Source: a virus
Taxonomy: Duplodnaviria > Heunggongvirae > Uroviricota > Caudoviricetes
Virus record (IMG/VR): IMGVR_UViG_3300033156_001279
Coordinates: 13,069 to 77,068 of that record
Strand: one strand, 5' to 3'
Length of the DNA: 64,000 bases
The notes below the pieces were generated by a model. It ran no database searches and had not been told where the DNA came from. It saw only the letters and a list, made by a program, of their open reading frames with translations. Positions 1 to 64,000 of the stretch are shown here, piece after piece (the first letter of the stretch is position 1; each line of letters begins with the position of its first letter). The position numbers and the translations under genes were made by a program.

Positions 1-1972
1 TTTCGGTGAGAGGAGGTAAAGACGAATCTCTGCTATTATTGGCTTGGATATGCCATCTATTCGTATGAGTCGTATTTGGTGACTTGAATACTATTCTGTA
101 GGTATCATTCTTATTTAATTGTAATTCCGAGAAACTTACATATTTCCAAGAATAGTTATATTTAGCAAGTTGAGGAGCATCGGATTTATCACATAAAATC
201 CCACTCCTTAAAACATTCTCATTATGGTCTCTAATTTCATAATAGAGATGGTCTTCTGGGGGAGCAGAAGATTCATAATTAGTTGATACTCGAACCGCAA
301 TTGAATTTATTACTCGGTAAAAAGATTCTGTTTGAAATATCTGACTGTGTGTCCAATTTTGAGAGATATATGCCCAATTATCACCATAGGGTTGACCTTC
401 ATAGGTTCCATCTGAATATTCTATTGCATAAATCCCCTGATGGTCGGGAAAATACCAGTTCCAACTTCCCTCCTTGTAATGTTTATAGCATTGTTGAGAA
501 TCGGCAGTATTTCCCTTTGGAATCATCAAATTATTCGGTTTAATAGTTAACCAGGCAGCATAATCTGTTTCGCTAACAGCCCCATCATGATATTCAATTA
601 CTATGTAATAAATATTGCCTGCAGTTAATTGGGCATCTAGAGGAACCCACCACCAACCTATTTCTGTGAATTGTATTAAATCAGAAGCCAGCCATGTTCC
701 ATCAGGATTACCCGCACCATCATCAGCCTGAATTCCCAGACGATATGTGGGATGAAAATCACCTTCAACTTTTTCTATATAAACATAAGCCTTGGAAACC
801 TGGCCTGAATTCTGAGCTGTAAATCTAAATGCCCATTTTTGATCTGTATATTTTAGGGAAGTGTAATAATCTGCATCCACTCTAAAAAGATTGGAATTTG
901 GATATTCATTACAACTTGCACTACTTGAGCTAAATGAGGAAGAAGAGAAAGAACTTGAAGAAGAGCTTGTACTTTCCAAAGTACATCTGAAAGACAAATC
1001 TCTACTACCATCTGCATACCAAGTACTACCACTATCATTGGAATAACAATATCGACTATTGATATTAAAATATGTCTGAGCTTCAGCAGAATCGCCTCCT
1101 GGAGTATAATTTCTCCTGATAATATAGTAATCTGTAGAATCTGAATTAGGAGAATTAACAACAAATCTATAAGTGGTATTTGCTTTAAGAATTAAATTGC
1201 TAGATAAAGTAGCATCATACCAAGCATAATTCTCGGTTACAGTTGTAGCAGTTACAAGAGTTCCATTTCTTAGAATATTTTCTTCGTCATCTCTTATTTC
1301 ATAATATAAATCATCTGCTGGATTACTTGCTGTTGATTTTTTGATATAAGCTCCGAAAGTACTAATTTCCGTACCAAAACCAGTTTCTGTTGTATGAAAT
1401 TGACCTTTCCAATAACTGCCATTTATCCCAATTGAACTAGTACGATCATAAGGAAAACCTTCTGAACTCCCATCAGAGAATTTTAAAACAAAACAAGGAC
1501 TAGCATTGCTATATTCATTCCAACTACTAGTCCCATCGGAATAATAGAGAACTTTTTGTTGAGTATCCGAGGAATCACAATCATAAGGAATAGTTGTATG
1601 ACCTGGTCCTACATATCTCAAGGTCGCATAATTATTATCATCAATAGTTCCAGAGAAATATGCAATCACTACATGATAAACATCTCCTTTTGTAATTCCT
1701 ATATTGGGTATGCTTACTTCTAACCAATCATCATCTGGAAGCTGCGTAGTAGAAGAAGCTAAAAGAGTATTTGGTTCTCCACCGCTATCATCCCAAATCC
1801 CTACCTCATAAGTAGGAGAAGTTCCTTTTAGATTATAAGTGCTAATAAAAATAGAAGAAACCTCTTTTGAATTTTGAGCAGTAAATCTAAAAGATCTCTT
1901 TGGAAAAGAGGCATTAAGATTTCCATAATAACCTGAATCAACAATCCAATTATTTTTGGGATTATAAGGCAT
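1..1972 (-). CDS. tail fiber / receptor-binding-like structural protein, N-terminal ~657 codons (5' partial in this window; ORF runs past position 1)
   Basis: Unbroken minus-strand frame from ATG at 1970-1972 (overlapping the upstream stop as TAATG) to the window edge. It is missing from the ORF track only because it has no stop in the window. Two internally duplicated ~300-aa halves (RFTAQNS..VS and LYYEIRD.EN.LR.G in both) are joined by the linker SSSSSSFSSSSFSSSS. Lies downstream of the tape measure and Dit-like genes. Confidence 0.45.
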   Translation of the reverse strand, partial: MPYNPKNNWIVDSGYYGNLNASFPKRSFRFTAQNSKEVSSIFISTYNLKGTSPTYEVGIWDDSGGEPNTLLASSTTQLPDDDWLEVSIPNIGITKGDVYHVVIAYFSGTIDDNNYATLRYVGPGHTTIPYDCDSSDTQQKVLYYSDGTSSWNEYSNASPCFVLKFSDGSSEGFPYDRTSSIGINGSYWKGQFHTTETGFGTEISTFGAYIKKSTASNPADDLYYEIRDDEENILRNGTLVTATTVTENYAWYDATLSSNLILKANTTYRFVVNSPNSDSTDYYIIRRNYTPGGDSAEAQTYFNINSRYCYSNDSGSTWYADGSRDLSFRCTLESTSSSSSSFSSSSFSSSSASCNEYPNSNLFRVDADYYTSLKYTDQKWAFRFTAQNSGQVSKAYVYIEKVEGDFHPTYRLGIQADDGAGNPDGTWLASDLIQFTEIGWWWVPLDAQLTAGNIYYIVIEYHDGAVSETDYAAWLTIKPNNLMIPKGNTADSQQCYKHYKEGSWNWYFPDHQGIYAIEYSDGTYEGQPYGDNWAYISQNWTHSQIFQTESFYRVINSIAVRVSTNYESSAPPEDHLYYEIRDHNENVLRSGILCDKSDAPQLAKYNYSWKYVSFSELQLNKNDTYRIVFKSPNTTHTNRWHIQANNSRDSSLPPLTE

Positions 1973-2760
1973 TATAAATAAGTGGGCCAATATTCAATAG
2001 CTAAGTCTATATTGAATGCATCGGCCATGATTTCTATCTTTAAATTATTTGTATTTGGACATAATTCAAAAAATACTCCTGTGAAATCTTGATCAGCACC
2101 ATTCAACTTAACGGTCTCATCAATTGAATTTATTACCAAAGTGTCCTTATTGCTGGTATTGAAATCAGCTTCAACCTGAATCCAATCTCCAGTGGAAGTA
2201 TTAGTCAGTTTAAACACTGTCATATTCGTTTCAGAATTCACAGTCATTGTTATTATTGGTTTTGCATTATAAGTTCCAGTAATCGAGAAAGTCTTCGTGG
2301 TATTAGAAGTTATGTTCCTCCAACTATTAGAAGTATCAGAAGTAGTCGCTTTTCCGAATGGCTCACACAAAAATTCAATTGTAAATGGTAACTGAGTTAT
2401 ATTCCAAAATTCCTCTGGGATATCTATAGCCTGAACGGTTGCTGTGAAGCGAATAGTGCCCGAGTCGTCAGTTATATCAAGATTGCCCTCTTTAGCCCTC
2501 AGAGCGTCCATAAACTCGTCTCTGAGCGTTCTGAGATGGGTTTCAGAGTCAGAAATAAGCCAACCAGAAGCAGTTATTATTTTTTGGGAATATCTTATAT
2601 TTTTTATATCAAAAGAATCCCTGACAGATTGCTGTCTTAAATTAATTACTTTATCTGGAAGTTGCCTGTAATGAATATCTCTGGTAAGTCTCTGTTTTTC
2701 TTTGTTTGAGGTATCTTGCAGGCTATAAGCATTAAATGAAATATTTTTTATACTAGACAT
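1972..2760 (-). CDS. distal tail protein (Dit)-like / tail structural protein
   Basis: 262-aa ORF directly downstream of the tape measure gene in transcription order. Called on size and position only. Confidence 0.3.
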   Translation of the reverse strand: MSSIKNISFNAYSLQDTSNKEKQRLTRDIHYRQLPDKVINLRQQSVRDSFDIKNIRYSQKIITASGWLISDSETHLRTLRDEFMDALRAKEGNLDITDDSGTIRFTATVQAIDIPEEFWNITQLPFTIEFLCEPFGKATTSDTSNSWRNITSNTTKTFSITGTYNAKPIITMTVNSETNMTVFKLTNTSTGDWIQVEADFNTSNKDTLVINSIDETVKLNGADQDFTGVFFELCPNTNNLKIEIMADAFNIDLAIEYWPTYL

Positions 2761-2778
2761 AATTTTGAACCTGGGTTC

Positions 2779-5157
2779 TTATCCACCAAGTTTAGTCCAT
2801 CTTTGCCTCTGACCAAGAACCTGACTAACTTGTCTGGCTATTTCCCTTATATCATTGTCATTTCTGACAGTATTGTACATGTTAATTGTGACATTTTCTC
2901 CGCCTCTAGTTTCCCCCGCTGGAATTATTCTTTCTCCTCCGTGAGCTATTATTGGAACTGCTTGACCTCTAATCCCTGGAACTATACCACCGAACTGAAA
3001 CGGCGAAAATCCAAGTTGCGACCATAAGAGACTTGAGACTATTTTTTGCCAAGTTCCTCCACCCTTCTTTACACCTCTTGAAGCTTCTTCTAATTCCCTT
3101 CTGCCCATTCCTTCCCAAGGGAGAGGCCCTAATTCAGGTATAGTTCTTATCCATCCCATTCCTCGAATTCTACTGATTCTTGCTATAGTTCTGTTGACTA
3201 AAGAAATCAAGTTATTCAATTTATCCCTGAACCAAGTAACAAATTTGGTTATAGGATCATATAATGCATCAGTAAGTGCTTCTCCTAATACTGTAGTTAA
3301 GCCCATTAGTGCAGCATGAAAAGTCTCAAGAATAAATTTTCCCAAATTCCAAACATTTTTTCCGATTTCACTGAATAACGCAGTCCAAAAAACTGGATCT
3401 AACAAATATTTGATAAAATTATCCCAACACCATTTACCGATTTTCTCGAAGGTAAGGCCCAACTCTCTCCAAAAAAACTCCCAAAATACAGGATCGGTTA
3501 AATCTTTTTGCCAACCTTTTAACCAATCTTTCCATTTCTCCCAAGCATTCTTCATTTTTTCAGTTTGAGCATCAACTGCTTCCCCCAAATTTTCTAAATT
3601 GTCCATTAAATTCTTAAAAATCCCTCCTTCTTCTTTTCCTTGTTTTTCTCTATCTGCTAAATACCTCTCCCAATCTTCATTTTCTCTTCTTAATCTCTTT
3701 TCCAAATCCTTAATTGTCATCTGATTTGCCCACAAACCTTTACTTCTTTCTCTTTCTAAATCTTCCATAATATCCTCAACTGCTCTTTCATGAGCCACTC
3801 TTCTATCTTCATCTATTCCCATTCCATCTTCTTGAGTTTCCGCCAGACCTTTAAATCCACTCTTGATATCAGCAATTCTTTTTTTGATATTATCCATGCT
3901 CTTTGCCATCTTGTCCCAGACTCCAGTATATTTCAAAACCAGATAAGTCCCAGCAGTTAAAACAGCACTAATTCCCAAAGCAGCCAAAGCTAATTTTGAA
4001 AAGGAAAAAGCAGCCACACCTACTATAGCACTCAGTCCTTTAAGAATATTAAAAAAAGAAATTAAGATACCTATTCCGAAAGAAATTTTGCCTATTAAGG
4101 TAGTAATAGCAATGCCCAGAATAGTAATTAATGCCACGGTGGTGTTTATTTTAGGCACTAAATCCAGAACTATTTCAGTTATTTTCCTGAGAGCATTAGC
4201 AACCACCCCCAGAACAGGAGCTAAAGCTTCTCCATAAACATTTTTCAAAAGTTGAATTGAAGTTCTCAATTTGTTCAAAGTAGCTCTTAAAGTTTCTTCT
4301 TCTATTTCATGATAGCCAACTGTATAAGCATATTTTTCCTCAATAGTTTTTAAAATTGCCAATGCTTTCTGCTTTTTTGAGAGTTGGTTTATTGTAAGTC
4401 CAAGCTCTTTTTTCAACCGCCTATCAGTCTCATTCCAGAGCATAAGAGCGGTAGTGTTGCCAGCAGCAATTGAAGTTCCCTTTAAAATTCTTTCTGACAG
4501 AGCCGTCAATGCCTTGGTCATATCGTCCATTTCACTTGTGGTCAGAAAAGCTACATCCAGAAATCTATAAATGAATTTTCTTGCTTCTGGAAAACCTAAA
4601 CCAGTAATATATAAATTCTTAACTGCATTTGCCGCATCTGTTAAAGGCATCAAGCCTTTCAAAGCCAGTTCCTGAGCAAGTTTCGTTGCTTCTTCAGTAT
4701 CTCTTCCATATGCCGCTGCTGCCACTTCAATTGATAAAAATGATTCCTGTAATTCAGCTGCAACATCAATACTTTCTTTTACTACTCTTCTCCATTGTCT
4801 ACTGATCTTACTAAAAATATTTCCTAAATATCTAAAATGCCAAGCAATAAAGGTTAATTGATAACCTATTCCCTTGGCGACTTTTTTCGTACCAGTTTCC
4901 AATCTGTTTATATGATTATATGCATCTTTGAAAGAAGTACTCCAATTTTGAGCAAACCTAGTAGCTACTTTAGCAGTTTTATCTTGAGCTTTGGAAAGAG
5001 AGTTAAAAGTCTTACTAGTCTTCATGAGAGACTTCGAAACTCCTTGACTGGATTTTTTGGTTTGTTTCCCAAGATTCGCAAGATTTTTAATCAGCTTTTC
5101 CTTTTCTTCTTTCCCCTTAACACTTAATTGAATTGTTACTTTAATTTCCTCTGGCAT
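2779..5157 (-). CDS. tail tape measure protein
   Basis: 792 aa, coiled-coil-rich, with a central block of hydrophobic transmembrane-like segments (ILGIAITTLIGKISFGIGILISFF...GVAAFSFSKLALAALGISAVLTAG). Follows the G/G-T chaperone pair, the canonical position. Confidence 0.6.
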   Translation of the reverse strand: MPEEIKVTIQLSVKGKEEKEKLIKNLANLGKQTKKSSQGVSKSLMKTSKTFNSLSKAQDKTAKVATRFAQNWSTSFKDAYNHINRLETGTKKVAKGIGYQLTFIAWHFRYLGNIFSKISRQWRRVVKESIDVAAELQESFLSIEVAAAAYGRDTEEATKLAQELALKGLMPLTDAANAVKNLYITGLGFPEARKFIYRFLDVAFLTTSEMDDMTKALTALSERILKGTSIAAGNTTALMLWNETDRRLKKELGLTINQLSKKQKALAILKTIEEKYAYTVGYHEIEEETLRATLNKLRTSIQLLKNVYGEALAPVLGVVANALRKITEIVLDLVPKINTTVALITILGIAITTLIGKISFGIGILISFFNILKGLSAIVGVAAFSFSKLALAALGISAVLTAGTYLVLKYTGVWDKMAKSMDNIKKRIADIKSGFKGLAETQEDGMGIDEDRRVAHERAVEDIMEDLERERSKGLWANQMTIKDLEKRLRRENEDWERYLADREKQGKEEGGIFKNLMDNLENLGEAVDAQTEKMKNAWEKWKDWLKGWQKDLTDPVFWEFFWRELGLTFEKIGKWCWDNFIKYLLDPVFWTALFSEIGKNVWNLGKFILETFHAALMGLTTVLGEALTDALYDPITKFVTWFRDKLNNLISLVNRTIARISRIRGMGWIRTIPELGPLPWEGMGRRELEEASRGVKKGGGTWQKIVSSLLWSQLGFSPFQFGGIVPGIRGQAVPIIAHGGERIIPAGETRGGENVTINMYNTVRNDNDIREIARQVSQVLGQRQRWTKLGG

Positions 5158-5338
5158 ATTTTCCAGAAAATCTCTTTTGTTTAGCCATTGCCTTTCTTTG
5201 AGCTCTCTTCTCTTCCTCAGCTTCCAAATTGATAAAACTTAGAAAATGACTAATTTTTTCCCAAGATTGATTACTCAAATCAGAAGGAAGGCAAGAAAAC
5301 TTTTTACATAATTGATACTCAATCCATTCAAAAGGCAC
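5141..5338 (-). CDS. tail assembly chaperone T segment (probably made as a G-T fusion by -1 frameshift)
   Basis: 65-aa ORF in the -1 frame relative to 5371-5700 (codon phase 0 vs 1 on the minus strand). It stays open upstream across the A-rich slippery site. Classic G/G-T arrangement before the tape measure. Confidence 0.45.
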   Translation of the reverse strand: MPFEWIEYQLCKKFSCLPSDLSNQSWEKISHFLSFINLEAEEEKRAQRKAMAKQKRFSGKYARGN

Positions 5339-5370
5339 TTCAGAGATGGTTTTTCCCTGAAGTGCTACTA

Positions 5371-5700
5371 TTACTTTTTTGAGGTTTTCTCGTTTTTTTT
5401 TAAGTTCTTCTCTAAAATCTCATTGGCTTTATCCATCATTATTTTCAGGTCTTGAAGAGGAAACTGATTCAGGGTCTTTTCGTTAACCTCTAATTCTTTC
5501 CCTTCTTTATCAACAAAATTCCAGCTCTTGATTATATGTTGCAAGACTAGAATCCCCCTATCAAAATCATCTTTAGCTTTGCCAATTTGTTTCATCTGAC
5601 CAAAAAGCAAACCATCATACATTTCAATCTTGCTTTTTGGAAAAGATGGAAGAGTTAACTCAAAAACTCCACGAATATCTTTTAGTTCTACATTTGTCAT
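5371..5700 (-). CDS. tail assembly chaperone (gpG-like)
   Basis: 109-aa acidic ORF between the major tail protein and the tape measure. Ends ...KTSKK-stop on an AAAAAAG heptamer. Confidence 0.45.
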   Translation of the reverse strand: MTNVELKDIRGVFELTLPSFPKSKIEMYDGLLFGQMKQIGKAKDDFDRGILVLQHIIKSWNFVDKEGKELEVNEKTLNQFPLQDLKIMMDKANEILEKNLKKNEKTSKK

Positions 5701-5728
5701 GGTTTTTAACTAACCTTCAACTTAGATT

Positions 5729-6826
5729 CTATGGTTGGGACCAAGAACTTGAACTCGAACTTGAGGGAGATACTGAACTGGATGAAGATTCACTAGAAGA
5801 ACAAGAAGAACTAGATAAGGATGTAATATAAGTTTCCCCTTCATAGTGGTCTTCGGTATTTCTAACTTCTATTTCTATGCTTCCGAAATCTGGGTCATAA
5901 TCTACAACAAAAGTTGGATTTTCAGTAACAAATCCTTCTGGAGAAGTATCTATTCCTCTATCAGTTAAATGGAAACTTGGGATTTTAATTCGAATTTCTT
6001 CCCTTGAGCTGTTACCTATTTCCTCACCTATGAAAGAAACTATCATCGCTCTGTGAGTTTGGTTTTCATGAGCTGCCTGCTCTGTTGTATCCTCGAAGAA
6101 AAGAGTGTAATCTCCACCTATCTCAAGTTGCCCCATTGAAATTTGGGCTGGAGAAGTAGAACCCGAAACATACTGTGCCTCGGCATTATTGTTAATTGTA
6201 AGTGTAAAAGCAGTAAGTTTTTTGGGAGTACTCTTTGCAGCCGAACTCAAAGTATCTCCGAAATAGATATTTGCATCCTTAAAAGCCAATACATTCTCCT
6301 CGGTTATGTCTAAAGTTCCAGCACCAGCTACAGGTTTTTTGCTTAATATCCCAGCAGTCAATTCAACCCAACCATCGCTAAAACTAATCTCAGCGGTATT
6401 TACCGTACCGTAATGATATTTTCGAATATTTTCTCCACCTGTAGTTTTCTCAGCCGTATCATAAACATTTAAGCAAAGAGTTCTCGGTGGATTTGAAGCT
6501 TTACGAGTAAATTTATGAAGATAGACATTACTCTCTTGCTGAACTCCTGTAACTGTTCCAGTCCCCAAGGCTGGAAATAATAAATAAGGGGCATTCTTCG
6601 CATCCAAAAGGATAGTAATATCTCCTTCACCTCTCTCTCTCGCAACTACCGAACCCCAAGCTCTCTCTCTGATTCCCTTAGCTGCTTCATCATCTAAAAC
6701 TTCTACTACGTTATGAAGGCTTTGTGAAGTATACGGAAGATACTTTTTGGGAGTATCGCCCCCCGTTCCTGCAGAAGTTTCAAGATTAACTCCTACCCAA
6801 CCACGTCTTCCAATTGAAACACTCAT
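5729..6826 (-). CDS. major tail (tube) protein with C-terminal Ser-rich extension
   Basis: 365 aa, immediately upstream of the chaperones. The C-terminus is SSSSCSSSESSSSSVSPSSSSSSSWSQP. Confidence 0.4.
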   Translation of the reverse strand: MSVSIGRRGWVGVNLETSAGTGGDTPKKYLPYTSQSLHNVVEVLDDEAAKGIRERAWGSVVARERGEGDITILLDAKNAPYLLFPALGTGTVTGVQQESNVYLHKFTRKASNPPRTLCLNVYDTAEKTTGGENIRKYHYGTVNTAEISFSDGWVELTAGILSKKPVAGAGTLDITEENVLAFKDANIYFGDTLSSAAKSTPKKLTAFTLTINNNAEAQYVSGSTSPAQISMGQLEIGGDYTLFFEDTTEQAAHENQTHRAMIVSFIGEEIGNSSREEIRIKIPSFHLTDRGIDTSPEGFVTENPTFVVDYDPDFGSIEIEVRNTEDHYEGETYITSLSSSSCSSSESSSSSVSPSSSSSSSWSQP

Positions 6827-6840
6827 AATTGAAATTCTTT

Positions 6841-7044
6841 TTATTTAGGCTTACGACCTTTACTTGGGATCTCTTTAATTTCTGGATTGCAATTAATTGT
6901 AAAAAAATTGAAAGAATTACAATTTGGACATTTAACTACTATATTCACTTTATTTCCTTCTAAATAATATCTGAAAAGTAATTGATTACAATCTCGATTT
7001 TTTTTATTTTTGCCTTTACATCGAAAATCTCTTTTTTTTTCCAT
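6841..7044 (-). CDS. small zinc-ribbon protein (Cys pattern reminiscent of Mu Com)
   Basis: 67 aa with RCKGKNKKNRDC...LLF...CPNC. Four-Cys ribbon, basic. Confidence 0.3.
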   Translation of the reverse strand: MEKKRDFRCKGKNKKNRDCNQLLFRYYLEGNKVNIVVKCPNCNSFNFFTINCNPEIKEIPSKGRKPK

Positions 7045-7045
7045 A

Positions 7046-7528
7046 TTATGGTCTATTTTGAATTCTAATAACTTCTAATCTCAAAGTACTCTCTTTAGTC
7101 ACAAATTGTTCACCCAATTCCGTAGTCCTGGCTCTCATTCCATATTCTATACTGCCAGCATTCCTAATATACCAATTCTTATCTAATCTAAGATTATTTC
7201 TAAGTATATACAAAATAGTCTTTGGTCTCAGATTGCCAGAACTATCTTTTCCTTCCATAATTTCAGTCAGGTATCTGCTTCCTATTATTTCTTTCTTAAA
7301 TTTTTTGAGTTCAATCCTGGCATCGATAATTACTAAAACATCTATTGTAAAAGTATATTGGTCTCTCTGATTATCAAGAATATCTATGCTGGTAGATATA
7401 GGTGCTACACATAAAGCGGGCAATTCTGAAGTAGGAACCAATCCAGGTTCATCTATAAAATAATCTTTAAATGTATCTCCTAACGAATCTTTTATTAAAT
7501 CTCTGATTTTTTCACAACTCGAAAACAT
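7046..7528 (-). CDS. head-tail joining / tail completion protein (hypothetical)
   Basis: 160 aa in the connector region between the fiber and the major tail protein. Called on position only. Confidence 0.25.
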   Translation of the reverse strand: MFSSCEKIRDLIKDSLGDTFKDYFIDEPGLVPTSELPALCVAPISTSIDILDNQRDQYTFTIDVLVIIDARIELKKFKKEIIGSRYLTEIMEGKDSSGNLRPKTILYILRNNLRLDKNWYIRNAGSIEYGMRARTTELGEQFVTKESTLRLEVIRIQNRP

Positions 7529-7529
7529 A

Positions 7530-8009
7530 CTACTTAAAATCTTTTTTAATTTGTTCTCTTATCCAATCCTGAAAAATTCTCCTAATTCCTGATTTTTGTC
7601 TCTTCTGAAATTTTAAAAGTATCCTTTTGGGCATCCGACTAGTTCCCTTCTGATGATACATTGCATAAGAAACAGGATTATAGACTTCCACCCAGCCACT
7701 GTTCCTGCTTATCTCGGGTCCTCGTATATAAAAACTTCTTTTTAATCTTCCTGTTCTTACCATCATGGGATAGACAAATCCTACTTCCTTCAATTTAATT
7801 CTTTTTGTTATATCTTTTAAATCAGGCCAGCCTCCAGATTGCATCTTTTCACCTCTTTGAGCAAAATTTTCAATTGCCTCTCTTCTCATGAACTCTGCTG
7901 ATTTCACAAGAGGTGTTTTAAGGTCTCCTAAACTATCACTAAACCTTTGAAATTGCACCCTTAATTTATCATCTCCTTCTATTTTTATTTTAATATCAGG
8001 ATAAGTCAT
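7530..8009 (-). CDS. head-tail adaptor / virion morphogenesis-like protein (hypothetical)
   Basis: 159 aa. Overlaps its neighbours by 1-2 nt, which indicates a translationally coupled structural operon. Confidence 0.25.
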   Translation of the reverse strand: MTYPDIKIKIEGDDKLRVQFQRFSDSLGDLKTPLVKSAEFMRREAIENFAQRGEKMQSGGWPDLKDITKRIKLKEVGFVYPMMVRTGRLKRSFYIRGPEISRNSGWVEVYNPVSYAMYHQKGTSRMPKRILLKFQKRQKSGIRRIFQDWIREQIKKDFK

Positions 8010-8974
8010 TAAGAAGTTGGTAAATCTGGATCTTTAAATACAATTGAAGGTTCGTCTCCAATATTGAATAATTCTCCTTTATCGGCAGCTTGTTCATAAA
8101 CATTACTTCCCGAAACAAATCTAATACTTCCCTGAGTTCCTATAACATTGCCATCATCATCCACTAATTTCAAAGTCCCATCCACTATTTTATTAATCAG
8201 ACTCCAAGCCTTTTCTATCATTCTCTGACCAGATTTCGATATTTCAATATCTGCTTCCATTCCATATTCCTTAGCTATCAAATTACCAGCAGATAACAAT
8301 TCTACAATCTGTTTTCCTAATTTGGGTTTGGGACTTAAGGGCAAACTATACACCCCAGCAATTGCAGATTCAAACTCATTTTCCGCCAAATCTCTAAAAT
8401 CTGAAATACTTTCATCTGATATCCCATAAGCTTCTTCAAAACCAGCCTGTTTTCTTATGGAATCTATAGAAGTATAATGGTCAGATTCCGCTGCTTGAGT
8501 AGCAACAGCATCATCTTTACTAGTCTCTTCATTATCTATTGTACTATAATAAGTAGCTTTATACCAACTTGAAGAAGTCCCACTTACATCCTCGTAAAAA
8601 GTCCCATCTGGCCTATCAACTTCAATGTCTTTGGTTCCCAGAAGAGAATATTGTCCAGTCTTTGAAGTTGCACGGTAGAATCTTCTCTGATTATACAAAA
8701 TCTTTTGAATTTGAGTATCTTTGGAATGAGCAAATCCCAAACTGCTATTCAACTCGATGGTATTATTGGATATTCCATCAGTCTTAATTTGTTTTAATTC
8801 AGTTTTCTCATCACCCAACCTACCAATTACAATATAATCTTCCTCTCCGCTGGTATCAGAAAATCCTTGTGAATTAACCACAGTAATTGAAGAACTGCCA
8901 GCATTCACATCTGAAGCAAGATAAGTAAGTTCACTTAAAACACTAGATTCTGTTGGAGCTTGGAGTATTTGCAA
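8009..8974 (-). CDS. structural protein (hypothetical)
   Basis: 321-aa ORF with the codon usage of the surrounding late operon. Confidence 0.25.
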   Translation of the reverse strand: MQILQAPTESSVLSELTYLASDVNAGSSSITVVNSQGFSDTSGEEDYIVIGRLGDEKTELKQIKTDGISNNTIELNSSLGFAHSKDTQIQKILYNQRRFYRATSKTGQYSLLGTKDIEVDRPDGTFYEDVSGTSSSWYKATYYSTIDNEETSKDDAVATQAAESDHYTSIDSIRKQAGFEEAYGISDESISDFRDLAENEFESAIAGVYSLPLSPKPKLGKQIVELLSAGNLIAKEYGMEADIEISKSGQRMIEKAWSLINKIVDGTLKLVDDDGNVIGTQGSIRFVSGSNVYEQAADKGELFNIGDEPSIVFKDPDLPTS

Positions 8975-9076
8975 AATAGTTCTTTTGTCACTATGAGTAG
9001 TTGGACTTTATTTCATCTTCTTTTTAGATGAAACTGGCACAAAGCGATGCCACATAATAAATTAACTTATTAATTC

Positions 9077-9105
9077 AATATAAAATCTAAATCAGTTAAG
9101 GTCAA
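9077..9105 (-). promoter_or_regulatory. candidate sigma70-type promoter (minus strand): -35 TTGACC, 17-nt spacer, -10 TATATT
   Basis: The reverse complement of 9077-9105 reads TTGACC-N17-TATATT. Sits upstream of the 8009-8974 gene. Confidence 0.3.
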
Positions 9106-9383
9106 GTGTTCAACCTAATTCTTCCAGGTTTTGTAAATAATTTAGCCTTTTCTTCTTTAGTCATTAATCTTATCCTTTTTTCCTGAGTAGAAAGTCTGGT
9201 TCTATCTATTTGAGCACAATATTTTGATACTAAAATCGTTCTTCCTTCTTTAGTAGAAAGTTCTGTTCTTCCTTTTGGAAGACGAAAAATCGGAATATAG
9301 CCATCATACCGAACATTTTTATCTGAATATGTATGATAAGCAGAACTATATTTGATATATCTTTCAGAATTAGAATTTGACAT
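9102..9383 (-). CDS. hypothetical protein (93 aa, basic)
   Basis: ORF with internal RTELSTKEGRTIL / RTRLSTQEKRIRL repeats. Confidence 0.2.
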   Translation of the reverse strand: MSNSNSERYIKYSSAYHTYSDKNVRYDGYIPIFRLPKGRTELSTKEGRTILVSKYCAQIDRTRLSTQEKRIRLMTKEEKAKLFTKPGRIRLNT

Positions 9384-9384
9384 T

Positions 9385-9543
9385 TTACTTAAACTCTTTT
9401 AAAAGCTCATCTATTTCCGCCAATCTTTTCTGAAAACCCTGCTTCAACATTTCTAATTGTTCTTTTCTATATCTTCGCTTTCTTTCAGTAGTTTCTATGA
9501 CTTCTATAGTTTTGTCATCAATTTTTGTAATTTTTTTTGCCAT
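9385..9543 (-). CDS. small coiled-coil protein (52 aa; not in ORF track)
   Basis: ATG at 9543 (reverse complement). Translates to MAKKITKIDDKTIEVIETTERKRRYRKEQLEMLKQGFQKRLAEIDELLKEFK, stop at 9385-9387. Confidence 0.3.
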   Translation of the reverse strand: MAKKITKIDDKTIEVIETTERKRRYRKEQLEMLKQGFQKRLAEIDELLKEFK

Positions 9544-9574
9544 ATTTCTTAATCTATTATTGTTTATTGACCTT

Positions 9575-12523
9575 TTATTCTGTTGCCTCCCCCAATTTAT
9601 TGCTCACATAATTAAAATTCATAGCAGTTAAGTGAGCAACATCTTCCAATGTATCATTTGCGTTGCCGCCAATTCTTTCAAGTTTTAGGATTAAGAGCAA
9701 ATCGGTATCTGAAATATCAGCAGCGGGAATTGTGAAACTTGTTTTAACCAAACCCTCTGCAGTTGAGCTTGAACCAGCTATTTCTTGTAATGTGTCATCT
9801 GCTGCTGCGTCTATTGCTTCATCTTCGCTTCTTAATAAATAACTCGTTTCCCAGACGCAGTTTGCGGAAGTTGAAGGACTTGCCCATCCTATGTCAACAA
9901 CAACATCTTCTGTTCTGTCAATATCAAGAGGCAGAGGCATCTCTAAAATAACAGTTTCAGTAGTTCCGTCGGAAAACTCCCACGCCCCCGCAATTCCTAA
10001 ATCAACCCAAGAAGCAGGATGAGTTGCTGGAGGTTTAATTGAGCCAATAGCTATCTCAATATTTTTTCTAACTTTCGCCGTTCCGTGAAGGGAGAGCTCG
10101 CCGTCTGCCGCTATTTGAAGATAATTTGTAGTTCCGCCATCGCCAAAATAATGGTTTCCGTCTTTATCTATTACATATCTGAGTATTCCCTGAACTGTTG
10201 TCCAGTTTGGAGAAGTGAGAAACTCGTGCGAGGTTGGGGCATTTCCATATCCTCCTCCCCACATGAAATGGACTTCGTCCATCAGAGCCGCTATGTTTAT
10301 AAGATTTATATCTTCCTCGCCAGCCACAGGATGCGGCACAGAAATCCCGCCAAGCTGAAGTCCAAACCCAGTATCATACATTCCCAGACGCAGTTGAGTA
10401 AGAGCGCCTGTTTGTCCTCCAAGAAGTTGTAAAGGAACATCACCTTGACTTCCAGCAGTGCCAAATGCCGCTGTGCCTGTTGTTTTCAGGTCAGTGTCAC
10501 CAAAATCAGCTAATCCCGGTGTGTTCCAACTTAAAATAATATCTGAACCATCATTGGCATATAACTCCCTTGATGACCAGTTAAGAGACAAAGCATCTGA
10601 ACCGTCTGTTAATAACAGGTTTTCCCAGTCAAGTCTCTGTAAGCCAGAGCTGTCTGCTAATTGTCTATTTCCCCAATCAACACTGAGATAGTCTGAATCA
10701 TCTTTAAGATAAAGACTTCCCCAGTCAACAACATGATAACCCGAATAACCATAAAGGTATTTCCACTGCCAGCTGACATTTATATCCCCTGATGTATCCT
10801 TTAACTGCCTATTGTTTAAATCAACTGAAATCCTATCGCTTGAATCAAGAAGCCCGCTGTCAAACCTTCCTGTGCCTGTGGTTATAAGGTTGCCTGACCC
10901 CATATTCAAAGAAGCATTGTTTGGGAAAGTAATTAAACCACTTTCTACCAGCAAATCTACCTGACCAAAACCAATTGCCAAACTCTCCGCTGTATTGTTT
11001 GTAAAACCTAATCCAAAGCCAAGGGCGTTATCTGCTGTAGCATTGACATCCTGACCCATTGCGATTGCCCCCAATCCCAAAGCTTTTAGAGTGTGTCCCG
11101 ATGAGACATAACCCAGAGCGATTGCCCCTTTATGACCTACTTCACTTCCAGCAACCAAATAAAAATCATCGTGGTCTTCGCTATATCCAGAAGCAAAAGC
11201 ACCCTGCCCTTCCGCAAGAACTTTACCACCAAAAGCAGTTGCGGACTGAGCTGTTGCTTTTGACTGCCAACCCCAAGCGGTTGCATATGGTGCTTCCGCA
11301 GATGAGGAAGCTCCCCAAGCTGCTGCGTAATTCGCTGTTGCTCTCCCTTGTCCCGCAGCAAAAGATCTATTTCCAGAAGCAGTTGAGTCTCCAAGTGCGG
11401 TTGAACTCGCCCCTCCTGCCGTGCTTGTCCCCGTTGCAAAGCTATTTTCTGCTGATGCTATCGCACCCGAACCTACAGCCATTGCATAATCCCCGCTTAC
11501 ATCTGATGTCCCAAATGACACACAGAGAGCTCCAGTTGCTATCGCATCTGGCATCTTGAAAACACTCCCAATTACCGTATTTCCTGTCACTATATCTCCT
11601 GTCACTGTATCTCCTGTTATCGCCCCGTCTTCTAACAAAATCTCATCCTTGTTAATAATAAATCTTGCCCCTACATTTAGGAACTTAAATGTATCACCAA
11701 CCGACAGACCTTCAACACTGTTAAGCTCTATAACATCATTATCTCCTGCGTCTATAGCACTCACAACGGTAAATCTATTTCCTGCTTCAGCTCCTGTCAG
11801 CATTTCTATTTCTCCTCTAAAACTATCAGGAATGACACTTGGTATTACATTTGTAGTCTGAAAGTAATTTTCAAATGGAAGTGCTAAAATCTCATAAGCA
11901 TCGCTATCTGTTAGAGGAGAGCTTATTTCTATTGTTGAGATGTCCCCAAATGTCCCTGTGCCTGTGGTGGTAAAATTGCCTGAACCTAAATCTATACTAT
12001 CGTTAGCAGTGTGGGGGGTTAGAGTGCTATCTGACCTGTCCCAGAGAACTTCTTGTTTTCCATTAAATGAATTCCAATCCGCAGATGATAAATAACCATC
12101 AGTAGTACTATTAGCTTTTTGAATCGAAGCAACATTTGAAGTCAAATCCAAAGGGGCTGTCCAAGAATCTACTCTCTTGGAATAAGCATCATTCCAATTT
12201 GAATCATTTATATTAGAACCAGAGATAATTCCAGAAGCAGATATTGCACCAACAACTTCCAAAGCAACATTCGGGGTTTCTGTTCCAATACCAACTCGAC
12301 CTAATGAGTCTACTATCAGGCTTTTTACAGGAGCGGAAGAATCCGCAGCAATTATCCTATGAAGCAAAGCATGGTCTGGAGCATTAAGTTTATCTGAAGC
12401 TTTGGGTTGAGATATAGCCATAGTAAAGATTAAATAAAAATGGGCATTTAAGAGCCCATTTCTGGATGGAAGAAGAGATTCCCTAAGAGAAACTTCCACC
12501 CAGTGGGTGATTCTTCCACCCAA
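9575..12523 (-). CDS. tail fiber / tailspike-like protein
   Basis: 982 aa, Gly/Thr/Ser-rich with beta-helix-like repeats and repeated SVDWGNRQL / SLNWSSREL units. A ~14-bp tandem DNA repeat at ~11570-11615 encodes TGDTVTGDIVTGNTV. Confidence 0.5.
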   Translation of the reverse strand: MGGRITHWVEVSLRESLLPSRNGLLNAHFYLIFTMAISQPKASDKLNAPDHALLHRIIAADSSAPVKSLIVDSLGRVGIGTETPNVALEVVGAISASGIISGSNINDSNWNDAYSKRVDSWTAPLDLTSNVASIQKANSTTDGYLSSADWNSFNGKQEVLWDRSDSTLTPHTANDSIDLGSGNFTTTGTGTFGDISTIEISSPLTDSDAYEILALPFENYFQTTNVIPSVIPDSFRGEIEMLTGAEAGNRFTVVSAIDAGDNDVIELNSVEGLSVGDTFKFLNVGARFIINKDEILLEDGAITGDTVTGDIVTGNTVIGSVFKMPDAIATGALCVSFGTSDVSGDYAMAVGSGAIASAENSFATGTSTAGGASSTALGDSTASGNRSFAAGQGRATANYAAAWGASSSAEAPYATAWGWQSKATAQSATAFGGKVLAEGQGAFASGYSEDHDDFYLVAGSEVGHKGAIALGYVSSGHTLKALGLGAIAMGQDVNATADNALGFGLGFTNNTAESLAIGFGQVDLLVESGLITFPNNASLNMGSGNLITTGTGRFDSGLLDSSDRISVDLNNRQLKDTSGDINVSWQWKYLYGYSGYHVVDWGSLYLKDDSDYLSVDWGNRQLADSSGLQRLDWENLLLTDGSDALSLNWSSRELYANDGSDIILSWNTPGLADFGDTDLKTTGTAAFGTAGSQGDVPLQLLGGQTGALTQLRLGMYDTGFGLQLGGISVPHPVAGEEDINLINIAALMDEVHFMWGGGYGNAPTSHEFLTSPNWTTVQGILRYVIDKDGNHYFGDGGTTNYLQIAADGELSLHGTAKVRKNIEIAIGSIKPPATHPASWVDLGIAGAWEFSDGTTETVILEMPLPLDIDRTEDVVVDIGWASPSTSANCVWETSYLLRSEDEAIDAAADDTLQEIAGSSSTAEGLVKTSFTIPAADISDTDLLLILKLERIGGNANDTLEDVAHLTAMNFNYVSNKLGEATE

Positions 12524-12575
12524 AAATAAGCTCTAAATGGAAATCTCTTTTTTTTCTTATATTAAATCTAGTTAT

Positions 12576-13508
12576 CTAGTGGGTCAACCTTTCTAATTTT
12601 TCTTCAAGCCATTTCACTTTCATAAAATTTCTCAAATCAAGTTTACTTAAATAACAATATTTTAAAAATTCATTAAGAATCGTTTCTCTAGATTCCAAAG
12701 CTCTTCTTTCATGTAATTTGCCTAATTCGTTATCCTTGAAGTAGCCACTCATAGGCACCATAAGTCCAGTATACCAATTCTTATCAAACCATTTTCCATG
12801 CACAACTGCTATCCTTTCTTCTGTTTCACTTAATAATACTCCATTCTTTTTTATTATTCTGGTATTAGGTTTGACCCCAAAGTGATGAATCTGGGAAAAA
12901 AGATAAGGAGGCATGCAAATCATTTTTTCAGTTTTCCTCATCTTAATCCCTAAAATATTTAGATATAAAAAATCATCAAAACTATCTACTCGCTTAGATT
13001 TATAAAGGGCACTAAACCAATCTAAATCTTGTGGACTCAAAAAAATAGGAGCAGTAGTATGAATTAAATAATGAGGATATTCCTCAACTCCCAAATCACA
13101 TTTATAAATCTCTTGATGTTTTTTAGTAAATGAAATGTGCATCCCATTACTTCCAACAATTATCAATCCTTTGGAAGCAGCTAAAAAAAATCTTGCTACA
13201 TCATTAACAAAGAACATATCGGCATCTAACAAGCATACAGCATCATACTCTTTTCCAATTTCATAAGCTATCCGAAATCTTTCAATAGCGGTTCCTTGGA
13301 CTTGATGATTTATCCTTGGTTTAAATATTCGAATATTAAAACTAAAAGTTTCCTGAGCTTTCTTTAAATAATCTTCAGGAATATCAAAAGAAACCAGAAG
13401 GAAATCTTCCTTATGGCTATGAACCTCCAAACTATTCAATAAAGCATTCAAACCAGCTAAATAACTTTTAGAAGCTCCTGTTAAAAATGCAAATTTACTC
13501 TTTTTCAT
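12576..13508 (-). CDS. nucleotide-diphospho-sugar glycosyltransferase-like (DxD)
   Basis: 310 aa with a DAD motif (AVCLLDADMFF). Paralogous to 15831-16757. Confidence 0.35.
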   Translation of the reverse strand: MKKSKFAFLTGASKSYLAGLNALLNSLEVHSHKEDFLLVSFDIPEDYLKKAQETFSFNIRIFKPRINHQVQGTAIERFRIAYEIGKEYDAVCLLDADMFFVNDVARFFLAASKGLIIVGSNGMHISFTKKHQEIYKCDLGVEEYPHYLIHTTAPIFLSPQDLDWFSALYKSKRVDSFDDFLYLNILGIKMRKTEKMICMPPYLFSQIHHFGVKPNTRIIKKNGVLLSETEERIAVVHGKWFDKNWYTGLMVPMSGYFKDNELGKLHERRALESRETILNEFLKYCYLSKLDLRNFMKVKWLEEKLERLTH

Positions 13509-14175
13509 AGAATTGCTTCTTCAAATAATCTTTATATTGAAAATCTTTTTTAGTTTTAGACTTCCATCTCAACCAATCTTCAAATTGTCTTTTATTCGAC
13601 TTCCATTTTAACCAATTCTCATATTGTCCTTTTTTCCGACTCCTGCTGTCGCCGATATGAATACAGACTCCATTTTTCTCATAATCAAGAACAGCTGTCT
13701 TAAAACCCTTAAAAGCGACAGAGAATCGACGTTCGCACTCCATACTCTGAAAATCTCCTGCATCTTTACGAAGTTTAAGTAGAGTGCTCCTTCTGATTAT
13801 ATGAGGATTATGGGTCCAATGTCCACCTGTGATGAAACCTCTCTTAATTTTCTCTAAATATCTTACATTAGTCTGACCATCACCCTTTTTTCTTAATCTC
13901 ACCATGCCAACTTCAGGATGATTATCTAAAATTTCTATAGCGTCCTGAACCCAATTTCCTTTTTCTAAAAATAACCAGTCATCCTCGCACTCTAAAACAT
14001 ACTCCCCTTTTATTTTATTTAATAAGAAGGCTCTGCCTTCCCCAATAGTTTTATCATGATTGTAAATTATCATTTCCCAATAGGGATAGGTTAGAGTTTC
14101 AAGCAAGGAGGAAATAGTGGTTTCAAGAAGTTCATATCGATTAGAGGATAGAATTAAAATAGTTAAAAGTTTCAT
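13495..14175 (-). CDS. glycosyltransferase family 2-like
   Basis: N-terminus LTILILSSNRYELLETTISSLLETL resembles the GT2 opening (I..ivPtyN......l.Sl..Q). Confidence 0.4.
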   Translation of the reverse strand: MKLLTILILSSNRYELLETTISSLLETLTYPYWEMIIYNHDKTIGEGRAFLLNKIKGEYVLECEDDWLFLEKGNWVQDAIEILDNHPEVGMVRLRKKGDGQTNVRYLEKIKRGFITGGHWTHNPHIIRRSTLLKLRKDAGDFQSMECERRFSVAFKGFKTAVLDYEKNGVCIHIGDSRSRKKGQYENWLKWKSNKRQFEDWLRWKSKTKKDFQYKDYLKKQFYEKE

Positions 14176-14939
14176 TTTAAATTTTTTAAGAATTCTTTCA
14201 CTTGTCCTTTCTTAAAATTATTGATATCTATTTTTGGAATACTCTTTCTAGTATAAGTTTTTAAAGGATGTAGCTTTTCAAGATATAACAATCTTTCGGG
14301 CATCACAGATAAAGCTACCACAAATGGCCCTGAAGCAACTGTGATAGCAGCAAAACTATGTTGGATTAAACCAATTAAACTGGAAATCTTAGCTTGACAA
14401 CCCCTGACTGAATTATCAATAAAGTCATATTTTTTATTTTTAGGATTGTGCCAACAATGTTCAAAATGAACTTCAATCGGAATCTTTCCAAATTCCTTGA
14501 TTTCTTGCCATATTTGTTTTGCAATTTCTTCAGGACAATTTACTGAATTTGGCAAAGCTGTTCCCATGAAATGACAAGCTACAAAAGGACTTTCGAATTT
14601 TGGTAAATCTATAACTTCTAGATTTGGAGGTTCAATTCCCATTTCTTCTCTACAACACTTTTCTAATTTTGTTTCTTCCGAACCTTCAGCCATGGGAAAA
14701 TTCAAACTAAATATCAAATCATAATCCTGAGAATCTTTATTTTTTTCATCACCCCATATTTCTTCTTGCCCACTTTCAACATACAGATGAAAATCAATTT
14801 TTGGATAATCTTTTTTCAGTTTCTCATAAGCACCCAACCACATTAAAAGGTCTCCAAATCCATGGCCCCAGCGAATTAACACTTTTTGGCCATCTTTTAA
14901 ATAATCGGTTAATTTTCGAGTTTTAAAATCATCAATCAT
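14172..14939 (-). CDS. GT9 (heptosyltransferase)-like protein, short
   Basis: ...LIRWGHGFGDLLMWLGAYEKLKKDYPKIDFHLYV resembles the GT9 N-terminal signature (GD.l...p....lk..yP). Confidence 0.3.
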   Translation of the reverse strand: MIDDFKTRKLTDYLKDGQKVLIRWGHGFGDLLMWLGAYEKLKKDYPKIDFHLYVESGQEEIWGDEKNKDSQDYDLIFSLNFPMAEGSEETKLEKCCREEMGIEPPNLEVIDLPKFESPFVACHFMGTALPNSVNCPEEIAKQIWQEIKEFGKIPIEVHFEHCWHNPKNKKYDFIDNSVRGCQAKISSLIGLIQHSFAAITVASGPFVVALSVMPERLLYLEKLHPLKTYTRKSIPKIDINNFKKGQVKEFLKNLK

Positions 14940-15879
14940 TTTTTTCTTTTTCTTTCTCTTTTAAGATTTCCTCACGACTTGCTATGATATAGGGAACTGA
15001 TTTATATCCCAATTCTTTTGCTGCCAAAAATCTATGTCCTCCTTCTATCCCTCTAAATTTAAATTTTCCCCTTTCGCAAGATTGACAAATTAAGGGTTGT
15101 CTAATTCCCAATTTTTGAATTTTCTTTTTTAATCTATCAACTTTTGTTCTCAATATGTCATCCCATTCATTTCGAAGTTTTCCTCCTTTAGGAGCTGGAA
15201 TCCTATCCAAATTTATAAAATGAACCTCTTTACCTCTAAAACATTGTCGAGTATCTCTCTTATCTCGGGAACAACGAAAGAAAGAATAAGCTTCTTTTGG
15301 ACCTCTTTTATTCCCGCTCTTGCCTAAGTACTTATAATCATGAAAAGAAGTATTATCTCTTACTTCTTCAAATTGTTTTTTTACATCATGAAATGAATTA
15401 GTTTCGAAATACAAAACTTCCCGGGTATGCCTATCTATCCAATCTATCATTTCCTTTCCATTCTTTAGATGTGATAAGACAGCACAAAAAAAGACCACAT
15501 CAAACTTTGGACAGAAATTCTTGAATTCTTTGCTTTCTATATCCGTCTGCCAAAACTCAACATCTAATCCCTCTTCTTTTGCCAAGGCTTCTGCAGCTTG
15601 GACAGAATCAAGAATATCAACTCCCAAAACCTTACTCGCACCTCTGCGTTTTGCTTCTAAGGCTATTAAACCATTATTGCAACCCAAATCCAAAACAGAT
15701 TTTCCTTTTATATCATTCCACTTTATTAAATCAAAACGTGTTCTATCTCTGCCACGTGGATTAAAAAGAAACTGATTTCCTTTCCAAACTTGCTCATGAC
15801 TGCTAAATTTTTTGAATTCAGGATTCATAATTAAAAGATTAATTTTAAATTCTGGGGAAAATCCCAATCTTCTTTCCAA
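14932..15879 (-). CDS. class I SAM-dependent methyltransferase fused to a ParB/Srx-like C-terminal domain
   Basis: SAM motif I VLDLGCNNGLIALEA. C-terminal GIEGGHRFLAAKELGYKSVPYI matches the ParB N-terminal GxxRxxA motif. Confidence 0.5.
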   Translation of the reverse strand: MERRLGFSPEFKINLLIMNPEFKKFSSHEQVWKGNQFLFNPRGRDRTRFDLIKWNDIKGKSVLDLGCNNGLIALEAKRRGASKVLGVDILDSVQAAEALAKEEGLDVEFWQTDIESKEFKNFCPKFDVVFFCAVLSHLKNGKEMIDWIDRHTREVLYFETNSFHDVKKQFEEVRDNTSFHDYKYLGKSGNKRGPKEAYSFFRCSRDKRDTRQCFRGKEVHFINLDRIPAPKGGKLRNEWDDILRTKVDRLKKKIQKLGIRQPLICQSCERGKFKFRGIEGGHRFLAAKELGYKSVPYIIASREEILKEKEKEKND

Positions 15880-16757
15880 TCTATCTTATGATAAAGTTCA
15901 GTATTAAAATATTTCGTGAATTCCCAAAATAACTTAACATTATTGAAAGCAATCTCTTGATTTTCCCTCTCCTTAACACCATTAATATATTTTTCACAGA
16001 TACTTTTTATCCACCATCTTCTATGAAAGGAAAAGATTCGGTCACCTCCTCTATGCTCTCCCAAATACCACTTATTATTTATATTTCTTCTAGCTAACTT
16101 TACATGATAGTAATGAGATTGAACCCAACGAGAATTCGAAAGAACAAAAATATCTTTCATCATATTAAGATTAATTAAAGCATTATTCAAAGAACACATA
16201 TCTGAACCAGGCTCTTCAAGCATTCTTGAAGGAATCTTATTAAATATCTTAGGTTTGAAAAACAATGGCATGCAGTGTAAAGGAGGCGAAGCCGCTCCAT
16301 GATAAGGATAATCAGGATGCCAATCATATTCCTGATTTGAATAATCATTATTTGGCATCAGAATTTTTTCAGTTTCATCCGCAATTTCAAAATAAGGCAT
16401 TATATTATTCACAATTTGCATATCAGCATCGAAGATGGCTACCGCATCATAATCCTGAAGCTCATTAATAGCATAAAAGTAGCGATAAAATTTGTAATAC
16501 CAAGCTGATTCCTTTTTTCTTGGATGTTTTGGATAATTATCTTTTTCTTTTAGCTTTTCAAGTTCAATTTTTTTTAAATTCGGAAAAACATCTCCTAAAG
16601 TATTCAAATATTCGATTACTTTCTTGCTTCCATAAAGCAAGTGAAACTCAACATTAATATTATAATATCTAGTAGCATTGAGTAAGCCATTAACCCCAGG
16701 AATGTGTCCGCTAGAAGTGACTATCAAAGCATATTTTTTATTTTCTGAATTCTTCAT
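15831..16757 (-). CDS. glycosyltransferase-like (DxD), paralog of 12576-13508
   Basis: AVAIFDADMQIV DxD motif. Similar N-terminal region to 12576-13508 (..L.TSSGHIPGVNGLLNA / FLTGASKSYLAGLNALLNS). Confidence 0.35.
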   Translation of the reverse strand: MKNSENKKYALIVTSSGHIPGVNGLLNATRYYNINVEFHLLYGSKKVIEYLNTLGDVFPNLKKIELEKLKEKDNYPKHPRKKESAWYYKFYRYFYAINELQDYDAVAIFDADMQIVNNIMPYFEIADETEKILMPNNDYSNQEYDWHPDYPYHGAASPPLHCMPLFFKPKIFNKIPSRMLEEPGSDMCSLNNALINLNMMKDIFVLSNSRWVQSHYYHVKLARRNINNKWYLGEHRGGDRIFSFHRRWWIKSICEKYINGVKERENQEIAFNNVKLFWEFTKYFNTELYHKIDWKEDWDFPQNLKLIF

Positions 16758-17550
16758 TGGATTTCAACATTTGTTTAATTAATTTTGGATCATATCCTGC
16801 CTTTTCTGAAAATCGAATCAAAGCACTAACATCTTTGGGAAAGCACTTTCCACCAAATCCAGGTTTATCCTCAAAAACCGCAGTGTGTAATTTTTCAACT
16901 CTCGGATCTAAAGCCCATAATTCTCTTACTTCCCCAAAGTTTAAATCCAAAGAATCACATATTTTTTTCATCTCATTTGCCCAGGTGACTTTCATAGAAC
17001 CCCAACAGTTCGTCATGTATTTTGTCATCTCTGCAACTTTTGAACAAACAAACCTATATTCCTTAGATGGCCCCAAAATCGGAAGAATCAAATCGTATAT
17101 ATATTTAGTATCTTTTTTCTTCCCGCCTAAAATTAAAAAAGGAGTTTCAAGAGGATCATAATGAAATTTGAACGGACTCCAGTATTTATTTTCACCAATA
17201 AATTCTGGACTAAAGACTATGTGTTTTTTATATTTATCACTCAAATATTTGGTGGTTCCAGGTGGAATTGTTGACTTAATTAAAATTGGAGTTTCAATCC
17301 AGCTTACCACCTCTTCTACTATTGAAGTATCACATTCACCATCTTCTTTCATGGGAGTCGGAACACAGATAACAGCCAAAATAGAGTTATTAACCTCTTT
17401 TCGGCTTCCAATCTTTTTAGGTTCATCATATTCAAAAACCTCATATTGATTGTTATAAGACCATAATTTCTTTTGAGCAGAACCAACATATCCCTCACTT
17501 CCTATAATCGCTATTTGTTTTAAGTTTCCAGCCATAACCTTTGCCACCAT
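16738..17550 (-). CDS. UDP-glucose/GDP-mannose dehydrogenase-family protein (short)
   Basis: Rossmann IAIIGSEGYVGS, ICVPTP motif, and catalytic-Cys motif GGKCFPKDVSAL. At 270 aa it is shorter than typical family members. Confidence 0.5.
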   Translation of the reverse strand: MVAKVMAGNLKQIAIIGSEGYVGSAQKKLWSYNNQYEVFEYDEPKKIGSRKEVNNSILAVICVPTPMKEDGECDTSIVEEVVSWIETPILIKSTIPPGTTKYLSDKYKKHIVFSPEFIGENKYWSPFKFHYDPLETPFLILGGKKKDTKYIYDLILPILGPSKEYRFVCSKVAEMTKYMTNCWGSMKVTWANEMKKICDSLDLNFGEVRELWALDPRVEKLHTAVFEDKPGFGGKCFPKDVSALIRFSEKAGYDPKLIKQMLKSNEEFRK

Positions 17551-18461
17551 TTAAATGCCTGAATCAAATTTTCAAATACTGTATTTTTCAAAAAATCAAA
17601 ATTAAATTGCAAAAGCATCTCCTTATAAGTTCCAATCCTAACTTTCTCAAATCCTTTATCAACAAATTTATAAAATTCATCAGAATGTTTATTCATCGCT
17701 ATCTCCTCTTGAGCATCTTCTCTCGCATTTATTTTAGTATCATGATAAATAATCGGCAAACCGTAAGAAATGCTTTCCTTTCGTTTTTCTAAAAATTTTT
17801 GCATTATATATCCTCCCCAAATGTCATCATGTCTTGAAAAATAATAGTCTCTATATTTAAAATTCGGTAAGAAAAATAAAGCAGGAATTAGTTCCTTTCG
17901 ACAGATAAAATTCATTCCAGAAAAAGGTATCTTACCTACTGCAATTTTATTATCATCTATCAAAGTATTCTTAGGTGGATTATAAGAAATTCTATCTTGC
18001 CCATTAATATCCAACTCATTCTCCCACAAACCCATATTTATCATAACTTTTCGTTTCCTTTGAGAGTATGGGAAACCTCTTGGATACCAACCTATCTTAT
18101 ATAAAGGATTTTCCCAACCATAACCCTCTTTGTCTAATGCTTCTGAATGTTGTTCAACAAAATTCTCCAAACAAATGCAATCAGAATCTAAGCTTATAAT
18201 TCTGTCATAATTTTTCTTGTAAGCTAGCCAATGACCAAAATTCTTACAAGAAGAACTATGATGAAATTGCTTGAAACCTTCATAAAATCTACCCAATTCC
18301 TGCTTTTGTCGCTTATAATCATAAACCTCAATATTTTTTCTCTTAATATTAATTTTTCCATTACTATCATCTACTATAATAATTGGAACATCAGGTAAAT
18401 TCCTAATCCATTTTTTCGATGGCTGTTTATGAACTGCGCTTACAACTACAAATTTAGTCAT
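17520..18461 (-). CDS. hypothetical protein in glycan island (possible glycosyltransferase)
   Basis: 313-aa ORF. Called on context only. Confidence 0.2.
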   Translation of the reverse strand: MTKFVVVSAVHKQPSKKWIRNLPDVPIIIVDDSNGKINIKRKNIEVYDYKRQKQELGRFYEGFKQFHHSSSCKNFGHWLAYKKNYDRIISLDSDCICLENFVEQHSEALDKEGYGWENPLYKIGWYPRGFPYSQRKRKVMINMGLWENELDINGQDRISYNPPKNTLIDDNKIAVGKIPFSGMNFICRKELIPALFFLPNFKYRDYYFSRHDDIWGGYIMQKFLEKRKESISYGLPIIYHDTKINAREDAQEEIAMNKHSDEFYKFVDKGFEKVRIGTYKEMLLQFNFDFLKNTVFENLIQAFKWWQRLWLET

Positions 18462-18478
18462 AACTCTTTAAATCTCAA

Positions 18479-19531
18479 TTATAAATCCAACCATTTTTGA
18501 TTCTCAGGTCTTATCATCCATTCCACACATTTTCTTAATGACTCTTCTAAATTTAATTTTGGTATCCAGCCTAATTTTTTTAACTTCTCACCTGATAATG
18601 CATATCTAAAATCATGACCGGGTCTTAAAACATGATAATCTTTAAATTCTATCTCATTTTCCTTTAATTTTCTGCCCTGTATAATTTGGGAAATCTTATT
18701 GGCCATCCAAAGAGCATCTTTTTCCTCTCCAACTATGTTATAACTTTCTTCCCTTTTTCCATTAAATAACAAGAAGAAGAGACCATCATAGATATTTTTA
18801 GTGAATAACCAATGTCTTTGAGAGATTTGATTGGGTTTGCCATGAATTATAACTTTTTCCTTTCTTAAAATTTTCCTTACAACCATTGGAACAAACTTCT
18901 CAGGATGCTGTCTTTCTCCAAATATATTCATTGAATGAACCATACAAATCGGAATCTTAAACGAATGAGCGAAAGCATATTCCATAGACCATTGTCCCGC
19001 CTTTGCTGCCGAATACGGATTTGACGGATAAAACTTATCGGTTTCCGGATGATATTCTCCTTTCTCAGCTGGTCCATAAACTTCATCAGTGTTAAAACCA
19101 ATATATTTTTTGATATTAGGTCTTGAATTTTTTATCCATTCTAATAAATTAGTGGTTCCAACCACATTACTTTGAGCAAAAGGTAAAGCGTTTTTGAGAC
19201 TTCTTTGCACATCACTTTCAGCCGCTAAATGGATAATATAATCTACTTCGCCAATCAACTTATCAATAATTGAAGAAATAGGGCTTCTTAAGTCATGATA
19301 AACAAATTTAACTCTATCCTTTTCGAGTTTCCAGTTATCAATTTCGGTTATTCTATTTAAATTCCCAGCATAGGAAAGCCTATCTAAAATCTTAATATCC
19401 CAATTGGTTTCTTTTAAGAATCCTGAAACAATGTGCGAACCCACAAAACCAGTGCCTCCAGTTATAAGCACTTTTTTTCGATTATTTTTAAGATTTTCTA
19501 ACTCTTCTTCCATAATAATATTGTTTATCAC
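18479..19531 (-). CDS. NDP-sugar 4,6-dehydratase / epimerase (extended SDR)
   Basis: Rossmann VLITGGTGFVGSHIV, NTDEVYGP, and YxxxK as NPYSAAKAG. Pattern resembles RmlB-type dehydratases. Confidence 0.55.
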   Translation of the reverse strand: MINNIIMEEELENLKNNRKKVLITGGTGFVGSHIVSGFLKETNWDIKILDRLSYAGNLNRITEIDNWKLEKDRVKFVYHDLRSPISSIIDKLIGEVDYIIHLAAESDVQRSLKNALPFAQSNVVGTTNLLEWIKNSRPNIKKYIGFNTDEVYGPAEKGEYHPETDKFYPSNPYSAAKAGQWSMEYAFAHSFKIPICMVHSMNIFGERQHPEKFVPMVVRKILRKEKVIIHGKPNQISQRHWLFTKNIYDGLFFLLFNGKREESYNIVGEEKDALWMANKISQIIQGRKLKENEIEFKDYHVLRPGHDFRYALSGEKLKKLGWIPKLNLEESLRKCVEWMIRPENQKWLDL

Positions 19532-20162
19532 TGTTCGCTATGTTTTTCCAACCTGTTATTTTCTTTAAAGTCTTACTTTCAAAATGATGCACATAACTAT
19601 CTAAAACTTCTTTAGGAGAATATCCAGAACAAGTAAGACGCTTAATATAGTCTATATCCCCTCGAGCTAGTTTAAATTTCTCATCAAAATAACCAATAAT
19701 CCTAAATGCTTTTCTTTTAATAGCAAAACAAAATAGAGGAATTCCTTTGTGTTCTCGTTCAGTATTTTTTGGAAAATTCTTAGGAAGCTTCTTTCTAGTA
19801 AAACTTGGGTAAACTAATAACGAATTAGATTTTTTAAGTTCTTTAATTAAATTATCAATGGCTAGAGGTGCAAAAATAATATCATTATTTATAACTACTA
19901 TTAGTTCTGAATCAGAAGCTTTAAGTCCTTGGTTTATTGAAGTATAAACCCAATGATTCACCTTATTTTTTATTTGTAACAGCTCAATTTCATTGGAGTA
20001 ACAGAAATTATAGACCCATTCCAGTGTTTGATCAACAGAAGCATTATCTACTTGTATCAAACGAAATTCTAATTTAGTATTGGTTTTTAGACTTCTAAGA
20101 CATTGTTTTGTAAAATCAATCTCATCTTTCGTTAAAATAACTATATCTATCTTCTCAATCAT
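19488..20162 (-). CDS. glycosyltransferase family 2
   Basis: IVILTKDEIDFTKQCLRSLKTN...VDNASVDQT, the GT2 N-terminal signature. Confidence 0.5.
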   Translation of the reverse strand: MIEKIDIVILTKDEIDFTKQCLRSLKTNTKLEFRLIQVDNASVDQTLEWVYNFCYSNEIELLQIKNKVNHWVYTSINQGLKASDSELIVVINNDIIFAPLAIDNLIKELKKSNSLLVYPSFTRKKLPKNFPKNTEREHKGIPLFCFAIKRKAFRIIGYFDEKFKLARGDIDYIKRLTCSGYSPKEVLDSYVHHFESKTLKKITGWKNIANSDKQYYYGRRVRKS

Positions 20163-21306
20163 TGAATTTTTCGAATTTATTTTTCAAATTCCTATAAGTC
20201 TCATCATCAGGAATTATTAATCTTCCACCTTTATAATACATCTTTACCGAATCCAATATTCTTTCTGGGGTAATAATTTCAAAACATCTTGGAACTTCCC
20301 CCTTATCCGTCTTAATTAGATTTTTACACTTTCCTTTTATCGAACCTCCTAACCAACAACCATCCCATTTACAACATTCCATACAACCATTGGAATAGAT
20401 ATATTGAATATGCGGATAGATTTGCCAAAGGACTCCTTCTTTTCCCCCAGCTACAACTACTGCTGGCTGTTCAAATGCAGCAGACATTTCGAATTGAAAT
20501 GAGATAGGTCCAATAGTTCCTTCAGCCCAATATCCAAGCCTGATTAATTCTCTGAGATTGGTCTTGCCAACTAAATTTAAGACTCCTTTTAAGGGAGGAT
20601 GAATATGAGCTTGATGCCCTATCTGAACTAACTTAACTCGACCATCAAAATAATTATTAAACAAATCAACAAACTCCTGCCAGCGATGATATTGTTTTAA
20701 TTCATTATCTTGTTTTCTGCCAGCATTTATAAGCCAAAATGGTCCATCCCATCCAAATTCACAATGAACTTGATTATACCAACTTTTTTCTTGCTCTGAT
20801 ATCCATAATTCTGGTTTTATACCAGTCTTTTTGATTGGAATTTCAAGTTTCTTTTCCAGTTCATGCCTGAAAGCATCTGAAAAATGCAGACCATTCCAAC
20901 CAGATTGGTGAATTTCTTCATATCCAATATTGAAAATCTCCACTCCTTCATCATTTTCATTTAAAGGACTCAATCTTGGATTATTCTCCCAAATTTCGGG
21001 AGCGGGAGATCTGATATCAATTTGATAATTTGGATAACTTTCCTTTAAATCACCAACAGCTCTGGTAAATACTAAAATATCGCCGGGCGATTGGCCTTGT
21101 CTAAGGATTACTTTTCTTTTCTTTTTAACTATTTCGGGATGAGCTTCTGCCCATAACTCCCATGGTGTTTTTGCATCAATATAATTTATTGGAAACATAT
21201 TTAAAAAGGAAAGGAGAGAATCAAGAGGTTTCTCAAGATTCTCTCCTATTTTTGGAGAAGATTCAATTATCAAAAAGTTCATCGAGGCTGATAGCAGAAG
21301 TTCCAA
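20155..21306 (-). CDS. GT9-family heptosyltransferase-like glycosyltransferase
   Basis: ILRQGQSPGDILVFTRAVGDLKESYPN and a C-terminal ...LVGKTNLRELIRLGYWAEGTIGPISFQ block resemble ADP-heptose:LPS heptosyltransferases. Confidence 0.45.
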   Translation of the reverse strand: MELLLSASMNFLIIESSPKIGENLEKPLDSLLSFLNMFPINYIDAKTPWELWAEAHPEIVKKKRKVILRQGQSPGDILVFTRAVGDLKESYPNYQIDIRSPAPEIWENNPRLSPLNENDEGVEIFNIGYEEIHQSGWNGLHFSDAFRHELEKKLEIPIKKTGIKPELWISEQEKSWYNQVHCEFGWDGPFWLINAGRKQDNELKQYHRWQEFVDLFNNYFDGRVKLVQIGHQAHIHPPLKGVLNLVGKTNLRELIRLGYWAEGTIGPISFQFEMSAAFEQPAVVVAGGKEGVLWQIYPHIQYIYSNGCMECCKWDGCWLGGSIKGKCKNLIKTDKGEVPRCFEIITPERILDSVKMYYKGGRLIIPDDETYRNLKNKFEKFND

Positions 21307-22045
21307 ATCTAGAAATTACAATTCCTGCTGCCTTGTTAGCAAGCTCCATCATTTTTCTAGGATTCCTTATTCCATTTAAAAGACAAAAAATCAGAATCGA
21401 CATTACGGTATCACCTGCACCTGTAACATCAATGACTTCTTTGACATCTGCTGGAACATTTTCAACAAACTTTCCATTCTCATAATAATCAATTCCTTTC
21501 TCAGCCCGAGTAATAAATGCTTGAGGAAAATCAGGATTTTTAGCTTCAGCAAATTCAAACTGATTAATCTTAAGAATTTCAGTTCCCTTAAAAACAGAGA
21601 GGTCTTTCTTTTTGGAGTCAACTATAGTTGCCTTACCGCCTTTTATGAATCCTTTATCATAATCTACAAAAGCAATAACTTCGAAATCACAAGGATTGGG
21701 TAATAGGATTCCTTCTAAATCTTCTGGTCGATAAACCGAAGGCTCATCTATCCTCAGTAATTGTTGACGTTGAGCTACTATTCTTGTCTTTCTCAGAGAT
21801 TGACACCTTTTGGGACTAATGATTTCGAAATCAAAATCTCTTGCAAATTCATCATCAATGATAGTAAATACAACTGGAATTATTCCCAACCCCATCAGAT
21901 TAATTGCTACATTAAGAGCTCCACCAGCTCTAATCTCTGTCCGCTCAACATCTATAATTGGAACAGGAGCTTCAGGAGAAATTCTTTCAACTTTTCCAAA
22001 ACGATATTCATCAATGAAACTATCACCGACGATAGCAACCTTCAT
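21263..22045 (-). CDS. PfkB-family sugar kinase (HldE kinase-domain-like, heptose-7-phosphate kinase type)
   Basis: DVTGAGDTVMS (the PfkB DTxGAGD motif). N-terminal MKVAIVGDSFIDEY...GGALNVA. Confidence 0.6.
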   Translation of the reverse strand: MKVAIVGDSFIDEYRFGKVERISPEAPVPIIDVERTEIRAGGALNVAINLMGLGIIPVVFTIIDDEFARDFDFEIISPKRCQSLRKTRIVAQRQQLLRIDEPSVYRPEDLEGILLPNPCDFEVIAFVDYDKGFIKGGKATIVDSKKKDLSVFKGTEILKINQFEFAEAKNPDFPQAFITRAEKGIDYYENGKFVENVPADVKEVIDVTGAGDTVMSILIFCLLNGIRNPRKMMELANKAAGIVISRFGTSAISLDELFDN

Positions 22046-22046
22046 C

Positions 22047-23030
22047 TCAGCCTCCTTTCTGAAATTGGAAGCTTCTCCTTTTCAAAGAGCTATTCTTAAT
22101 TTGTCGGATTAAATTAGTTGTTGAAAAACCTTTCAAAAGAGGAATTATTACTACTTTACCCCCCGACTTTCTTACAAAATCAGCACCAACTACTGTTTTC
22201 AAAGTATAATCACCTCCCTTAACTAGTATATCAGGTTTGATATTCTCAATCAAATTCAAGGGACTATCTTCATCAAAAATCTCAACTCTATCTACAAAAC
22301 TAATCGCTTCTAAAAGTTCTTTCCGCAATTTTTCCCCAATGATTGGCTTTCTTTTCCACCTCTTTGCTGAATCATCAGAATTAATTCCGACAATTAATTT
22401 ATCTCCAAGTTTCCTAGCTTTTCTCAGGAGATGCAAATGACCCGAATGTAATAAATCAAATACTCCATTGGTAAATACAACACTCTTTTTTCTGAATAAT
22501 GCGCTATAAATATCTTCCCTGATTCCAGATTCTGTTTCAGGATAACCAGACTTAATAAGTTTGAAACCTCTAACTTGAAAGAATAAGTCTAAACTCCGCT
22601 CTGTAAAATAATGTAAATGCTCTCCAGTCTGATATTTGAGATGTTTCCAACCATCCAAATTCTTTCCGAATGGTAAAATGGGAACGGTAACAAAAACATA
22701 ATCAGTCATTTGGAATAAGCTATCAAGTACTAAAAAATCAGGAATATGCTCCAAGACATCACAAAGAAAAATCAGATCATAATGACTATGTCTGATTCCC
22801 GTATACTGAATTGGAAAATCTCCAATATCATAAGTATCAACCACTGTACCTTTAGGCTTAAAATCTTTTAGCAGATTCAAACCCGCTCCATAATCAAGAA
22901 CTGTTTTGGGTTTTATTTCTTCAACAAAATTCCAACGCAGTTCATTAATTACTTTTGCCGTTTCCATATTCAATTTTTTCATATATTCCCAATATTGTTT
23001 TCCATATGGGAAGGAATCTCTTTTAGACAT
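22047..23030 (-). CDS. bifunctional methyltransferase-like / cytidylyltransferase-like nucleotidyltransferase (HldE adenylyltransferase-domain-like)
   Basis: C-terminal VVFTNGVFDLLHSGHLHLLRKARKLGDKLIVGINSDDS carries the HxGH motif of the cytidylyltransferase family (RfaE domain II / TagD). N-terminal SAM-MTase-like VLDYGAGLNLL...LIFLCDVLEHI. The start is placed at the ATG at 23028-23030, which is preceded by an AAAGGAGG Shine-Dalgarno. The ORF track's TTG-extended ORF runs to 23081. Confidence 0.6.
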   Translation of the reverse strand: MSKRDSFPYGKQYWEYMKKLNMETAKVINELRWNFVEEIKPKTVLDYGAGLNLLKDFKPKGTVVDTYDIGDFPIQYTGIRHSHYDLIFLCDVLEHIPDFLVLDSLFQMTDYVFVTVPILPFGKNLDGWKHLKYQTGEHLHYFTERSLDLFFQVRGFKLIKSGYPETESGIREDIYSALFRKKSVVFTNGVFDLLHSGHLHLLRKARKLGDKLIVGINSDDSAKRWKRKPIIGEKLRKELLEAISFVDRVEIFDEDSPLNLIENIKPDILVKGGDYTLKTVVGADFVRKSGGKVVIIPLLKGFSTTNLIRQIKNSSLKRRSFQFQKGG

Positions 23031-23058
23031 GTTGACCTCCTTTCTTGTTAGGAAACTT

Positions 23059-23157
23059 GGAGAGACGTAATTTCCCAACAACCTTAAGGTCTCTCCAAAC
23101 CATTAGATATCATAAACTCCTTTTAGTGAAGTCTCCTTCTAATGGTTAACTTAAGGA
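23059..23157 (-). terminator. two adjacent hairpins downstream of the major capsid gene (candidate terminator/attenuator)
   Basis: Inverted repeats GGAGAGAC...GTCTCTCC (23059-23096) and AACCATTAGA...TCTAATGGTT (23098-23157), between the MCP stop and the glycan-island start. Confidence 0.3.
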
Positions 23158-23176
23158 TTTAATAAACTATTGAGAC

Positions 23177-24121
23177 TTAGAGCGACCAATCGGGATTACA
23201 ACCGTAAGCATACTGCCACATTCCAAAGCCAACATTTCCCCTGAAATCAACTCCGAAATAGAGTTTCTTTTTCAAGAAACTATCAGTATTATCCTTAGTC
23301 AGACTATCAAAGGTAATATCTCGTCTGATTTGAAGGATAATAGGTTTAACAATTCCAGTGGTATCTATAACAGCCCAGAAATTAGTATCTACATATGGAG
23401 TAACATAAAGATCCAGAGCTCCTTTCAGAACGTTCGTTGCAAGTTTGGTTCCTTCAACCTCTGTTGGGTAGTATTGGCTATTCAGAATTTCTCGAGCAGT
23501 AAATTGCTGACTTGGATTAACTATCAAGAGATTAGGTCTAACTTCAAGTGGATTTCCCTTATCATCCACCCATTGCATCATTTCTTCAATTACAGTTTGA
23601 AGATTATCAGCAGTCAATTCCAGGTTATCTCCATTTCGTTGAGTTCCAGATTCACCTTCTTCATGAGAATCTGAAAAGAAAGCCTGACCATCATAACAGG
23701 AAATATCTTTGCCTTCAAGAATTGTTCCATCTTCTCCTGTGGTGTTATCCCCTTGGTTTAATAAGGTATATACCATTTTGCCCCAGAACCTTCCAGCTTT
23801 ATTTGCCAAATCTCTTACTCTGATATTAATCTGGCCATACTGTTCATCTTCCAATGCATCTCTATCCACAGAAATAGAACTTTCCCAAGATCGATTCCTA
23901 ATGGAGAAATGATGTTCTAAAAGACCCTGTGGAACTCTTTCGTCTACCCATTCATGTAAGTCAGGTACCGCACCCAACCAAGGATAGGTTTCTTCACTCT
24001 TGGTTGAGTTTATTCTAGTAGCAATTCTTTCCCATTCAGCTTCATGCTTTCTAAACTCTTTCATGAATGTCTTTCTCATTCCAGCCTCTAATAGTTTTGG
24101 AATATCAGATTTTACTAACAT
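23177..24121 (-). CDS. major capsid protein
   Basis: 314 aa, immediately downstream of the protease/scaffold and a small head protein. Size and composition fit HK97-fold or Mu gpT-like capsid proteins. Confidence 0.5.
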   Translation of the reverse strand: MLVKSDIPKLLEAGMRKTFMKEFRKHEAEWERIATRINSTKSEETYPWLGAVPDLHEWVDERVPQGLLEHHFSIRNRSWESSISVDRDALEDEQYGQINIRVRDLANKAGRFWGKMVYTLLNQGDNTTGEDGTILEGKDISCYDGQAFFSDSHEEGESGTQRNGDNLELTADNLQTVIEEMMQWVDDKGNPLEVRPNLLIVNPSQQFTAREILNSQYYPTEVEGTKLATNVLKGALDLYVTPYVDTNFWAVIDTTGIVKPIILQIRRDITFDSLTKDNTDSFLKKKLYFGVDFRGNVGFGMWQYAYGCNPDWSL

Positions 24122-24123
24122 AA

Positions 24124-24624
24124 TTATGCACTCTCAGAAGAGCTTGAAAATGAACTGCTTGAGAAACTAGAACTAGAAGAACTCCAAGATTTTTGAGCAT
24201 ATTCACCTATTCCACCTTGAATATCAACTTTCACAGTAGAACTATCAATGAATTTCACTACTTGTCCAACCACAAGATCATTTGTGACATCTCCTACTTC
24301 ACCAACAGTATTATCGTCTACCACAAAGACTTGATCTCCAACTACTCGTTGAGCAGCTCTAAATGCTGTAGCAAACTTGAATACTCCTCTTCTATGAACT
24401 CTGACACTTCTATCTCCACTCTTATCATTATCAGGTGCTTCAGATTTCTCTGCTGCAACCCCTACCACCACACTATTGGCGGCATCAGTTGCCGCTCTCA
24501 GATAACCATCAGCTCCAACCATAACAATTGCACCTTTGTAGATATCCTCATCTGCATAAATCTTATATCTAATCAAATCTCCCTCTTGTCGTTCAGCCTC
24601 ATAATCGTCTGTTAACGCAGCCAT
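24124..24624 (-). CDS. head protein (decoration-like) with C-terminal poly-Ser tail
   Basis: 166 aa ending SWSSSSSSFSSSSFSSSSESA. The same Ser-rich motif occurs in the 1-1972 fiber. Confidence 0.35.
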   Translation of the reverse strand: MAALTDDYEAERQEGDLIRYKIYADEDIYKGAIVMVGADGYLRAATDAANSVVVGVAAEKSEAPDNDKSGDRSVRVHRRGVFKFATAFRAAQRVVGDQVFVVDDNTVGEVGDVTNDLVVGQVVKFIDSSTVKVDIQGGIGEYAQKSWSSSSSSFSSSSFSSSSESA

Positions 24625-24664
24625 TATTTAAGATTTTTAAATTTTTTAAGAACTGACCTTTAAC

Positions 24665-27109
24665 TTAGAAAGGAGTTGATTCACCTTCCTTTTTTTTCTC
24701 ATCTTGAACTTCTTTCCAAACTTCTTTTTGAATATCTTCATCCAATTCCATTGCTTCCATTACCTTCTTCCCATCCTCAGGAATTTCAGAAGTTTTTTCT
24801 CTCTCTTCTTTATCTTCATTAATTATACCTTCTTCTGATAAAGAAAAGATTGACTTTTTAGATTTCAGGAATTTTTCTAAAGCTTTACCAACCATTACTT
24901 TCTTTCCATCTTCCAATTCTATTTTGGAATCAGAACCAAGTAATGGAAGTAAAAGTTCTCTTTCTGTAGGAGTTACTTTTCCCATCCTGAGAAGAGCGTT
25001 ATATCTTTTCTCGGCTAAATCAACTTCTTTTTCTTCAGAATTCTCTTCAGTGGAAGTTTCTTCAGTTACAGATTCTTCAGATTCAGATTCCTCTTTTTCT
25101 TCTTCCTCGGTATCTTGACCAACTTTAGAAGACTCAGACTCTTCTTTCTCTGAAGTTTCTTCTGAAGTTTCCTCCGAAGTTTCCTCTGAAGTTTCATCTT
25201 CATTTAATTCCAATTTCTTCTCTATCCTTCTTATTTTCGAACTAATTTCCTCTTGGGTCAAGGGAGGTTCGGAATTCAGAATTGGAATAACCAATTTACC
25301 CTCAAAATTTTCTGAAAGCGGAACAAAGTTTTCCATTCCTTTGATATAAGGTTCGGTAACTAAGGCCGCATGAAATAAAGTCGGACCAATCCTTTCCCCT
25401 GTATCCTTTCTCATATAATCTTCAACAAAACTAGCTGAGATTCCATTAATCAAACCCTTTTTGATTCTTTCCGCAACTGCATCATCTTTCACTTCAATAA
25501 TTGCAGAAAGTTTGGTTCCATCTTTTGAAAGTTCCAAATCATTAACCTGACCTGCATTCTTCATTGGCTCGTCACCAACAGGATGTCCCAAAGGAACAGT
25601 AACATTATCAAGAACTCCTTTTTTAAAATTCTCATACAGCTTTCTTAGTGTCTCTTTTGAAACTTTCAAAATTCCATTTTTACTCGATTCATGAAACCAA
25701 GAACCAACTCTCAATATCTCCTTTTTAAATCTATTCCCTTCGCTAAGTTTGATTAATCCATTGTTATAAACTCGGTAAATCAAATCTTGATTTTCAGCCA
25801 ATTCTTTTTTAGGACTAGGATATGCTGAAGGATACTTTTCTTTTAGACTGATAATTTTCTCACGAATCTTTTTTAACTTGGTAGCAATCTTTTCATCGGC
25901 TTCTTTAATTATAGAATCAAGATCTCCTAAAATTGAATCAAGATTAGTCGTAGCCTTCCGAACTGGATAAGGATAACCATAAGGATAACGGTAAGGATAA
26001 CGGTAGGGATATTGATAAGGATATTGATAGGGATATTTAGAAGGATATTTTGGATATTTAACCGTTCTTTTGGCCTTCTCAGTTTTTCCGCTACAAATTT
26101 TGGCAGCTTCTTTCATTGATTTTCCAGCCTTCATCTCCTTTTTCATACAATCGGTATAAGCTGATTTTTCGAGTTTAGTTATTTTACCAGCTTTCTTAAC
26201 TTTCTTGCTACATATCTTTGCTGCTTCTTTAAATGGAGTTCCTTTCTTAAGCTCTTTTTTCATACAATCGGTGTAAGCGGATTTCTCTACATAAATTTTC
26301 TCAGTTAATTCAGTTTTTTCTTCTTCCTCATCGTCATCCTCTTCCTCATCTTCTTCATCTTCCTCATCCTTGTCTTCCTTATCATCCTCTTCCTTTTCAG
26401 TTTCTTCCTCTTTGTCCTCACCTTCTTCTTTATCCTCGACTTCTTCCGTATCCTCTTCAGACTCATCAGTTCCCTCTTCCTCAGTTTCCTCCTCTTCCTT
26501 AGTCCCTTCGGCCTCCGTTTCTTCAGTTTCTTCTTTATCATCTTCTAAACTTTCCTCTTCAGTTTCACTTAACTCTTCGAAATCTTCTTCTAAATTTTTG
26601 TTCATGGTTTTTTCAGCCATATCAATAGCTTTGGATACATACCATCGAATGGCTTTTGCTTCTGGATTTGCACCTTGCGGAACTAATGATACTTCCTCAA
26701 TATGCAAATCCTTAATTACTCTTAATTTCAAATCAGGAAATAACTCGACCTTTTCTCCATATTTTATCTCTCCTTTGACCGAGAGGCTATTTAGTTCTCC
26801 TGATTTGATTTTATCTATAATTTTTGGTTTATCTACTTCAGTCTTAATCCAAATTTTCCCTTTCCTGAAAACACAATCAAGAACTTTTCCTATTTCTTCT
26901 TTTGTATGGTTCAAACAGAATTTTCCATATTCTTTGAAATCCTTTATGCTTTTCCTTAAAGCTTTATCAGTAATAATATCATTCTGTAAATCAAAATCAT
27001 TCGCAACAGCAAATCCTTCAAGAATAAATCTTTCTTTTTTCTCTTTTTTCTCACTCAAAAAAAGTGGAAATTGAAATTCTATTTTTGGATAATATAATAA
27101 CTTGTTCAT
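24665..27109 (-). CDS. prohead protease (HK97 gp4/S78-like) fused to acidic repeat-rich scaffold region
   Basis: N-terminal FILEGFAVANDFDLQNDIITDKAL...LNHTKEEIGKV...LNSLSVKGEI and a second S78-like segment ...PLGHPVGDEP...GQVNDLELSKDGTKLSAIIEV...IKKGLINGISASF. Between them lie a poly-E/D tract, duplicated KSAYTDCMKKE.K.G..KEAAKICS modules, a YPYQYPYQYPYRYPYRYPYGYPYP repeat, and C-terminal ETSE x4. Confidence 0.5.
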   Translation of the reverse strand: MNKLLYYPKIEFQFPLFLSEKKEKKERFILEGFAVANDFDLQNDIITDKALRKSIKDFKEYGKFCLNHTKEEIGKVLDCVFRKGKIWIKTEVDKPKIIDKIKSGELNSLSVKGEIKYGEKVELFPDLKLRVIKDLHIEEVSLVPQGANPEAKAIRWYVSKAIDMAEKTMNKNLEEDFEELSETEEESLEDDKEETEETEAEGTKEEEETEEEGTDESEEDTEEVEDKEEGEDKEEETEKEEDDKEDKDEEDEEDEEEDDDEEEEKTELTEKIYVEKSAYTDCMKKELKKGTPFKEAAKICSKKVKKAGKITKLEKSAYTDCMKKEMKAGKSMKEAAKICSGKTEKAKRTVKYPKYPSKYPYQYPYQYPYRYPYRYPYGYPYPVRKATTNLDSILGDLDSIIKEADEKIATKLKKIREKIISLKEKYPSAYPSPKKELAENQDLIYRVYNNGLIKLSEGNRFKKEILRVGSWFHESSKNGILKVSKETLRKLYENFKKGVLDNVTVPLGHPVGDEPMKNAGQVNDLELSKDGTKLSAIIEVKDDAVAERIKKGLINGISASFVEDYMRKDTGERIGPTLFHAALVTEPYIKGMENFVPLSENFEGKLVIPILNSEPPLTQEEISSKIRRIEKKLELNEDETSEETSEETSEETSEKEESESSKVGQDTEEEEKEESESEESVTEETSTEENSEEKEVDLAEKRYNALLRMGKVTPTERELLLPLLGSDSKIELEDGKKVMVGKALEKFLKSKKSIFSLSEEGIINEDKEEREKTSEIPEDGKKVMEAMELDEDIQKEVWKEVQDEKKKEGESTPF

Positions 27110-27121
27110 AGGGTCAAGAGT

Positions 27122-30100
27122 TTATTTGGGCTTTGGAAGTTCGCTTTTCTTTAAAACCCAAAACTTGCTGGCATCTTCCCTTTCTAAAATCCACAGACCT
27201 TTTAATTTTTTGCCTTTAAATTCAAATTTTTTAAAAGAATCAGAATCTTCATAAACGACTGCTTTCCCTTTATCTATTATCTTAATATATGAACTCGTTG
27301 CCTTAGTTGGGTTCGCTTCTTCTATTCCAGGTGGTAATTTTGCCAATTCCTTTTCTGACATTTTTGCTCTTTCATTTGCAGGCGGAAGATACTGAGAGAC
27401 TTCCATCCATTCTTTATATTTACAAGGTTTCCATATCGCTGTAATCTCTTTATTTTTTAAAGGATTTTGACTAAGAACAAAATGCATCAAGCCTTCCCTT
27501 TCAGGAAAATTGAATCTCAAATCCCAATGTTCTTTTGAGATTCCCGCTCTAATAACCCTTTGTCCGCGCCACCAATGCCACTGCAAAACAAAGGAAACTG
27601 TTTTTGCCTTTTCAATCTGTAAAAGTTCAACCATAATCAACTTCATATCGTTGGGTCTTTTTCTCAACCAAGTTATAATATCCTTCAGCCATTCTTTCTT
27701 AAGTGGATGAAGCTCTTTGAACTCTTGTAGTGCTTTCTCAACCCGTTTAACTTTTTCCGGGTAAGGAGTTCGAAGCCAAAAAGTTAAAATCTGTTGGGAC
27801 AAAACATATCGATAAGCAGCCCTTGCCCAACTTGCACCTGGGTTCAATTTTTTTTCAACAAGTTCTTTTCCAAGTTTTTCAACTAACTTATCTCTAACTT
27901 CTAACCTTTTCTTTTTATCTTCAAATTTCCAATACTGAAATTCTTTGGAAATTTTCTTTTTTATCTTTTCTGGTAGAGCAGAAATATTCTTTGGAGGAAT
28001 CCATTTTTTCTCAACAGCCACATCTGAAATAACATAAGGTGTTTCGTCTAATGGCTTAACAAGGAACCATGATGCTTCTTCTCTAAATTTTGTTTCTCTT
28101 GCTGGAGGTATAACTTCCTGCTTCTCTATCTTTCCTCGAAATTCAGCAGGTCTTAATTGCCTGAAAAACCACCTGCCCTTGAGTTTGCCACCAGAAAAGA
28201 AGTATTCATGGAAATAAGACTTTTGAGTTCCGCATTCGCAAAAACCCCTATCAATGATATGAAAAACTCCAGGGTATTCTTTCGTTGCCCCCACTTCTCC
28301 TTTTGGTGTTATACCTTCGACATTCAGCCACTCCACTGGCTCCCTTGATTTCCTCATCGCTGCTATTTCAGCATATTTTTCTTTGAATCCAGGCTTAATC
28401 CCAGGCCTTAATTTGGGAATACCTTTCTTCCAATCTATTTTCCAGATATCTTGGGCATCATATTTTTTCGCTTCAGCTATTGAAAGAACTGGCTCTTTGA
28501 TTTTTCCCTTGATTTGGTCAGCGATAGTCCAACCAATAAGAAATTCATTATACTTAAACCTCAAATCGGAATGGCAACTTTTACCCCTATAGTGATGCTG
28601 AACTACATACTTTTTCTTTCCTTCTGGCTTGGGATATTCCATATAAGGGTCAGCTAGTTTTTCAACCTTAAGCTTGGTCTTCATATATTTTTCTGCTCGC
28701 TTCCAGCATTCATACCAAGAGCCAGTCTTTTTCTTTGGTTTTATATCAATTCCAATACTATGCAAAACATCAACTATCTTAGCAAAATATCTCAAAATAT
28801 CTTCCATTGTCCAATCACCCCATTTTTTTCCTGCTTTTAATCTTGGAAAGCCAGCATTGCCCAAATATCTCAGATCTGCTATCAATTCTCTTTTTCTTTT
28901 CTTTGGATTTTTCAAATCTTCATCCATTCCTTCACTTCTAAATTGTTCCAAATGAAGTTTTTCTATTTCAGATAGATAAATAATCTTTCCTTCTTTCGTA
29001 ATCTCCTTCTCCTGTAAACAATAATTCTTCTTTGCTCGCTCAATCGTTTCTCTAACCGTATCTGCTTTCCTATCTACCTTACGCATTACTCTCGGAGCCC
29101 AAACCGAAATTCTCCAAGTATCATCTGTCAAATCATGTTCAGCATTCAGAGTTTCACCCTCAATCTCCAAGACATCTCCTTTATTAGCTTTTAAAGAGGT
29201 AGAGAAAGTTCTACCAGAACGGTGATAGAAAACATTGCCAAGTTTTTCTGTCTTCATTTTGTATTTTCCAGGTTCTAAACCGAAATAATAGTTATATACT
29301 TCTTTTACTTTGGTCTCTTTGATTTCAAGAACCTTGCCATAAACTGCTGTTGAATTATGAAATTTTACCATCCCACTCCGTATACCTTTGAGATTAAATT
29401 TGAAATCTCTTGTCTTACAAACATTGCCTTCTGAACCTGGTAGTCGTCTTAAAAATTCTGTATGTTTTCTTAGTTCCCTTCTGTTTTTTGAAAGAAGATA
29501 AGGGGCAAAATTCAATTTCATTTTTGTATCTGGAATTTTCCATGTTCTTTGCTTAAAAGGCAAAGACTCAAGTAACTTTAATCTTTTTTCAAAAGACTCA
29601 TTATGGATATCAATTTTAAAATAAGGCATATCATAAACATTAGCAACCACATGAGAATCATCAGGCATTCCTTTTTGATGCATATAACCAGCAATTACTT
29701 CTCTTGGTTTATGGTCATTGTCTTCCCACCATTCTAATTCGGCCATCAATACACAATCTTCTTTAGTTAATCTTTTCACTTCTTCAATCAAAGTAGGCAA
29801 TCTGTTAGTTATGATTTCACCATCTTCCGAAAAGATTTTTATTTCATTTCCTTTTTTATGCAACTCACAATTAAATCCATCATACTTCTTAGTTGAATAA
29901 AAAGGATATTTCCCTATTCCCTCCATTACTTCAGTAAATAAAACAATCGTTTGTCTTTTTTCTGGATAATACCCTCTTGTGGGTTTTAACGGCAAGAAAA
30001 ATCTGAACAATTTAATTTTATCTTCTCTTGCTGAAGTCTCAGCATCCTTGACCGCTGAAGCAACTCGGGGTTTTTCTCTTAGTTCTTTTTCAATTTCAGA

Positions 30101-31828
30101 AAGTTTCAGCATTCTATCTTTGCTTCTTAACATCACCAGATTATAAAGAGGAATAGCATTTGTGAAAGGAGTTGAAAATTTATCATAAACAAAATGCAAT
30201 CTTCTTCTAATCCACCAAGGAAGACTTCTAGCTATTCTAAATTCAATTATTCTTCTCATATCAAAACTCAACCATTCAGGTAAAAGAATATCCAAATCTC
30301 CTCTTGTTGCACCTCGGTTCACTATTCCTCCCGTAAGATAAACAAGCGGTCTTTGAATGGTAAAATTTTTAAAATAAGGCAATACCTCTTTCAAAACTAA
30401 GGTCTTTCCCATTCTCTTACCAGAAGTATAAATCGGCGCTGAATTCTCACTTAAATTGATAACCGTGTTATCTGTTGCTATGATGGCAGGAATTTTTGTT
30501 AACTCTTTAATTTTAGTTAACAAAACATCATCTCCATAACTCAGCGATTCTTTACCTAAATGAGTAATTATAATCTTTTTAACATTATCAACTGTATACC
30601 AATTCTTTAACTGATTGGCGATGCTACTATGACCATATGGTTCACCTGCTTTCCCTTTTCTTCTCGCCAAAGTTCTGGTAAGAGAAGAACCATCAATAAT
30701 TGCTAAATCCAATTTCTTAACATACTTTTCCTTATCTCCAGAATGCCAACCTAGGATATCTGTTGCTTGAAGAACTTTCTTATCACCCATTTGAATTATG
30801 AAAACATGCATTTTTGCCCGAATAGAATGAAGAACGGGAATTGGGGTTATTTTGAAGGGACCTAGATTAAAAGTCTTATAAGATTCATATTTTGCTCTGG
30901 TATCAATGTTGAAATCTTTATAAAGATTTGGAATTTCTTTTGCAGTTTCTTTGGAAACTATGACAGACATATCTTTCAAACCTAAAAGATGATCTGGGTG
31001 GGAGTGGCTAACCAAACAATAGTCTGGTTTAATTTCACTTAGGTTACCCTGATTTATCTCCCCGTAATCCACTAAAAGTCTTTTGCCTTTATACTCATAG
31101 AGAATCGCAGTATGGAACCTATGTCCAGGACCTTCTTCTTCAATTAAACCTTTTGTCCCGTAAAATGAAACTTTGTAACCTTCTTTGCTAAATCTTTCTT
31201 CAAATTTTTTTGATTCTTTATCTAAATTATCATCCATTACCTCATGTTTGAGTTTTCTTTTTAATATCTCATTCTTAATTAAAATGTGATAGTTGATACA
31301 TTCTTCTTTCGAAGCTGCTGATTGTTGCCATATTTTATGCAGTTTCTTATGCATATCCAAAAGTTCTTCATCGCTGAATTTAGCTGGATCACCAAAGTTC
31401 ATACTTTTGAAAGTTACACCTTCTAACCAAACCTGAGCACCTTTTGGTCTGATGATTTCTTTAGGAGGATCAAATTTCGAGATGAGTTCGATTGGGTAAT
31501 AGTACAAAGTCTTCTTCCCTTTCCACCACTTTCTGTATTCAGAATCTGAAATCTTATGAAATTTTCTCAGTTTCTTAAATTCTTTTAAATCAATCTTTCT
31601 GCCTTCTTTTAGTTCGATGATTCCTAAAGCTTTGTCTTCCTCAATCAAATACACTGGAATTCCAATATATTTCTTAAATAATCTTGAACTGACTATTGCT
31701 TTTTTCTTTCTTTGCCAAATCAAAGTACCATGGGGTTTCACCAAAATTTTTCCAGGCAACATAATTGTTCTTCCAGGCTGTATCAATTCAGGAATGTCTG
31801 ATGGAACTAACATTTTTGCAGAAATCAA
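27122..31828 (-). CDS. LigD-like multidomain DNA-end processing enzyme: MBL-fold + possible Pol-beta-type NTase + ATP-dependent ligase + two LigD 3'-phosphoesterase domains
   Basis: HSHPDH (HxHxDH) at aa 275-280. GG-x9-DLD at ~aa 500-513. Ligase motifs KYDG (648-651), DGE (669-671), EGNVCK (800-805), KVLEIKETK (~832-840). LigD PE signatures VVQHHY..HSDLRF..EGITPKGEVG..IIDRG..GGKLKGRWFF (aa ~1073-1225) and VLQWHW..HWDLRF..GKKLKGLWIL (~1413-1552). Confidence 0.6.
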   Translation of the reverse strand: MISAKMLVPSDIPELIQPGRTIMLPGKILVKPHGTLIWQRKKKAIVSSRLFKKYIGIPVYLIEEDKALGIIELKEGRKIDLKEFKKLRKFHKISDSEYRKWWKGKKTLYYYPIELISKFDPPKEIIRPKGAQVWLEGVTFKSMNFGDPAKFSDEELLDMHKKLHKIWQQSAASKEECINYHILIKNEILKRKLKHEVMDDNLDKESKKFEERFSKEGYKVSFYGTKGLIEEEGPGHRFHTAILYEYKGKRLLVDYGEINQGNLSEIKPDYCLVSHSHPDHLLGLKDMSVIVSKETAKEIPNLYKDFNIDTRAKYESYKTFNLGPFKITPIPVLHSIRAKMHVFIIQMGDKKVLQATDILGWHSGDKEKYVKKLDLAIIDGSSLTRTLARRKGKAGEPYGHSSIANQLKNWYTVDNVKKIIITHLGKESLSYGDDVLLTKIKELTKIPAIIATDNTVINLSENSAPIYTSGKRMGKTLVLKEVLPYFKNFTIQRPLVYLTGGIVNRGATRGDLDILLPEWLSFDMRRIIEFRIARSLPWWIRRRLHFVYDKFSTPFTNAIPLYNLVMLRSKDRMLKLSEIEKELREKPRVASAVKDAETSAREDKIKLFRFFLPLKPTRGYYPEKRQTIVLFTEVMEGIGKYPFYSTKKYDGFNCELHKKGNEIKIFSEDGEIITNRLPTLIEEVKRLTKEDCVLMAELEWWEDNDHKPREVIAGYMHQKGMPDDSHVVANVYDMPYFKIDIHNESFEKRLKLLESLPFKQRTWKIPDTKMKLNFAPYLLSKNRRELRKHTEFLRRLPGSEGNVCKTRDFKFNLKGIRSGMVKFHNSTAVYGKVLEIKETKVKEVYNYYFGLEPGKYKMKTEKLGNVFYHRSGRTFSTSLKANKGDVLEIEGETLNAEHDLTDDTWRISVWAPRVMRKVDRKADTVRETIERAKKNYCLQEKEITKEGKIIYLSEIEKLHLEQFRSEGMDEDLKNPKKRKRELIADLRYLGNAGFPRLKAGKKWGDWTMEDILRYFAKIVDVLHSIGIDIKPKKKTGSWYECWKRAEKYMKTKLKVEKLADPYMEYPKPEGKKKYVVQHHYRGKSCHSDLRFKYNEFLIGWTIADQIKGKIKEPVLSIAEAKKYDAQDIWKIDWKKGIPKLRPGIKPGFKEKYAEIAAMRKSREPVEWLNVEGITPKGEVGATKEYPGVFHIIDRGFCECGTQKSYFHEYFFSGGKLKGRWFFRQLRPAEFRGKIEKQEVIPPARETKFREEASWFLVKPLDETPYVISDVAVEKKWIPPKNISALPEKIKKKISKEFQYWKFEDKKKRLEVRDKLVEKLGKELVEKKLNPGASWARAAYRYVLSQQILTFWLRTPYPEKVKRVEKALQEFKELHPLKKEWLKDIITWLRKRPNDMKLIMVELLQIEKAKTVSFVLQWHWWRGQRVIRAGISKEHWDLRFNFPEREGLMHFVLSQNPLKNKEITAIWKPCKYKEWMEVSQYLPPANERAKMSEKELAKLPPGIEEANPTKATSSYIKIIDKGKAVVYEDSDSFKKFEFKGKKLKGLWILEREDASKFWVLKKSELPKPK

Positions 31829-31942
31829 ATCTAGTTATTTATGATAACGACCAATGAATAACCACTTCATTAGTCATCTTTTTGAATTTTAGCTGATAAA
31901 AGCCAACCACATTTTCGACAGTATTGCCTGCTTTCTTCATTT

Positions 31943-33415
31943 TTAGTTCCGCATCTGGGACAAATTTTTTTTCTTTTGGCCATCAGCATATTTCTGACCC
32001 AACTTAAAACATTTAATTTCCAAGTCGGGACCAGGTTTTAAATTTAATATACTATCTTTCAAAGACTGAGGAGTCTTTGGAGCATTTATTTTAAGCTCAT
32101 CACTTCTTCTTCGCTTTCCTTCTTCAAAAGATTTTAACAAATTCTTATTCCTTTTCTCTGTCTCTTCCTCTTTCTTATGAATCCACTTGAGTTTTAAATT
32201 CCTTGCAGTCTCATCAATTACTTCGTCCACAAAACCATCAGGCAATCGTTTAGAGTCTGCTATCTTAGAAAAGACCGTTTCCAAGAATTGAGCAGTCTGT
32301 CCAGTTATCTTCTCAAATTCAATTCTTGGATATGCTTGACTGCCAAAGTTCCAATCTATAAGGGGAGCCACAGCATAAGTATTCAAGGTAGATTCCATCT
32401 GATTCATAATAGATTGAATAGACAAGGTGGCATATTGAGAGCTTTGGGTTCCTTTCCCATATGGATAAGCATATTTAATCTGATCTAAGACCTGCACCAA
32501 AGCTGACTTACTCATTTCACTATTATGATGTTCAATTAAAGGAAGAGGATCAAAACCTTTTTCACCACCTCTCTGAATTTCAAGTTCAATTCCTGGAGGC
32601 AAAGTCACTCTTGAATTAACTCCAAGAGTATCCACCACTTCTTCTGCTCTCTCTCTTTCTTGAGGAGTGGTAGTCTGTCCAATTTTTAATATTTTCAAAC
32701 CCAATGTGTCCAACTCGGCCTTTTTATGAGTTAAATAATATAACTTATGTTTTTTGTCATAATGATACCAGGCCGTCTTTAATATAGATTCGCCATAAAG
32801 CCAATGTTTTTCTTTTTGAAAGGTAAATAAAAGACACTTTTCAGGAGGAAAGTCTATAGAGACGGTTTCTCCCCCAAATGTTGCATCCTGATGTGCTCCA
32901 GCAAAACCGCCATGCTTATCAGGTTTTAAGGTAATAGTTTGAGCATCCCTCGGAGCTAATTTTTTCCAACCCACTTTACCTTTGTACTTACCATCGGGAA
33001 TTATTCTGGCTACTTTCTCATAAAGTCTAAATCCCTCAAAAATTGCTCTGGTCATATCAGCCACAATAAAAGGAAGTGGGGTAGTCATCCCACCTTGACC
33101 TGGAGGATTCATAAAAACCATTTCTATAAAGTCTCTTTCTCCCTTATCTCCTTCTGCTGGAAGAATATGAATAGGAGTTGAAATTATAGGTAAAGTCAGA
33201 AGTCTAACTATAGCCTGTATTTCACCATCATTGCTCTGCATCTGAATATAATCTTCGGGAGTCAATTCATCTGGATTTTCTTCTGTTTCATACGAGCTTA
33301 AGACTCCTTCACGAGCCAAACCGAACTCTTTCATAAACTCGCTGATAGTCAAAACCTTCCTTTCTTTCTTACTCCTTTTTTTTCTCTTAAAAAAATTAGG
33401 AATTTTTATATTCAC
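31943..33415 (-). CDS. portal protein (putative)
   Basis: 490 aa, upstream (in transcription order) of the protease/scaffold and MCP. Acidic, with size and position typical of portals. No diagnostic motif was verified. Confidence 0.4.
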   Translation of the reverse strand: MNIKIPNFFKRKKRSKKERKVLTISEFMKEFGLAREGVLSSYETEENPDELTPEDYIQMQSNDGEIQAIVRLLTLPIISTPIHILPAEGDKGERDFIEMVFMNPPGQGGMTTPLPFIVADMTRAIFEGFRLYEKVARIIPDGKYKGKVGWKKLAPRDAQTITLKPDKHGGFAGAHQDATFGGETVSIDFPPEKCLLFTFQKEKHWLYGESILKTAWYHYDKKHKLYYLTHKKAELDTLGLKILKIGQTTTPQERERAEEVVDTLGVNSRVTLPPGIELEIQRGGEKGFDPLPLIEHHNSEMSKSALVQVLDQIKYAYPYGKGTQSSQYATLSIQSIMNQMESTLNTYAVAPLIDWNFGSQAYPRIEFEKITGQTAQFLETVFSKIADSKRLPDGFVDEVIDETARNLKLKWIHKKEEETEKRNKNLLKSFEEGKRRRSDELKINAPKTPQSLKDSILNLKPGPDLEIKCFKLGQKYADGQKKKNLSQMRN

Positions 33416-33461
33416 AATTCGAAAATTTTAAGAACTTATTAACTAGATCGATTTTAACTCA

Positions 33462-34100
33462 TTAATTCTTGGTCATCTGATTAATCTCACCACCTGAGAA
33501 CTCCGCAATCCACAAGTATCTCCCGTCTGTTGTAATTCCGCATGGATGCGAAATCGTTGCTGTAACATCTATCATTTTAATAACATTACCCTGCATGTCC
33601 ATTTGACAAATCTTTTTGTTTGAGTAATCTGTCCACCACAAATATTTCCCGTCTGTTGTAATATCCATTGGATAGGTAGTAATCGCTGAAACATCTATTG
33701 ATTTTATGACATTGCCATTTCTGTCTAACTTATGAATTGCATCAGTAGAGCTTTCAGTTATCCACAAGTATTTTCCGTCAAACGTAATTCCCCGGTCATA
33801 TGCTACACTGCCAGAGGGAATAAAGGAACGGATTAAATTACCCTGCTTATCTGATTGTATGATGCCTACTCCAGGGCCAATCCACCAAAGATATTTCTTA
33901 TCAAAAGCTGTGATTCCTCGTGGGCTTGCAGTTATTCCTGAAATATCTATTGTTTTTATCAGATTTCCCTGCTTGTCCAACTGATAGACATTATCATTGT
34001 CGTCACCTGTTACCCATAAATACTTTCCGTCTGTTGTGATACCTCGAAGAACACCATCTATTGCAGAAATATTAAGAGTTTTAATAATTGAAGCTGCCAT
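33462..34100 (-). CDS. 5-bladed beta-propeller-like repeat protein
   Basis: Five ~42-aa repeats (RGITTDGKYLWVT....DKQGNLIK.IDIS.IT..P) tile the whole 212 aa. Confidence 0.45.
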   Translation of the reverse strand: MAASIIKTLNISAIDGVLRGITTDGKYLWVTGDDNDNVYQLDKQGNLIKTIDISGITASPRGITAFDKKYLWWIGPGVGIIQSDKQGNLIRSFIPSGSVAYDRGITFDGKYLWITESSTDAIHKLDRNGNVIKSIDVSAITTYPMDITTDGKYLWWTDYSNKKICQMDMQGNVIKMIDVTATISHPCGITTDGRYLWIAEFSGGEINQMTKN

Positions 34101-34103
34101 TTT

Positions 34104-34490
34104 CTATCGATAGAGCTCTATATAAGCTGAAACGGTAAAAAAGGTTCCCCCATCAGTTCCAGCACTGGTAATCTTCAACCTAAGGTCTCTGGCAAAACAA
34201 GGTCCTTTTAACACTTCCTTCAAATCACCTTGATCCAGGGTATATCTTAAATCTCCCCAAAAATCATTTTGAAGATCAAACCAAGTATCTCCCCCGTCAG
34301 CAGAACCTTGAATTGTAAAAACTAAAGTTTCATCAGTATAAGAACCAGTGGTTGAAATATCCAAATATAGTGCAAATTCCGAGAAAGTATAAGAATTAAT
34401 CTTCTTTGAATATTGAGTTTCTGCACCCTTCTTAAAGACTTGGTCGGAAAATAGAGTCTTTACTTTTGATCTTTTGGTTAAATAATCCAT
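34104..34490 (-). CDS. hypothetical protein (128 aa)
   Basis: ORF in the late operon. Called on context only. Confidence 0.3.
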   Translation of the reverse strand: MDYLTKRSKVKTLFSDQVFKKGAETQYSKKINSYTFSEFALYLDISTTGSYTDETLVFTIQGSADGGDTWFDLQNDFWGDLRYTLDQGDLKEVLKGPCFARDLRLKITSAGTDGGTFFTVSAYIELYR

Positions 34491-34536
34491 ATGCTTAAAA
34501 AGAAGATGTTATCTTGCTTTAGTTATCTAGAACCGA

Positions 34537-35496
34537 TTATTTTCTAGTTAAAACTAAATGAATAACTCTATCGGAGAGTTCGACTCTCTCTCCAGTATAA
34601 TTCTCATTTTCAAGTGCTATCAGCCTCCAGTCTTTGCTTTTAGAAATAACTTTTTCCTGGAAATCAGACTGAAGAAGAATTTTGACGAATTCTTTGCCTC
34701 TCTCTTCTTTAAATTCAAATGGCAGATGTTCTTTCAATTTAGAAATTTTCTCTCCTTCCTTCTCTATCACTTTTTCTCTCATAATTTCCCAAGATTCAGG
34801 CAAATCAAAGACTTCTAAACCTGGTACCCCCTCTAAATCCAAAAGAGCCATGCCAACTTGATTCTCAAATCTGGGTATTTGGTTCAGAATAGATTTAATC
34901 TTTTCTGAGAAAGTCTTGAGATTCCCTTCTAAATCATCCGAACCAGCAAAATTAGTTTCCTCAATTATAGGAATCTCTCCTGCAGTTGTGGACAAGTCAT
35001 ATAACCTTCCCGTGAAATTTTGAGAAGTAGAACTAACCGCATTCCAAATTGTTCTTTGCTCCACATTCCTCATTTTAAAATTGGTATGAGACAAATAAGA
35101 ATCAAAATTGGAAGTAGCTATTCCCGAGGAAGTCATAGTAGATCCGGTATAAATTCCTTTAGAGGCATGAACGCAACGCACATCTATTCCAACTTTCTCT
35201 CCTGGCATAATCAAATAACTCCTAACAGCTATTCTCTCTTGAGTATCACCAGAAAAAATCTCACTCATTCTGATGTAAACTGGTTTTTTCTCGTTATTCT
35301 CCACTTCTACTTTGTTAATTTTGCCAGTATCCGTTATCTTAACATTTTTAGCCTCAGATAAAAGAAGATAATTCCTCCTTTTTCGAGTCTTTCTTAAAAT
35401 AGGAAGAATAGCCACTATCGAATCCTTGTTATATCTCCAACTTTTGCCGAAGGAGAATCCATCCTTCTCTTCGGCGATGCATTGACAAAAGTTCAT
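34537..35496 (-). CDS. hypothetical protein (319 aa), first gene of the leftward operon
   Basis: ORF downstream of the candidate late promoter at 35547-35576. Confidence 0.3.
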   Translation of the reverse strand: MNFCQCIAEEKDGFSFGKSWRYNKDSIVAILPILRKTRKRRNYLLLSEAKNVKITDTGKINKVEVENNEKKPVYIRMSEIFSGDTQERIAVRSYLIMPGEKVGIDVRCVHASKGIYTGSTMTSSGIATSNFDSYLSHTNFKMRNVEQRTIWNAVSSTSQNFTGRLYDLSTTAGEIPIIEETNFAGSDDLEGNLKTFSEKIKSILNQIPRFENQVGMALLDLEGVPGLEVFDLPESWEIMREKVIEKEGEKISKLKEHLPFEFKEERGKEFVKILLQSDFQEKVISKSKDWRLIALENENYTGERVELSDRVIHLVLTRK

Positions 35497-35546
35497 AATT
35501 TAAATTCTAGATTTTTAAAGAACAAGATAACATCTTCCTTAACTTA

Positions 35547-35576
35547 ATAATAAACACTGAATAATTAAAAGGTCAA
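35547..35576 (-). promoter_or_regulatory. candidate promoter for the leftward structural operon: -35 TTGACC, 18-nt spacer, -10 TATTAT
   Basis: Reverse complement of 35571-35576 is TTGACC. Reverse complement of 35547-35552 is TATTAT. Confidence 0.3.
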
Positions 35577-35704
35577 GTCTTTTATCATAAGAAATATAAA
35601 TAATGCGGTTAGCTGTTTGTTAAAGTAGCGAGTTTGGGATTTTTGTTGTGGGTGGGAGGGGGCTAGGAGGTTCCCCTTTTTCTTCTTTCTTTTTTTTTAT
35701 CCTT

Positions 35705-35850
35705 CTTTATCTGGTCCGGTTTTATTTGGTCCGGTTTTCTTTTTATTTCTTTTTAATCTCTGATCTCTGGTCCTGGTCCCGGTACTGGTCCTGATCTCTG
35801 GTCTCCAGTCTCCGGTCTCCGGTCTCCCTCTGGTCTCCGGTCTGGTTTTA
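35705..35850. repeat. GGTC-core short tandem repeat array in the divergent intergenic region
   Basis: ctGGTCCGGTTTTatt x2 (35711-35742), then GGTCCTGGTCCCGGTACTGGTCCTGATCTCTGGTCTCCAGTCTCCGGTCTCCGGTCTCCCTCTGGTCTCCGGTCTGG. About 14 GGTC units, including CGGTCTC x3 in tandem. Confidence 0.6.
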
Positions 35851-35871
35851 TACTCAAAAGAAGTTTTCCCC

Positions 35872-35900
35872 TTGACGGGGGGGCTTGATTTTGCTAAACT
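35872..35900 (+). promoter_or_regulatory. sigma70-type promoter P1: TTGACG-gggggg-N-TAAACT
   Basis: -35 TTGACG at 35872-35877, 17-nt spacer, -10 TAAACT at 35895-35900, followed by AAAGG. Shares the ggg-after-minus-35 architecture with the other promoters listed below. Confidence 0.4.
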
Positions 35901-35971
35901 AAAGGTAGGTGTGAATAACTCAAAAGGTCCATTAAAAATTAAATACTACTTGCCGGGGTAGTTAAAAAAAA

Positions 35972-36187
35972 ATGAGTAAAAAAGATTATATTAGGATCGC
36001 AGACGCAATCTCACATTTCCTCAATAGCACAGAGGAGAAAATTGACTTAGAGGGTCTAATTGCTTGTTTTTATGAAGAGCTAACAAGGGACAATTACCGT
36101 TTTGATATAGATAGATTTGTTATGTATCTTAGAAATAGAGTAAGACCGGATAAATTGAAAATGTATAAAAGCATCCTATCCAAATAG
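35972..36187 (+). CDS. hypothetical early protein (71 aa)
   Basis: First ORF of the rightward block. Confidence 0.4.
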   Translation: MSKKDYIRIADAISHFLNSTEEKIDLEGLIACFYEELTRDNYRFDIDRFVMYLRNRVRPDKLKMYKSILSK

Positions 36188-36341
36188 TATGAAGAAGCTT
36201 CAATTTGAAACTTTTGACGAATACCTGAAAAGAAGAAAAGAAGAAAAGAAAGAAAATAGAAATCTTATAAGGTTCTATTGTCTGTTGTTCTTAATGCTTG
36301 CCGTTGTTCTTCTTCTTCTTTACTTTTAAAGGGTTTTAGTT

Positions 36342-36376
36342 GGTAGCTTTAAAGTCCCCGGCGCTTTAAAGCTACC
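36342..36376 (+). promoter_or_regulatory. perfect 13-bp-stem hairpin GGTAGCTTTAAAG-tccccggcg-CTTTAAAGCTACC
   Basis: Seen directly in sequence. Lies downstream of ORF 35972-36187 and is followed by AAAGGTC. Confidence 0.5.
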
Positions 36377-36402
36377 CCTAAAGGTCTTTAAAAGATCTAA
36401 TG

Positions 36403-36422
36403 AAAGAGGTTGCCGGCTCTTT
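36403..36422 (+). promoter_or_regulatory. SD-containing hairpin AAAGAG-gttgccgg-CTCTTT, 12 nt upstream of the ATG
   Basis: Seen directly. A second copy sits at 36978-36998 (AAAGGAG-gttgccgg-CTCTTT) before ORF 37010. Confidence 0.45.
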
Positions 36423-36434
36423 TAAAAATGAAAA

Positions 36435-36767
36435 ATGAAAAAACAATATAATTTGAGGGGTTTTTATACCATTACATTCTGGGGTGGTGGAACTGGTTTT
36501 AAACATATCAATATAATTACAGATGAAGAGGGTTTGAAAAAGATAAGAAAAGAACCTTTACAGGATTACATATCTTTTGGGGTGGAGAGTGTGGATTATG
36601 TATCTTTTGAAGTGTATTTAACAGAGATTAAAGAAGAAGAAGACAAAACAATAAAAACAGAATATCTTGAACCTGTTGAAAGAATTGAGGCGGGTAAGTA
36701 TAAATTATCTTCAAAAGAAGAAGAAGCATTATTTGAAGATTTAGAAATAGCAAAGATTAACTATTAG
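36435..36767 (+). CDS. hypothetical protein (110 aa)
   Basis: ORF. The earlier ATG at 36428 is out of frame and hits a stop after 7 codons. Confidence 0.4.
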   Translation: MKKQYNLRGFYTITFWGGGTGFKHINIITDEEGLKKIRKEPLQDYISFGVESVDYVSFEVYLTEIKEEEDKTIKTEYLEPVERIEAGKYKLSSKEEEALFEDLEIAKINY

Positions 36768-36781
36768 TTTTTATTCTTTTA

Positions 36782-36815
36782 GTTAGCATCAAACATCCGG
36801 CGGTTTGGTGCTAAC
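36782..36815 (+). promoter_or_regulatory. conserved RNA hairpin element, copy 1 (loop ATCCGGCGG)
   Basis: GTTAGCATCAAAC-atccggcgg-TTTGGTGCTAAC. The flanking ..attcttttagt and acaataaagRat are also conserved with copy 2. Confidence 0.5.
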
Positions 36816-36934
36816 AATAAAGAATGAAAGCTCATCTTTAAAAAAATGAAGCCGTGAGAGGCGATTTAAGAGGTTTAAATGATAGGGTTAATGGTTTAGG
36901 TCATCTATTTTGGTCCAATTTGAAGTTTAGCTAT

Positions 36935-36962
36935 TGACAGGGGGTCTTGGTTTTGCTAAAAT
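36935..36962 (+). promoter_or_regulatory. sigma70-type promoter P2: TTGACA-ggggg-N-TAAAAT
   Basis: -35 at 36935-36940, 16-nt spacer, -10 TAAAAT at 36957-36962. Confidence 0.4.
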
Positions 36963-37009
36963 TAAGAATAGATAACTAAAGGAGGTTGCCGGCTCTTTCA
37001 CAATAAAAA

Positions 37010-37261
37010 ATGAATAAAAAACAAATAAAAGCAATCTTAGAGGAAGTTAGGAATGAATTAAAAGAAGATAAGAAATGGGAGCATCAAGTTAAGAAATGGA
37101 AGAAAAACAAAGTAAAAACCACCTCCGAAGATTTTGTGAATTGGTTAAAGAAAAACAGACAGGATTTAGTTCAAAAGATCTCCCAGTTAAGTTGTAAGGA
37201 AGTATGGGATGAAGGGTTTTTAGTTGCTGGAATTGTATGGAGTAGCTTAATGAAAAAATAA
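37010..37261 (+). CDS. hypothetical protein (83 aa)
   Basis: ORF preceded by an SD hairpin. Confidence 0.4.
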   Translation: MNKKQIKAILEEVRNELKEDKKWEHQVKKWKKNKVKTTSEDFVNWLKKNRQDLVQKISQLSCKEVWDEGFLVAGIVWSSLMKK

Positions 37262-37287
37262 ACAAAACATTTAATTGTATTCTTTTA

Positions 37288-37321
37288 GTCAGCATCAGTC
37301 ATCCGGCGGGCTGGTGTTGAC
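37288..37321 (+). promoter_or_regulatory. conserved RNA hairpin element, copy 2 (loop ATCCGGCGG; stem holds with G-U wobbles)
   Basis: GTCAGCATCAG(tc)-atccggcgg-GCTGGTGTTGAC. The primary sequence differs from copy 1 in the stem, but pairing is kept through G-U wobble. That is compensatory-type conservation. Confidence 0.5.
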
Positions 37322-37380
37322 AATAAAGGATATAAACTAAAGGTCGTTTATTAAAAATTAAATAAAATAAAATATAAAAT

Positions 37381-37581
37381 ATGAGTAGAAAATATATTAT
37401 TAAGGATTTAGGCGATGGCTGGTATGATTTTAGTAAAATACCCCAGAATAAAAGCTACATAAAGATTGGTGCGGTGATGTGTAAAAGTCCAGAAAAAGCA
37501 CAAAAACAAGCCCTTCATATTTTAGAGGTCAATGGTTTGATTCCTACCAGTCCTGATGGTGCTGAAGTAATAATAAAATAA
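37381..37581 (+). CDS. hypothetical protein (66 aa)
   Basis: ORF. Confidence 0.35.
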   Translation: MSRKYIIKDLGDGWYDFSKIPQNKSYIKIGAVMCKSPEKAQKQALHILEVNGLIPTSPDGAEVIIK

Positions 37582-37619
37582 TCAAAAAAAAGGTCGTAAG
37601 TAAAAACAAATAATGAAAA

Positions 37620-37937
37620 ATGAATAAAAAAGAATTAGAATTACAACAAAAAGGAGCAGAATTAGTATCCCGGCACATCTTACATAATTTAAGCTTGACA
37701 GCAGAAAAAGAATTAAAAGAAAACCCGGAGTTATTAGATGAGGCGAAAAATTATGATTATGGAGAAAGTGAGATTTACGAGTTTTGGGCGGTTGATGAGT
37801 GGTTAGCGAATAAGTTAGAAAATAAGGGCGAGATAATTTTTAAAATGTTGGATTTTATAGTTTGGGGCAGACAAACAACGGGACAAGCAATCAAAATGGA
37901 TAATGTAATTCAAGAAATAGCAGAAGAAACATTTTAG
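37620..37937 (+). CDS. hypothetical protein (105 aa)
   Basis: ORF. Confidence 0.4.
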   Translation: MNKKELELQQKGAELVSRHILHNLSLTAEKELKENPELLDEAKNYDYGESEIYEFWAVDEWLANKLENKGEIIFKMLDFIVWGRQTTGQAIKMDNVIQEIAEETF

Positions 37938-38032
37938 GTTCTTTACTCCCTCTTGATTATCCAGCAATAGTTAGGAGGGAGAAAAGAGGATAAAATTAAA
38001 AAGGTCGCATATTAAAATTAAAAAACAATAAT

Positions 38033-38206
38033 ATGAAGAAAGGTGATAAGGTTAGGATTTATCAAAAACCAATAACAGAAGAAGATTTTGAGGGAGAAGC
38101 CACCTTAATACGAAAAGATTTAACTGATAAAAAGAACAACTTAGAAGTTTGGTGGGTAAAGTTTAAAGGAGATACCAGAGAGTTTAGAAGAACTATTAAG
38201 GGTTAA
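38033..38206 (+). CDS. hypothetical small protein (57 aa; below ORF-track cutoff)
   Basis: ATG at 38033, 26 nt after AAAGGTCG. Translates MKKGDKVRIYQKPITEEDFEGEATLIRKDL... Confidence 0.3.
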   Translation: MKKGDKVRIYQKPITEEDFEGEATLIRKDLTDKKNNLEVWWVKFKGDTREFRRTIKG

Positions 38207-38301
38207 AAAAGAGGATTTTAGCCCAAAAACAAGCCATTGAGAGGCGTTTTAAGGCGTTTAAAAATAAAAGTAAGGGTATAATACCTTTTTAAAAGAGAAA
38301 A

Positions 38302-38700
38302 TTAAAGAGAACTAATTTGACCTACAGCATCAATAACATATCTTGTTCCGTTCTTTCTTTTATAAATACTTCTATTATCTTTATCAGGTATATCCTCAGG
38401 ATTTTCTGGTTCTGGTCTCGTCTTCCAAGTAGCACCTAAAGAATTGGTTATACCTTCTTTTTCGTGTTCGTATATCACAGCTCTTCTTCCATAAACTTCT
38501 TCACCCTTTACTACTGTATAAGATAATTTGTCCGAGTTATTATTGTCCGCTTTTATCCCGGACACTTGAACTTTATTGTCCGCTTTATTGTCCGCTTTAT
38601 TGTCCGCTTTACGAGAATATGCTTTTCTACACCTATCCGAACAAAACTTAGCATCTTTTCTTTTAGATATAAACTCTTTATTACAATTTAAACATCTCAT
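38302..38700 (-). CDS. zinc-ribbon protein with ADNK tandem repeat
   Basis: MRCLNCNKEF...CSDRC, then ADNKADNKADNK. This is encoded by a 12-bp x3 tandem DNA repeat at ~38565-38610. Lone leftward gene inside the rightward block. Confidence 0.45.
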   Translation of the reverse strand: MRCLNCNKEFISKRKDAKFCSDRCRKAYSRKADNKADNKADNKVQVSGIKADNNNSDKLSYTVVKGEEVYGRRAVIYEHEKEGITNSLGATWKTRPEPENPEDIPDKDNRSIYKRKNGTRYVIDAVGQISSL

Positions 38701-38848
38701 ATCTACATAATTATTTTGCTTATTATGACCTTTTTATTGTTATTCTATTAAGTATAGCAAAAACAAGTTATAAAGTCAAGGGTTCAATAAACTTAATAAG
38801 TAAAAGCCGTATTTTTAAGGGGATTTTATACCTGTGGAAAACTATCTA

Positions 38849-38878
38849 TTGACAAGGGGTTATGAAAAATGCTACAAT
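38849..38878 (+). promoter_or_regulatory. sigma70-type promoter P3: TTGACA-agggg-N-TGC-TACAAT-gg
   Basis: -35 at 38849-38854, 18-nt spacer with extended -10 TGn, -10 TACAAT at 38873-38878. Confidence 0.45.
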
Positions 38879-39051
38879 GGATAGTAGAGAATAGAGCATA
38901 TTATAATTGAAAGTTAGGTTGGCGGTTTTTGAGGATAGAAGACAGGAGAGTTGAAACTCTTAACATATCAAAAAAAAGAAAAGAAAAAAAAGAAAAGAAA
39001 AAAGAAAACCCTCAATAAATTCTAAAACCTTAATAAACTTTAAACCTTAAT

Positions 39052-39309
39052 ATGAAATATAAAGTTATTGTGAATTGTAATTTGGAATATACTTTTGATG
39101 TTGATAGTAGAGAGGAAGCGATTATAGGGGTGGAAAATGTAGAGTTGCCTCCAGAATATGTAGAAGATAGCTTTAAAATTGTTAAGGTAAAGAAAGATAA
39201 AAATTTAGTTTATTGCGAAAATTGCCAGAAAATGACCCCTACCAAACTACATAAGGATAAATATGGAAATGATTATATGACCTGTGTAATATGTAAAGAA
39301 ACTAAATAA
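39052..39309 (+). CDS. small zinc-ribbon protein, member of a YKV...VEAKD.EA family
   Basis: CENCQK...CVICK. The N-terminal MKYKVIVNCNLEYTFDVDSREEAI resembles 42889, 43129 and 44540. Confidence 0.4.
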   Translation: MKYKVIVNCNLEYTFDVDSREEAIIGVENVELPPEYVEDSFKIVKVKKDKNLVYCENCQKMTPTKLHKDKYGNDYMTCVICKETK

Positions 39310-39512
39310 TATGAGAATATACTCCAAAGAGGAGAAAAATAAGATATGGAAAAGAATAGCAGAATTGGAACAAGAAGCGATTGGAAGATATATAGAAGTT
39401 GTGAACTGGGATTATATTGTGAAAATGTTAGATGAAGATAGCCAAAAAGAATTAAAGGAGCTTTATAAAAAGATAAAAAGATTTTAAAAAGGTCAAAAAA
39501 AAAGCTAAAACT

Positions 39513-39716
39513 ATGAGATTAACAAAGAAACAAATTGATGAATTATTAAGTTGTCATATAGGAGTGGGGATAGTAGCTTATAAGAGTGCCGATGACACAA
39601 TAACAAAGTTTGAATTTTATACGGATGATGATAATAAAGTCAGAAAAATAAGTGATTTTAAAACTCCCGAAATAGATTTAAGTAAGGAAGTTAGTAAGAA
39701 TTTATTAAGAGCATAG
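39513..39716 (+). CDS. hypothetical protein (67 aa)
   Basis: ORF. Confidence 0.35.
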   Translation: MRLTKKQIDELLSCHIGVGIVAYKSADDTITKFEFYTDDDNKVRKISDFKTPEIDLSKEVSKNLLRA

Positions 39717-39732
39717 TTTAATAAGCAAAAAA

Positions 39733-39927
39733 ATGAAAACAATAAAACAAGTCCAGAATAAAGCGAAGAGGTTATTAGAAGAATATAAAAAAGAGGAGCC
39801 GAGAGAAGATTTGGTTTCTGTTTATGAGAGAAAATTAGATGATTTTATAGGTGATTTTTGGGATTATAGTTATTTTGAGAGACAAAAATTAAGTGAAATA
39901 AGGGCTGATTTCTTTGATGAATTATAA
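39733..39927 (+). CDS. hypothetical protein (64 aa)
   Basis: ORF. Confidence 0.35.
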   Translation: MKTIKQVQNKAKRLLEEYKKEEPREDLVSVYERKLDDFIGDFWDYSYFERQKLSEIRADFFDEL

Positions 39928-40391
39928 GTGGAATATCTTTGCGGGAAGCCGGTAAGATGGTTTATGGTAAGTGATAAAAAAAGTGTTTAATTTTAGCCGG
40001 TTTGAAGCTCAAAAAATTAAAATTACTTTTTATCAAAACCCATTTACGATTTTATTTGGCTTTCTACAAAGGTATTCTGACTTGCCACCTTTATTCTACC
40101 ATATTTAATTCAAAAAGTCAAAAATATACTTCTTGAACCCAGGTTCAAAAACTATTTTAAAAAGTGAACTTATGTTTCAAAAAATGAAATTAACTATCAG
40201 AAGATATATTAAGAATAGAGAAATTAACTTTAATTGGAAAGGACAACTCTATATTTTAGCTTTCAGAGAGCTAAGGAAACAGGATAGAGGATTTTTCTTT
40301 AGCATTTACAAAATAGAGGGTTTAAAGTATAAAAGAGTTTTTAAGTTCTAAGTTCATTTTAGCAATAATAAAAATAAAGGTCAAGTAAATT

Positions 40392-40640
40392 ATGAAAAAA
40401 GCAAATAAAAAAGAGGTAGATAAAGACATAAAGGAAATTGTAGATAAAATAGCAGAATTGGTAGGTTGTCATATTCAGTTTAACAATTCTCCCTGTAATA
40501 CCTGTTTTCACACTTGGGCTGGTGATATTGGTCTTTCTGACAATATGGCTCATTTATTTTGGCTCGTATTATTGGGGATTAGAGGAGATTATCCAGAAGA
40601 AGAGATTATAGAGGGAATTAAAGAAATGAAACTTTACTAA
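40392..40640 (+). CDS. hypothetical protein (82 aa)
   Basis: ORF 9 nt after AAAGGTCAAG. Confidence 0.35.
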   Translation: MKKANKKEVDKDIKEIVDKIAELVGCHIQFNNSPCNTCFHTWAGDIGLSDNMAHLFWLVLLGIRGDYPEEEIIEGIKEMKLY

Positions 40641-40649
40641 ACTAATAAT

Positions 40650-41306
40650 TTGACTATGGAAAATAAAAAGAAAAAACAAGGAGTATTTTTTAACAAGTTT
40701 AACTTCTTAATACATAATTTTTGCGGTAAGTCCTCCGGAAGACCCGAACTGGGAGGAGTGTTTGTTTCACCTGCTCACACCGTAAGCACAGACAGTTTTA
40801 AGATAATCAAGGTAGACACCCCAAAGGGTTTAGATCCTGATGATTATCCAATTATACCTAATAAACCAAAACCTTTGAATAATTTTAAGAGTTTTATTCT
40901 GCCGAAAGATGAAGCAAAAGAGGTATTAGAAATGTTTAGAAGTCAAAAGAGTTCAAAATCTCTACCTATTTTAGATTATGCCGTGCTTCTAAAAAATGAT
41001 AAGGAAAATGTAGAGATAGGAAAAACCAATTTAGAAAGTTTTAGGAGTGTAAGCAGTAGAAAAATCGTAGGTGAATATCCCAGATACCAAGATTTATTTG
41101 TTGAGAGAGGCAAATATATTGAGATTTCAGTCAATCCCTCGTTTTTAAAAGAGATAGTGAACTTTTATGTCAGTTTTATAGATAAACCCTTAAAAGAATT
41201 AAAGATTAAAGTTCCAATAGAAAAAACTAACCCCATAAGGTTTTATGCTGAACGGCAAGAAGGGCAAAAAGCTGTCGCTTTATTGATGGCTATTGAGGAT
41301 AAATAA
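40650..41306 (+). CDS. hypothetical protein (218 aa)
   Basis: Largest ORF in this part of the early block. No motif recognised. Confidence 0.4.
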   Translation: MTMENKKKKQGVFFNKFNFLIHNFCGKSSGRPELGGVFVSPAHTVSTDSFKIIKVDTPKGLDPDDYPIIPNKPKPLNNFKSFILPKDEAKEVLEMFRSQKSSKSLPILDYAVLLKNDKENVEIGKTNLESFRSVSSRKIVGEYPRYQDLFVERGKYIEISVNPSFLKEIVNFYVSFIDKPLKELKIKVPIEKTNPIRFYAERQEGQKAVALLMAIEDK

Positions 41307-41676
41307 ATTGGTCTTTAATACTTAGACAGACGAAGTAAGCCGGAAAAACCAAGATAAAACTTTAAAACTTCTCTTGGGTCTGTCTAAGTATTAGGGACTA
41401 ATTTAAAGGATTTTCTGAAACTTTTAAAATGCTGATAAGGAAATGATAGAAACGAAATTGTCAATTAAGGATATTGTTTTAGAAACTACCTATCTGAAAT
41501 TGATCCCCTTATGACTTAGAAACCTTATCTGATATTTTTAAAAGTTTTAGTTATATTGCTTATAAAGAAGTTCCTAATGACTTCTAACAAAGTTAGATGA
41601 CTTGATAAGAATAGTTTATCGCCTTAACAATTTGATAGTTAAAAGGAAAGTTCTTTGGTAGTTTCTGCTTTTCCTT

Positions 41677-41937
41677 TTGCTATCCTCAATTATGAAATTC
41701 TTAATCGCTATGTTATTATTTATTCTTCTGTTCTTTACTCTGCTTTTAAGTGCCTATTTTATAGCCAGATATACCAGTATAGCTGGATATATCAAGGCAA
41801 ATAAAGAACTAAAAGAAGAAAATTGGTCTTTGATACAAGACAACAGACAATTGGAACAATTGGTAGATGTTTGTGTTAAAGAATTAAAAGAGTGTAGAAA
41901 AAATTATATTGAAGAATACTTCCAGGAAAATAACTAA
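41677..41937 (+). CDS. small membrane/coiled-coil protein (86 aa)
   Basis: N-terminal hydrophobic helix LIAMLLFILLFFTLLLSAYFIA, then a coiled coil. Confidence 0.35.
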   Translation: MLSSIMKFLIAMLLFILLFFTLLLSAYFIARYTSIAGYIKANKELKEENWSLIQDNRQLEQLVDVCVKELKECRKNYIEEYFQENN

Positions 41938-41952
41938 TTATTTAAAATCTCT

Positions 41953-42168
41953 ATGACTATGTTTAAAAAAATCTATGTGGTCTATCCCAGAAAATTCAAT
42001 AGCGATAAAGAGATAATGGATTATCTTGAAAAAGACGGAGATGTTGAGAGTTTTTCAAGTTTAAAAAAGGCAAGAGAGTTCAAAAAAGAATATGGCGGTT
42101 GGATAAACCAAGAAGTAGCCGATGAAGAAGTGTTTAAAGAAATTGATAAATATACCAAAAGAATATGA
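41953..42168 (+). CDS. hypothetical protein (71 aa)
   Basis: ORF. Overlaps the next gene by 4 nt. Confidence 0.35.
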   Translation: MTMFKKIYVVYPRKFNSDKEIMDYLEKDGDVESFSSLKKAREFKKEYGGWINQEVADEEVFKEIDKYTKRI

Positions 42169-42872
42169 CAAAGAATACTTTAAAAGTTCACCAGATTTTG
42201 GATAAGTTTGTTCAGGGCGTTGTCAAAGATTTAAGTAATTCTTTATTAGTAGTAGGATCAGCTGGAACTGGAAAAACCGAAGGAATACTCTCAAGTTTAA
42301 AGAAACTAAAACTTCAAGAAAACAGACATTTTAAATACCTAAATAGCTATTCCAGTCCTCTTGAATTCTATCATTTGTTGGAAGATGTAAATGAACTGGA
42401 AAAACCAAGATTGCTGGTGCTTGATGATGCCGAAGAGTTTATTCACAACAAAAGAATTTTATCGTTGTTAAGAAGTAGTTTATGGGGAAATTTAGAAGGA
42501 AAAAGAATAGTCCATTGGATTTCGCCAAGAACAGAAAATCATAGTTTTGAGTTTAATGGCAAAATTATAATTCTACTAAATGAATTAAACCTAAATAATA
42601 GTTTAATCCGGGCTTTGATTTCAAGAGGATTTTTCTATAATTTAAAACTGACAAGGCAAGAAATATCAGATCTTATTCAAGAAAGAGCAAAAGTTCCGTA
42701 TAAAAATCTTTCATTTAAACAAAGAAAGAAAATAGCTAATTTTTTAATAGAGGAAGGAAATAAGGGTAAAAAACTCAATTTGCGAACTTTTCCTTTAGCA
42801 ATGAACTTATTTCTTCTTTCTCCTAATCATTATCAAAGGTTGATTTCAGAACTTTTATCAAAAAATTATTAA
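42165..42872 (+). CDS. AAA+ ATPase (helicase-loader / replication-initiator-like)
   Basis: Walker A VVGSAGTGKTEG, Walker B LLVLDDAEEF. 235 aa, the size of DnaC/IstB-type loaders. Lies downstream of a 370-bp structured non-coding region. Confidence 0.5.
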   Translation: MTKNTLKVHQILDKFVQGVVKDLSNSLLVVGSAGTGKTEGILSSLKKLKLQENRHFKYLNSYSSPLEFYHLLEDVNELEKPRLLVLDDAEEFIHNKRILSLLRSSLWGNLEGKRIVHWISPRTENHSFEFNGKIIILLNELNLNNSLIRALISRGFFYNLKLTRQEISDLIQERAKVPYKNLSFKQRKKIANFLIEEGNKGKKLNLRTFPLAMNLFLLSPNHYQRLISELLSKNY

Positions 42873-42888
42873 CAAACCAATTGATAAT

Positions 42889-43095
42889 ATGAAAAAATTA
42901 TATCTAATAAACTGCGATGTTCACGATGAATATCCTTATTACACTTTCTTTATTGAAGCCAAAAATGAAATTGAAGCAAATGAAAAAGCGATGAAAATTG
43001 CCAAAAGGGATTATGAAATGGTTGCTTTGAAAGAACCCGAAATATATTCCTATGAAATAAAGAGTTTAGAAGATATTAGAAAAAGGTGTCTTTAA
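42889..43095 (+). CDS. small protein of the Y(K/R)V...EAK.E.EA family
   Basis: MKKLYLINCDVHDEYPYYTFFIEAKNEIEANEKAMKIAKRDY. Confidence 0.35.
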   Translation: MKKLYLINCDVHDEYPYYTFFIEAKNEIEANEKAMKIAKRDYEMVALKEPEIYSYEIKSLEDIRKRCL

Positions 43096-43128
43096 AGGTC
43101 GGTTCTAATCAACTTTAATACTTTAATT

Positions 43129-43365
43129 ATGAAAAAATATAGAGTAAATTTTTATTCCACAAATGCTCAAGTTGAAGCAAAAGATAAGGTTGAAGCAGTC
43201 CGAAAAGCCAAAATATTATTCTATGATGGCGAACTATGTTCTGAAGTAGAAAGTGCTGAAGAAATAGAAGAAGAAAGGTCTTGCCGGAAGTGTGGCAAAA
43301 CTTCTGGATTGCTTGAAGAAGAAGATATTTGTTATACTTGTGCCAAAGAAAGAGGAATTATTTAA
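43129..43365 (+). CDS. small zinc-ribbon protein of the same family
   Basis: MKKYRVNFYSTNAQVEAKDKVEAVRKAKILF... plus CRKCGK...CYTCAK. Confidence 0.35.
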   Translation: MKKYRVNFYSTNAQVEAKDKVEAVRKAKILFYDGELCSEVESAEEIEEERSCRKCGKTSGLLEEEDICYTCAKERGII

Positions 43366-43379
43366 AATAAGATAAAAAT

Positions 43380-43556
43380 ATGTATAAATGTGATAAATGC
43401 GGAAAAAAAGCTAAATACAATTTACAGACACGCTGGCATCTATACGAGATAACTGGCGAAGATGAAAATGAGGATTTTAAGGAAATGGAAACTTGGGATG
43501 GAGACGATAATGAATTTCTCTGTAAAAAGTGTGCCAAAGAAGAAGGAATAATCTAA
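43380..43556 (+). CDS. small zinc-ribbon protein (58 aa; not in ORF track)
   Basis: MYKCDKCGKK...LCKKCAKEEGII. C-terminal ...C.KCAKEEGII resembles the 43129 gene's C-terminus (CYTCAKERGII). Confidence 0.35.
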   Translation: MYKCDKCGKKAKYNLQTRWHLYEITGEDENEDFKEMETWDGDDNEFLCKKCAKEEGII

Positions 43557-43567
43557 AAAATAAAATT

Positions 43568-43783
43568 ATGAAAACTTATATCTGTCCTTCGTGTAGAAAA
43601 AAACAATATAAAGTAAGAGAATGGCGAAGAGGTTTATTTTCTCGCGAGTTCAATTTAAAAACTGGAAAGATGGGAATATATTATCAGATTGGAGATAATT
43701 CCGAACACAAAAATTGGGCTTGTCCGAATTGTGATGCTAATCTACCTTTTGAAATTATTGATGGATTTATAGAACAAATCTAA
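43568..43783 (+). CDS. small zinc-ribbon protein
   Basis: MKTYICPSCRKK...CPNCDANL. The start is placed at the ATG at 43568; the ORF track shows a longer upstream extension. Confidence 0.35.
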   Translation: MKTYICPSCRKKQYKVREWRRGLFSREFNLKTGKMGIYYQIGDNSEHKNWACPNCDANLPFEIIDGFIEQI

Positions 43784-43930
43784 ATGAAGTCAGATTATGT
43801 CAAAACTAAATTCTGTAAATCCTGCCCAGTCAAAAATTGTTCTGGGAAAGAGCTTGGCAAATTGGGTTATCCTGTTGTTATCTGTCCTGTCAAAAAAAAG
43901 AAAAAAAAGGTCAAAACCAATTCAAAATAA
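43784..43930 (+). CDS. small Cys-rich basic protein (48 aa; not in ORF track)
   Basis: MKSDYVKTKFCKSCPVKNCSG...VVICPVKKKKKKV. Confidence 0.3.
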   Translation: MKSDYVKTKFCKSCPVKNCSGKELGKLGYPVVICPVKKKKKKVKTNSK

Positions 43931-43936
43931 ACTAAT

Positions 43937-44110
43937 ATGAGAAGTCGTCAAAATGGCAATCACAAAATTTTAGAAATCTATCTTAGTGATTTAAAAAAGG
44001 AAGCACAGAAAGAAGTATTAGATTTATATCAATTGAAAGAAGACAACTACGATATAGCTCCGTTGTTTGTATTAGAAAATGAAACAAAAAAACAAAGAAT
44101 ATCCAAATAA
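43937..44110 (+). CDS. hypothetical small protein (57 aa; not in ORF track)
   Basis: ATG 24 nt after AAAGGTCA. Confidence 0.3.
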   Translation: MRSRQNGNHKILEIYLSDLKKEAQKEVLDLYQLKEDNYDIAPLFVLENETKKQRISK

Positions 44111-44525
44111 ACTGAGATGTAAAATCTGTGGCAAAGAGTTTGAGCATTTGGGTTCTCATATTTGGCACAAACACAAAATACCTGTTCGTGAATATAAGGA
44201 GAGATTTGAATTACCGTATAATGAAGCCCTGATTTCAGAAGAAATTTATTATAAGAAAAAGAAGCATTGGGAAAGCAGGAGAGATTATTATCTTAAAAAT
44301 TTAAGGAGAGGAAAAAAATATCAGTTTAAGAAAGGGCATAGAGGTCAGAGAAGAATATCAGCAAGCGAAAGAAAACGACTTATTAAGAGAATACTTGAAG
44401 TTAACAAAAAAAGAAAGTTGGAAAAATGCCCTATTTGTAATCTAAAATTTTATTGTTTGGATGCTCATCTTTTTAAAAAACATCAATTCTTGAGAGTTCC
44501 TAAAATCAAAAAGGTCGCAAAATAA
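44079..44525 (+). CDS. C2H2-like zinc-finger protein (two CxxC...HxxxH units), basic
   Basis: CKICGKEFEHLGSHIWHKH and CPICNLKFYCLDAHLFKKH. Confidence 0.35.
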   Translation: MKQKNKEYPNKLRCKICGKEFEHLGSHIWHKHKIPVREYKERFELPYNEALISEEIYYKKKKHWESRRDYYLKNLRRGKKYQFKKGHRGQRRISASERKRLIKRILEVNKKRKLEKCPICNLKFYCLDAHLFKKHQFLRVPKIKKVAK

Positions 44526-44539
44526 AAAAAAAGAGAAAT

Positions 44540-44863
44540 ATGAAAAGAGAAAATCTAAAACCAAAGGATGAAGAAGAACTAACACAGATACTTAGTAAAA
44601 ACATCTTAGAGAGATATGATAATAAGGAGTATTGGGATCAGAAACAGAAACTTATTGAAAGTTATCTACAAGAAAAGGAAGAAGAATATAAGAAAAAGAA
44701 AAAATACAGAGTGGGTTATTGGCAAACTGATTACGGCTATTTTGAAATAGAAGCTAAAGATGAAAAGGAGGCAAGAGAAATTGCTGAAAAATTAGATGAT
44801 ACTTCGGAAGAATTTGTAAGTAAAAGGGTAGATTTTGGAATAGAAGAAATAGAAGAAATTTAA
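44540..44863 (+). CDS. hypothetical protein (107 aa), C-terminal part of the Y.V...EAKDEKEA family
   Basis: ...KKYRVGYWQTDYGYFEIEAKDEKEAREIAEKLDD. Confidence 0.35.
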   Translation: MKRENLKPKDEEELTQILSKNILERYDNKEYWDQKQKLIESYLQEKEEEYKKKKKYRVGYWQTDYGYFEIEAKDEKEAREIAEKLDDTSEEFVSKRVDFGIEEIEEI

Positions 44864-44896
44864 AAAGGTCGGAAAATTATTAACCTAAAGAAAAAT

Positions 44897-45343
44897 ATGG
44901 AATTAAAATTTAAAGTTGGAGACAAAGTAAGAGGAATAGGTGCTGATATTAAAGGTTGCGAAGGGATTATAGAAGAAGTTAAACCTGATGGTTATAACAT
45001 CCGTTTCACAAAGGTGGGAAATGAAGCTTGGCACGGAATTGGAGAATGGAGAGTGGGTAATTTAATGTGTAGGCATACTTTTTGGGAAGGTTCTTTAGAA
45101 TTAATAACATCCTCTGACGAAACAAATAAGCGGAGGACATTTAAAATGAAGTTAAATACAATGATGAAGAAATTGCTTGATAAGGATACCAAAATTCTTA
45201 TTGAAGCAGATTATATCGATGGCAATCTGTTGCTCACCGAAGAAGGCAAAAGAGCCCTTGATGCCATCATATTTGAGGAATATAAAGCTGATTTAGTCAA
45301 ACTTGCTAAAGAAAAGATAGAAGAAATCAAAGAAAACAAATAA
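44897..45343 (+). CDS. hypothetical protein (148 aa)
   Basis: ORF 25 nt after AAAGGTCG. Confidence 0.4.
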   Translation: MELKFKVGDKVRGIGADIKGCEGIIEEVKPDGYNIRFTKVGNEAWHGIGEWRVGNLMCRHTFWEGSLELITSSDETNKRRTFKMKLNTMMKKLLDKDTKILIEADYIDGNLLLTEEGKRALDAIIFEEYKADLVKLAKEKIEEIKENK

Positions 45344-45617
45344 TGAAGTTTAGGAGTTTGGAAAAAATTTTAAGAATTAAAAGATGTTATCTTTGTGGTT
45401 GCTTGATATGGTGGTCAAAAGAGAAGATTAGAATAATTGAAAGTCCTAAAGACCGATATGGGATAAAAGTCCCCATCTGTTCAAAATGCCATCGGGAGTT
45501 AGAGAGAACTAACTCTTAAAATCAATTCTACCCCCTCTATTTGCCCCTCTAACAAGCTTTTAAGAAGAAGTAGTAGAAAGTATAGCAAGTTAAATAAAAA
45601 AGAAAATAAACAAAAAT

Positions 45618-45818
45618 ATGGAAAAACCCTTCTTATATTGTCCTCATTGTAAAAAATATCCCAATAAGATTAAAGAAATAATTCAGAATAAGGAAAGCAT
45701 CCTGCGAAATTGGAATAGTCAGGAATATGAAAAGGTCGGGAGTTCTTCTAAATCTTCAATAAAAGCATTTTGCCCTCATTGCGGAACAGAATTAAGAATT
45801 AAAGGTCAAATTAAATAA
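45618..45818 (+). CDS. small zinc-ribbon protein
   Basis: CPHCKK...CPHCGTE. Confidence 0.35.
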   Translation: MEKPFLYCPHCKKYPNKIKEIIQNKESILRNWNSQEYEKVGSSSKSSIKAFCPHCGTELRIKGQIK

Positions 45819-45836
45819 AAAATAATAAATAAAAAT

Positions 45837-46100
45837 ATGACTGATGAAATAAAAATCACAGAAGAAAAAATCAAAGAAATTTTGAAAGAGAAACTACCAA
45901 AATGGTTTGAAGAACAATTATCTGCTGATTATTCAAATCCATTAAAAGATGCTATTGAAGCGGAGATTAAGGAACAGGAAGGAGTTATTAAAAAACTGGT
46001 TAAAGAAATCCTTTCCAGTGTGGTAGAAGACCCGAAATTCAAAGAAGAAATTGGAAAAGAAGTGATAGGGAGAATTATCTCTAAAGGATTGAATAACTAA
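45837..46100 (+). CDS. hypothetical protein (87 aa)
   Basis: ORF. Confidence 0.35.
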   Translation: MTDEIKITEEKIKEILKEKLPKWFEEQLSADYSNPLKDAIEAEIKEQEGVIKKLVKEILSSVVEDPKFKEEIGKEVIGRIISKGLNN

Positions 46101-46128
46101 AGGTCAAAAAACAAAATAACTTAAAATT

Positions 46129-46374
46129 ATGACTTTTGCGATCATAGCAATTACAATAATTGTGATTTCAGCTCTTTTAGCTAAGTATAAAGAAAGAAGT
46201 GTGGGTTTGGCAATAGTTTCAGCTGTGTTCTTTGGAATTTTCACAATTATCTATTATCTGATAGTAAGTAAATTGAAAGAATGCCCAAAATGTAAAATGA
46301 AAGTAAAAGAAACAGCCTTGACTTGTTATCATTGTGGACATTCTTTTGTGAAAAAAACTCAGAATAACAAATAA
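46129..46374 (+). CDS. membrane-anchored zinc-ribbon protein
   Basis: Two hydrophobic helices, then CPKCKMK...CYHCGH. Confidence 0.35.
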   Translation: MTFAIIAITIIVISALLAKYKERSVGLAIVSAVFFGIFTIIYYLIVSKLKECPKCKMKVKETALTCYHCGHSFVKKTQNNK

Positions 46375-46385
46375 TCCGAGTGAAA

Positions 46386-46405
46386 TTTTGAACCTGGGTT
46401 CAAAA
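46386..46405. repeat. 20-bp perfect palindrome TTTTGAACC-TGG-GGTTCAAAA
   Basis: Seen directly. Other copies lie at 2766-2779 (one mismatch), 40133-40148, 50258-50271, 52395-52410 and 54746-54759. Confidence 0.8.
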
Positions 46406-46408
46406 TCC

Positions 46409-46437
46409 TTGACACAAGTTTTTCAGTTTGATAAAAT
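46409..46437 (+). promoter_or_regulatory. sigma70-type promoter P7: TTGACA-N17-TAAAAT-gg, firing into a non-coding region
   Basis: -35 at 46409-46414, -10 at 46432-46437. Confidence 0.4.
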
Positions 46438-46443
46438 GGAATA

Positions 46444-46570
46444 ATACCTGCTCGGTCTTAATATTTATACCCGCCCGAGACCGAGCAGGTTAAGGAGGTT
46501 TTATCATAAACATTAGGAAATGAACCCAACTATGCAAAACAAAATCCCAGCATTTGCTGAGGTTTTTTTG
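46444..46570 (+). ncRNA. candidate small RNA (~125 nt): P7 promoter, 12-bp-stem hairpin, then terminator-like hairpin with T7 tract
   Basis: CCTGCTCGGTCT(46447-46458)...AGACCGAGCAGG(46478-46489), then CAGCatttGCTG followed by TTTTTTT (46549-46570). The only reading frame inside is a 17-codon one whose SD is 21 nt from the ATG. Confidence 0.35.
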
Positions 46571-46652
46571 TAATATTGGTTCGCCTATTTTCGTCTTAAT
46601 TACAACCCAAGTTAGGCTGGTAAAATGCCGGTAATAAGAAATTTCTTTACGA

Positions 46653-46683
46653 GGAGAATTAAAAACTCTCCTCTTTTCTTTTA
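46653..46683 (+). terminator. hairpin GGAGA-attaaaaac-TCTCC followed by a T-rich tract
   Basis: Seen directly. Sits at the convergence point of the rightward block and the leftward genes 46681-47974. Confidence 0.3.
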
Positions 46684-47106
46684 TAGTATCTCTTGTCTTT
46701 GTTCTAACATAATCTTCTTAGATATTTTTTCTAATGGAGTCGGAAAAATATTGTGAGCTCTCCGATAATCATCAATTTGCATAAGTTCTTTATCAGTGCA
46801 AAGCTCACAATCTTGTGGAATATAAGTTGTTAGAAAACCAATTTTAACCTTCTTTCCTTTTCCTACTCCTTCAGTTCCTAAATTACAATAAGTATTGTTT
46901 TGCGAATAAATTCTATCCCAATCTCGGTAGCTTACTAATTTCTTTACAAAAACTGGCTCTATTGATTTGGATTTTGGAACTGTTCTTTCTCTGAAATCTT
47001 TAATTCCTTGTTTTGCTTTGGGACTATTTTTCAGCATCTCCTGAAAACTTAAATACCCAAAACCTCCTTTTGATTCCGATGTTTTTGAAATCTGTTCAAA
47101 TGTCAT
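46681..47106 (-). CDS. hypothetical protein (141 aa)
   Basis: ORF co-oriented with the Rep-like gene and downstream of it. Confidence 0.35.
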   Translation of the reverse strand: MTFEQISKTSESKGGFGYLSFQEMLKNSPKAKQGIKDFRERTVPKSKSIEPVFVKKLVSYRDWDRIYSQNNTYCNLGTEGVGKGKKVKIGFLTTYIPQDCELCTDKELMQIDDYRRAHNIFPTPLEKISKKIMLEQRQEIL

Positions 47107-47119
47107 AATTTTATTAAAT

Positions 47120-47974
47120 TTAATAATTATTTCGACCTTTATTATTAAATGGCTCTAATTCATCAAGATTCTCATCAATAAATTTATGAATTGTTTCTAA
47201 TTTCCACGGAAAGTTTACATTGTCGCACAACCAATCCATCACAGCTACTATTTCCTCATCTGGATAACCAATAAGAGCTTTTGCTGGTCTTAACTCTCTT
47301 TTAAGAGCGGCTTGATATTGTTGCTGATTAGCAAACTGAAAATTTTTATATTCCCAATAAAGAGCAATAATTTGGATATGTCTCTTTTTATCTTTTTTCA
47401 TTTCTTCTAATTTAGATTTAAAAGAAAATTCTTTGAGTTGTGACTTAGTCGCAACATTCCTTTCTTTTGTGTTTCCTTTCTTTTGTGTTTCCTTACTATT
47501 AGAAGTAAAACTGTTTAACCCGTGATGTAAAACTCTTATACTCGTGAGTTTTAACTCTTTTACATCACCTTTGTAAGTGTTGTAAAACTCTTTTACTTCA
47601 CTTTCGCTCATATTTTTGAATTTCTTTTTAAGTTCTTTCAGTTCGCTAAAATCAGTTCTCCAATGTTTTTTACCCAAAAGCCAATATCTATTCGTGCATT
47701 GTTTTCCTATTCTCTTTTGTTTTATGAGTCCGAAATATCTTAAAACTTTAATCCCTTCATTGACTGTTGCTCTACTTAATGCTAATTCTTCAGCAATCTT
47801 TTTTTGAGCAGGAAATGCCTTTTGATTTTTATCAGCATATCTACATAAACTAATATAAATCATTGAGAAAGTAGTTCCCAAAATTCGAGCGTACCCATTA
47901 AGAAACTTATCATCAGTCCAATACCAACCCTTAGGTCTCATATCTCTCACTTCAAATTGTTCTTTTTCCTCCAT
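47120..47974 (-). CDS. HTH replication-initiator / replisome-organizer-like protein
   Basis: The N-terminal ...ISLCRYADKNQKAFPAQKKIAEELALSRATVNEGIKVLRYFGLI resembles the winged-HTH of plasmid/phage Rep (DnaD/RepA_N-like) proteins. Adjacent to inverted repeats at 48041-48115. Confidence 0.45.
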   Translation of the reverse strand: MEEKEQFEVRDMRPKGWYWTDDKFLNGYARILGTTFSMIYISLCRYADKNQKAFPAQKKIAEELALSRATVNEGIKVLRYFGLIKQKRIGKQCTNRYWLLGKKHWRTDFSELKELKKKFKNMSESEVKEFYNTYKGDVKELKLTSIRVLHHGLNSFTSNSKETQKKGNTKERNVATKSQLKEFSFKSKLEEMKKDKKRHIQIIALYWEYKNFQFANQQQYQAALKRELRPAKALIGYPDEEIVAVMDWLCDNVNFPWKLETIHKFIDENLDELEPFNNKGRNNY

Positions 47975-48009
47975 AATCTAATACAAAGCGAGATTCACAT
48001 GACAAAAAA

Positions 48010-48035
48010 CCACCTCAAAAAAAGGTGGCTTTTTG
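48010..48035. terminator. hairpin CCACCT-caaaaaa-AGGTGG flanked by A/T runs (bidirectional terminator-like)
   Basis: Seen directly, in the divergent Rep/MTase intergenic region. Confidence 0.3.
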
Positions 48036-48040
48036 CTTCT

Positions 48041-48115
48041 TGACAGCGACAAGAATCTGGGGGAATAAAACCCAGAGCTCTGAATTATATTTAAAAAATG
48101 TTTTTGTCGCTGTCA
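48041..48115. repeat. 12-bp perfect inverted repeat TGACAGCGACAA ... TTGTCGCTGTCA with nested TCTGGG/CCCAGA
   Basis: Seen directly. The arms are separated by ~50 bp. Candidate origin or operator next to the Rep-like gene. Confidence 0.5.
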
Positions 48116-48308
48116 TATTCTCATCTTACATTATTCAAAAACTTGTGTCAAGCCTTGATTATATTTTGAATTATTTAATTTGGCGAGATAGCAGATGCCA
48201 AACCGCCACGATATGAAACGTAAACAACTTTGCAGTCATAACCTTTCAGTCGTAGAAGTAAGGCAACTACTATCTTCACTATCTATCTTAACATTTTTTC
48301 TTGCGAGA

Positions 48309-48347
48309 TGTCAAGAGTTGACAAGGGTGTTCTAAAAATGATATAAT
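48309..48347 (+). promoter_or_regulatory. sigma70-type promoter P4 (TTGACA-aggg-N-TATAAT-gg) with overlapping palindrome TGTCAA-gag-TTGACA
   Basis: -35 at 48318-48323, 18-nt spacer, -10 TATAAT at 48342-48347, ATG at 48354. The palindrome 48309-48323 covers the -35 and is a candidate operator. Confidence 0.45.
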
Positions 48348-48353
48348 GGAGTT

Positions 48354-49175
48354 ATGGGCAGGAGGCAAAAATTATTTAAACCAATTACAGATGAAAGTTC
48401 TGCCTCTCAATATATGGGTATTAAAGAATTTAAAAATAAAATAATATGTGGAGATTGCTTAAAGATTTTACCAAAGATTCCTGATAATTCTGTTGATTTG
48501 ATAATAACTGATCCGCCTTATAATATAAGCCAAAAAGGTAAAAGTATATCAAGAAAATCAATGAGAGCAACTTCAATGAAGAGAAATATGGATATCAAAT
48601 TGGATTTTGGAGATTGGGATCATATGTCAGAAAAAAATTTTAAGAAATTTACAGAAGAATGGTTTAAAGAGTGTGCAAGAATTCTAAAACCGAAGAGTTG
48701 GATCTATGTATTTTTTAGTAAGGAGAGAATTGGATATTTAGCGATGAATTTAGATTTGAAATATGGTTTGAAGACAAGAACTATATTTACTTGGGTAAAG
48801 AAAAACCCAGCACCTCAATTTAAAAAAGTCAATTGGATTTCCGCAACAGAATTTATTTGGGTAGGAAGTAAAGGAGCAAGTAAATTGAAAAACTATGGTT
48901 ATGTTAAAGATATGTATAATTGGTATATGACTTGTAATAAATCCATTTATGGTAAAACAGAGCATCCAACAGAAAAACCAGTTGAATTGGTAGAACATTT
49001 CATAAGATATAACTCCAATGAAAATGATATAGTTCTTGATCCTTTTCTTGGTTCGGGCACTACAGCAGTTGCATGCAAAAGATTAAGAAGAAATTATTTA
49101 GGAATCGAAAAAAATAAGAAGTATTGTAGAATAGCGAAACAAAGAATTGATGCTCAAACTCTGCCTCTCTTTTAA
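48354..49175 (+). CDS. beta-class DNA methyltransferase (DPPY; N6-adenine or N4-cytosine)
   Basis: Motif IV LIITDPPYN precedes motif I FLGSGTTAVAC, which is the beta-class order. Confidence 0.7.
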   Translation: MGRRQKLFKPITDESSASQYMGIKEFKNKIICGDCLKILPKIPDNSVDLIITDPPYNISQKGKSISRKSMRATSMKRNMDIKLDFGDWDHMSEKNFKKFTEEWFKECARILKPKSWIYVFFSKERIGYLAMNLDLKYGLKTRTIFTWVKKNPAPQFKKVNWISATEFIWVGSKGASKLKNYGYVKDMYNWYMTCNKSIYGKTEHPTEKPVELVEHFIRYNSNENDIVLDPFLGSGTTAVACKRLRRNYLGIEKNKKYCRIAKQRIDAQTLPLF

Positions 49176-49179
49176 AAGA

Positions 49180-50250
49180 ATGGAATTTGTAAAAAAAATA
49201 CCACAAAATAATACAGAAAAAAATATAAGGCGGTTTATAAACTCCAATATTCAAGGAGATACACTGGAAGTATTAAAAACATTTCCAGAAGAATGCATTG
49301 ATTCAATTATTACATCACCACCATATTATTTACTAAGAGACTACCAAATTGAAAAACAAATTGGGTTGGAGAGAACTTATCAAGAATATCTTGCTAAACT
49401 TTGGGTAATTTTTGATGAAATAAAAAGAGTATTGAAGAAAGATGGAACCTGTTTTGTAAATTTGGGTGATACTTTTTCTGGCGGTGGATTTGGATATGGA
49501 AATATTACAGATGAAGAATTCAAAAAAAAATCCCCAAAACAAGGAAGCAATGTTGGGACTTTGTCGGGTAAAAGCAGATTAAAGATAAATAAATTAAGAA
49601 AATTGAAACAATGTCCAGCTAAATCTTTAATGCTCATTCCTCACAGATTCGCAATAGGAATGCTAGATAGAAATTGGCATTTAAGGAATACTTTGATCTG
49701 GATAAAGAAAAATGCAATGCCTGAAAGCGTGCGAGACAGATGGAAAAAAGCTCATGAGTATATTTTTTTCTTTACTAAATCGCCTAAATATCATTTTGAT
49801 TTAGATGCTATAAGAAGACCACACAAAGAAGTTTCAATCAAGCGAGCTAAATATGAGCAAGGTAGAAACGCATTAGGATTAAATCCGAGTAGCATGGGAA
49901 AAAAATATAAAGGCAATAAAAGATATTTTGGAATGCCTGCCAGAATGGTTAAATTAAATCCCAAAGGGGCAGTTCCGCCAGATTATCTCTTGGTTAATAC
50001 CAACTGTTCAGAAAAAGATACTTCGGAACACTATGCCAGCTTTCCACAGGATTTAATTATTCCCTTAATCCAAGCTGGCTGTCCTAAAAGAGGAATCATA
50101 TTAGATCCATTTATAGGAAGTGGAACAACAGGAATAGTCGCTCTCAAATTAGATAGAAATTTTATAGGGATTGATATAAAAGAAGAATATGTAAAAATGG
50201 CTAATAAAAGAATTGAACCATATCTAAGACAAACAAAATTATTTAAGTAA
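49180..50250 (+). CDS. beta-class DNA methyltransferase (SPPY; probably N4-cytosine)
   Basis: IITSPPYY, then C-terminal FIGSGTTGIVAL. The start is placed at the ATG at 49180 (MEFVKK); the ORF track shows a longer overlapping extension. Confidence 0.7.
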   Translation: MEFVKKIPQNNTEKNIRRFINSNIQGDTLEVLKTFPEECIDSIITSPPYYLLRDYQIEKQIGLERTYQEYLAKLWVIFDEIKRVLKKDGTCFVNLGDTFSGGGFGYGNITDEEFKKKSPKQGSNVGTLSGKSRLKINKLRKLKQCPAKSLMLIPHRFAIGMLDRNWHLRNTLIWIKKNAMPESVRDRWKKAHEYIFFFTKSPKYHFDLDAIRRPHKEVSIKRAKYEQGRNALGLNPSSMGKKYKGNKRYFGMPARMVKLNPKGAVPPDYLLVNTNCSEKDTSEHYASFPQDLIIPLIQAGCPKRGIILDPFIGSGTTGIVALKLDRNFIGIDIKEEYVKMANKRIEPYLRQTKLFK

Positions 50251-50256
50251 TTATCT

Positions 50257-50916
50257 ATGAACCCAGGTTCAAATGCGAATAAGAAAAAGATAATCCTTGA
50301 CTTATGTGGGGGAACAGGAGCTTGGAGCAGACCCTACAAAGAAGCAGGATATGATGTGAGGAATATAACCTTACCTGATTATGATGTTAGAACTTATAAG
50401 CCACCTAAAAACGTTTATGGGATATTGGCTGCTCCGCCCTGTGTGCAATTCAGTTTTGCTAAAACTACTGGTAAACCTAGAAACTTGAGAAAAGGAATGG
50501 AAATAGTTATTGCTTGTTTAAAAATAATTTGGGAATGTCAATATGATTTAAAGAGTCCTTATGCAAAAGAAACTACACTAAAGTTTTGGGCATTAGAAAA
50601 CCCTAGTGGATTACTCAAAAGATTTCTTGGAAAGCCAGTCTTTGAATTCTGCCCTTATGATTTTGGTGATGAATATCAAAAACATACTTCTTTGTGGGGT
50701 TATTTCAATATTCCGAAAAAAAAACCAACAAAATTGTCTAAAAGATTAAAAGAATTATCTAAAACTCATAGTCAACCTTTAGCAAAATATATGAAATTTG
50801 ACAGATTAAAAACGAGAGAGATACATCCAGAATATTATGGAAAATTAACACGAGCAGAAAGAAGGGCTATAACTCCATCTGGTTTTGCTGAGGCATTTTT
50901 TCAGGCTAATAAATAA
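50257..50916 (+). CDS. minimal C5-cytosine methyltransferase-like protein (motifs I, IV, VI only)
   Basis: ILDLCGGTGAWS (motif I-like), AAPPCVQFSFAKTTG (PC motif IV), FWALENPSG (ENV-like motif VI). 219 aa with no recognisable target-recognition domain. The ATG is immediately followed by the TGAACCCAGGTTCA palindrome. Confidence 0.45.
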   Translation: MNPGSNANKKKIILDLCGGTGAWSRPYKEAGYDVRNITLPDYDVRTYKPPKNVYGILAAPPCVQFSFAKTTGKPRNLRKGMEIVIACLKIIWECQYDLKSPYAKETTLKFWALENPSGLLKRFLGKPVFEFCPYDFGDEYQKHTSLWGYFNIPKKKPTKLSKRLKELSKTHSQPLAKYMKFDRLKTREIHPEYYGKLTRAERRAITPSGFAEAFFQANK

Positions 50917-52395
50917 TCACCAACCTTTCGGAATCTTTTTTCCTTCTTCAAACATAGAACCTCCGCCGACGCTAACTTCCCTGTCTTTTCCTTCCGAAGC
51001 ACCCATTTTATTAAAACCCTGTAGAGCCAAAGCTACTGACCAAAAATCATCCGAATGCTGAGTCCCAGTTTCCATACTCACTAAATCATTAGTAACAGAA
51101 CATATGGAAGTCAGCATTTCTTCATCATTAAGAAGTTCCAATTGTCGGTTCAAAACTACCTTTCCGAAATCAGTAGCCATCTGAACTCTTTTCTTGGAAG
51201 TAAAAACCACAGGGACAAATTGAGGAGACAAGAGTCCTAAATCACTGGCTCCTTCCAATTCTCCTCTGGTACTGTCATAAAAGACATAATCAATTCCAAA
51301 AACCCTTATAGCTTCTTTGACATATTCCAACTGAGTTGGTTTGAGAGGGTCATATGTTTCGCCAGAATAATAGCCCCAATTTCTCACACTCTTTCTGTGA
51401 ATGTGTATGGCTTTTCCTTTCCTGATTTCAAAAACATTCAAGACGCTTGGATGTTTTTTCTTTCCCAAATCCCAACCAGCTACAACCAAGTTGTCTGTTT
51501 TAAAACCTTCGATTATCGGGATATTTCTCAAACTCTCATTGACTATCTCCTTTCTCAACTTTTCTTTCTTAAAATAACTATCAGTTGAATAATACGGATT
51601 ACATTGCACTTCTGCTGAAAAAGCCTTTTCCCCCATAACTGGGATTTTCGCTTTTAATTGTTCCAAGGTATAAAACTCGGGCCAAGTCGGAACTTCATTT
51701 CCTTCTTTATCTCTGGTAATTCCTGGGTAAAAACGAACATGAAATTCTTTTTGGATTTCAGGATCAAAATAAATATCAGCACGGGAGATGGTGGACCCAG
51801 CGACATGAATTTCACCTCCAGGTTTGAGTGCTTCCAAAATAACACTCCTAAATATATCTGAGATTTTTAGAGTTAGAGTTGGATGAATCGGATTAGAAGG
51901 GTCTGAAAATAAATCATCGCATAAAATTATGTTATCCTTTGCTCCCCTTGTAAATGAGATTATTCCAGAAGGTCTGATCCTTATCACGTGTTTTCCATCC
52001 CAAGTATAAGCAGCAACATTCTCCGCTAAAGGTTTCAAATTTTTAAGTTCTTCGAAATAAGGATTTTTATCTATCAAACTTTTAATTTGCTGAATATGCC
52101 AACCAGCTAATCTATCATTAAATGAATAATATCTGATGCTCAAATCTTGCTTAAAGCCTTGGAACATTATTTTAAAGAGAACATAAGAGTAGAAACTTGT
52201 ACTTTTAAAATGGCTTCTGGCAGCGACCCTCATTGTTCTATCATATTTCTGAAGATAATCACAACATTCTTTGATATAGGACCCGCCAGTGAAATTGGTA
52301 AAACTTTCAGCAAATATTTTTGTTGTAAAAAAATAAAAGCTCTTTTGAGCTTCACTCAATATCTTAACTTTGGTTTTTAAATCTATATTTTTCAT
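50917..52395 (-). CDS. terL: terminase large subunit
   Basis: N-terminal ATPase region (RVAARSHFKSTS Walker A-like, ILCDDLF Walker B-like). C-terminal RNaseH-like nuclease (VAGWDLGKK..., ...METGTQHSDDFWSVALAL). The start is taken at the ATG at 52393-52395. The ORF track extends to a TTG at 52410, which lies inside the palindrome. Confidence 0.6.
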   Translation of the reverse strand: MKNIDLKTKVKILSEAQKSFYFFTTKIFAESFTNFTGGSYIKECCDYLQKYDRTMRVAARSHFKSTSFYSYVLFKIMFQGFKQDLSIRYYSFNDRLAGWHIQQIKSLIDKNPYFEELKNLKPLAENVAAYTWDGKHVIRIRPSGIISFTRGAKDNIILCDDLFSDPSNPIHPTLTLKISDIFRSVILEALKPGGEIHVAGSTISRADIYFDPEIQKEFHVRFYPGITRDKEGNEVPTWPEFYTLEQLKAKIPVMGEKAFSAEVQCNPYYSTDSYFKKEKLRKEIVNESLRNIPIIEGFKTDNLVVAGWDLGKKKHPSVLNVFEIRKGKAIHIHRKSVRNWGYYSGETYDPLKPTQLEYVKEAIRVFGIDYVFYDSTRGELEGASDLGLLSPQFVPVVFTSKKRVQMATDFGKVVLNRQLELLNDEEMLTSICSVTNDLVSMETGTQHSDDFWSVALALQGFNKMGASEGKDREVSVGGGSMFEEGKKIPKGW

Positions 52396-52410
52396 TGAAC
52401 CTGGGTTCAA

Positions 52411-52533
52411 TTATCTCCTGTTTCGTCCTTTACCAGTTCTTCGAGTGGGGCTACATCCGCCACGCCCTCGATTTGCTCTTATCCCTCTTCCACTTCCGTC
52501 TCTACGAGGTATTCCTCTTTTTGTTTTAGTCAT
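52411..52533 (-). CDS. candidate 40-aa Arg/Gly-rich micro-ORF in a locally GC-rich spacer between terS and terL
   Basis: Minus-strand ATG at 52531-52533. Translates MTKTKRGIPRRDGSGRGIRANRGRGGCSPTRRTGKGRNRR, stop at 52411-52413. Its GC content is visibly above the surroundings. Confidence 0.25.
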   Translation of the reverse strand: MTKTKRGIPRRDGSGRGIRANRGRGGCSPTRRTGKGRNRR

Positions 52534-52542
52534 ATTTTTAAT

Positions 52543-53004
52543 CTAACTTTGCTTATTTAAGACCTCCAAAATCTTTTTAACAGATTCTCCACCTTCTAAT
52601 GTGACCGAATATTTTTCCTGATATATCGATTTCAATTTATTCAGTTCAATCTCATCATTTCTAATCTCGGAATTTAACTCTTTTATATTTCTAACAGAAG
52701 GCTCATTTTTTTTATATTCCTTTTCCAATTGTTCAGTTAATTTCTTAATCCTTTCACTAATAGAAAAGATAGCCCCTTTCAAAATAATCTTATTGGGCAA
52801 AGAAATAAATTCTTTGTTGACAAAAGTAATTGCTTTCTTGATGGTCTTTTTAGAAAAGCCATAATCTTTTTCCAATTGCCAAATGGGCTTCTTCCTGAAG
52901 AAATGGTCAGACCAAATTTTGATATATCTTTCTTGGATTTCCTCATCCTCTTTTGCTGAAGGTCTTCCTGGATGAGTCCTATTTTTTTCGTTAGCTATTG
53001 ACAT
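52543..53004 (-). CDS. terS: terminase small subunit (putative, HTH)
   Basis: 153 aa immediately upstream of terL. HTH-like KKPIWQLEKDYGFSKKTIKKAITFV. C-terminal coiled coil. Confidence 0.4.
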   Translation of the reverse strand: MSIANEKNRTHPGRPSAKEDEEIQERYIKIWSDHFFRKKPIWQLEKDYGFSKKTIKKAITFVNKEFISLPNKIILKGAIFSISERIKKLTEQLEKEYKKNEPSVRNIKELNSEIRNDEIELNKLKSIYQEKYSVTLEGGESVKKILEVLNKQS

Positions 53005-53027
53005 AACTTTAGATAAAATGCTATAAT
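52998..53027 (+). promoter_or_regulatory. sigma70-type promoter P5: TTGACA-N18(TGC)-TATAAT-gg
   Basis: -35 at 52998-53003, overlapping the terS start codon on the other strand. -10 at 53022-53027. Confidence 0.45.
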
Positions 53028-53046
53028 GGATGTATAATAGATTGAT

Positions 53047-53322
53047 ATGAATATGGAAAACTTTAAAACTAAGGATTTCCCATTATCGGCCTTTCTTATT
53101 GCTAAAGGTTTTAGATTGCTTGATATTGAGAATCATTCCAAAAGAAAAACCTTTGTTTTTGAATCCAATCCTGAGATTAACAGATTAGCTCAGGCTTTTT
53201 ATTTTGATAAGAATAATTCCAAAAATCTGCAAGTGGATGCCAGAGAATTTATTAGAGCTGAAAGAGAACTGAAAACCAAGCTGTATTCCACTTACTTTGA
53301 TATTAAGACTAAAAGAGACTAA
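53047..53322 (+). CDS. hypothetical protein (91 aa)
   Basis: ORF 20 nt after P5. Confidence 0.4.
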   Translation: MNMENFKTKDFPLSAFLIAKGFRLLDIENHSKRKTFVFESNPEINRLAQAFYFDKNNSKNLQVDAREFIRAERELKTKLYSTYFDIKTKRD

Positions 53323-53377
53323 GGTCAAGTCCAATGGCTAGAAAAGAAAAGATAAAAAAATAAAAATATAAGAATTT

Positions 53378-53902
53378 ATGAGAAAATTAATCGATGAAAA
53401 AAATTTCATAGTTTCGGAAATTGAAGAAAGCGATATTGATAAATGGATTAAAGAGGAATTTAGGAACTGTCATCCTGAAAATCTTATAAAGGCAACTTTT
53501 CCAAAGAAAATCATGGACATTATCTGTTCCGACCATCATAAAAGTAAGGATGGAGGTTTCATCATAAGTTATGATTTCTGGGATGACAAGTGGTATATTT
53601 TCCATCATGGCTATATTCGGGAAGTCGAGGTTGAAGGAAAGACATTTTTAGAAGTTGCCCGAAAATATCTGAGAAAGATAGAAAGAGAGAACGAGCGGGT
53701 TCTATATCGGGAAATTGAAGAAGAAGCAAACAAACTCCTGCCAAAAAATATCTCGATTGAAATTTCTGAAGGGAGTATTTCTGTCTATGATTATTCCAAA
53801 GGAGAAGATAATTTAAAATGCATAGCTAATTATGATATTGAAAACAAAACAGTCAAGAAAGTAGTGAGAAAGGTGAATGAAATATTAAAGGAAACATATT
53901 GA
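53378..53902 (+). CDS. hypothetical protein (174 aa)
   Basis: ORF. Confidence 0.4.
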   Translation: MRKLIDEKNFIVSEIEESDIDKWIKEEFRNCHPENLIKATFPKKIMDIICSDHHKSKDGGFIISYDFWDDKWYIFHHGYIREVEVEGKTFLEVARKYLRKIERENERVLYREIEEEANKLLPKNISIEISEGSISVYDYSKGEDNLKCIANYDIENKTVKKVVRKVNEILKETY

Positions 53903-53912
53903 ACTCAGTATA

Positions 53913-54455
53913 ATGAAGAAAAGAGGATTAAGTTTAAAACAAAAGAATCAATTAGCCCAAAAATCAGATGATGAACTCGCAAAATGGCGAAGAATTGGTT
54001 CTATTTCATACTTATATCAAGGAAAAATATTAAAAAAAATCAAGGAAAATAACCTTTATAAGTATCTTGGTAAGAGTCCTGAATTTGAGAACTTTGAGAT
54101 GTATGTAAACTCACGTGGAATTGATTTGAGGAAAGCATACTACCTGATACAGATATATTCAGTCTTTGTAGAAGAGTATAAATACAAGCCTGAAGAACTT
54201 TCAGATACTCACTGGACTTCTTTAAGAAGTCTTCTGCCAGTTGTAAACAAAAAAAATGTTAAGGAATTGGTGGAAAAGGCAAAAATTCTCACTAGAAGTC
54301 ATTTGGATCAAGAAATAAAATCATTAAAGGCAGGCTTAACTTCTATGGAAGACTTAGGTAAGCATATCCACACTTGGAAATTTATTTCGTACTATCGTTG
54401 TACTATTTGTGGAGAGAGAAGTTTAACAAAGCCCAAAGATGGAAAAATTTTATGA
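53913..54455 (+). CDS. hypothetical protein with C-terminal zinc ribbon (180 aa)
   Basis: ...RCTICGERSLTKPKDGKIL C-terminus. The stop overlaps the next start as ATGA. Confidence 0.35.
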   Translation: MKKRGLSLKQKNQLAQKSDDELAKWRRIGSISYLYQGKILKKIKENNLYKYLGKSPEFENFEMYVNSRGIDLRKAYYLIQIYSVFVEEYKYKPEELSDTHWTSLRSLLPVVNKKNVKELVEKAKILTRSHLDQEIKSLKAGLTSMEDLGKHIHTWKFISYYRCTICGERSLTKPKDGKIL

Positions 54456-54748
54456 AAACGCTAAATGACATTTTAAAAGAGTATTATAGAAGATTTACTC
54501 ACGATTGGCCTCCCGAATGGTATACAAAGGAAGAGGCTAAAAATCATCCGATAGAAGCGGGAAAATTTCTTACCAAAGAAATAACCGAATTACTAGAAGA
54601 ATTAGTTGGAAAAGAACGAAAACTTCCTAAAAATGCAAAAATGCTTTTTAGCAATGAAGAATTGAAAAAAGAAAAATTAAGAAATTATGGTTCTAATTTA
54701 AGACGTCAATACCTTAAAACCCAAATTAAAGAAATATTAAAGAAATGA
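54452..54748 (+). CDS. hypothetical protein (98 aa)
   Basis: ATG at 54452 coupled to the upstream stop. The TGA stop is part of the 54746-54759 palindrome. Confidence 0.35.
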   Translation: MKTLNDILKEYYRRFTHDWPPEWYTKEEAKNHPIEAGKFLTKEITELLEELVGKERKLPKNAKMLFSNEELKKEKLRNYGSNLRRQYLKTQIKEILKK

Positions 54749-54841
54749 ACCCAGGTTCAAATTATGTTTTATAAAAATTTATCTAAAAAAGGTTTAAATA
54801 AATTAGGTTCTCATTATAAATAACTGAATCCGATATAAAAT

Positions 54842-55231
54842 ATGTTTAATAAAGAAAAATCATTTGTTAAATATCTAGAGAAACTCATACTTAAATACTC
54901 TCCATTATTAGGAGTGGATTCTTATTGGATTTTGGTTGATTCGAGAGCAAGCATTGCTGATGATCCCCGGACTGGTTTTCAAATAGAAATATTATATCCG
55001 TATAAACGAGCATTTTTGCATTGGACAGAAAAGGCACTGAATAAATACCAAAAAAAGAATTTCAAGCAACTTGAACAAGCAGTAATTCATGAACTTTGTC
55101 ATATTCCAGTTGCAGGATTGAAAGAAATAACTAAAGAACGTTATATCAGCGAGAGAGAAGTCAGTGAAAAAACTGAACATTTAATTGATCATTTTGCTAA
55201 TGTATTCTTTAAGTTAATAAATAAAGGTTGA
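54842..55231 (+). CDS. HExxH metallopeptidase-like (SprT/Wss1-like) small protein
   Basis: AVIHELCHIPVAG contains HELCH, an HExxH motif. 129 aa. Confidence 0.3.
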   Translation: MFNKEKSFVKYLEKLILKYSPLLGVDSYWILVDSRASIADDPRTGFQIEILYPYKRAFLHWTEKALNKYQKKNFKQLEQAVIHELCHIPVAGLKEITKERYISEREVSEKTEHLIDHFANVFFKLINKG

Positions 55232-55256
55232 CAATAGGACAGTTTAATATCTTAAT
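55228..55256 (+). promoter_or_regulatory. weak promoter-like TTGACA-N17-CTTAAT-ggg
   Basis: -35 is perfect. -10 is poor. Confidence 0.2.
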
Positions 55257-55325
55257 GGGTGCAATCACGGAATTAGTCAAATTCGAAAAAAAATAACTGA
55301 TAATAGGTCATAAAATAATATTAAG

Positions 55326-56258
55326 ATGAAGAAACCAAAGCAAAAATCTAAAAATAATCCTCTACTAAAACTAGAGAATTGGATAAGAAAGACATACAAA
55401 GCAACTCCAAAAGATAAGTTATATCTTAAAGTTGCTAATCTTATAAAAAGTTCGAATTCTTCGGAAAGATATTTCTCGCTTTCTGAACACGAATATATTA
55501 TCGAGAATAGGGATTGGGACTATTATTTTATTGTGCCCGAAAGTGCTTTCAAAGATAAAGAGGAGATGAAAGTTACAAAAATCAAATGTAAAAACCTAAT
55601 CCGAGAAGTGATAGAATTTCCTTCTAAGTTGGTATTTTCTTTAATGGACCAATCATATTCACCATTGGGAACCGATGGTTTTTGGAAGTATAGTGAGAAA
55701 TGGGATGATGAAACTTTTGAATTTAAGCCCAGAATAGCAATTAATAAGAGTGGCAAATTAATCGGAGGTGATGGCAAACCCCTATTTGGATTTCATTTTA
55801 GTTCACCTAGAGGAAGAATTTACAAAAACATACTTTTTACTGATTTAACAAAAGCTAGTCTGAAAAGAGCAAAAATTCTATTACTTAAACAGAATTTAAT
55901 TCCTCTAAAAGAATTCAAGAAACAAAAATTTCTATTAGTAGTTTCACCAGAAATAGAATTTAAGGCAAAAGAAATAGAACATGAACTTATGAAAGAAAAA
56001 CATCCAGACGATCTTTTAGTAACCCCTTATCTGAAAAAACTTAATTGGGCAATAATCTTAGAATCTCCTGCCAAGCCCTTGATTTTTCAACTCAGGTCAG
56101 AACCAGATTTCTGTGTAAATGTTAAAAGACTTTTTGCAGAGGAGTTTGAAAAGAAGACAGTAATAGATTCTAATATGAGATGCAATGCGGGAATTGGAGA
56201 CTGGAAGAAAATAGTTGGTTCATTCAAGAAGGAAGTTGAAAATGAAATATTTAATTAA
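55326..56258 (+). CDS. hypothetical protein (310 aa)
   Basis: ORF. Confidence 0.4.
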   Translation: MKKPKQKSKNNPLLKLENWIRKTYKATPKDKLYLKVANLIKSSNSSERYFSLSEHEYIIENRDWDYYFIVPESAFKDKEEMKVTKIKCKNLIREVIEFPSKLVFSLMDQSYSPLGTDGFWKYSEKWDDETFEFKPRIAINKSGKLIGGDGKPLFGFHFSSPRGRIYKNILFTDLTKASLKRAKILLLKQNLIPLKEFKKQKFLLVVSPEIEFKAKEIEHELMKEKHPDDLLVTPYLKKLNWAIILESPAKPLIFQLRSEPDFCVNVKRLFAEEFEKKTVIDSNMRCNAGIGDWKKIVGSFKKEVENEIFN

Positions 56259-56291
56259 ATTTATCAAAAACTAAATTAAAAGGAAATCAGT

Positions 56292-56621
56292 TTGGTGAAA
56301 ACTAAGAAATGTAAAAAATGTAACAAGCCAGCCAAATCCCGTGGTTTGTGTAATACTCACTATTATCAGTGGTGGTCTAAACATATGTATGAGAAAAATA
56401 TGAAAAAAAAGAAAACAAAGAAAAAAAAGGATAAATGGAATATTAATTTGTTTAAAGTGAGAAATGCAGAATATACAGTAGAGAACTTTAAAATGGAATT
56501 TGGTTTTCCTGATTTAGATGACTTAAATATAAAAGACCCAAAAGAATTATTATTAGAACCATTGATAGAACTTAAAAGATTTAGTATTGATATTAAAATT
56601 AAAAAGAAAAAATCTAGGTAA
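56292..56621 (+). CDS. small Cys-rich basic protein (CKKCNK...GLCNTHY)
   Basis: ORF. The N-terminal Cys/His cluster could be HNH-like or a zinc ribbon. Confidence 0.3.
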   Translation: MVKTKKCKKCNKPAKSRGLCNTHYYQWWSKHMYEKNMKKKKTKKKKDKWNINLFKVRNAEYTVENFKMEFGFPDLDDLNIKDPKELLLEPLIELKRFSIDIKIKKKKSR

Positions 56622-56643
56622 TCAAAATAAAGGTAAAATAAAA

Positions 56644-57021
56644 ATGATAGACAGAAGAAAAATAGGTAAACAAAATAAAAGGAAAGGAGCATTAGCAGAA
56701 ACTGAATCAGCTAAGTTTTGGAGCAAGAAACTAAATTCAAATATTAGGCGTACTCCACGTTCTGGAGCTTTCATAGATTGGCCAGGAGATTTAATTGATT
56801 TAGGAAATTCCATTTTAAAAGATTTTATAGTAGATATTAAAAGCGGAAAAACTGCGGTTCCCAAAAAATTAGAAAGGGAAATGAATAAATTAAAGGATGA
56901 AGCACAAGGCAAATTATATTTTCTTGAACTTTCAAAACCTTGGGGCGAAAATTACATAATAATAAATAGAAAACATTTTGGAAGATTACTTTATGAATTA
57001 CAAAACTACAGAAAAAAATAA
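56644..57021 (+). CDS. PD-(D/E)xK nuclease, Holliday-junction-resolvase-like
   Basis: GALAETES...PGDLIDLGNS...IVDIKSGK gives an E...D...D-x-K layout. The start is placed at ATG 56644 after AAAGG; the ORF track extends upstream. Confidence 0.4.
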   Translation: MIDRRKIGKQNKRKGALAETESAKFWSKKLNSNIRRTPRSGAFIDWPGDLIDLGNSILKDFIVDIKSGKTAVPKKLEREMNKLKDEAQGKLYFLELSKPWGENYIIINRKHFGRLLYELQNYRKK

Positions 57022-57022
57022 T

Positions 57023-57238
57023 ATGCTGTTTTCTTACACTATTTTTTTCTTTGCTACATTTATTCCTATTAGTATAATCTTAAAATATGTTTTTCATGCT
57101 GGAATTGACACCTACCTTTTAGTAGCTATTTTTGCTAGCGGGGCAGCAATCTTGAATTCACTCGAGATTCGACTTAAATCATATCTTAAAATTATTTTAC
57201 GGACATTATCTCAATTTTCTGAAAAAAAAAGACAATAA
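57023..57238 (+). CDS. small integral membrane protein
   Basis: Two hydrophobic helices (FFFATFIPISIIL..., LLVAIFASGAAIL). Confidence 0.3.
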   Translation: MLFSYTIFFFATFIPISIILKYVFHAGIDTYLLVAIFASGAAILNSLEIRLKSYLKIILRTLSQFSEKKRQ

Positions 57239-57274
57239 ATAAAGGTCGAAAATGAAAATTAAATAAAAAAAAAT

Positions 57275-57640
57275 ATGCTTAAAATAACAATTAAAAAAGA
57301 AGGTTTTCCCAGAGAAGTGGAAATAGAAGGAAGTACAGAAGAGATTACTAAAGTTCTCAGAGGTCTTTATTATCGGGAATACAAGACAGGTGCTTATCCA
57401 AGAGAAAAAATGAAGACGAAAGGGAATTGTATTATCTGTGGAAATCCCCTGCCTGCAGGAAAAATAAAATACTGTTCTGAGGCTTGCTATAAAAAGGGAA
57501 TGAAAAAGATTTACGAAAGGTATAAAAAAAGAAGAGAAATGGAAAGAAAAAGAAAAGAAAAGGAAAGCTTAAATGAAAATAAGCTTGGAGAAGTAAACTC
57601 TAAGTTGGATGAAAGAAATACAACAGATACAACCTGGTAA
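57275..57640 (+). CDS. zinc-ribbon protein with basic coiled-coil tail
   Basis: CIICGNPL...CSEAC. Confidence 0.35.
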   Translation: MLKITIKKEGFPREVEIEGSTEEITKVLRGLYYREYKTGAYPREKMKTKGNCIICGNPLPAGKIKYCSEACYKKGMKKIYERYKKRREMERKRKEKESLNENKLGEVNSKLDERNTTDTTW

Positions 57641-57692
57641 TTATGCAGAAATTAAAGGTCGAATAAAACAAAAAAATTAAATAAAAAAAATT

Positions 57693-58520
57693 ATGAAAAT
57701 GTTTAATTATGTGACGGAAAGAGACGAAAATGGAATTCAAAGGTTGAGATGGGGAAAACTAATTGGTCACTTAGTTTTACTAATGGTCTTAATCGTGTTG
57801 TTCTTTGGTGCGTGGGGCACTATCGGTGCTGGCGAAAGAGGAGTATTACTCCAGTTTGGTGCTGTTCAGGATAAGATTTTCGATGAAGGATTTTATCTCA
57901 AGATTCCTTTTGTCCAGTCAGTAAGAAAAGTAGATGTCAAAATCCAAAAAGACGAGGTATCCGCCAGTGCTGCTTCTAAAGACTTACAGATAGTCACTTC
58001 TACAATTGCTTTAAATTACCATATTGATCCAAACTCAGTTAACAGATTATGGCAAGAAGTGGGAGTAAACTATAATGCAAGAATTATAGCACCAGCTATT
58101 CAAGAAGCAATGAAAGCGACAACAGCTCAATACACAGCCGAAGAACTGATTACCCGCAGAGAGGAAGTAAAAGAAGCCACAAAGATGAACTTAACGGAAA
58201 GATTATCGGATAGAGGAATTATGGTGGATGAATTCAATATTATTGACTTTGATTTCTCAAAGGCATTTAATGAAGCAATTGAAGCTAAAATCACCGCCGA
58301 ACAATTGAAATTAAAAGCTGACAGAGATTTAGAAAGAATCAAGATTGAGAAAGAGCAGATGATAACAGCGGCACAGGGCAAAGCAAAAGCTATTAAAATA
58401 GAAGCTGAAGCATTAATGTCAAATCCTAAAGTTGTCGAGCTTCGGTATATTGAAAAATGGGATGGAAAAATGCCCCAATTCTGGGGCGGTGCTACACCCT
58501 TTGTGGGTATTGACAAATAA
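57693..58520 (+). CDS. SPFH/band-7 (prohibitin/HflKC-like) membrane protein
   Basis: TM helix, then GAGERGVLLQFGAVQDKIFDEGFYLKIPFVQSVRKVDVKIQ...NYHIDP, which is the canonical SPFH core. Coiled-coil tail. Confidence 0.6.
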   Translation: MKMFNYVTERDENGIQRLRWGKLIGHLVLLMVLIVLFFGAWGTIGAGERGVLLQFGAVQDKIFDEGFYLKIPFVQSVRKVDVKIQKDEVSASAASKDLQIVTSTIALNYHIDPNSVNRLWQEVGVNYNARIIAPAIQEAMKATTAQYTAEELITRREEVKEATKMNLTERLSDRGIMVDEFNIIDFDFSKAFNEAIEAKITAEQLKLKADRDLERIKIEKEQMITAAQGKAKAIKIEAEALMSNPKVVELRYIEKWDGKMPQFWGGATPFVGIDK

Positions 58521-58521
58521 C

Positions 58522-58704
58522 ATGAGGAAAGCTTTTACTTTAGTCGAATTATTGATTATAATTGCCATAATTGGAATTTTGGCAACTATTATTATAACTA
58601 CTGTAATAGAGGTAAGAAAGAATGAAGGCAATTGCCAAGAAGTCAGAGAACAATGTGTTTCTGAATGTTTTAAACAGGAAGAAAAATGTCTAATTAAGAA
58701 TTAA
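58522..58704 (+). CDS. type IV pilin/pseudopilin-like protein (class III signal peptide)
   Basis: MRKAFTLVELLIIIAIIGILATII matches the prepilin [KR]-[GA]-F-T-L-[IV]-E leader and hydrophobic helix. The start is at the ATG one nt after the SPFH stop. Confidence 0.5.
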   Translation: MRKAFTLVELLIIIAIIGILATIIITTVIEVRKNEGNCQEVREQCVSECFKQEEKCLIKN

Positions 58705-58734
58705 AGGTCGAATAAACCAACTAAAAATAAAATC

Positions 58735-58911
58735 ATGAACGAAGAAGAAAAAAAGGAAACTACTGAAGAAGAAACAGGAGATACAGAAGAGAAAACAGAA
58801 GATACAGAAGAAAAAACAGAAGAAGAAACGACAGAAGAAACAGAGGAAGAATCAACAGAGGGAACAGAAGAATCCGAAGAAACTCCTGAAAGTGTTCCTG
58901 AAGAAGAATAA
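58735..58911 (+). CDS. highly acidic E/T-rich small protein (58 aa)
   Basis: MNEEEKKETTEEETGDTEEKTEDTEEKTEEETTEETEEE... Confidence 0.3.
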   Translation: MNEEEKKETTEEETGDTEEKTEDTEEKTEEETTEETEEESTEGTEESEETPESVPEEE

Positions 58912-58949
58912 GTTTCATGCCATCCCTTATCCTGTTTAAGGGATAAGGG

Positions 58950-59321
58950 ATGGCTAACTCAATTATGGGAGATAGAACAACATGGATAGAAAAATGTCCC
59001 AAATGCGGAGCGGACATCGAAGTTTATTCTGCACCTTCTTCATTAATTTGGAGAAAGCATTGTCATATTTGCGGATATGATGATGGATTAGATTACTATG
59101 AAGCCCCTAATTATGTCATTGAAAAACTAACAGAAAAAGAAGCAAGAGAGAAAAAAATTATATTTGATTGTCCCAAATGCAAAACAATTATGACATGGTG
59201 GGAAAAGAAAAAATATGGGATGTGTATTTCCTGTCATCAAGAAAAAACTAATAAATTAAAGAATCATGAATCCAGAAGCAATTCAACAAATAGTAGAAAC
59301 TATCAAGACCCTAAATCTTAA
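58950..59321 (+). CDS. multi-zinc-ribbon protein
   Basis: CPKCGA...CHICGY...CPKCKT...CISCH. Confidence 0.35.
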   Translation: MANSIMGDRTTWIEKCPKCGADIEVYSAPSSLIWRKHCHICGYDDGLDYYEAPNYVIEKLTEKEAREKKIIFDCPKCKTIMTWWEKKKYGMCISCHQEKTNKLKNHESRSNSTNSRNYQDPKS

Positions 59322-59487
59322 TATAGATAGCCAAACAGCTATAGAAATAGTTCAGATTTTAAAGCCTCTTATGTGGCTCTATATCCTAAAAGGTTTTGTC
59401 TTGTCCTTTCTCGGTCTTGTAGCATTTGTCTTTGCTATTTATCTTATTAGCAAAGCAGTTAAAAGTTATTACAAAAATAAAGAGTAA
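59266..59487 (+). CDS. single-pass membrane protein (holin-like candidate)
   Basis: Central hydrophobic helix LYILKGFVLSFLGLVAFVFAIYLI, charged C-terminus. Confidence 0.3.
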   Translation: MNPEAIQQIVETIKTLNLNIDSQTAIEIVQILKPLMWLYILKGFVLSFLGLVAFVFAIYLISKAVKSYYKNKE

Positions 59488-59489
59488 CC

Positions 59490-59657
59490 ATGTGGTGGTT
59501 CTATTTTATCTTGACTTTATGGATAGGTTGGGTGTTGGCTTTGTGCAGGCATAAAATAGAAAGAGATAGTTTTACGTTTGATTGGGTTGATGTAATTATT
59601 CTCTCTACTTTGGGTGCTATGATTGCCTTTTTGATGATTGTAGTTGGAATAGCTTGA
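59490..59657 (+). CDS. two-helix small membrane protein (55 aa; holin-like candidate; not in ORF track)
   Basis: MWWFYFILTLWIGWVLAL...VIILSTLGAMIAFLMIVVGIA. The stop overlaps the P6 -35. Confidence 0.3.
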   Translation: MWWFYFILTLWIGWVLALCRHKIERDSFTFDWVDVIILSTLGAMIAFLMIVVGIA

Positions 59658-59683
59658 CAGGGGCTTAGTAAAAATGCTATAAT
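59655..59683 (+). promoter_or_regulatory. sigma70-type promoter P6: TTGACA-gggg-N-TGC-TATAAT-ggag
   Basis: -35 at 59655-59660, 17-nt spacer, -10 at 59678-59683, ATG at 59696. Confidence 0.45.
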
Positions 59684-59695
59684 GGAGTATGAAAA

Positions 59696-60325
59696 ATGAA
59701 ATTCAAAACTATACTAAAAGATTTTATAAATAGTAATCCTCATCCTCGTATCCTTGGCAGATTTTGGGCTAGTGAAATTTTCGCTATTCAGAAAGGATAT
59801 TTGAAGCCAGAAGATTTCTTTAAAAACGACCCAATCGATTTATCTGGATGCAGAAAAATTAGTTCGGGAATCGCTTATGAGGAATATCTTTCAAAAATAT
59901 TTTTGGAAAGGGGGATTTTGCCAGAGATGAAAGATAGAAATAAGATTACAGAATTAAAGGCGAAATTGGAAGAAACTCTTAAAGAATCCAAACTAGATGA
60001 ATTATTGGAAATCAATTTAATTCCAAAACAAGAAAAGAAAATCTTAAAAATTTCAGATGAAGTCTCACTGGTAGTAAAACCCGATTTTGTCTTTCCAGAT
60101 AAGATTGTTGAAACCAAATATGTATTCAGGTGGGATGGAGAAATTCCGGAGAGATATAAGCCTCAACTTGAAGCGGAATTTCAGGCATTTAAGAAACCTG
60201 TATATCTTGGAAGATTTGAAACTCCTTTTTCTCTTAAATTTTATAAATATGTCCCTTCTTCGAAAAGGTGGGAAAATATAAAAAAGACATTACTGGATTT
60301 TTATGAGAAGATTCAGCAAATTTGA
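59696..60325 (+). CDS. PD-(D/E)xK-like nuclease (putative)
   Basis: ...SLVVKPDFVFPDKIVETKYVF gives the hhhPD...E-x-K pattern. Confidence 0.35.
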   Translation: MKFKTILKDFINSNPHPRILGRFWASEIFAIQKGYLKPEDFFKNDPIDLSGCRKISSGIAYEEYLSKIFLERGILPEMKDRNKITELKAKLEETLKESKLDELLEINLIPKQEKKILKISDEVSLVVKPDFVFPDKIVETKYVFRWDGEIPERYKPQLEAEFQAFKKPVYLGRFETPFSLKFYKYVPSSKRWENIKKTLLDFYEKIQQI

Positions 60326-60752
60326 TTTTTATCTTTTGGGAATTATAACAGGAATACTGCTGGCTTTGGGCTTATATTTGATAATAAATTGGTCTCCTAG
60401 AGAAATTTCCCAGCCAGAAACCAGATTGGAGGAGTGTTTTGTGAAAGCCCCTAATCTCCCTCTAATCCCTCATATTCAGACATTGGCTACTGTAACAGCC
60501 TATAACCCGACCAAAGAACAGTGCGGACAGAACCCGGACATAATGGCAAGTGGTAAGAGGGTTTACGAGGGATCGGTGGCTTGCCCAAGGGAACTGGAGT
60601 TTGGAACTGTGGTTAGAATAGACGGGAAGTGGTATGTTTGCGAGGACAGGACAAGCAAGAAGTATGACGGCCGTTTTGATTTGTTAATGTTTAGCGAGAA
60701 AGAGGCAATAGAATTTGGAAAACAAAAGAAAGAGGTTGAGATTTATAAGTAA
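60303..60752 (+). CDS. membrane-anchored 3D-domain protein (MltA/YuiC-like cell-wall hydrolase; endolysin candidate)
   Basis: N-terminal TM, then VTAYNPTKEQCGQNPDIMASGKRVYEGSVACP...EFGTVVRIDGKWYVCEDRTSKKYDGRFDLLM, which is the 3D-domain signature. Confidence 0.5.
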   Translation: MRRFSKFDFYLLGIITGILLALGLYLIINWSPREISQPETRLEECFVKAPNLPLIPHIQTLATVTAYNPTKEQCGQNPDIMASGKRVYEGSVACPRELEFGTVVRIDGKWYVCEDRTSKKYDGRFDLLMFSEKEAIEFGKQKKEVEIYK

Positions 60753-60794
60753 TTAGTAAAAAAGTTGGGGTTATAAATACTAATCGTAAATAAT

Positions 60795-61275
60795 ATGAGA
60801 AAATATAAACTAACAAAAGAGAAGAAGGAAATATCGGGAACTACACTCTACCGAATAGAAGCGTTAAGAGACTTTGGAGATGTAAAGAAAGGAGATAAAG
60901 GCGGATTTATAGAGAAAGAGGAAAACTTGTCGCACGAGGGAAATTGCTGGGTTTATGATAATGCTTGTGTCTTTGACAATGCTCGGGTCTTTGACGATGC
61001 TCGGGTTTATGATAATGCTTGTATTTTTGATAATGCTTGGGTTCACGGCGTTGCTTGTATTTTTGATAACGCTTGGGTTCACGGCGATGCTTTAGTTTAT
61101 GACGATGCTCTGGGTTTATGATAATACTCAGGTTTATGATAATGCTCGGGTTTGGGGCAACACTTGGGTTTACGGGCAATTAAGACTTTCTGGTGGTGGT
61201 TTCTATTACTTCAAACCAAAATCAGAAAAAAGTAGAAAAGATAGAACTTGGAGAAGATTACGAACTTTTATGTAG
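60795..61275 (+). pseudogene. hexapeptide-repeat (V-[YF]-D-[ND]-A-x) protein gene interrupted by a +1 frameshift inside its 18-bp tandem repeat array
   Basis: About 14 tandem 18-bp units at 60950-61190. The unit gacgatgctcgggtttatgat has become gacgatgctcTgggtttatga at ~61111. This creates a TGA at 61119-61121, and the repeat frame continues in +1 to a TAG at ~61273. Confidence 0.45.
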
Positions 61276-61390
61276 CAATCCAAAGGTAGAGAGAGAAGAA
61301 AAGGAAGAGTTAAAATTGGGCAGGAAAGTAAGAGTGAGGTTAAAAGAGGGACAAATAGTTGAAGGGGAAATTGTGGAAGATTGGTTTTAG
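61193..61390 (+). CDS. hypothetical small protein (65 aa)
   Basis: ORF. It overlaps the tail of the repeat gene in another frame, so its reality is uncertain. Confidence 0.25.
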   Translation: MVVSITSNQNQKKVEKIELGEDYELLCSNPKVEREEKEELKLGRKVRVRLKEGQIVEGEIVEDWF

Positions 61391-61439
61391 ATAATTTATG
61401 AAAGAAGAAAAGAACTATTAAGTAATTATTAAAAGAGAT

Positions 61440-62028
61440 ATGAAATATCCAGATGACTTTGTAAATAAAATAATATGTGGAGATTGTTTAGAAGTAATGA
61501 AAGATATACCTGATAAGAGTGTGAATTTAGTTTTGACAGACCCACCATATCCTGACTATCATAAAGAGATTTATAGTTATAAAAAAAGGATTATTAGAAC
61601 CGTTAAAAAGATTTAAGTGTAAGCAACTGATATTTTGGTCAGCAAAAGTAGATTTTCCTCTTGATTATACGGCAATACATATTTGGGATAAAAAATGTGG
61701 AGTTGGTTCTATGTATGAACGAATTTTTGAGAGAAATGGAAATAAAGAATACAAAGTTTATAACTACTATTTAATAAATTCGGAAGTAGCGGCAAATTAT
61801 ACAAGAGATATTTTTTGGAAACATCCATCTCAAAAACCAATTAAGTTAATAGAGAGATTGATTTCAGAGAATAGTAAAGAAAATGATTTGATATTAGATT
61901 TATTTATAGGAACAGGAACAATAGCAGTGGCGGCTAAACATTTAAAAAGAAACTTTATAGGCATAGAAATAAACCCAGAATATTGTGAAATAGCAAGGCA
62001 AAGGTTGAGACAAGAATTACTAATTTAA
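61440..62028 (+). pseudogene. beta-class DNA methyltransferase (DPPY) split by a frameshift in an A7 homopolymer
   Basis: 61440-61616 gives MKYPDDFVNKIICGDCLEVMKDIPDKSVNLVLTDPPYPDYHKEIYSYKK, then a stop. The frame-1 continuation from the A7 run (61581-61587) reads ...GLLEPLKRFKCKQLIFWSAKVDFPLD...HPSQKPIKLIERLI...ILDLFIGTGTIAVAAKHLKRNFIGIE to 62028. An A6 run would restore one ORF. Confidence 0.55.
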
Positions 62029-62048
62029 GCAATTATTAAAATAGGGAT

Positions 62049-62258
62049 ATGAAGAGAGAAGAGAAAATTAAAAAAAGATTAAACGAGCATATTCGTTTAT
62101 TAAATAGTGGGCGTCATAAGATTTGTAATTGTGATATAGAAAGTGCTTGGTTTTATGATTTTGGAATGTATAAATGTCAGTATTGCGGGGGTATGTTAAC
62201 CGATTTGGAGAGAGTAAGAAAAATTATTGAATATAATATACCCTCTAACCCTAAATAA
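62049..62258 (+). CDS. small zinc-ribbon protein
   Basis: ICNCD...CQYCGG. Confidence 0.35.
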   Translation: MKREEKIKKRLNEHIRLLNSGRHKICNCDIESAWFYDFGMYKCQYCGGMLTDLERVRKIIEYNIPSNPK

Positions 62259-62262
62259 ACCT

Positions 62263-62490
62263 ATGAAGAAAGAAAAGGAAATTAAACCTGATAAGTTAAA
62301 AACAACCAAAGAAGTATTTGGGTTTCCTTTTAAAACATTTAAAAATAGTAAGGATTTACATCGCCAGATGTTAGAAGCGAGTGAGAATACTTTATTCTTA
62401 ATTGGTGAAAATATAATCAAATATCCAGAAGGGAGAGAAGCAATAGAGTTGGTATGGGCGAGAATTTTTAGGACAAGGGATAACCATTAA
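62263..62490 (+). CDS. small protein, MKKEKEIK family (conserved 5' leader)
   Basis: Start is placed at the ATG after AACCCTAAATAAACCT. The ORF-track start at 62227 is an upstream extension. Confidence 0.35.
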   Translation: MKKEKEIKPDKLKTTKEVFGFPFKTFKNSKDLHRQMLEASENTLFLIGENIIKYPEGREAIELVWARIFRTRDNH

Positions 62491-62505
62491 ACCCTAAATA
62501 AAACT

Positions 62506-62739
62506 ATGACTAAAGAAGAAATATTAAAAAGGGAAGGATTACAAGATTGGAAAATAAAAATAACTCATAGTGGAGGTGGGTTGACATTATTTGATAAAAA
62601 AGAAATTTGGCTGGATAAAAAATATAAAGATGATTTGCCAATGTTTCTTCACGAACTGGCTCACGCTATTACTGGTGAGAAACATAATGGAATTTTTGCT
62701 GATAAATTTACAGAATTAGTCAGAAAATATCTAAACTAA
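62506..62739 (+). CDS. small protein, MTKEE family (conserved 5' leader)
   Basis: ACCCTAAATAAAACT-ATG-ACTAAAGAAGAA. Confidence 0.35.
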   Translation: MTKEEILKREGLQDWKIKITHSGGGLTLFDKKEIWLDKKYKDDLPMFLHELAHAITGEKHNGIFADKFTELVRKYLN

Positions 62740-62755
62740 AACCCTAAACAACCCT

Positions 62756-63151
62756 ATGACTAAAGAAGAAAAAAGTGAATTTGGAAAAGGATTTATTTAT
62801 AATCTGATTTTATTCAGCAAACATTGGTGGAGAGCTTTTAAAGATATGGAAGACTATAAAGAAGTGTTTAAGAAAAAAACACCAAAAGAAATAGAACAAA
62901 TGGTGATGGATTTATGGTTTAATGGTGCTTCTGACCATTTTTATGAGTTAGAAATCCCGCCTCAATTTAAAAGAAAAAAAATAGGAAAACTTGCTAAATG
63001 GCTTCAGGATAGATGTTTATACTTAGGACACGGATTTGAAGAAAAAGCAACTAAAAAGGATTTTGAAGAAGTATTTGAGAAGTTAGAGGAGTTGGCTCGG
63101 CTAATAGATAAAGAATTAGGAGTAAAATGTATTAAAGCAGATTTTAGATAA
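62756..63151 (+). CDS. small protein, MTKEE family (conserved 5' leader)
   Basis: ACCCTAAACAACCCT-ATG-ACTAAAGAAGAA. Confidence 0.35.
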   Translation: MTKEEKSEFGKGFIYNLILFSKHWWRAFKDMEDYKEVFKKKTPKEIEQMVMDLWFNGASDHFYELEIPPQFKRKKIGKLAKWLQDRCLYLGHGFEEKATKKDFEEVFEKLEELARLIDKELGVKCIKADFR

Positions 63152-63164
63152 TTTATGAAAAAAA

Positions 63165-63407
63165 ATGATGAGTGATTTTAGGATTCTTACAATGGGAATA
63201 GGGATAATAATTGGGATTATATCGTTGTTAATTTTTAGTGTGTATTTAATGGACAGATTTATTTTGTGTCCTAATTTTGGAGAGGAAGTTGAGCTACCTT
63301 GTAAATATAATTTCTGGGCTGGCGGTTGTTTTGTTCAATTAGATAGCGGACAATGGATTAGAGTAGATAATTTTCACGGTGTCAATCTTAACCAAAACCC
63401 TAAATAA
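63165..63407 (+). CDS. small membrane protein (80 aa)
   Basis: N-terminal hydrophobic helix ILTMGIGIIIGIISLLIFSVYLM, then Cys-rich. Confidence 0.3.
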   Translation: MMSDFRILTMGIGIIIGIISLLIFSVYLMDRFILCPNFGEEVELPCKYNFWAGGCFVQLDSGQWIRVDNFHGVNLNQNPK

Positions 63408-63411
63408 ACCT

Positions 63412-63669
63412 ATGACTAAAGAAGAAAAACGAATGAAACAAATGGAACACATAGAAGCCCAAGAGCATTTTGCGGATTGTAGAGAATGTCAGAAGATATT
63501 TCAAGACAAATTAGAAGCCCAAAAAAAAGAATTATTAGAGAAGATAAAGTGGATAGAGGGATTCTGTTTTAAAAACTGGAAATCAATTTATGACCAGAAA
63601 AAAGATTGTGAATTTACTTGTATTAGCGGAAAAGATTTGGCAAAGAAAATTAAGCAATTGTTAAAATAG
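63412..63669 (+). CDS. small protein, MTKEE family (conserved 5' leader)
   Basis: ACCCTAAATAAACCT-ATG-ACTAAAGAAGAAAAACG. The ORF-track 63379 start is an upstream extension. Confidence 0.35.
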   Translation: MTKEEKRMKQMEHIEAQEHFADCRECQKIFQDKLEAQKKELLEKIKWIEGFCFKNWKSIYDQKKDCEFTCISGKDLAKKIKQLLK

Positions 63670-63782
63670 AGATATGAAAGAAGAATACACAAGTTCTTAT
63701 GATAATTGGAGATTTGGATTGATTACTGGATTGTTGGCGGTGGTTTTAATGATAACTATTTATTTGATATTAAAATAAACCT

Positions 63783-63995
63783 ATGAAGAAAGAAAAGAAA
63801 ATTAAAAGAGAACTTAAACGATTTTATTGTCAAAATTGTAATACTGAATATGTTATTGCTTTTGGATATAAAAAATTCGGAGAGCCAATTTTTTGTGATA
63901 ATTGTAGAAAATATGGTGTGATAGATAGATGGTGGGATTATAAAAATAATACATTTAAAAAGGAAAATAGTGAGATTTTTTCGCTCAAAACTTAA
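63783..63995 (+). CDS. small zinc-ribbon protein, MKKEKKIK family
   Basis: AAATAAACCT-ATG-AAGAAAGAAAAG...; CQNCNTEY...CDNCRKYG. Confidence 0.35.
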   Translation: MKKEKKIKRELKRFYCQNCNTEYVIAFGYKKFGEPIFCDNCRKYGVIDRWWDYKNNTFKKENSEIFSLKT

Positions 63996-64000
63996 CCAAA

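Follow-up and report, generated by a model that had tools for sequence, protein, structure and literature searches.

The question raised by this locus is why a phage would carry a dozen sugar-handling genes among those that build its particle, and onto what the sugars would be placed. The phage is an uncultivated tailed siphophage with a genome of ~77 kb, and the window, i.e. the whole stretch of DNA that we analyzed, covers 64 kb of it, leaving ~13 kb outside. Here, 12 contiguous minus-strand ORFs lie back-to-back at 12576-23081, most sharing a few bases with the gene that follows, with a Mu gpT-like major capsid gene upstream and a fibre gene downstream (Table 1), placing the island inside the head-and-tail (structural) block and not the replication block. 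No terminator-like site was found at the junction between capsid gene and island, and a hairpin with T-run comes after the last island gene. This layout and the gene content are directly shown. An earlier note, made from sequence alone, had described 12 co-oriented genes between the major capsid and tail fibre genes, which held, but its gene list ran to only 11 items, the RGP/GT75-like gene being omitted. We consider it most likely, with moderate confidence, that the island is a late-expressed cytoplasmic system that O-glycosylates the poly-Ser tracts of the phage's own virion proteins. A glycan has yet to be observed, and the host is unknown; in addition, the acceptor, the identity of the sugar, the order of transfer and the purpose of the coat (shielding from proteases or during adsorption, linker stiffening, adhesion) are all inferred.

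Table 1. Coordinates of the island genes and of the neighbouring and virion-protein features in the 64-kb window.
Feature	Position	Strand	Remarks
Distal fibre/receptor-binding-like protein	1-1972	(-)	3' end beyond window; SSSSSSFSSSSFSSSS linker 920-967 between two similar domains
Tail tube protein	5729-6826	(-)	C-terminal 30 residues (5732-5821): 22/30 Ser
YadA-head-like-repeat fibre, 982 aa as listed	9575-12523	(-)	Likely true ATG 12421, giving 9575-12421
Terminator-like hairpin with T-run	12436-12463	(-)	Between island end and probable true fibre start
GT8-like (DxD) glycosyltransferase, paralog B	12576-13508	(-)	Profile
Weak GT2-like protein	13495-14175	(-)	23.3 bits, just at threshold; N-terminal 34 residues only
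Compact GT9-fold glycosyltransferase, 255 aa	14172-14939	(-)	GFGD motif; AlphaFold model
Class I SAM methyltransferase + ParB_N fusion	14932-15879	(-)	Domain match
GT8-like (DxD) glycosyltransferase, paralog A	15831-16757	(-)	Profile
Truncated nucleotide-sugar dehydrogenase-like	16738-17550	(-)	N-terminal and central domains, GGKCFPKD motif; without C-terminal domain
RGP/GT75-like protein (reversibly glycosylated polypeptide family)	17520-18461	(-)	PF03214, E 1e-16
RmlB-like NDP-sugar 4,6-dehydratase (SDR)	18479-19531	(-)	TIGR01181 241 bits, under cut-off 365
GT2 glycosyltransferase (solid)	19488-20162	(-)	PF00535, E 4e-17
GT9-fold glycosyltransferase	20155-21201 (ORF listed to 21306)	(-)	Invariant SPGD motif, conserved Cys cluster near C-terminus
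HldE-domain-I-like PfkB sugar kinase	21263-22045	(-)	DVTGAGD motif; TIGR02198
Methyltransf_23 + HldE-domain-II-like sugar-1-phosphate adenylyltransferase	22047-23081	(-)	HSGH motif; TIGR02199; likely true start ATG at 23030, AAGGAGG just before
Major capsid protein, Mu gpT-like	23177-24121	(-)	PF10124, E 5e-65; without Ser tail
Head decoration (cement) protein	24124-24624	(-)	PF09956; C-terminal poly-Ser tail SWSSSSSSFSSSSFSSSSESA encoded at 24127-24189

With respect to the sugar, the best NCBIfam family for the kinase is rfaE_dom_I (182 bits, E 1e-53) and that for the nucleotidyltransferase is rfaE_dom_II (172 bits, E 5e-51), the next-best families being far weaker (E 1e-8 and 3e-18, respectively); a caveat is that both scores fall below the equivalog cut-offs (345 and 181.5 bits, respectively). 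The calls of a PfkB kinase and of a cytidylyltransferase-like domain fused to a methyltransferase-like one held, as did their assignment to the two halves of HldE, if only as closest families. The signature motifs of HldE/HldA-HldC from the Gram-negative LPS core are kept, but in the phage the two halves are separate proteins, one of which, the adenylyltransferase, also carries a methyltransferase domain, and the presumed phage product would be destined for protein, not lipid A-Kdo. In our favored view, the two halves would make more of an activated, heptose-type sugar available, most likely ADP-D-glycero-manno-heptose; since GmhA, GmhB and HldD are not encoded in the window, we surmise that it would be made from host heptose phosphate. 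Among relatives, the SDR adjoining the kinase is an HldD-like ADP-heptose epimerase (TIGR02197, 168-211 bits), and one relative also carries an FSA/transaldolase, a split transketolase and a cupin. Transaldolase and transketolase are, as inferred by homology, enzymes supplying sedoheptulose-7-P, and together with the epimerase they point to heptose. Kinase homologs in cyanomyophages adjoin a phosphoheptose isomerase gene. The earlier suggestion of a possibly heptose-based sugar is thus supported, albeit on comparative and structural grounds only.

The transferases were examined in the same light. Neither of the two proteins described as GT9 heptosyltransferase-like has a Pfam match (20155-21306 and 14172-14939), but for both the fold held in AlphaFold models. 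The top structure matches of the larger enzyme (pLDDT 90.9) were WaaF, TibC and WaaC, among which TibC gave the highest TM-score (0.6) and lowest rmsd (4.6 Å); for the compact enzyme (pLDDT 94.4), all 27 matches at E<=1e-3 were TibC or WaaC, i.e. GT9 only. TibC is a cytoplasmic enzyme that O-heptosylates many Ser residues per surface protein from ADP-heptose (PMC4358343), and the conserved Cys cluster in the C-lobe of the larger phage enzyme sits at the place of the TibC iron finger. This enzyme is a candidate Ser-O-heptosyltransferase, its acceptor and sugar being inferred. The phage enzyme nonetheless differs from the BAHT enzymes (TibC, AAH), with which it shares the GT9-type GT-B fold, as evidenced by: 1) sequence identity of 13-15% only; 2) absence of the N-terminal beta-barrel of TibC; 3) a presumed acceptor that is disordered poly-Ser and not a beta-helix passenger domain; 4) its viral origin and pairing with a second compact GT9-fold enzyme. 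As for the other enzymes, the DxD pair are true paralogs (24% identity, E 3.5e-7) that we can now call GT8-like, their profile having as best PDB match the GT8 chain 5gvv (E 6e-4, weak), from GlyE, an enzyme that modifies PsrP; it also hits 6mw5, the Skp1 alpha-galactosyltransferase. The RmlB-like dehydratase and the MTase-ParB fusion held as called, the UDP-sugar-dehydrogenase-like protein held but is truncated, and of the two GT2s one held while the other is marginal. We postulate that the dehydratase, the dehydrogenase, the RGP-like protein and the methyltransferases would make or modify additional donors, that one or both GT9-fold enzymes would place the first sugar on poly-Ser hydroxyls, much like TibC and AAH with their autotransporters, and that the GT8-like and GT2 enzymes would extend the chain.

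An alternative is that the island alters a glycan on the surface of the host, be it LPS core, capsule or S-layer, during infection or lysogeny, e.g. to block superinfection or progeny re-adsorption, with poly-Ser being unrelated flexible linkers. In its support, GT9 enzymes are classically LPS-core heptosyltransferases, WaaF and WaaC match the larger model about as well as TibC does, homologs are labeled 'ADP-heptose:LPS heptosyltransferase' in source annotations, and HldE-like genes occur in cyanophages. Against it, the island is flanked by capsid and fibre genes within the late structural block; no integrase/repressor module was found in the 64 kb examined of the roughly 77-kb genome; the island has no flippase, polymerase, ligase or Gtr-type membrane component; its accessory content varies greatly among close relatives; and six backbones show tight linkage between the glycosyltransferase set and poly-Ser proteins. 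None of the 12 island proteins has membrane-like segments, a result that is shown, but recognizing that LPS heptosyltransferases are peripheral and lack membrane helices, we do not take this as excluding the host-glycan reading. Overall we consider it unlikely, and of the two readings put forward in the earlier note, phage-encoded virion O-glycosylation, probably with heptose, is favored over lysogenic conversion, which is disfavored by the missing integrase in the window, the structural-block position and the soluble enzymes; this preference is comparative and structural, not biochemical.

For virion O-glycosylation, the putative acceptors would be poly-Ser sequences in three kinds of protein, namely the tails of decoration protein and tail tube and the linkers within fibres. 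The protein previously called a small head protein is corrected to a cement/decoration protein, with its Ser tail confirmed; the Ser tract ending the major tail protein held, the count being 22 Ser in 30 residues in place of ~25; and the identical linker in the distal fibre held, SSSSSSFSSSSFSSSS being common to this protein and the decoration protein. The codons for these shared 16 Ser/Phe residues differ between the two genes. This rules out a DNA repeat, and the codon differences argue for selection acting on the peptide. The fibre directly downstream of the island (9575-12421) has no poly-Ser tract in this phage, whereas in the closest relative, whose tail tube is also Ser-tailed, proteins at this position have poly-Ser domains of 140 and 560 residues. 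A sugar-activating pathway, glycosyltransferases and surface proteins with Ser runs together suggest that the particle is probably sugar-coated. We propose that the island is co-transcribed with the decoration and capsid genes; the outcome of the whole scheme would be a mucin-like glycan brush on head, tail and fibres.

The distribution of island and poly-Ser, which is shown, bears on a second alternative, namely that poly-Ser forms disordered linkers or tails that bear no sugar and are characteristic of this phage group, with the island serving another cytoplasmic target (another virion-protein site, a small molecule or a host protein). All island-bearing relatives fall into one capsid clade, three subclades of which have Ser-tailed decoration proteins; none of ~45 island-less relatives (23 distinct sister-clade loci and ~22 more distant) has poly-Ser tails. 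Given a single origin of the island in this clade, the within-clade association amounts to one phylogenetic event. All five GT9-bearing contigs sampled from other phage backbones had poly-Ser ORFs beside the GT9/GT8 set, the longest reaching ~1,950 residues. For the plain-linker reading, the decoration protein lacks a Ser tail in seven distinct island-bearing relatives (their fibres lie outside the sequence examined), indicating that this tail is not required by the island; poly-Ser also lies within L027, a protease/scaffold homolog, and terminates L004, an enzyme-like protein resembling cytidylyltransferases, so the tracts are not restricted to surface proteins; and bacterial enzymes are known with poly-Ser linkers lacking proven glycosylation. 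Against it stand the absence of poly-Ser tracts from the ~45 island-less relatives, their presence beside the glycosyltransferases in every independent backbone sampled, and tracts of hundreds to ~1,950 Ser that are hard to account for as mere linkers. We regard this alternative as improbable as well.

The third alternative, that the island glycosylates phage DNA (base hypermodification) against restriction, is the least likely by far. Hypermodification of phage DNA with diverse glycans, by glycosyltransferases that the phages themselves encode, is known (bioRxiv 10.1101/2023.12.21.572611, PMC13326640), and the island has an MTase-ParB_N fusion, with three N6/N4 DNA methylase genes in the window. 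In contrast, the island is not in the replication block, and nothing resembling a dCMP/dUMP hydroxymethylase, TET/5mYOX or DNA glycosyltransferase was seen in the scan of window ORFs, which leaves out ~13 kb of the genome. An ADP-heptose pathway together with enzymes of GT9 and GT8 fold is not known to serve DNA modification.

Returning to virion O-glycosylation, we found no description of such a system in the literature searched, and a virion sugar coating of this sort is not known to have been shown beyond a few mycobacteriophages and giant viruses. In mycobacteriophages (Che8, Rita and others), phage-encoded virion glycosylation has been reported (Freeman 2023, Cell Host Microbe, via PMC11256854, PMC12582341), with the phages' own glycosyltransferases thought to decorate their structural proteins as a glycan shield; acceptors in that system reportedly include the C-terminal parts of both capsid and tail-tube subunits. 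Here, by comparison, the major capsid protein is tail-less and the candidate acceptors are decoration protein, tube and fibres; the tracts are homopolymer-like, (S6-9 F/L/C)n, and reach ~1,950 residues in relatives; the island, flanked by capsid and fibre genes, has its own HldE-like activation (HldD-like in relatives) and GT9-fold enzymes; and experimental evidence is lacking for the present phage. Several dedicated enzymes, GT8 members among them, O-glycosylate the very long Ser-rich tracts of fibrillar surface proteins of Gram-positive bacteria (PsrP, Fap1, GspB) in the cytoplasm. Unlike these systems, the phage has neither a GtfA/GtfB-type initiating pair nor an accessory Sec system, and its tracts are near-pure Ser with Phe, Leu or Cys in place of SxSx dipeptide repeats. 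Giant viruses (chloroviruses, mimivirus fibrils) encode nucleotide-sugar synthesis and glycosyltransferases for host-independent particle glycosylation (PMC4691112), as both enzyme classes are virus-encoded here, but their hosts are eukaryotes, and they use different sugars, linkages and enzymes. The GT9-like enzyme showed no protein similarity to deposited phages. Distant members of its family reach Pfam PF01075 and are fused to eukaryote-type/giant-virus-type glycosyltransferase domains and to Erv1/Alr.

A minus-strand phage structural block (see the table) occupies the leftmost 35.5 kb of the window, and within it the twelve island ORFs are contiguous, most of them overlapping their neighbour by a few bases. 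A strong ribosome-binding site, AAGGAGG, precedes the ATG at 23030 of the first island gene, no terminator-like site was found between the capsid gene and the island, and a hairpin with a T-run (12436-12463) is positioned after the last island gene and before the likely true fibre start at 12421. Given the missing terminator after the capsid gene and the hairpin past the last island gene, the island appears to form the distal portion of the transcription unit for the head genes, a likely arrangement that we infer from sequence alone. The twelve-gene island, the quoted motifs and the poly-Ser tracts that an earlier note had described all held, with the ORFs contiguous and the motifs present in the sequence.

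Features of the structural block and the glycosylation island, in gene order
Feature	Position	Strand	Remark
ARPP-1 protein		-	first in gene order of the block
Mu-type portal	31943-33415	-	
1568-aa protein, metallo-beta-lactamase-fold and ATP-dependent ligase domains	27122-31828	-	between portal and protease/scaffold genes
814-aa protein			follows the 1568-aa protein; homolog in one relative has a Mu-like protease domain
Cement/decoration protein	24124-24624	-	
Mu gpT-like major capsid protein	23177-24121	-	
Twelve island genes	23081 down to 12576	-	
Methyltransf_23 + cytidylyltransferase-like domain fusion	22047-23081	-	best NCBIfam rfaE domain II, TIGR02199
PfkB kinase	21263-22045	-	best NCBIfam rfaE domain I, TIGR02198
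Long GT9-like protein	20155-21201	-	ORF as listed runs to 21306
Clear GT2	19488-20162	-	
RmlB-like	18479-19531	-	TIGR01181, 241 bits
RGP/GT75 family match	17520-18461	-	E 1e-16; absent from the earlier note's list
Nucleotide-sugar dehydrogenase without C-terminal domain	16738-17550	-	GGKCFPKD motif kept
GT8-like 'DxD' paralog	15831-16757	-	real paralog of 12576-13508
Class I methyltransferase + ParB_N	14932-15879	-	
Compact GT9-like protein	14172-14939	-	
GT2 barely at threshold	13495-14175	-	
GT8-like 'DxD' paralog	12576-13508	-	real paralog of 15831-16757
982-aa fibre-like protein		-	after the island
Head-tail and tail genes, including tube	tube 5729-6826	-	
Tape-measure-like protein		-	tail part of the block
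Dit	1972-2760	-	
Distal fibre		-	extends past the window edge

The long GT9-like protein has at least 298 close metagenome homologs (60-78% identity), and a search with its family profile recovered 876 clusters (50% identity) at E<=1e-30 and 2,349 representative clusters at E<=1e-3; a tblastn search with this protein against 50,697 deposited phage genomes gave no match. We inspected six long contigs that encode it, one of which (L013) belongs to the same capsid clade as the window. Over the stretch that was fetched, the other five (L102-L106) had no detectable similarity to the window head genes; the architecture of at least two of them is clearly different, L103 being 140 kb long with the cassette placed among genes for tail fibres, and L106 having a P22-type portal. 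In all five, homologs of four window genes lie side by side, namely those at 20155 (62-71% identity), 14172 (49-62%), and 15831 and 12576 (24-53%), with a Methyltransf_23 protein upstream of the set and poly-Ser (Ser/Cys/Phe) ORFs directly beside the cassette, as exemplified by a 2,161-codon open frame in L106 (2519-9001) with ~1,950 codons of poly-Ser. As neither a kinase nor an adenylyltransferase was found nearby in two of the five (L103 and L106), the conserved unit is the glycosyltransferase set with its poly-Ser neighbours, and the sugar-activation genes are an optional add-on. It is this repeated pairing in different genomic settings that, in our view, argues most strongly for the poly-Ser tracts as substrates, with the acceptor role itself being inferred. 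Public gene calls over the poly-Ser frame of L106 sit on the opposite strand, so such proteins are probably mis-annotated systematically. The non-core island genes vary sharply between relatives, as evidenced by phosphonate synthesis and LicD in L013, radical SAM and GFO/IDH in L102, and a sulfotransferase in L103, a pattern that would be expected of a diversifying surface glycan. The set in the L013 island (13699-16496) comprises a PEP mutase, a TPP decarboxylase fragment, an Fe-alcohol dehydrogenase, a LicD-like protein and a cytidylyltransferase, which together would make and transfer a phosphonate, suggesting phosphonate-decorated glycans.

Within the window, phage-encoded glycosyltransferases and Ser-rich exposed termini on structural proteins are both present, matching the gene pattern of mycobacteriophage-type virion glycosylation. 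The decoration protein and the fibre have in common a 16-residue peptide, SSSSSSFSSSSFSSSS, of which the Ser codons differ between the two genes; it is therefore the protein sequence that is maintained, and the differing codons rule out a DNA repeat or recombination cassette as the source of this shared Ser/Phe peptide. Among ~100 loci with related capsid genes, drawn from viral, metagenome and genome collections and arranged in a neighbour-joining tree of capsid proteins, all those in which the MTase-adenylyltransferase gene immediately follows that of the capsid fall in one clade. Three separate subclades of this island-bearing clade have a poly-Ser tail on the decoration protein (ten distinct sequences, with tails of 15 to 66 residues always following a conserved (E)ESW motif), and the closest relative (L007/L098, a 76.8-kb contig) encodes a Ser-tailed tube as well as fibre proteins with poly-Ser domains of ~140, 560, 180 and 100 residues. 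None of the 23 distinct sister-clade loci that extended far enough downstream, and none of ~22 more distant loci, had a tail on the decoration protein, nor did these have a co-oriented poly-Ser ORF except for an unrelated Ser/Gly-rich segment in L086; among capsid relatives, poly-Ser is therefore confined to the island-bearing lineage. Inside the capsid clade, this association depends on one acquisition event of the island. A search with the tail tube for further genomes yielded only two contigs, one of which (L099/L101) has no Ser tail, with the region where an island would lie being out of view. In L007, an insert of ~960 bp (9050-10000) interrupts the major capsid gene after residue 49; it holds a 280-aa ORF with LAGLIDADG-like motifs (IAGLFDAEGWF, LMGFWEGDGS) and so resembles an intron bearing a homing endonuclease.

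One alternative is that the island enzymes have a different target and leave the poly-Ser tracts unmodified. The island can exist without a Ser tail on the decoration protein: the tail is absent from seven distinct decoration protein sequences of the island-bearing clade, including those of L039, L045 and L065, with the fibres of these relatives lying outside the data examined. In addition, poly-Ser lies within a scaffold/protease homolog of one relative (L027), and in two others (L004:18253-19344 and L031:19744-20835) a poly-Ser tail terminates a 364-aa protein that has a cytidylyltransferase-like region; a Ser tail on an enzyme-like protein is unexplained by the virion-surface model. On the other side stands the pairing of glycosyltransferase set and poly-Ser tracts in five of five other contigs, and we consider this alternative unlikely.

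Returning to the reading that the tracts are glycosylated, we modelled both GT9-like proteins from alignments of metagenomic homologs, and both are predicted to have a GT-B fold nearest to solved GT9 structures. For the long protein (348 residues, its real start being close to ORF residue 36; pLDDT 90.9), the top PDB folds were WaaF, TibC, Veillonella GT9 and WaaC (1psw, 4rap/4rb4, 3tov, 2gt1; E 1e-10 to 1e-7); for the compact one (255 residues, pLDDT 94.4), all 27 matches at E<=1e-3 were to TibC or WaaC, with a TM of only 0.3-0.4. Fold comparison alone worked here, as searches of PDB sequences with both proteins and the family profile returned nothing meaningful. Neither protein has a Pfam hit at E<=0.01 and hence no PF01075 Glyco_transf_9 match; there is only a weak RfaQ match (E 1.4e-4), together with a transitive link in that distant members recruited by the family profile reach PF01075 (25-77 bits). 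Across 32 homologs of the long protein, the SPGD motif that follows the first strand is invariant, as is GFGD in the compact paralog; the catalytic Asp is D13 in WaaC, and D110 in TibC (PMC4358343), with no superposition on the catalytic Asp available for either phage protein. A C-lobe insertion of lower pLDDT in the long protein bears a Cys cluster, with a CC pair conserved in the consensus and C282, C292 and C306 invariant, and TibC has a four-Cys iron finger in its C-lobe (Cys339, 342, 358, 370; PMC4358343); the two were not superposed at residue level. For the DxD paralogs, a profile built with their relatives matched the GT8 structure 5gvv (E 6e-4) and Skp1 alpha-galactosyltransferase, and neither these two nor the compact GT9-like protein had a match in Pfam, NCBIfam or PHROGs. 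As to the individual calls in the earlier note, its two GT9-like proteins held by fold, as judged by modelling and PDB fold comparison, though without a Pfam hit; its DxD paralogs held, the paralogy being real and the profile match being to GT8; one of its GT2 calls (19488-20162) held, and the other (13495-14175) only just reached threshold.

The same note had taken the kinase and the nucleotidyltransferase as the two halves of HldE. HMM annotation did place them best in rfaE domains I and II, but below the equivalog cut-offs. More precisely, the kinase scored 182 bits (E 1e-53; runner-up ribokinase, 1e-8) against a cut-off of 345, and the adenylyltransferase 172.4 bits (E 5e-51; next family TagD, 3e-18) against 181.5. 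The motifs RAGGALNVA and DVTGAGD in the kinase correspond to the GG and DTxGAGD signatures of HldE domain I, while HSGH and GFSTTNLI are the HxGH and ISSTxxI-type motifs expected of the HldE nucleotidyltransferase domain. Among relatives, an SDR after the kinase in L013, L102, L104 and L105 has as its best family HldD, the ADP-glyceromanno-heptose 6-epimerase (TIGR02197, 168-211 bits, E 1e-49 to 1e-62), and cyanomyophage homologs of the kinase adjoin phosphoheptose isomerase. Transaldolase and transketolase yield sedoheptulose-7-phosphate, the precursor of heptose; in L105, an FSA/transaldolase-type enzyme, a split transketolase and a cupin related to mannose-6-P isomerase lie within the island of a different phage backbone (7485-9787) and would supply this compound. 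Based on the HldD-like SDR, the sedoheptulose-7-P enzymes, the cyanomyophage neighbours and the GT9 folds, ADP-heptose is the best reading of the donor for the GT9/GT8 cassette family, and a likely one, with both the sugar and the formation of ADP-heptose being inferred in the absence of enzyme data. The window itself encodes no GmhA, GmhB or HldD and would therefore depend on host heptose phosphates; in place of these genes are the RmlB-like dehydratase, the truncated dehydrogenase and the RGP-like protein, and we infer that the glycan of this phage is probably mixed. Assuming a few hundred decoration and tube subunits with 15-22 Ser each, there would be ~10^4 sites per particle, which over a burst may approach the order of one cell's LPS heptose content; a demand of that order could explain why the phage would boost the pathway.

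Two further alternatives concern what else might be glycosylated. In the first, the island would modify a host glycan as in lysogenic conversion; in contrast to GtrABC and O-antigen conversion systems, it has no integral-membrane flippase or glycosyltransferase parts, as exemplified by the lack of membrane-like hydrophobic segments in all twelve island proteins and of any flippase, polymerase, ligase or Gtr-type gene, and no temperate module (integrase) was detected among the ORFs scanned. We regard this reading as unlikely. In the second, the target would be DNA; genes for hydroxymethyl-pyrimidine or 5-hydroxycytosine synthesis and a DNA glycosyltransferase were not detected in the window, nor were a hydroxymethylase or a TET-like enzyme among the remaining ORFs scanned, and we consider it very unlikely, with ~13 kb of the genome being outside our view. 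We favor, with moderate confidence, cytoplasmic O-glycosylation of the poly-Ser tracts of virion proteins by the island enzymes, with heptose as the likely first sugar. This interpretation, which the earlier note had proposed, is supported by comparative evidence; its weak points include that no glycan has been observed, that the host is not identified and that the HldE-like halves fall below cut-offs.

The closest mechanistic precedent for the GT9-like enzyme is provided by TibC/AAH (BAHT), GT9-type cytoplasmic enzymes that use ADP-heptose to O-heptosylate many Ser residues of an autotransporter (PMC4358343). The long GT9-like enzyme shares the fold of TibC by prediction; it also has an invariant Gly-Asp motif following its first strand and a conserved Cys cluster in a C-lobe insertion, where TibC has its iron finger, and these may be counterparts of the TibC features. 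However, its model starts directly with a Rossmann-like N-lobe and has no N-terminal beta-barrel (TibC residues 1-97), and identity is only 13-15%; it may therefore act like a BAHT enzyme, which by analogy is possible, without being a member of that family. BAHT enzymes form dodecameric rings and act on the beta-helix of an autotransporter; no autotransporter is encoded in the window. The closest biological precedent is virion glycosylation in mycobacteriophages, the narrow group in which glycosylation of phage particles has only recently been shown (Freeman 2023, via PMC11256854 and PMC12582341), from which the window system differs in its enzymes, in encoding its own donor pathway, in its acceptor proteins and in having acceptor tracts of extreme length. 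Gram-positive serine-rich repeat glycoproteins and the giant viruses, which encode glycosylation machinery of their own, offer further parallels. Distant GT9-like members are fused to Erv1/Alr and to glycosyltransferase domains of eukaryote or giant-virus type. Four such proteins (P0256, P0279, P0300, P0341), all of them large, combine the family domain with Mannosyl_trans3, GT34, PLOD-type GT, Erv1/Alr and methyltransferase domains, resembling giant-virus glycosylation enzymes.

No description of a phage poly-serine, heptose or virion glycosylation system like that of the island was found in the literature searched, and we surmise that it is likely a variant of phage virion glycosylation that appears widespread. 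A bolder postulate, which we lean slightly against at present, is a widespread and so far undescribed viral 'mucin' system, in which a portable cassette (methyltransferase, two GT9-fold and two GT8-like proteins) has spread among unrelated uncultivated phage backbones, often along with a full ADP-heptose branch and with hypervariable genes for sugar tailoring, phosphonate synthesis among them, and serves to O-glycosylate poly-Ser tracts on head, tail and fibre that range from tens to ~2,000 residues; particles of such phages would then wear a dense, strain-variable, heptose-based glycan brush, with its diversity under O-antigen-like selection. If virion glycosylation by such islands is true, it would be a common trait of phages in the environment (876 clusters for the GT9-like family by itself) and would bring to viruses a chemistry not known for them, ADP-heptose with Ser-O-heptosylation, otherwise from E. 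coli autotransporter systems, acting on mucin-like poly-Ser domains prone to mis-annotation by gene callers. It would also give a reason for heptose-pathway genes in a phage, make the GT9/GT8 cassette with poly-Ser tracts a simple genomic signature predicting glycosylated virions, and offer new enzymes for protein glyco-engineering. Glycan coats influence adsorption, stability, immune recognition and the behaviour of particles in mucus and sediments, and so bear on phage ecology and the design of phage therapy.

With respect to lineage, the closest capsid match in the 50,697 deposited phages is only 33% identical, and the window phage, with a genome of likely ~77 kb, therefore belongs to an uncultivated lineage. 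An attempt to assign a host by tRNAs and by the MAG labels of relatives yielded none: no tRNAs were found in the window, and the labels contradict one another, with source bins of Patescibacteria, Peribacteria, Woesearchaeota and Armatimonadota for capsid-related contigs and the names WOR-3, Anoxychlamydiales, Parcubacteria and proteobacterial MAGs on glycosyltransferase homologs, which suggests that phage contigs have been mis-binned. The combination of a metallo-beta-lactamase fold with an ATP-dependent DNA ligase domain in the 1568-aa protein, which is 80% identical to its L007 counterpart, is unusual for a head module. Upstream of the portal (33462-35496, minus strand), a Vgb-lyase-like beta-propeller protein accompanies the ARPP-1 domain protein. 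In the oppositely oriented, early-looking region are a second, partial Mu gpT-like capsid match (55326-56258, plus strand; E 2e-11) and an SPFH/Band 7 family protein (57693-58520, plus strand); N6/N4 DNA methyltransferase genes, two of them adjacent (48354-50250) and a third a short fragment (61711-62028), also lie on the plus strand. Finally, GC content rises to 0.44 at 10001-12000, within the fibre-like gene downstream of the island, vs. ~0.35 nearby, for which exchange of a receptor-binding module is one possible explanation.

Follow-up and report, generated by a model that had tools for sequence, protein, structure and literature searches.

Why would a tailed virus keep what looks like a set of end-repair enzymes among its head genes? 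This question is raised by a giant ORF (27122..31828, minus strand; 1568 aa when read from a TTG) in the window, by which we mean the whole 64,000-nt stretch analysed (positions 13,069 to 77,068 of IMG/VR virus record IMGVR_UViG_3300033156_001279). An initial annotation divided the product into five parts, namely a metallo-beta-lactamase (MBL) fold, a possible Pol-beta-type nucleotidyltransferase, an ATP-dependent ligase and two LigD-type 3′-phosphoesterase (PE) domains, and proposed that the protein is packaged in the virion to heal and seal DNA ends. Four of these modules (MBL, ligase, PE1 and PE2) are confirmed here; the nucleotidyltransferase is likely but unproven. The combination of a ligase, tandem LigD-fold PE domains and an MBL domain is real, as judged by profile and structure matches. 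The protein contains at least six modules, and computation shows their order to be a probable ASCH domain, MBL phosphodiesterase, putative Pol-beta-type nucleotidyltransferase, Lig1-type ligase, PE1 and PE2, with catalytic residues that are strongly conserved across a large family.

An uninterrupted giant gene in the head module

The giant ORF has no internal stops, and its neighbours place it among head genes. Directly upstream lies a Mu-type portal gene (31943..33415, minus strand; PF06074, E 3.5e-30; PHROG 113). Only 12 nt downstream begins a gene for an 814-aa prohead serine protease/scaffold protein (24665..27109, minus strand), which is S78/XkdF-like and matches PHROG head-maturation-protease families. 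Its N-terminus scores above the Pfam thresholds of both Peptidase_S78_2 (26.1 bits versus 24) and Peptidase_S78 (25.6 versus 21); the protease occupies aa ~20–155 and is followed by an acidic linker and, last, a scaffold-like C-terminal part. A decoration/cement gene (24124–24624, minus strand) and a Mu gpT-like major capsid gene (23177–24121, minus strand) complete the module. Read from these matches, the order portal, giant gene, protease/scaffold, decoration and major capsid is that of a head-morphogenesis operon. Both the head-module location claimed for the ORF and its description as a single reading frame between the portal and prohead-protease genes are thereby borne out. The label "polyprotein" given to the product at the outset implies a processing that is hypothetical.

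A JGI protein, P0001, is identical to the giant protein but begins at Met6 (ATG 31813) and is 1563 aa long. We therefore prefer this ATG to the TTG as the probable start of the giant protein. An artefactual ORF is excluded by the identical protein and by full-length proteins of 68–82% identity on independent contigs.

ASCH, HEL and MBL modules

Scans with Pfam and NCBIfam gave no match for five segments of the protein, the ASCH-like, HEL, mNT (the candidate nucleotidyltransferase), LNK1 and LNK2 segments, the last two being helical linkers. The first of the five, a probable ASCH (PUA-like) domain at aa ~20–140 (31409..31771, minus strand), had been overlooked by the initial annotation. Its nearest ASCH structure is one annotated as such from Zymomonas mobilis, which we take to be a single-strand RNase, and the single match to the ASCH-like profile in a word-indexed search is a 126-aa protein. 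The adjoining HEL module (aa ~145–222; 31163..31396, minus strand) is helical in the model and accompanies the ASCH domain in relatives.

The next domain, at aa ~225–470 (30419..31156, minus strand), is an MBL-fold, binuclear-metal phosphodiesterase of the RNase Z/ElaC/PhnP/YhfI/Apyc1 branch. The earlier assignment of an MBL fold with the motif HSHPDH at aa 275–280 is upheld by the HxHxDH signature, the downstream His/Asp ligands, a Pfam score above threshold and the fold itself. Its further likening to Artemis/SNM1 does not hold. There is no beta-CASP insert in the domain, and this absence, together with the closest structural neighbours, rules out an Artemis, SNM1 or CPSF identity. Those neighbours are enzymes of tRNA 3′ processing and cyclic-phosphate metabolism, with ElaC, YhfI and PhnP all ranking above Apyc1. 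The domain differs from characterised members of the branch in that it falls under every equivalog threshold and forms part of a multidomain viral protein.

A Lig1-like ligase preceded by a candidate nucleotidyltransferase

Between the MBL domain and the ligase lies a putative minimal nucleotidyltransferase of the Pol-beta superfamily (mNT; aa ~472–585; 30074..30415, minus strand). The signature GG-x9-DLD at aa 499–513 (G499-G500 and D511-L-D513) fits the pattern hG[GS]-x9-13-Dh[DE]h. Among 62 family members, G500 is conserved in 100%, D511 in 95% and D513 in 100% (as D or E). All 12 profile matches in the PDB are to MNT, TdT or Pol beta and are aligned on the motif, with weak E-values of 0.2–0.44; over the PDB profile searches together the range is 0.2–0.7, to the same kinds of enzyme. 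The position of a candidate third carboxylate is Asn in the window protein and lies in a YDL motif in most relatives, and pLDDT in the AlphaFold model is below 50 over the region. The signature reported earlier is thus present and conserved, while homology is indicated by weak PDB matches; the G-x10-DxD module is probably a Pol-beta-type nucleotidyltransferase.

The adenylation domain of the ATP-dependent ligase follows at aa ~600–830 (29339..30031, minus strand), and was correctly recognised from the outset. PF01068 matches with E 7.5e-13 (49.1 bits versus a threshold of 26.2), and across 83 members K648, D650, G651, E697, D733, E800, G801, K805 and K822 each reach 83% conservation or more, so that all the adenylation motifs (I, III, IIIa, IV and V) are represented. 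The motifs assigned by the initial annotation need partial revision. Motif I, with its lysine K648, and motif IV stand; motif III is AELE at E697, the "DGE" at 668–670 being Ia-like, and motif V reads K822-x-H rather than K-x-K. Against the PDB, the family profile matches archaeal and human Lig1 at E 7e-18 and Mycobacterium tuberculosis LigD at 3e-9, and its matches are DNA ligases (Lig1, Lig3, Lig4 and LigD) rather than members of the Rnl families. By profile comparison, then, the domain is closer to archaeal/eukaryotic Lig1 than to LigD, contrary to the LigD-like character first attributed to it.

A region of ~100 aa at the position expected for the OB domain (aa ~831–930; 29039..29338, minus strand) is conserved family-wide and is a candidate OB domain. 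The PDB profile alignment ends at the adenylation domain, before this region, and neither Pfam nor PDB profile searches over aa ~831–930 returned an OB-domain match.

Two divergent phosphoesterase domains

The C-terminal part contains the helical linker LNK1 (aa ~955–1055; 28664..28966, minus strand), PE1 (aa ~1062–1262; 28043..28645, minus strand), a LigD-fold 3′-phosphoesterase domain with an insert of ~60 aa, the helical linker LNK2 (aa ~1263–1404; 27617..28042, minus strand), present in 144 of 150 family representatives, and PE2, a second LigD-fold phosphoesterase domain (aa ~1405–1568; 27125..27616, minus strand). A Dam methyltransferase domain (PF02086) is inserted near LNK1 in two relatives, before the linker in P0005 and after it in P0004.

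Three kinds of comparison agree that two LigD-type PE domains lie in tandem, as had been claimed. The best seven Foldseek matches in the PDB are all LigD PE structures (E 4e-6 to 4e-4; target-normalised TM up to 0.83). PE structures rank first in the profile searches with each domain, and the PE2 profile matches 3p43 at 1e-4 and 3p4h at 2e-4. Aligned with each other by hhalign, PE1 and PE2 give a probability of 98% (E 1e-13). The profile-HMM check suggested at the outset gave a divided result: LigD_N (PF13298) scores 19.5–21.2 bits on the giant protein, under its Pfam threshold of 31.1, even though PE structures are the top profile matches. TIGR02777 scores 27–29 bits against a cut-off of 144. 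On these scores, the PE domains are a divergent branch of the LigD 3′-phosphoesterase superfamily and not an equivalog of it.

The Mn triad and the associated Arg of PE1 are nearly invariant in 151 domain copies (H1079, H1086 and D1088 in 100%; R1090 in 99%). Together with K648 of ligase motif I, these residues had been singled out as a point on which the annotation could fail, and all were found conserved. The corresponding PE2 residues (H1418, H1434, D1436 and R1438) are intact in the giant protein, but only about 42–55% of family members keep the triad, and conservation over all four positions ranges from 42 to 70%. Inteins occur within PE1 of P0003 (in the C-terminal half) and of P0004 (beside the catalytic His); inteins usually occupy conserved sites in important proteins. 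PE1 also has E1163 at the position of LigD His84 and W1167 at that of Tyr88; W1167 is 95% conserved, as is the family-specific K1160. In Pseudomonas LigD, His84 and Tyr88 contact the phosphate and are essential, and LigD PE naturally acts on 3′-ribonucleotides and 3′-phosphates (PMC8656161). Lacking equivalents of these two residues, PE1 may have a chemistry that differs from that of LigD.

A large family linked to the prohead protease

The giant protein is not unique but belongs to a large undescribed family. A profile search with PE1 returned 1,164 cluster representatives at 50% identity, nearly all of them unnamed metagenomic proteins; one member in GenBank (AJP62006.1) is labelled "ATP-dependent DNA ligase". 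Our literature search found no account of the family or of its domain architecture, in line with the initial impression that the architecture had not been described before.

The family core, mNT-ligase-PE1-LNK2-PE2, is held together as a unit. The ligase and PE halves are fused in 17 proteins and encoded by two adjacent, co-directional genes in 23; in the split form, a gene for MBL-ASCH-HEL-mNT-LIG is followed by one for PE1-LNK2-PE2. On sequence grounds, the two halves are functionally linked.

A further association is with the S78 protease. Among the 57 distinct PE proteins of the fetched loci, 32 are linked to it, 9 by fusion and 23 by a protease gene no more than 100 nt downstream, and in 39 of the 150 representatives the C-terminus matches Peptidase_S78_2, with Pfam E-values of 1e-19 to 1e-33. 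This is the same domain that forms the N-terminus of the protease/scaffold protein in the window. P0108 and P0157 are among the relatives with a naturally fused protease, and in P0012 ASCH-HEL is joined straight to a protease/scaffold. The gene upstream in relatives encodes a portal (PF04860 or PF06074) or a MuF protein, with separate MuF genes ahead of the family gene in two loci (L016 and L037). Distant portals are out of reach of phmmer from the window portal, and the upstream genes were typed by Pfam; the related loci themselves were retrieved with a narrower alignment, a full-protein scan of genome contigs having given no relative.

The contigs that carry these loci come from IMG/VR, are viral, and were assigned by binning to archaeal MAGs; those of the closest relatives fall in Hodarchaeales MAGs. 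The source virus is therefore probably an archaeal tailed virus, the host call being by MAG binning, and the term phage used for it earlier should probably be dropped.

Possible roles of the giant protein

We favour, with about as much belief as doubt, the reading that the protein is a multi-enzyme that heals and seals nucleic-acid ends, presumably a passenger of the capsid that is delivered along with the DNA. Cleaning of 3′ ends, by removal of 3′-phosphates, cyclic phosphates or terminal ribonucleotides, would fall to the PE domains and perhaps also to the MBL domain. The putative nucleotidyltransferase may add one nucleotide, and the ligase would then close the 3′-OH/5′-phosphate nick or break. 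This logic of end healing and end sealing would be that of LigD, realised with partly different parts. Taken into the procapsid and delivered together with the DNA, the giant protein could act ahead of any viral gene expression; it might seal the incoming genome or close it into a circle, or mend nicks and breaks that host nucleases have made. The S78 protease acts inside procapsids, and persistent adjacency or fusion to it, along with the portal/MuF neighbourhood, makes incorporation into the procapsid most likely. The packaged end-healing machine proposed initially thus gains independent support from the protease adjacency and fusions; we infer its packaging, substrate and role. More tentatively, and with somewhat less than an even chance, many archaeal tailed viruses, including probable Asgard (Hodarchaeales) ones, may inject a procapsid-loaded, Ku-independent, NHEJ-like end-repair machine that was assembled independently of LigD. 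Such a machine would be loaded by associating with the prohead protease or being fused to it, and would seal, circularise or rescue DNA from host nucleases, in the service of counter-defence or genome establishment.

It is also conceivable, if rather unlikely, that the protein is a late intracellular enzyme that is never packaged, and that it repairs replicated viral DNA for the terminase motor or matures genome ends, its place in the head operon reflecting timing only. Biology of the T4 type makes a ligase and end-cleaning activities plausible needs in DNA maturation. The Pfam scan found neither a MuF domain (PF04233) nor a known capsid-targeting signal in the giant protein, and the protease in the window is a gene of its own, unfused to the giant ORF. 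However, it is difficult to see why a cytoplasmic enzyme should be fused time and again to the prohead protease (9 of 57 loci, 39 of 150 representatives) or be encoded so close to it in 23 more loci, and the terminase gene lies ~17 kb from the giant ORF in the window. Alternatively, the substrate could be RNA: where defence ribonucleases have cut tRNAs or other RNAs, of the host or of the virus, the protein would restore them. The kinship of the MBL domain with tRNA 3′-processing and cyclic-phosphate enzymes would suit such a role, as would an ASCH domain closest to a presumed RNase, the native use of 3′-ribonucleotides and 3′-phosphates by LigD PE (PMC8656161), and an mNT that resembles minimal nucleotidyltransferases and would here be CCA-adding-like. 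We nevertheless consider RNA repair improbable. Canonical healing of 5′-OH ends needs a polynucleotide kinase, and the giant protein has no Walker A motif or 5′-kinase module, so that 5′-OH ends could not be sealed by it; the ligase matches DNA ligases rather than Rnl families; and the Dam DNA methyltransferase inserts of two homologues point to DNA.

We think it very doubtful that the protein serves anti-defence in the "polyvalent" manner, with modules that work independently, the MBL domain, for example, degrading cyclic-nucleotide immune signals as Apyc1 does while others counter nucleases. Apyc1 is outscored by ElaC, YhfI and PhnP, the mNT-ligase-PE1-LNK2-PE2 core stays together as befits a concerted pathway, and the hallmark polyvalent domains are all absent.

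If the packaged, end-healing reading is true, nucleic-acid end healing and ligation would form a new functional class among the head-carried enzymes of tailed viruses, and archaeal viruses, with few examples in the defining study, would join the bearers of large "polyvalent"-type head proteins. The recurrent S78 prohead-protease fusion would be a concrete candidate route for loading capsid cargo. The work also defines a large and essentially unannotated family, which holds a divergent LigD-phosphoesterase branch with two LigD-essential residues replaced; this branch is a clear target for biochemical work and perhaps for molecular-biology tools. A possible Asgard host link, which rests on binning, adds to the interest.

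Comparison with known systems

The closest functional parallel is bacterial LigD (POL-LIG-PE) and the split archaeal NHEJ system of Methanocella (Ku, Lig, Pol and PE). These likewise combine an ATP-dependent ligase with a LigD-fold, Mn-triad phosphoesterase, and 3′-end healing and sealing reside in one polypeptide or in adjacent genes, as here. In LigD the polymerase is of the AEP type, whereas the giant protein has a small Pol-beta-like module in that place; the PE domain is duplicated and C-terminal, with its ~60-aa insert and with Glu and Trp for His84 and Tyr88; and the ligase is Lig1-like, in a viral protein encoded in a head module. Pfam and NCBIfam scans found no AEP/POL polymerase match in the giant protein, and phmmer, run with an approximate M. 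tuberculosis Ku query of low sensitivity, found no Ku-like ORF across the window and 64 related loci. With neither an AEP polymerase domain nor Ku, the giant protein is not a LigD orthologue. Orthology is likewise ruled out by the NCBIfam LigD models, all of which score far under their cut-offs, and by the Lig1-like ligase.

A true family member is already on record in ANMV-1, a putative ANME-1 archaeal virus (KP703175.1). Its AJP62006.1 protein has the arrangement mNT-ligase-OB-position-PE1-LNK2-PE2, but at 866 aa it is without the ASCH, HEL and MBL modules, and its PE domains are unannotated in the record. The gene downstream of it encodes not a protease but a Cys-rich protein with a MuF-like C-terminal motif.

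Polyvalent and MuF-fused effectors of tailed phages are, like the giant protein, very large multidomain enzymes whose genes adjoin the portal/MuF genes of terminase-portal viruses, and they are predicted, as it is, to travel in the head and to be injected along with the DNA. The study that described polyvalent proteins lists no ATP-dependent DNA ligase, LigD PE or MBL modules, and found these proteins scarce in archaea, nearly all of those above 1000 aa being bacterial (Iyer et al. 2017, PMC5512222). The giant protein differs from polyvalent proteins in having no MuF domain.

Finally, capsid-internal enzymes delivered with the genome include the internal proteins and Alt of T4, DarB of P1 and the virion RNA polymerase of N4; to our knowledge, none of these is an end-repair or ligase enzyme. 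In T4, the prohead protease processes head-internal cargo. The giant-protein family is tied to its protease by gene fusion and adjacency, not by a demonstrated targeting peptide. The concept that it would share with the T4, P1 and N4 cargo is that of enzymes made in advance, stored in the head and active on entry.

RESULTS

An intact reading frame in the head module

The giant ORF (27122–31828, minus strand) contains no stops and encodes 1568 aa when counted from a TTG codon, the numbering used here. An identical protein in the JGI collection, P0001, begins at Met6, and the conserved N-terminus of homologues, MLVPSDIPE, agrees with this position. Hence, the true start is probably the ATG at 31813, giving a product of 1563 aa. 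Full-length relatives of 68–82% identity are present on independent contigs, which excludes an assembly artefact and supports the single long frame described in the initial annotation.

The placement of this ORF between portal and prohead protease/scaffold genes, part of the same annotation, is likewise borne out. A Mu-type portal gene (31943–33415, minus strand; PF06074, E 3.5e-30) lies 114 nt upstream, and an 814-aa prohead protease/scaffold gene (24665–27109, minus strand) starts 12 nt past the end of the ORF. The first ~155 residues of the 814-aa protein score above the Pfam thresholds for Peptidase_S78_2 and Peptidase_S78, and the remainder matches head-maturation-protease/scaffold PHROGs. 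A decoration gene and then a Mu gpT-like major capsid gene follow. Since tail tube, tape measure, Dit and large terminase genes are encoded elsewhere in the window, its source is evidently a tailed virus.

The large terminase gene (50917–52410, minus strand; PHROG 38, E 3e-21) is ~17 kb from the portal gene, past a strand switch near 36 kb, which is unusual for a head module. A second ORF with Mu gpT-like major-capsid-protein segments (55326–56258, plus strand; Pfam 2e-11, PHROG 371 7.5e-13) lies far outside the head module, facing the other way. Directly upstream of the portal gene are three ORFs (33462–35496, minus strand), encoding a Vgb-lyase-like beta-propeller protein (33462–34100, minus strand), a small product with a weak F5/8 type C match, and an ARPP-1 domain protein (34537–35496, minus strand; PF20208, E 5e-28). 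Sugar-nucleotide/modification enzyme genes lie inside the structural module, between capsid and tail genes (18479–23081 and 13495–15879, both minus strand). Besides a GDP-mannose 4,6-dehydratase/epimerase-like gene and a PfkB-like kinase, they include a fusion of a methyltransferase with a cytidylyltransferase-like part, a gene weakly matching glycosyltransferase-2 and a methyltransferase–ParB_N fusion. The first set is also conserved in the related locus L001, and a role for these genes in glycosylation of the virion or of DNA is possible. A pair of neighboring N6/N4 DNA methyltransferase genes occupies 48354–50250 (plus strand; PF01555, E 6e-47 and 5e-51). Finally, a 982-aa ORF (9575–12523, minus strand) holds a GC-rich island (GC 0.44, surroundings about 0.33) and weakly matches the YadA-head repeat; its product could be a fibre or adhesin that includes a foreign or repetitive stretch.

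Domain composition of the giant protein

Four of the five parts originally listed, namely the metallo-beta-lactamase (MBL), ligase and two phosphoesterase (PE) domains, are confirmed, the nucleotidyltransferase is likely only, and an ASCH-fold domain had been overlooked. The ASCH fold (aa ~20–140) yields a confident structure model (pLDDT about 90), and its family profile matches TTHA0113 over the full length (hhalign 86%), itself a Pfam ASCH protein; the Pfam ASCH model gives no direct match to this domain. A helical module, HEL (aa ~145–222), travels with ASCH in relatives. The MBL domain (aa ~225–470) exceeds the Pfam threshold for Lactamase_B_2, and the metal-ligand motifs, including the HSHPDH noted earlier, are all conserved (D254, H275-x-H277-x-D279-H280, H334, D357, H400, H423). 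It is a predicted phosphodiesterase of the RNase Z/PhnP type, and the comparison with Artemis is unsupported.

The putative minimal Pol-beta-type nucleotidyltransferase (mNT, aa ~472–585) carries the motif TGG-x9-DLD; of 62 family members, 100% conserve G500, 95% D511 and 100% D513. In two PDB profile searches, it matches solely Pol-beta-superfamily enzymes (MntA, another MNT, TdT and Pol beta), aligned exactly on this motif with weak E-values of 0.2–0.7. The structure model is too poor for use, and a candidate third carboxylate, within YDL in most relatives, is Asn in the giant protein. The proposed signature is present and conserved, and the nucleotidyltransferase assignment is likely.

The ligase adenylation domain (aa ~600–830; PF01068, 49 bits) was correctly recognized, down to the motif I lysine, K648 of KYDG. 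However, the DGE taken as motif III (668–670) belongs to a motif Ia-like SEDG, and the real motif III residue is E697. K648, E697, D733 (IIIa), S799-E800-G801...K805 (IV) and K822-x-H/K (V) are each retained by 83% or more of 83 members. Against the PDB, the ligase family profile gives E-values of 7e-18 to 1e-15 with Lig1-type ligases of archaea and human and a weaker 3e-9 with the Mycobacterium tuberculosis LigD ligase domain. The ~100 residues that follow, in the OB position (aa ~831–930), are conserved and give no Pfam or PDB profile match to an OB fold. The helical module LNK1 (aa ~955–1055) separates ligase from PE1; between these two domains, a Dam (D12) methyltransferase is inserted after LNK1 in homologue P0004 and before LNK1 in P0005.

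PE1 (aa ~1062–1262, with a ~60-aa insert) and PE2 (aa ~1405–1568), joined by the helical LNK2 (aa ~1263–1404), both have the LigD PE fold, in line with the tandem domains first proposed. Pfam LigD_N alone is below threshold (19.5–21 bits versus 31.1), and the assignment comes instead from PDB profiles and a structure model. Solved LigD PE structures rank first for PE1 (9e-5 and 3e-4) and PE2 (1e-4 and 2e-4), and the two domains match each other (hhalign probability 98%, E 1e-13). An AlphaFold model of aa 1050–1568 (pLDDT 73.5) retrieves LigD PE structures as its top seven PDB matches (E 4e-6 to 4e-4; target-normalised TM up to 0.83), later matches being noise. PE1 retains Gln-x-His...His-x-Asp-x-Arg; H1079, H1086 and D1088 never vary among 151 domain copies, and R1090 is kept in 99% of them, as the initial annotation would predict. 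His84 and Tyr88 of LigD touch a scissile phosphate mimic, and mutation of these residues inactivates the Pseudomonas enzyme (PMC8656161). In PE1 these positions are E1163 and W1167, alongside a family-specific K1160, and TIGR02777 scores 27–29 bits against a cut-off of 144. PE1 is therefore a divergent branch of the LigD phosphoesterase superfamily, not an equivalog. The PE2 triad is intact in the giant protein and retained in only about half of the family.

LAGLIDADG/Hint inteins interrupt five relatives (P0003, P0004, P0007, P0009, P0010). Inteins in relatives interrupt PE1, in P0004 directly beside the catalytic His. In L001, the Mu gpT-like capsid gene is broken up by a gene with a faint LAGLIDADG match (18015–18857). 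The close homologues P0004 and P0005 extend ~35 aa beyond PE2 as a Cys-rich tail (C-x6-C ... C-P), which may form a zinc ribbon and is missing from the window's giant protein.

Family, probable hosts and gene neighborhood

A PE1 profile scan of 1.84 billion cluster representatives returned 1,164 proteins at E <= 1e-3 (851 at E <= 1e-10), so by profile matching the giant protein is a member of a large family, not a singleton. Our own domain HMMs, applied to the best 150 of these 1,164, detected LNK2 in 144 and PE2 in 109. The ligase is present in 81 and mNT in 62; 39 end in an S78 protease domain, 32 have ASCH and 7 have MBL. A single chain combines all five enzymatic/binding modules in only 5 of these 150, whose median size is 1,046 aa.

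All ten family members sampled are unnamed metagenomic proteins. Among 50,697 GenBank phage records, the sole match is ANMV-1 (KP703175), in which an 866-aa product labelled 'ATP-dependent DNA ligase' shows the core architecture mNT-ligase-PE1-LNK2-PE2. The next gene in ANMV-1 (KP703175.1, 5868–9368) encodes an extremely cysteine-rich repeat protein of 1166 aa terminating in a MuF-like motif (...CDYCRD...PPYHEHCRC); the upstream gene, annotated 'MutT-like phage hydrolase', may be portal-like in appearance. At NCBI, the two closest relatives likewise bear the name 'ATP-dependent DNA ligase' and come from 'Candidatus Hodarchaeales archaeon' MAGs; IMG/VR lists the same contigs as viral (76.8 and 34 kb). 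In a GTDB scan, matches fell on eight contigs, two of them short and from bacterial MAGs and six from MAGs of archaea (Archaeoglobales, Methanosarcinales, Methanospirareceae (ANME-1), Thermoprotei, Geothermarchaeota, Methanobacteriota); the Archaeoglobales contig (24,094 bases) shares its size and match coordinates with one IMG/VR contig. MAG binning thus points to archaeal, possibly Asgard, hosts.

Our context survey (53 IMG/VR loci, the GTDB loci and L001) covered 57 distinct PE proteins. In nine, the reading frame continues into a homologue of the 814-aa protein's N-terminal domain; a protease-domain gene lies <=100 nt downstream of 23, and further downstream in the same locus for 12. The fused tails are Peptidase_S78_2 (XkdF) by Pfam (E 1e-19 to 1e-33), and in P0012 ASCH-HEL is joined directly to a protease/scaffold protein. 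Upstream neighbors are either HK97-type portals (L014, L050, L059) or MuF-like proteins (L016, above the Pfam threshold; L037, just below). MBL-ASCH-HEL-mNT-ligase and PE1-LNK2-PE2 are encoded by two adjacent co-directional genes in 23 cases, and ligase and PE share one chain in 17. Such alternation between fused and split forms speaks for joint action of the two halves.

DISCUSSION

We propose that the PE domains, possibly with the MBL, would turn blocked 3' ends (3'-phosphate, cyclic phosphate or terminal ribonucleotides) into 3'-OH; the mNT may add a nucleotide, and the ligase would seal the end. Because the giant protein has no kinase module (no Walker A motif) and its ligase matches DNA ligases, DNA nicks or breaks bearing a 5'-phosphate are a more likely substrate than RNA. 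RNA or tRNA repair would suit the RNase Z-like MBL, the ASCH domain and the action of PE on ribonucleotides, but the missing kinase, the DNA-type ligase and the Dam inserts in homologues make this quite unlikely.

Prohead proteases work inside procapsids. Since the gene also occupies the portal/MuF slot, we consider it most parsimonious that the giant protein is built into the procapsid and exits with the DNA. At entry, it would seal or circularise the genome, or repair host-nuclease damage. It is also conceivable that the same enzymology acts inside the cell during DNA maturation, with head-operon placement serving timing only; the protease fusions speak against this, and we hold it to be unlikely. 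Least probable is a set of anti-defence modules acting independently, the MBL in the manner of Apyc1. Apyc1 is a good structural neighbor of the MBL, but ElaC and PhnP are closer, and the core modules are passed on together.

Our literature search found no paper on this architecture or family, in keeping with the initial annotation, and database records call members 'ATP-dependent DNA ligase' or leave them unnamed. The proposed logic of end healing and sealing resembles that of LigD. The giant protein nevertheless does not qualify as a LigD: Pfam and NCBIfam scans find no AEP polymerase domain, phmmer finds no Ku in the window or 64 related loci (with an approximate M. tuberculosis query of low sensitivity), His84/Tyr88 equivalents are not conserved in PE1, and LigD-model scores are sub-threshold. 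Polyvalent proteins and other capsid-delivered effectors would share the proposed delivery logic, but the giant protein has no MuF domain by Pfam, so membership is not supported. The survey by Iyer et al. lists no ligase, PE or MBL modules, and reports few polyvalent proteins in archaea, nearly all of those >1000 aa being from bacteria (PMC5512222). Of note against this background are the size of an unannotated family, its divergent PE chemistry, its protease fusions, and its archaeal and possibly Asgard setting.

Follow-up and report, generated by a model that had tools for sequence, protein, structure and literature searches.

A repeat array met in the control region of a phage tends to be named 'iterons' or 'operators' at first glance. 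In origins of the lambda type, iterons lie within the O gene by an AT-rich region, and classical iterons are direct repeats of ~17-22 bp, regularly spaced in phase with the helix and placed in or next to the gene of the initiator that binds them. Operators of a different kind are found in plasmid pSM19035, where the ribbon-helix-helix repressor omega binds arrays of heptads, at least two contiguous 7-bp units, in promoter regions, so placed that they overlap the core promoter under its repression. Short sites also serve in priming: the T7 gene 4 primase primes at 5'-(G/T)2GTC-3' (PMC12839067) and binds up to 10-fold better where the flanks are G/T-rich (PMC6136900). In an unwound origin, DnaA oligomers bind specifically to the T-rich strand, which in the unwinding element of E. 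coli oriC lies next to DnaA box R1 (PMC5716108), and in the sequence of E. coli oriC we confirmed the order of T-rich strand followed by TGTGGATAA. Finally, the injection-stop region of phage T5 is long non-coding, repeat-rich DNA with DnaA boxes by the earliest genes (bioRxiv 10.1101/866236). Here we compare these systems with a repeat array in a 64,000-nucleotide stretch of a large tailed phage (hereafter the window), which the original prediction had read as the iterons of a phage switch region or replication origin.

The array lies in a non-coding gap that is 475 bp long, as had been claimed, and extends over 35497-35971. To the left, the gene of an ARPP-1 domain protein (34537-35496) is the first of a leftward portal and structural arm on the minus strand, with a Mu-type portal (31943-33415), a protease/scaffold (24665-27109), a major head protein (23177-24121) and a tape-measure protein (2779-5157). 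To the right, small plus-strand ORFs start at 35972, and genes for a clamp-like protein (40650-41306), an AAA+ ATPase (42165-42872) and a Ros/MucR zinc-finger protein (44079-44525) follow; further on, the minus strand encodes an O/DnaD-like initiator (47120-47974) and the large terminase (50917-52410), with three DNA methyltransferases (48354-50916) between them. The ATPase was considered as a hint of a partition centromere and rejected, its Walker A motif (GSAGTGKT) being that of an AAA+ protein with no match to the ParA family. The first early ORF (35972..36187, plus strand) encodes 71 aa without a known domain. Word-sharing homologues of this ORF were not found, and weak homologues are encoded by relatives with as well as without the repeat tract, so that the ORF does not track the array. 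A nucleotide search with 34500-37500 against 50,697 deposited phage records returned zero matches, an Rfam search of the region was empty both at gathering scores and with E allowed up to 1, and a tRNA search found none.

We characterized the array (35700..35850, plus strand) by Tandem Repeats Finder, a repeat search and motif counts. From left to right it is composed of two 15/16-bp units TCTGGTCCGGTTTTAT (35710-35740), two copies of TTTCTTTTTA (35736-35755), a hexamer run (35756-35799; GATCTCT, GGTCCT, GGTCCC, GGTACT, GGTCCT, GATCTCT) and a heptad run (35800-35845; GGTCTCC, AGTCTCC, GGTCTCC, GGTCTCC, CTCT, GGTCTCC, GGTCTGG), all on the plus strand. Tandem Repeats Finder reported a 15-nt unit in 2.5 copies at 35706-35742, CTGGTC in six copies at 35767-35803 and a 7-nt unit in 7.4 copies at 35795-35843; repeat units could be defined in this way, as had been proposed. 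The two 16-bp units described in the original prediction are present as TCTGGTCCGGTTTTAT at 35710 and TTTGGTCCGGTTTTCT at 35725, with a degenerate third copy at 35836, and its count of about a dozen units is fair when the degenerate GGTAC, GATCTCT (twice) and AGTCTCC are added to the ten exact copies of GGTC. The three CGGTCTC copies said to stand in perfect tandem are in fact two (35813-35826), preceded by the variant AGTCTCC.

Those ten exact GGTC copies are all on the plus strand of 35700-35850 (151 nt), with none on the minus strand, against an expectation of 0.25 (Poisson P = 2e-13), and the next densest 151-nt interval within the 64 kb holds three. The 13-mer GGTCTCCGGTCTC matched five times with up to two mismatches, every time inside the array (expected 0.28), and no cluster of TGGTC(T/C) was found elsewhere in the 64 kb, making the array the sole one. 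Successive GGTC copies are 15, 41, 6, 12, 13, 14, 7, 11 and 7 nt apart; the unit size is thus 5-7 bp with irregular spacing, and only two units measure 15/16 bp. The array contains 10 A per 150 nt and has a G+C content of 49% vs ~33% genome-wide and 25% in the left flank (35497-35640). On the plus strand of 35641-35850, A occupies 14 of 210 nt (P = 1e-20). With A nearly absent from one strand and T from the other, scarcely an ATG start, a stop codon or a TAnnnT -10 hexamer can occur on either strand. The promoter scan found no promoter-like site inside the tract on either strand, and the single-stranded tract is predicted to fold weakly. A 48-aa ORF at 35648-35794 was dismissed as coding sequence, since it is open merely through the lack of A and the 5-7-nt periods shift its frame. 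A role as restriction-site decoy was likewise discarded: the array is where CCGG, GGWCC and GGTCTC sites cluster, yet they are absent from the relatives.

Promoters had been predicted on both strands around the array, and the promoter scan found both at the coordinates given for them; both are conserved in relatives. The leftward one (35547..35576, minus strand; TTGACC, 18-nt spacer, TATTAT) is of the sigma70 type, scores 10/12 matches and lies ahead of the ARPP-1 gene. Its -35 context CTTGACCTTTT was found again in lineages L012, L013, L015, L017, L049 and L069. Because relatives carry consensus sigma70 promoters at this place, the designation 'late' for the leftward side is unproven. Comparison with relatives revealed a conserved block AGCGAGTTTGGGATTTTT at 35627..35644, to which no strand was assigned; as AGCGAGTTTGGGA it is one of the landmarks common to the window and its relatives, in which it lies directly upstream of the -35 element of a leftward promoter. 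It is nearly identical in L012, L013, L015, L045, L051 and L055 and similar in L049, L054, L058 and L069. A TAnnnT hexamer precedes it in the window (TGTTAAAGT), L045, L017, L049 and L051, but not in every lineage. The block may be a protein site or the 5' part of a short rightward RNA. No consensus RNA fold was predicted over the block, with only the terminal hairpin recurring, and a structured small RNA across it was ruled out on these grounds.

That hairpin (35650-35684, plus strand, facing rightward; terminator scan, predicted fold of -13.4 kcal/mol) is followed by a T-rich spacer (35685-35689) and a T9 run (35690-35698), and together these elements (35650-35698) look like a rightward Rho-independent terminator. 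The G-rich tract of the original prediction is its 5' arm; the tract does lie inside the gap, but at 35650-35670 and hence outside the interval 35705-35850 to which it had been assigned. Stems of differing sequence abut a T8-9 run in L045, L049, L051, L054, L055, L058 and L069, and overall the stems keep their position in eight lineages while their sequences vary.

On the other side, the array ends at 35845, 27 bp upstream of the -35 element of the early promoter, which starts at 35872. Between them, TTTTCCCCT (35864..35872, plus strand) is a degenerate form of AAGTTTTCCACA, an element that agrees with the DnaA-box consensus and adjoins the -35 element of the early promoter in relatives. TTTTCCACA occurs upstream of -35 twice in L054 and once each in L051 and L069, and the position of the AAGTTTTCCACA element is taken by TTATCCACT in L049 and by TTATCCACA in L014. 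The early promoter itself (35872..35900, plus strand; promoter scan) consists of TTGACG, a 17-nt spacer and TAAACT, with TGC as extended -10, and the pattern TTGAC-N17-TGnTAnnnT is kept in L012, L013, L014, L015, L045 and L051. A DnaA-box-like site that fits TTWTNCACA follows in the early transcript leader (35910..35918, minus strand; TGTGAATAA on the plus strand, TTATTCACA on the minus strand). It is the only relaxed DnaA box in 35400-36100, and there are nine in the 64 kb. Perfect copies of TGTGGATAA occupy the homologous leader position in L012 and L015, in L055 and L058 a perfect DnaA 9-mer immediately precedes the promoter, and L014 has two, around the promoter. In this region the window has a relaxed box plus a degenerate site and relatives have one or two boxes, the orientation in L051, L054, L069 and L014 being opposite to that in the window, L012, L015, L055 and L058. 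Recurrence of these sites makes an involvement of DnaA in the control region well supported; its role there might be in regulation or in initiation.

The relatives were collected in several ways: exact look-up of ARPP-1 homologues gave L012-L014, a metagenome scan gave L015-L040, the conserved block as a query gave L045 and L048, a portal profile gave L049-L065, and L069 came from a genome collection. A search of IMG/VR with the two proteins flanking the gap yielded no close relatives, and an IMG/VR scan with the array pattern GGTCTCCGGTCTCCGGTCTCC gave matches limited to L001-L003. Among the lineages used for the architecture, the portal is 62-72%, or some 67%, identical to that of the window, and the ARPP-1 proteins of L013 and L015 are 52-54% identical to that of the window.

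At least nine lineages share one architecture, which in early-sense orientation comprises one or more leftward sigma70-type promoters, the conserved block (T)AGCGAGTTTGGGATTTT, a purine-rich stem leading into a hairpin that ends at a T8-9 run, a variable tandem-repeat tract, a AAGTTTTCCACA or TTATCCACA element, the early promoter TTGAC-N17-TGnTAnnnT and, in several lineages, TGTGGATAA in the leader, after which come an A-rich stretch of leader that is likewise conserved and the first early ORF. Between the same landmarks, the tracts of the relatives are simple repeats of 150-330 nt that are nearly free of A on the early-sense strand; across the clade, tract length ranges from ~100 to 330 nt. 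The unit differs from lineage to lineage. Compared with the GGTCC/GGTCTCC units of the window, L013 and L015/L026 carry GGTCTGG(G) units, with place and orientation unchanged, and several of their GGTC cores align with those of the window. The units are of GCTCTT and GGCTC in L045/L048/L057 (2 A in 229 nt) and of the TTTCTTG type in L058 (2 A in 329 nt). T-rich, A-poor tracts with few TGGTCT are found in L054, L055 and L069, and L049 has a short pyrimidine tract. L012 contains two extra tandem sigma70 promoters and 11-bp TTTTAAGTATA repeats in place of the tract, L017 has a G-free array with a period of ~11 nt and lacks a tract of the window's type, and L014 lacks an array and has its two perfect DnaA boxes around the promoter. 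Repeats in the control region are therefore conserved in related phages: L013 and L015/L026 have GGTC(T) arrays of the same place and orientation, and L054 and L055 have sparse ones.

K-mer counts over eight tracts showed at least two copies of TGGTCT in five of them and CTTGTT in five lineages, CTTGTT/TTGTT being enriched; the TGGTC motif is missing from the tracts of L045 and L058. Among lineages, the unit period takes values of 5, 6, 7, 11 and 15 nt. Arrays are identical between samples in L015 and L026 and in L045, L048 and L057, which shows that they are stable and not contingency loci. What is conserved, as judged from these comparisons, is the position, the orientation, the A-depletion on the early-sense strand and, in a subset, TGGTC(T), but not unit length or phase. 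No early gene was found whose occurrence goes with presence or absence of the tract.

The best explanation for these observations is that the array represents the window's version of a non-coding, apparently untranscribed, strand-asymmetric simple-repeat module that is conserved in the clade and situated between the rightward terminator-like hairpin with its T9 run and the early promoter with its DnaA-box-like flanks. We tentatively favour the view that this module would act in cis on the DNA, upstream of the DnaA-box-flanked early promoter, and control the divergent promoter region by offering a single factor many TGGTC(T/C) sites, although we place it well below an even chance. Approximately ten such sites of the same orientation would be available to one phage or host factor, which, jointly with DnaA beside the promoter, would set early-promoter activity and possibly how it is balanced against the leftward promoters. 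The layout, the counts, the constant position, the shared motif and the uniqueness within the 64 kb are observed; binding by a protein, an effect of that binding on transcription and the nature of the factor are what we infer here, and what argues for them is an array that is far from chance on one strand only and GGTC cores that align across the window, L013 and L015 despite ARPP-1 identities of only 52-54%. The two extra tandem early promoters that L012 has in the tract's place fit a transcription-related role. The arrays of omega operators offer one parallel, since six contiguous heptads of the same orientation, with one 4-nt interruption, occupy 35800-35845 in a promoter region. They differ in that the array does not overlap the core promoter, that its period is constant neither within the array nor among relatives, and that no ribbon-helix-helix gene was detected by Pfam or PHROG among the small early ORFs tested, none of which showed a DNA-binding domain or could be named as the array-binding protein. 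Against a control element of this kind speak the irregular spacing and the lineage-dependent period, which are unusual for cooperative binders of double-stranded DNA, the lack of TGGTC in the tracts of L045 and L058, and the A-depletion of one strand, which binding to double strands leaves unexplained.

The extreme loss of A from one strand, and of T from the other, hints at a single-strand function. It is conceivable, but somewhat improbable, that the tract serves as a single-strand initiation or origin zone, in which the unstructured, A-free and T-rich strand would be the platform for loading and priming; the region would be opened by negative supercoiling that the divergent promoter pair generates, with help from DnaA at the neighbouring box or boxes, and the TGGTC and GGGTC sequences resemble recognition sites of T7-type zinc-finger primases. 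Every GGTC is on one strand, and 7 of the 10 in the window are preceded by T or G, in agreement with the site in PMC12839067, as are all in the L015 array. In L013 and L015 the surroundings are rich in G and T (79-84% G+T) and poor in A; the window tract has 71% G+T, but its units are C-rich, the flanks of its sites are C/T-rich and three of the ten sites read CGGTC. The sites of T7 are, moreover, dispersed and not clustered upstream of a promoter, and neither a zinc-finger (DnaG-like) primase gene nor helicase or polymerase genes were found among the scanned ORFs of the window, which covers 64 kb of a contig of 77,068 bp that carries the 71-aa protein. With E. coli oriC, the region shares its location between divergent promoters and the order of an A-poor, T-rich strand and then TGTGGATAA or TGTGAATAA (in the window, L012, L015, L055 and L058). 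The DnaA boxes conserved beside the tract and the enrichment of CTTGTT/TTGTT in the tracts also speak for an origin zone. It differs from oriC by having one or two boxes instead of a DnaA-box cluster and no oligomerisation region, and by a box orientation that is reversed in four lineages. Its tract of 150-330 nt has the T-rich, A-poor strand of an unwinding element but does not appear AT-rich, as a G+C content of 33-49% is not below the genome average. Because the array has a G+C content of 49% in a 33% genome, it is not an easily melted region; in addition, L012, L014 and L017 lack the tract. The tract does lie at the divergence point of the gene arms and at the cumulative GC-skew minimum, which the check suggested in the original prediction placed at ~35 kb, but the skew flips where islands of minus-strand genes occur, at 46-48 and 51-53 kb. 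It tracks gene orientation and was rejected as origin evidence for this reason, leaving no independent origin signal. The stricter version, in which the tract would be a dedicated single-strand priming or helicase-loading zone and act as a transcription-activated origin distinct from a lambda-like iteron origin in the initiator gene, we consider unlikely. A different assumption is that the tract is a spacer or insulator without sequence specificity, born of replication slippage, which parts two strong divergent promoters and might absorb transcription-driven supercoiling. This is rather unlikely in our estimation. In its favour, A-depletion and position are conserved while unit sequence and period are not (most clearly in L058 and L045), the tract is free of promoter-like sites, its length is variable and L012 has replaced it. 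But TGGTCT is common to five lineages and GGTC cores align between distant relatives, the identical copies across samples argue against free slippage, an inert stretch of 150-330 nt is a rarity in compact phage genomes, and back-to-back promoters have no evident need of a long insulator.

Two further readings appear very unlikely. The tract could act as RNA, in the form of a leader or decoy (U-rich in the rightward transcript, A/G-rich without U in the leftward one), or as a signal for DNA entry or packaging, including an injection stop like that of T5. The resemblance to T5 consists in repeat-rich, non-coding DNA with DnaA boxes near the earliest genes, and several metagenomic contigs stop within a few hundred nt of the tract. 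However, contig breaks are expected at low-complexity repeats, and the region falls in the middle of both the window and the 76.8-kb L049 contig, in contrast to the T5 region, which lies in the terminal repeat and has eight ordered DnaA boxes and many palindromes compared with one or two boxes and direct repeats only. A function as RNA is opposed by the lack of any promoter reading into the tract, by the terminator-like hairpin ahead of it and by the absence of an Rfam match or a stable fold. The least probable of all, in our judgement, is the identity that was originally proposed, classical iterons bound by the initiator of a phage replication origin. This reading can draw on direct repeats in the divergent control region of a phage that encodes an O/DnaD-like initiator, on the neighbouring AT-rich flank (35497-35640) and the relaxed DnaA box at 35910, and on the retention of the array in some relatives. 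Against this, the array consists of 5-7-bp units, 6-7 bp in the main, that are GC-rich and irregularly spaced without helical phasing, not direct repeats of iteron length; unit period and sequence change among relatives (GGTCTGG, GCTCTT/GGCTC, TTTCTTG) or the unit is lost; and the O/DnaD-like gene is 11.4 kb away and has repeats of its own.

Those repeats, at 47457-47604, are the window's counterpart of lambda iterons. They comprise TTCCTTTCTTTTGTGT in 2.4 perfect copies and three direct units of the TGTAAAACTCTT type with a period of ~22 bp, and they fall in the linker after the N-terminal helix-turn-helix domain, as in the lambda origin within O. In L007 and L010, perfect repeats also adjoin the O-like homologue. 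From its repeat structure, the segment within the O-like gene is a better candidate for a putative iteron origin than the GGTC array, and this canonical cluster also weighs against placing the origin in the tract. The most credible iteron origin is thereby moved to 47.45-47.60 kb. The switch or origin reading of the gap is partly supported: host-type promoters on both sides and a conserved repeat module point to a real divergent control region, and classical iterons do not fit.

Instead of an iteron, what is conserved in this control region is a position, an A-poor strand, TGGTCT on one strand and a linkage to DnaA boxes and an early promoter with extended -10. Should the tract be a control element that binds a factor, it would define the early switch of the clade; should it serve in priming or as an origin, the clade would have an unusual origin architecture. 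The clade consists of uncultured phages of groundwater and sediment with genomes of apparently ~77 kb. The metagenome-assembled genomes that contain the relatives are labelled Nanoarchaeia, Woesearchaeota, Saccharibacteria and Bacteroidetes, labels that are probably the result of mis-binning.

Directly before the GGTC repeat tract on the + strand of the divergent control region (35700-35850), there is a conserved block, AGCGAGTTTGGGATTTT, and after it a hairpin (35650-35684) that abuts a run of nine T residues (35690-35698), and this arrangement is found both in the window (35627-35698) and at homologous sites in the contigs of related uncultured phages that were compared at the control region (L012-L069). 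The structure of the hairpin is kept among the relatives and its sequence is not. Judged from sequence, 35627-35698 could specify a rightward small RNA of ~70 nt, or else could combine a protein-binding site with a terminator; the promoter evidence for the block and hairpin is inconsistent.

The gene for an ARPP-1 domain protein (PF20208; 34537-35496, minus strand) has homologues in L012-L040. In those relatives where both it and the portal gene were seen, it keeps position 1 or 2 of the leftward arm and lies directly upstream of the portal gene. In the early arm, 44079-44525 (+ strand) encodes a Ros/MucR-type zinc-finger regulator that matches PF05443 with 29.6 bits (cut-off 25.4) and is a candidate DNA-binding protein.

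Four more distant relatives (portal identity ~50%) likewise have tandem repeats arrayed upstream of the portal, either in the divergent gap (L004, 3242-3475; L006, 730-1225; L010, 7464-7718) or at the contig start (L005, 1-119). Their sequences are AT-rich and unrelated, and the ends of several contigs fall within the arrays.

A candidate for a lambda-like origin, with repeats inside the initiator gene, was located at 47457-47604 within an O/DnaD-like gene on the minus strand (47120-47974). This segment contains perfect copies of TTCCTTTCTTTTGTGT, repeated 2.4 times, and TGTAAAACTCTT-type units, three of which are direct with a period of ~22 bp and one further copy of which is inverted. The repeats are placed in the linker, C-terminal to the helix-turn-helix domain at the N-terminus. 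Two more tandem repeats in the window also lie in ORFs: a perfect 12-nt repeat present 3.4 times (CTTTATTGTCCG; 38571-38611) within an HNH-like ORF (38302-38700), and an 18/36/54-nt array (60945-61172) whose first part lies within a beta-solenoid/pentapeptide-repeat ORF (60795-61121) and whose last ~50 nt lie beyond the end of that ORF.

The sigma70-type promoters and DnaA boxes seen in the sequence point to a bacterial host for this phage clade. Because of this indication, the metagenome-assembled genomes that hold the clade contigs L066-L069, labelled Nanoarchaeia, Woesearchaeota, Saccharibacteria and Bacteroidetes in the genome collection, are probably contaminated bins.

Short palindromes are strongly depleted across the whole window, with 58 GATC sites observed versus 198 expected from base composition and raw counts of 6 for GCGC and 2 for CGCG; the window carries at least four DNA methyltransferase genes (48354-49175, 49147-50250, 50257-50916 and 61711-62028). 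In the structural arm (~18479-23081), sugar-nucleotide genes are interspersed with head and tail genes; one (18479-19531) encodes a nucleotide-sugar epimerase and another (22047-23081) a fusion of heptose-phosphate adenylyltransferase and methyltransferase, and they may have a role in glycosylation of the virion or of DNA. A second protein similar to the Mu major head protein gpT is encoded on the + strand of the rightward arm (55326-56258), distant from the main head gene (23177-24121).
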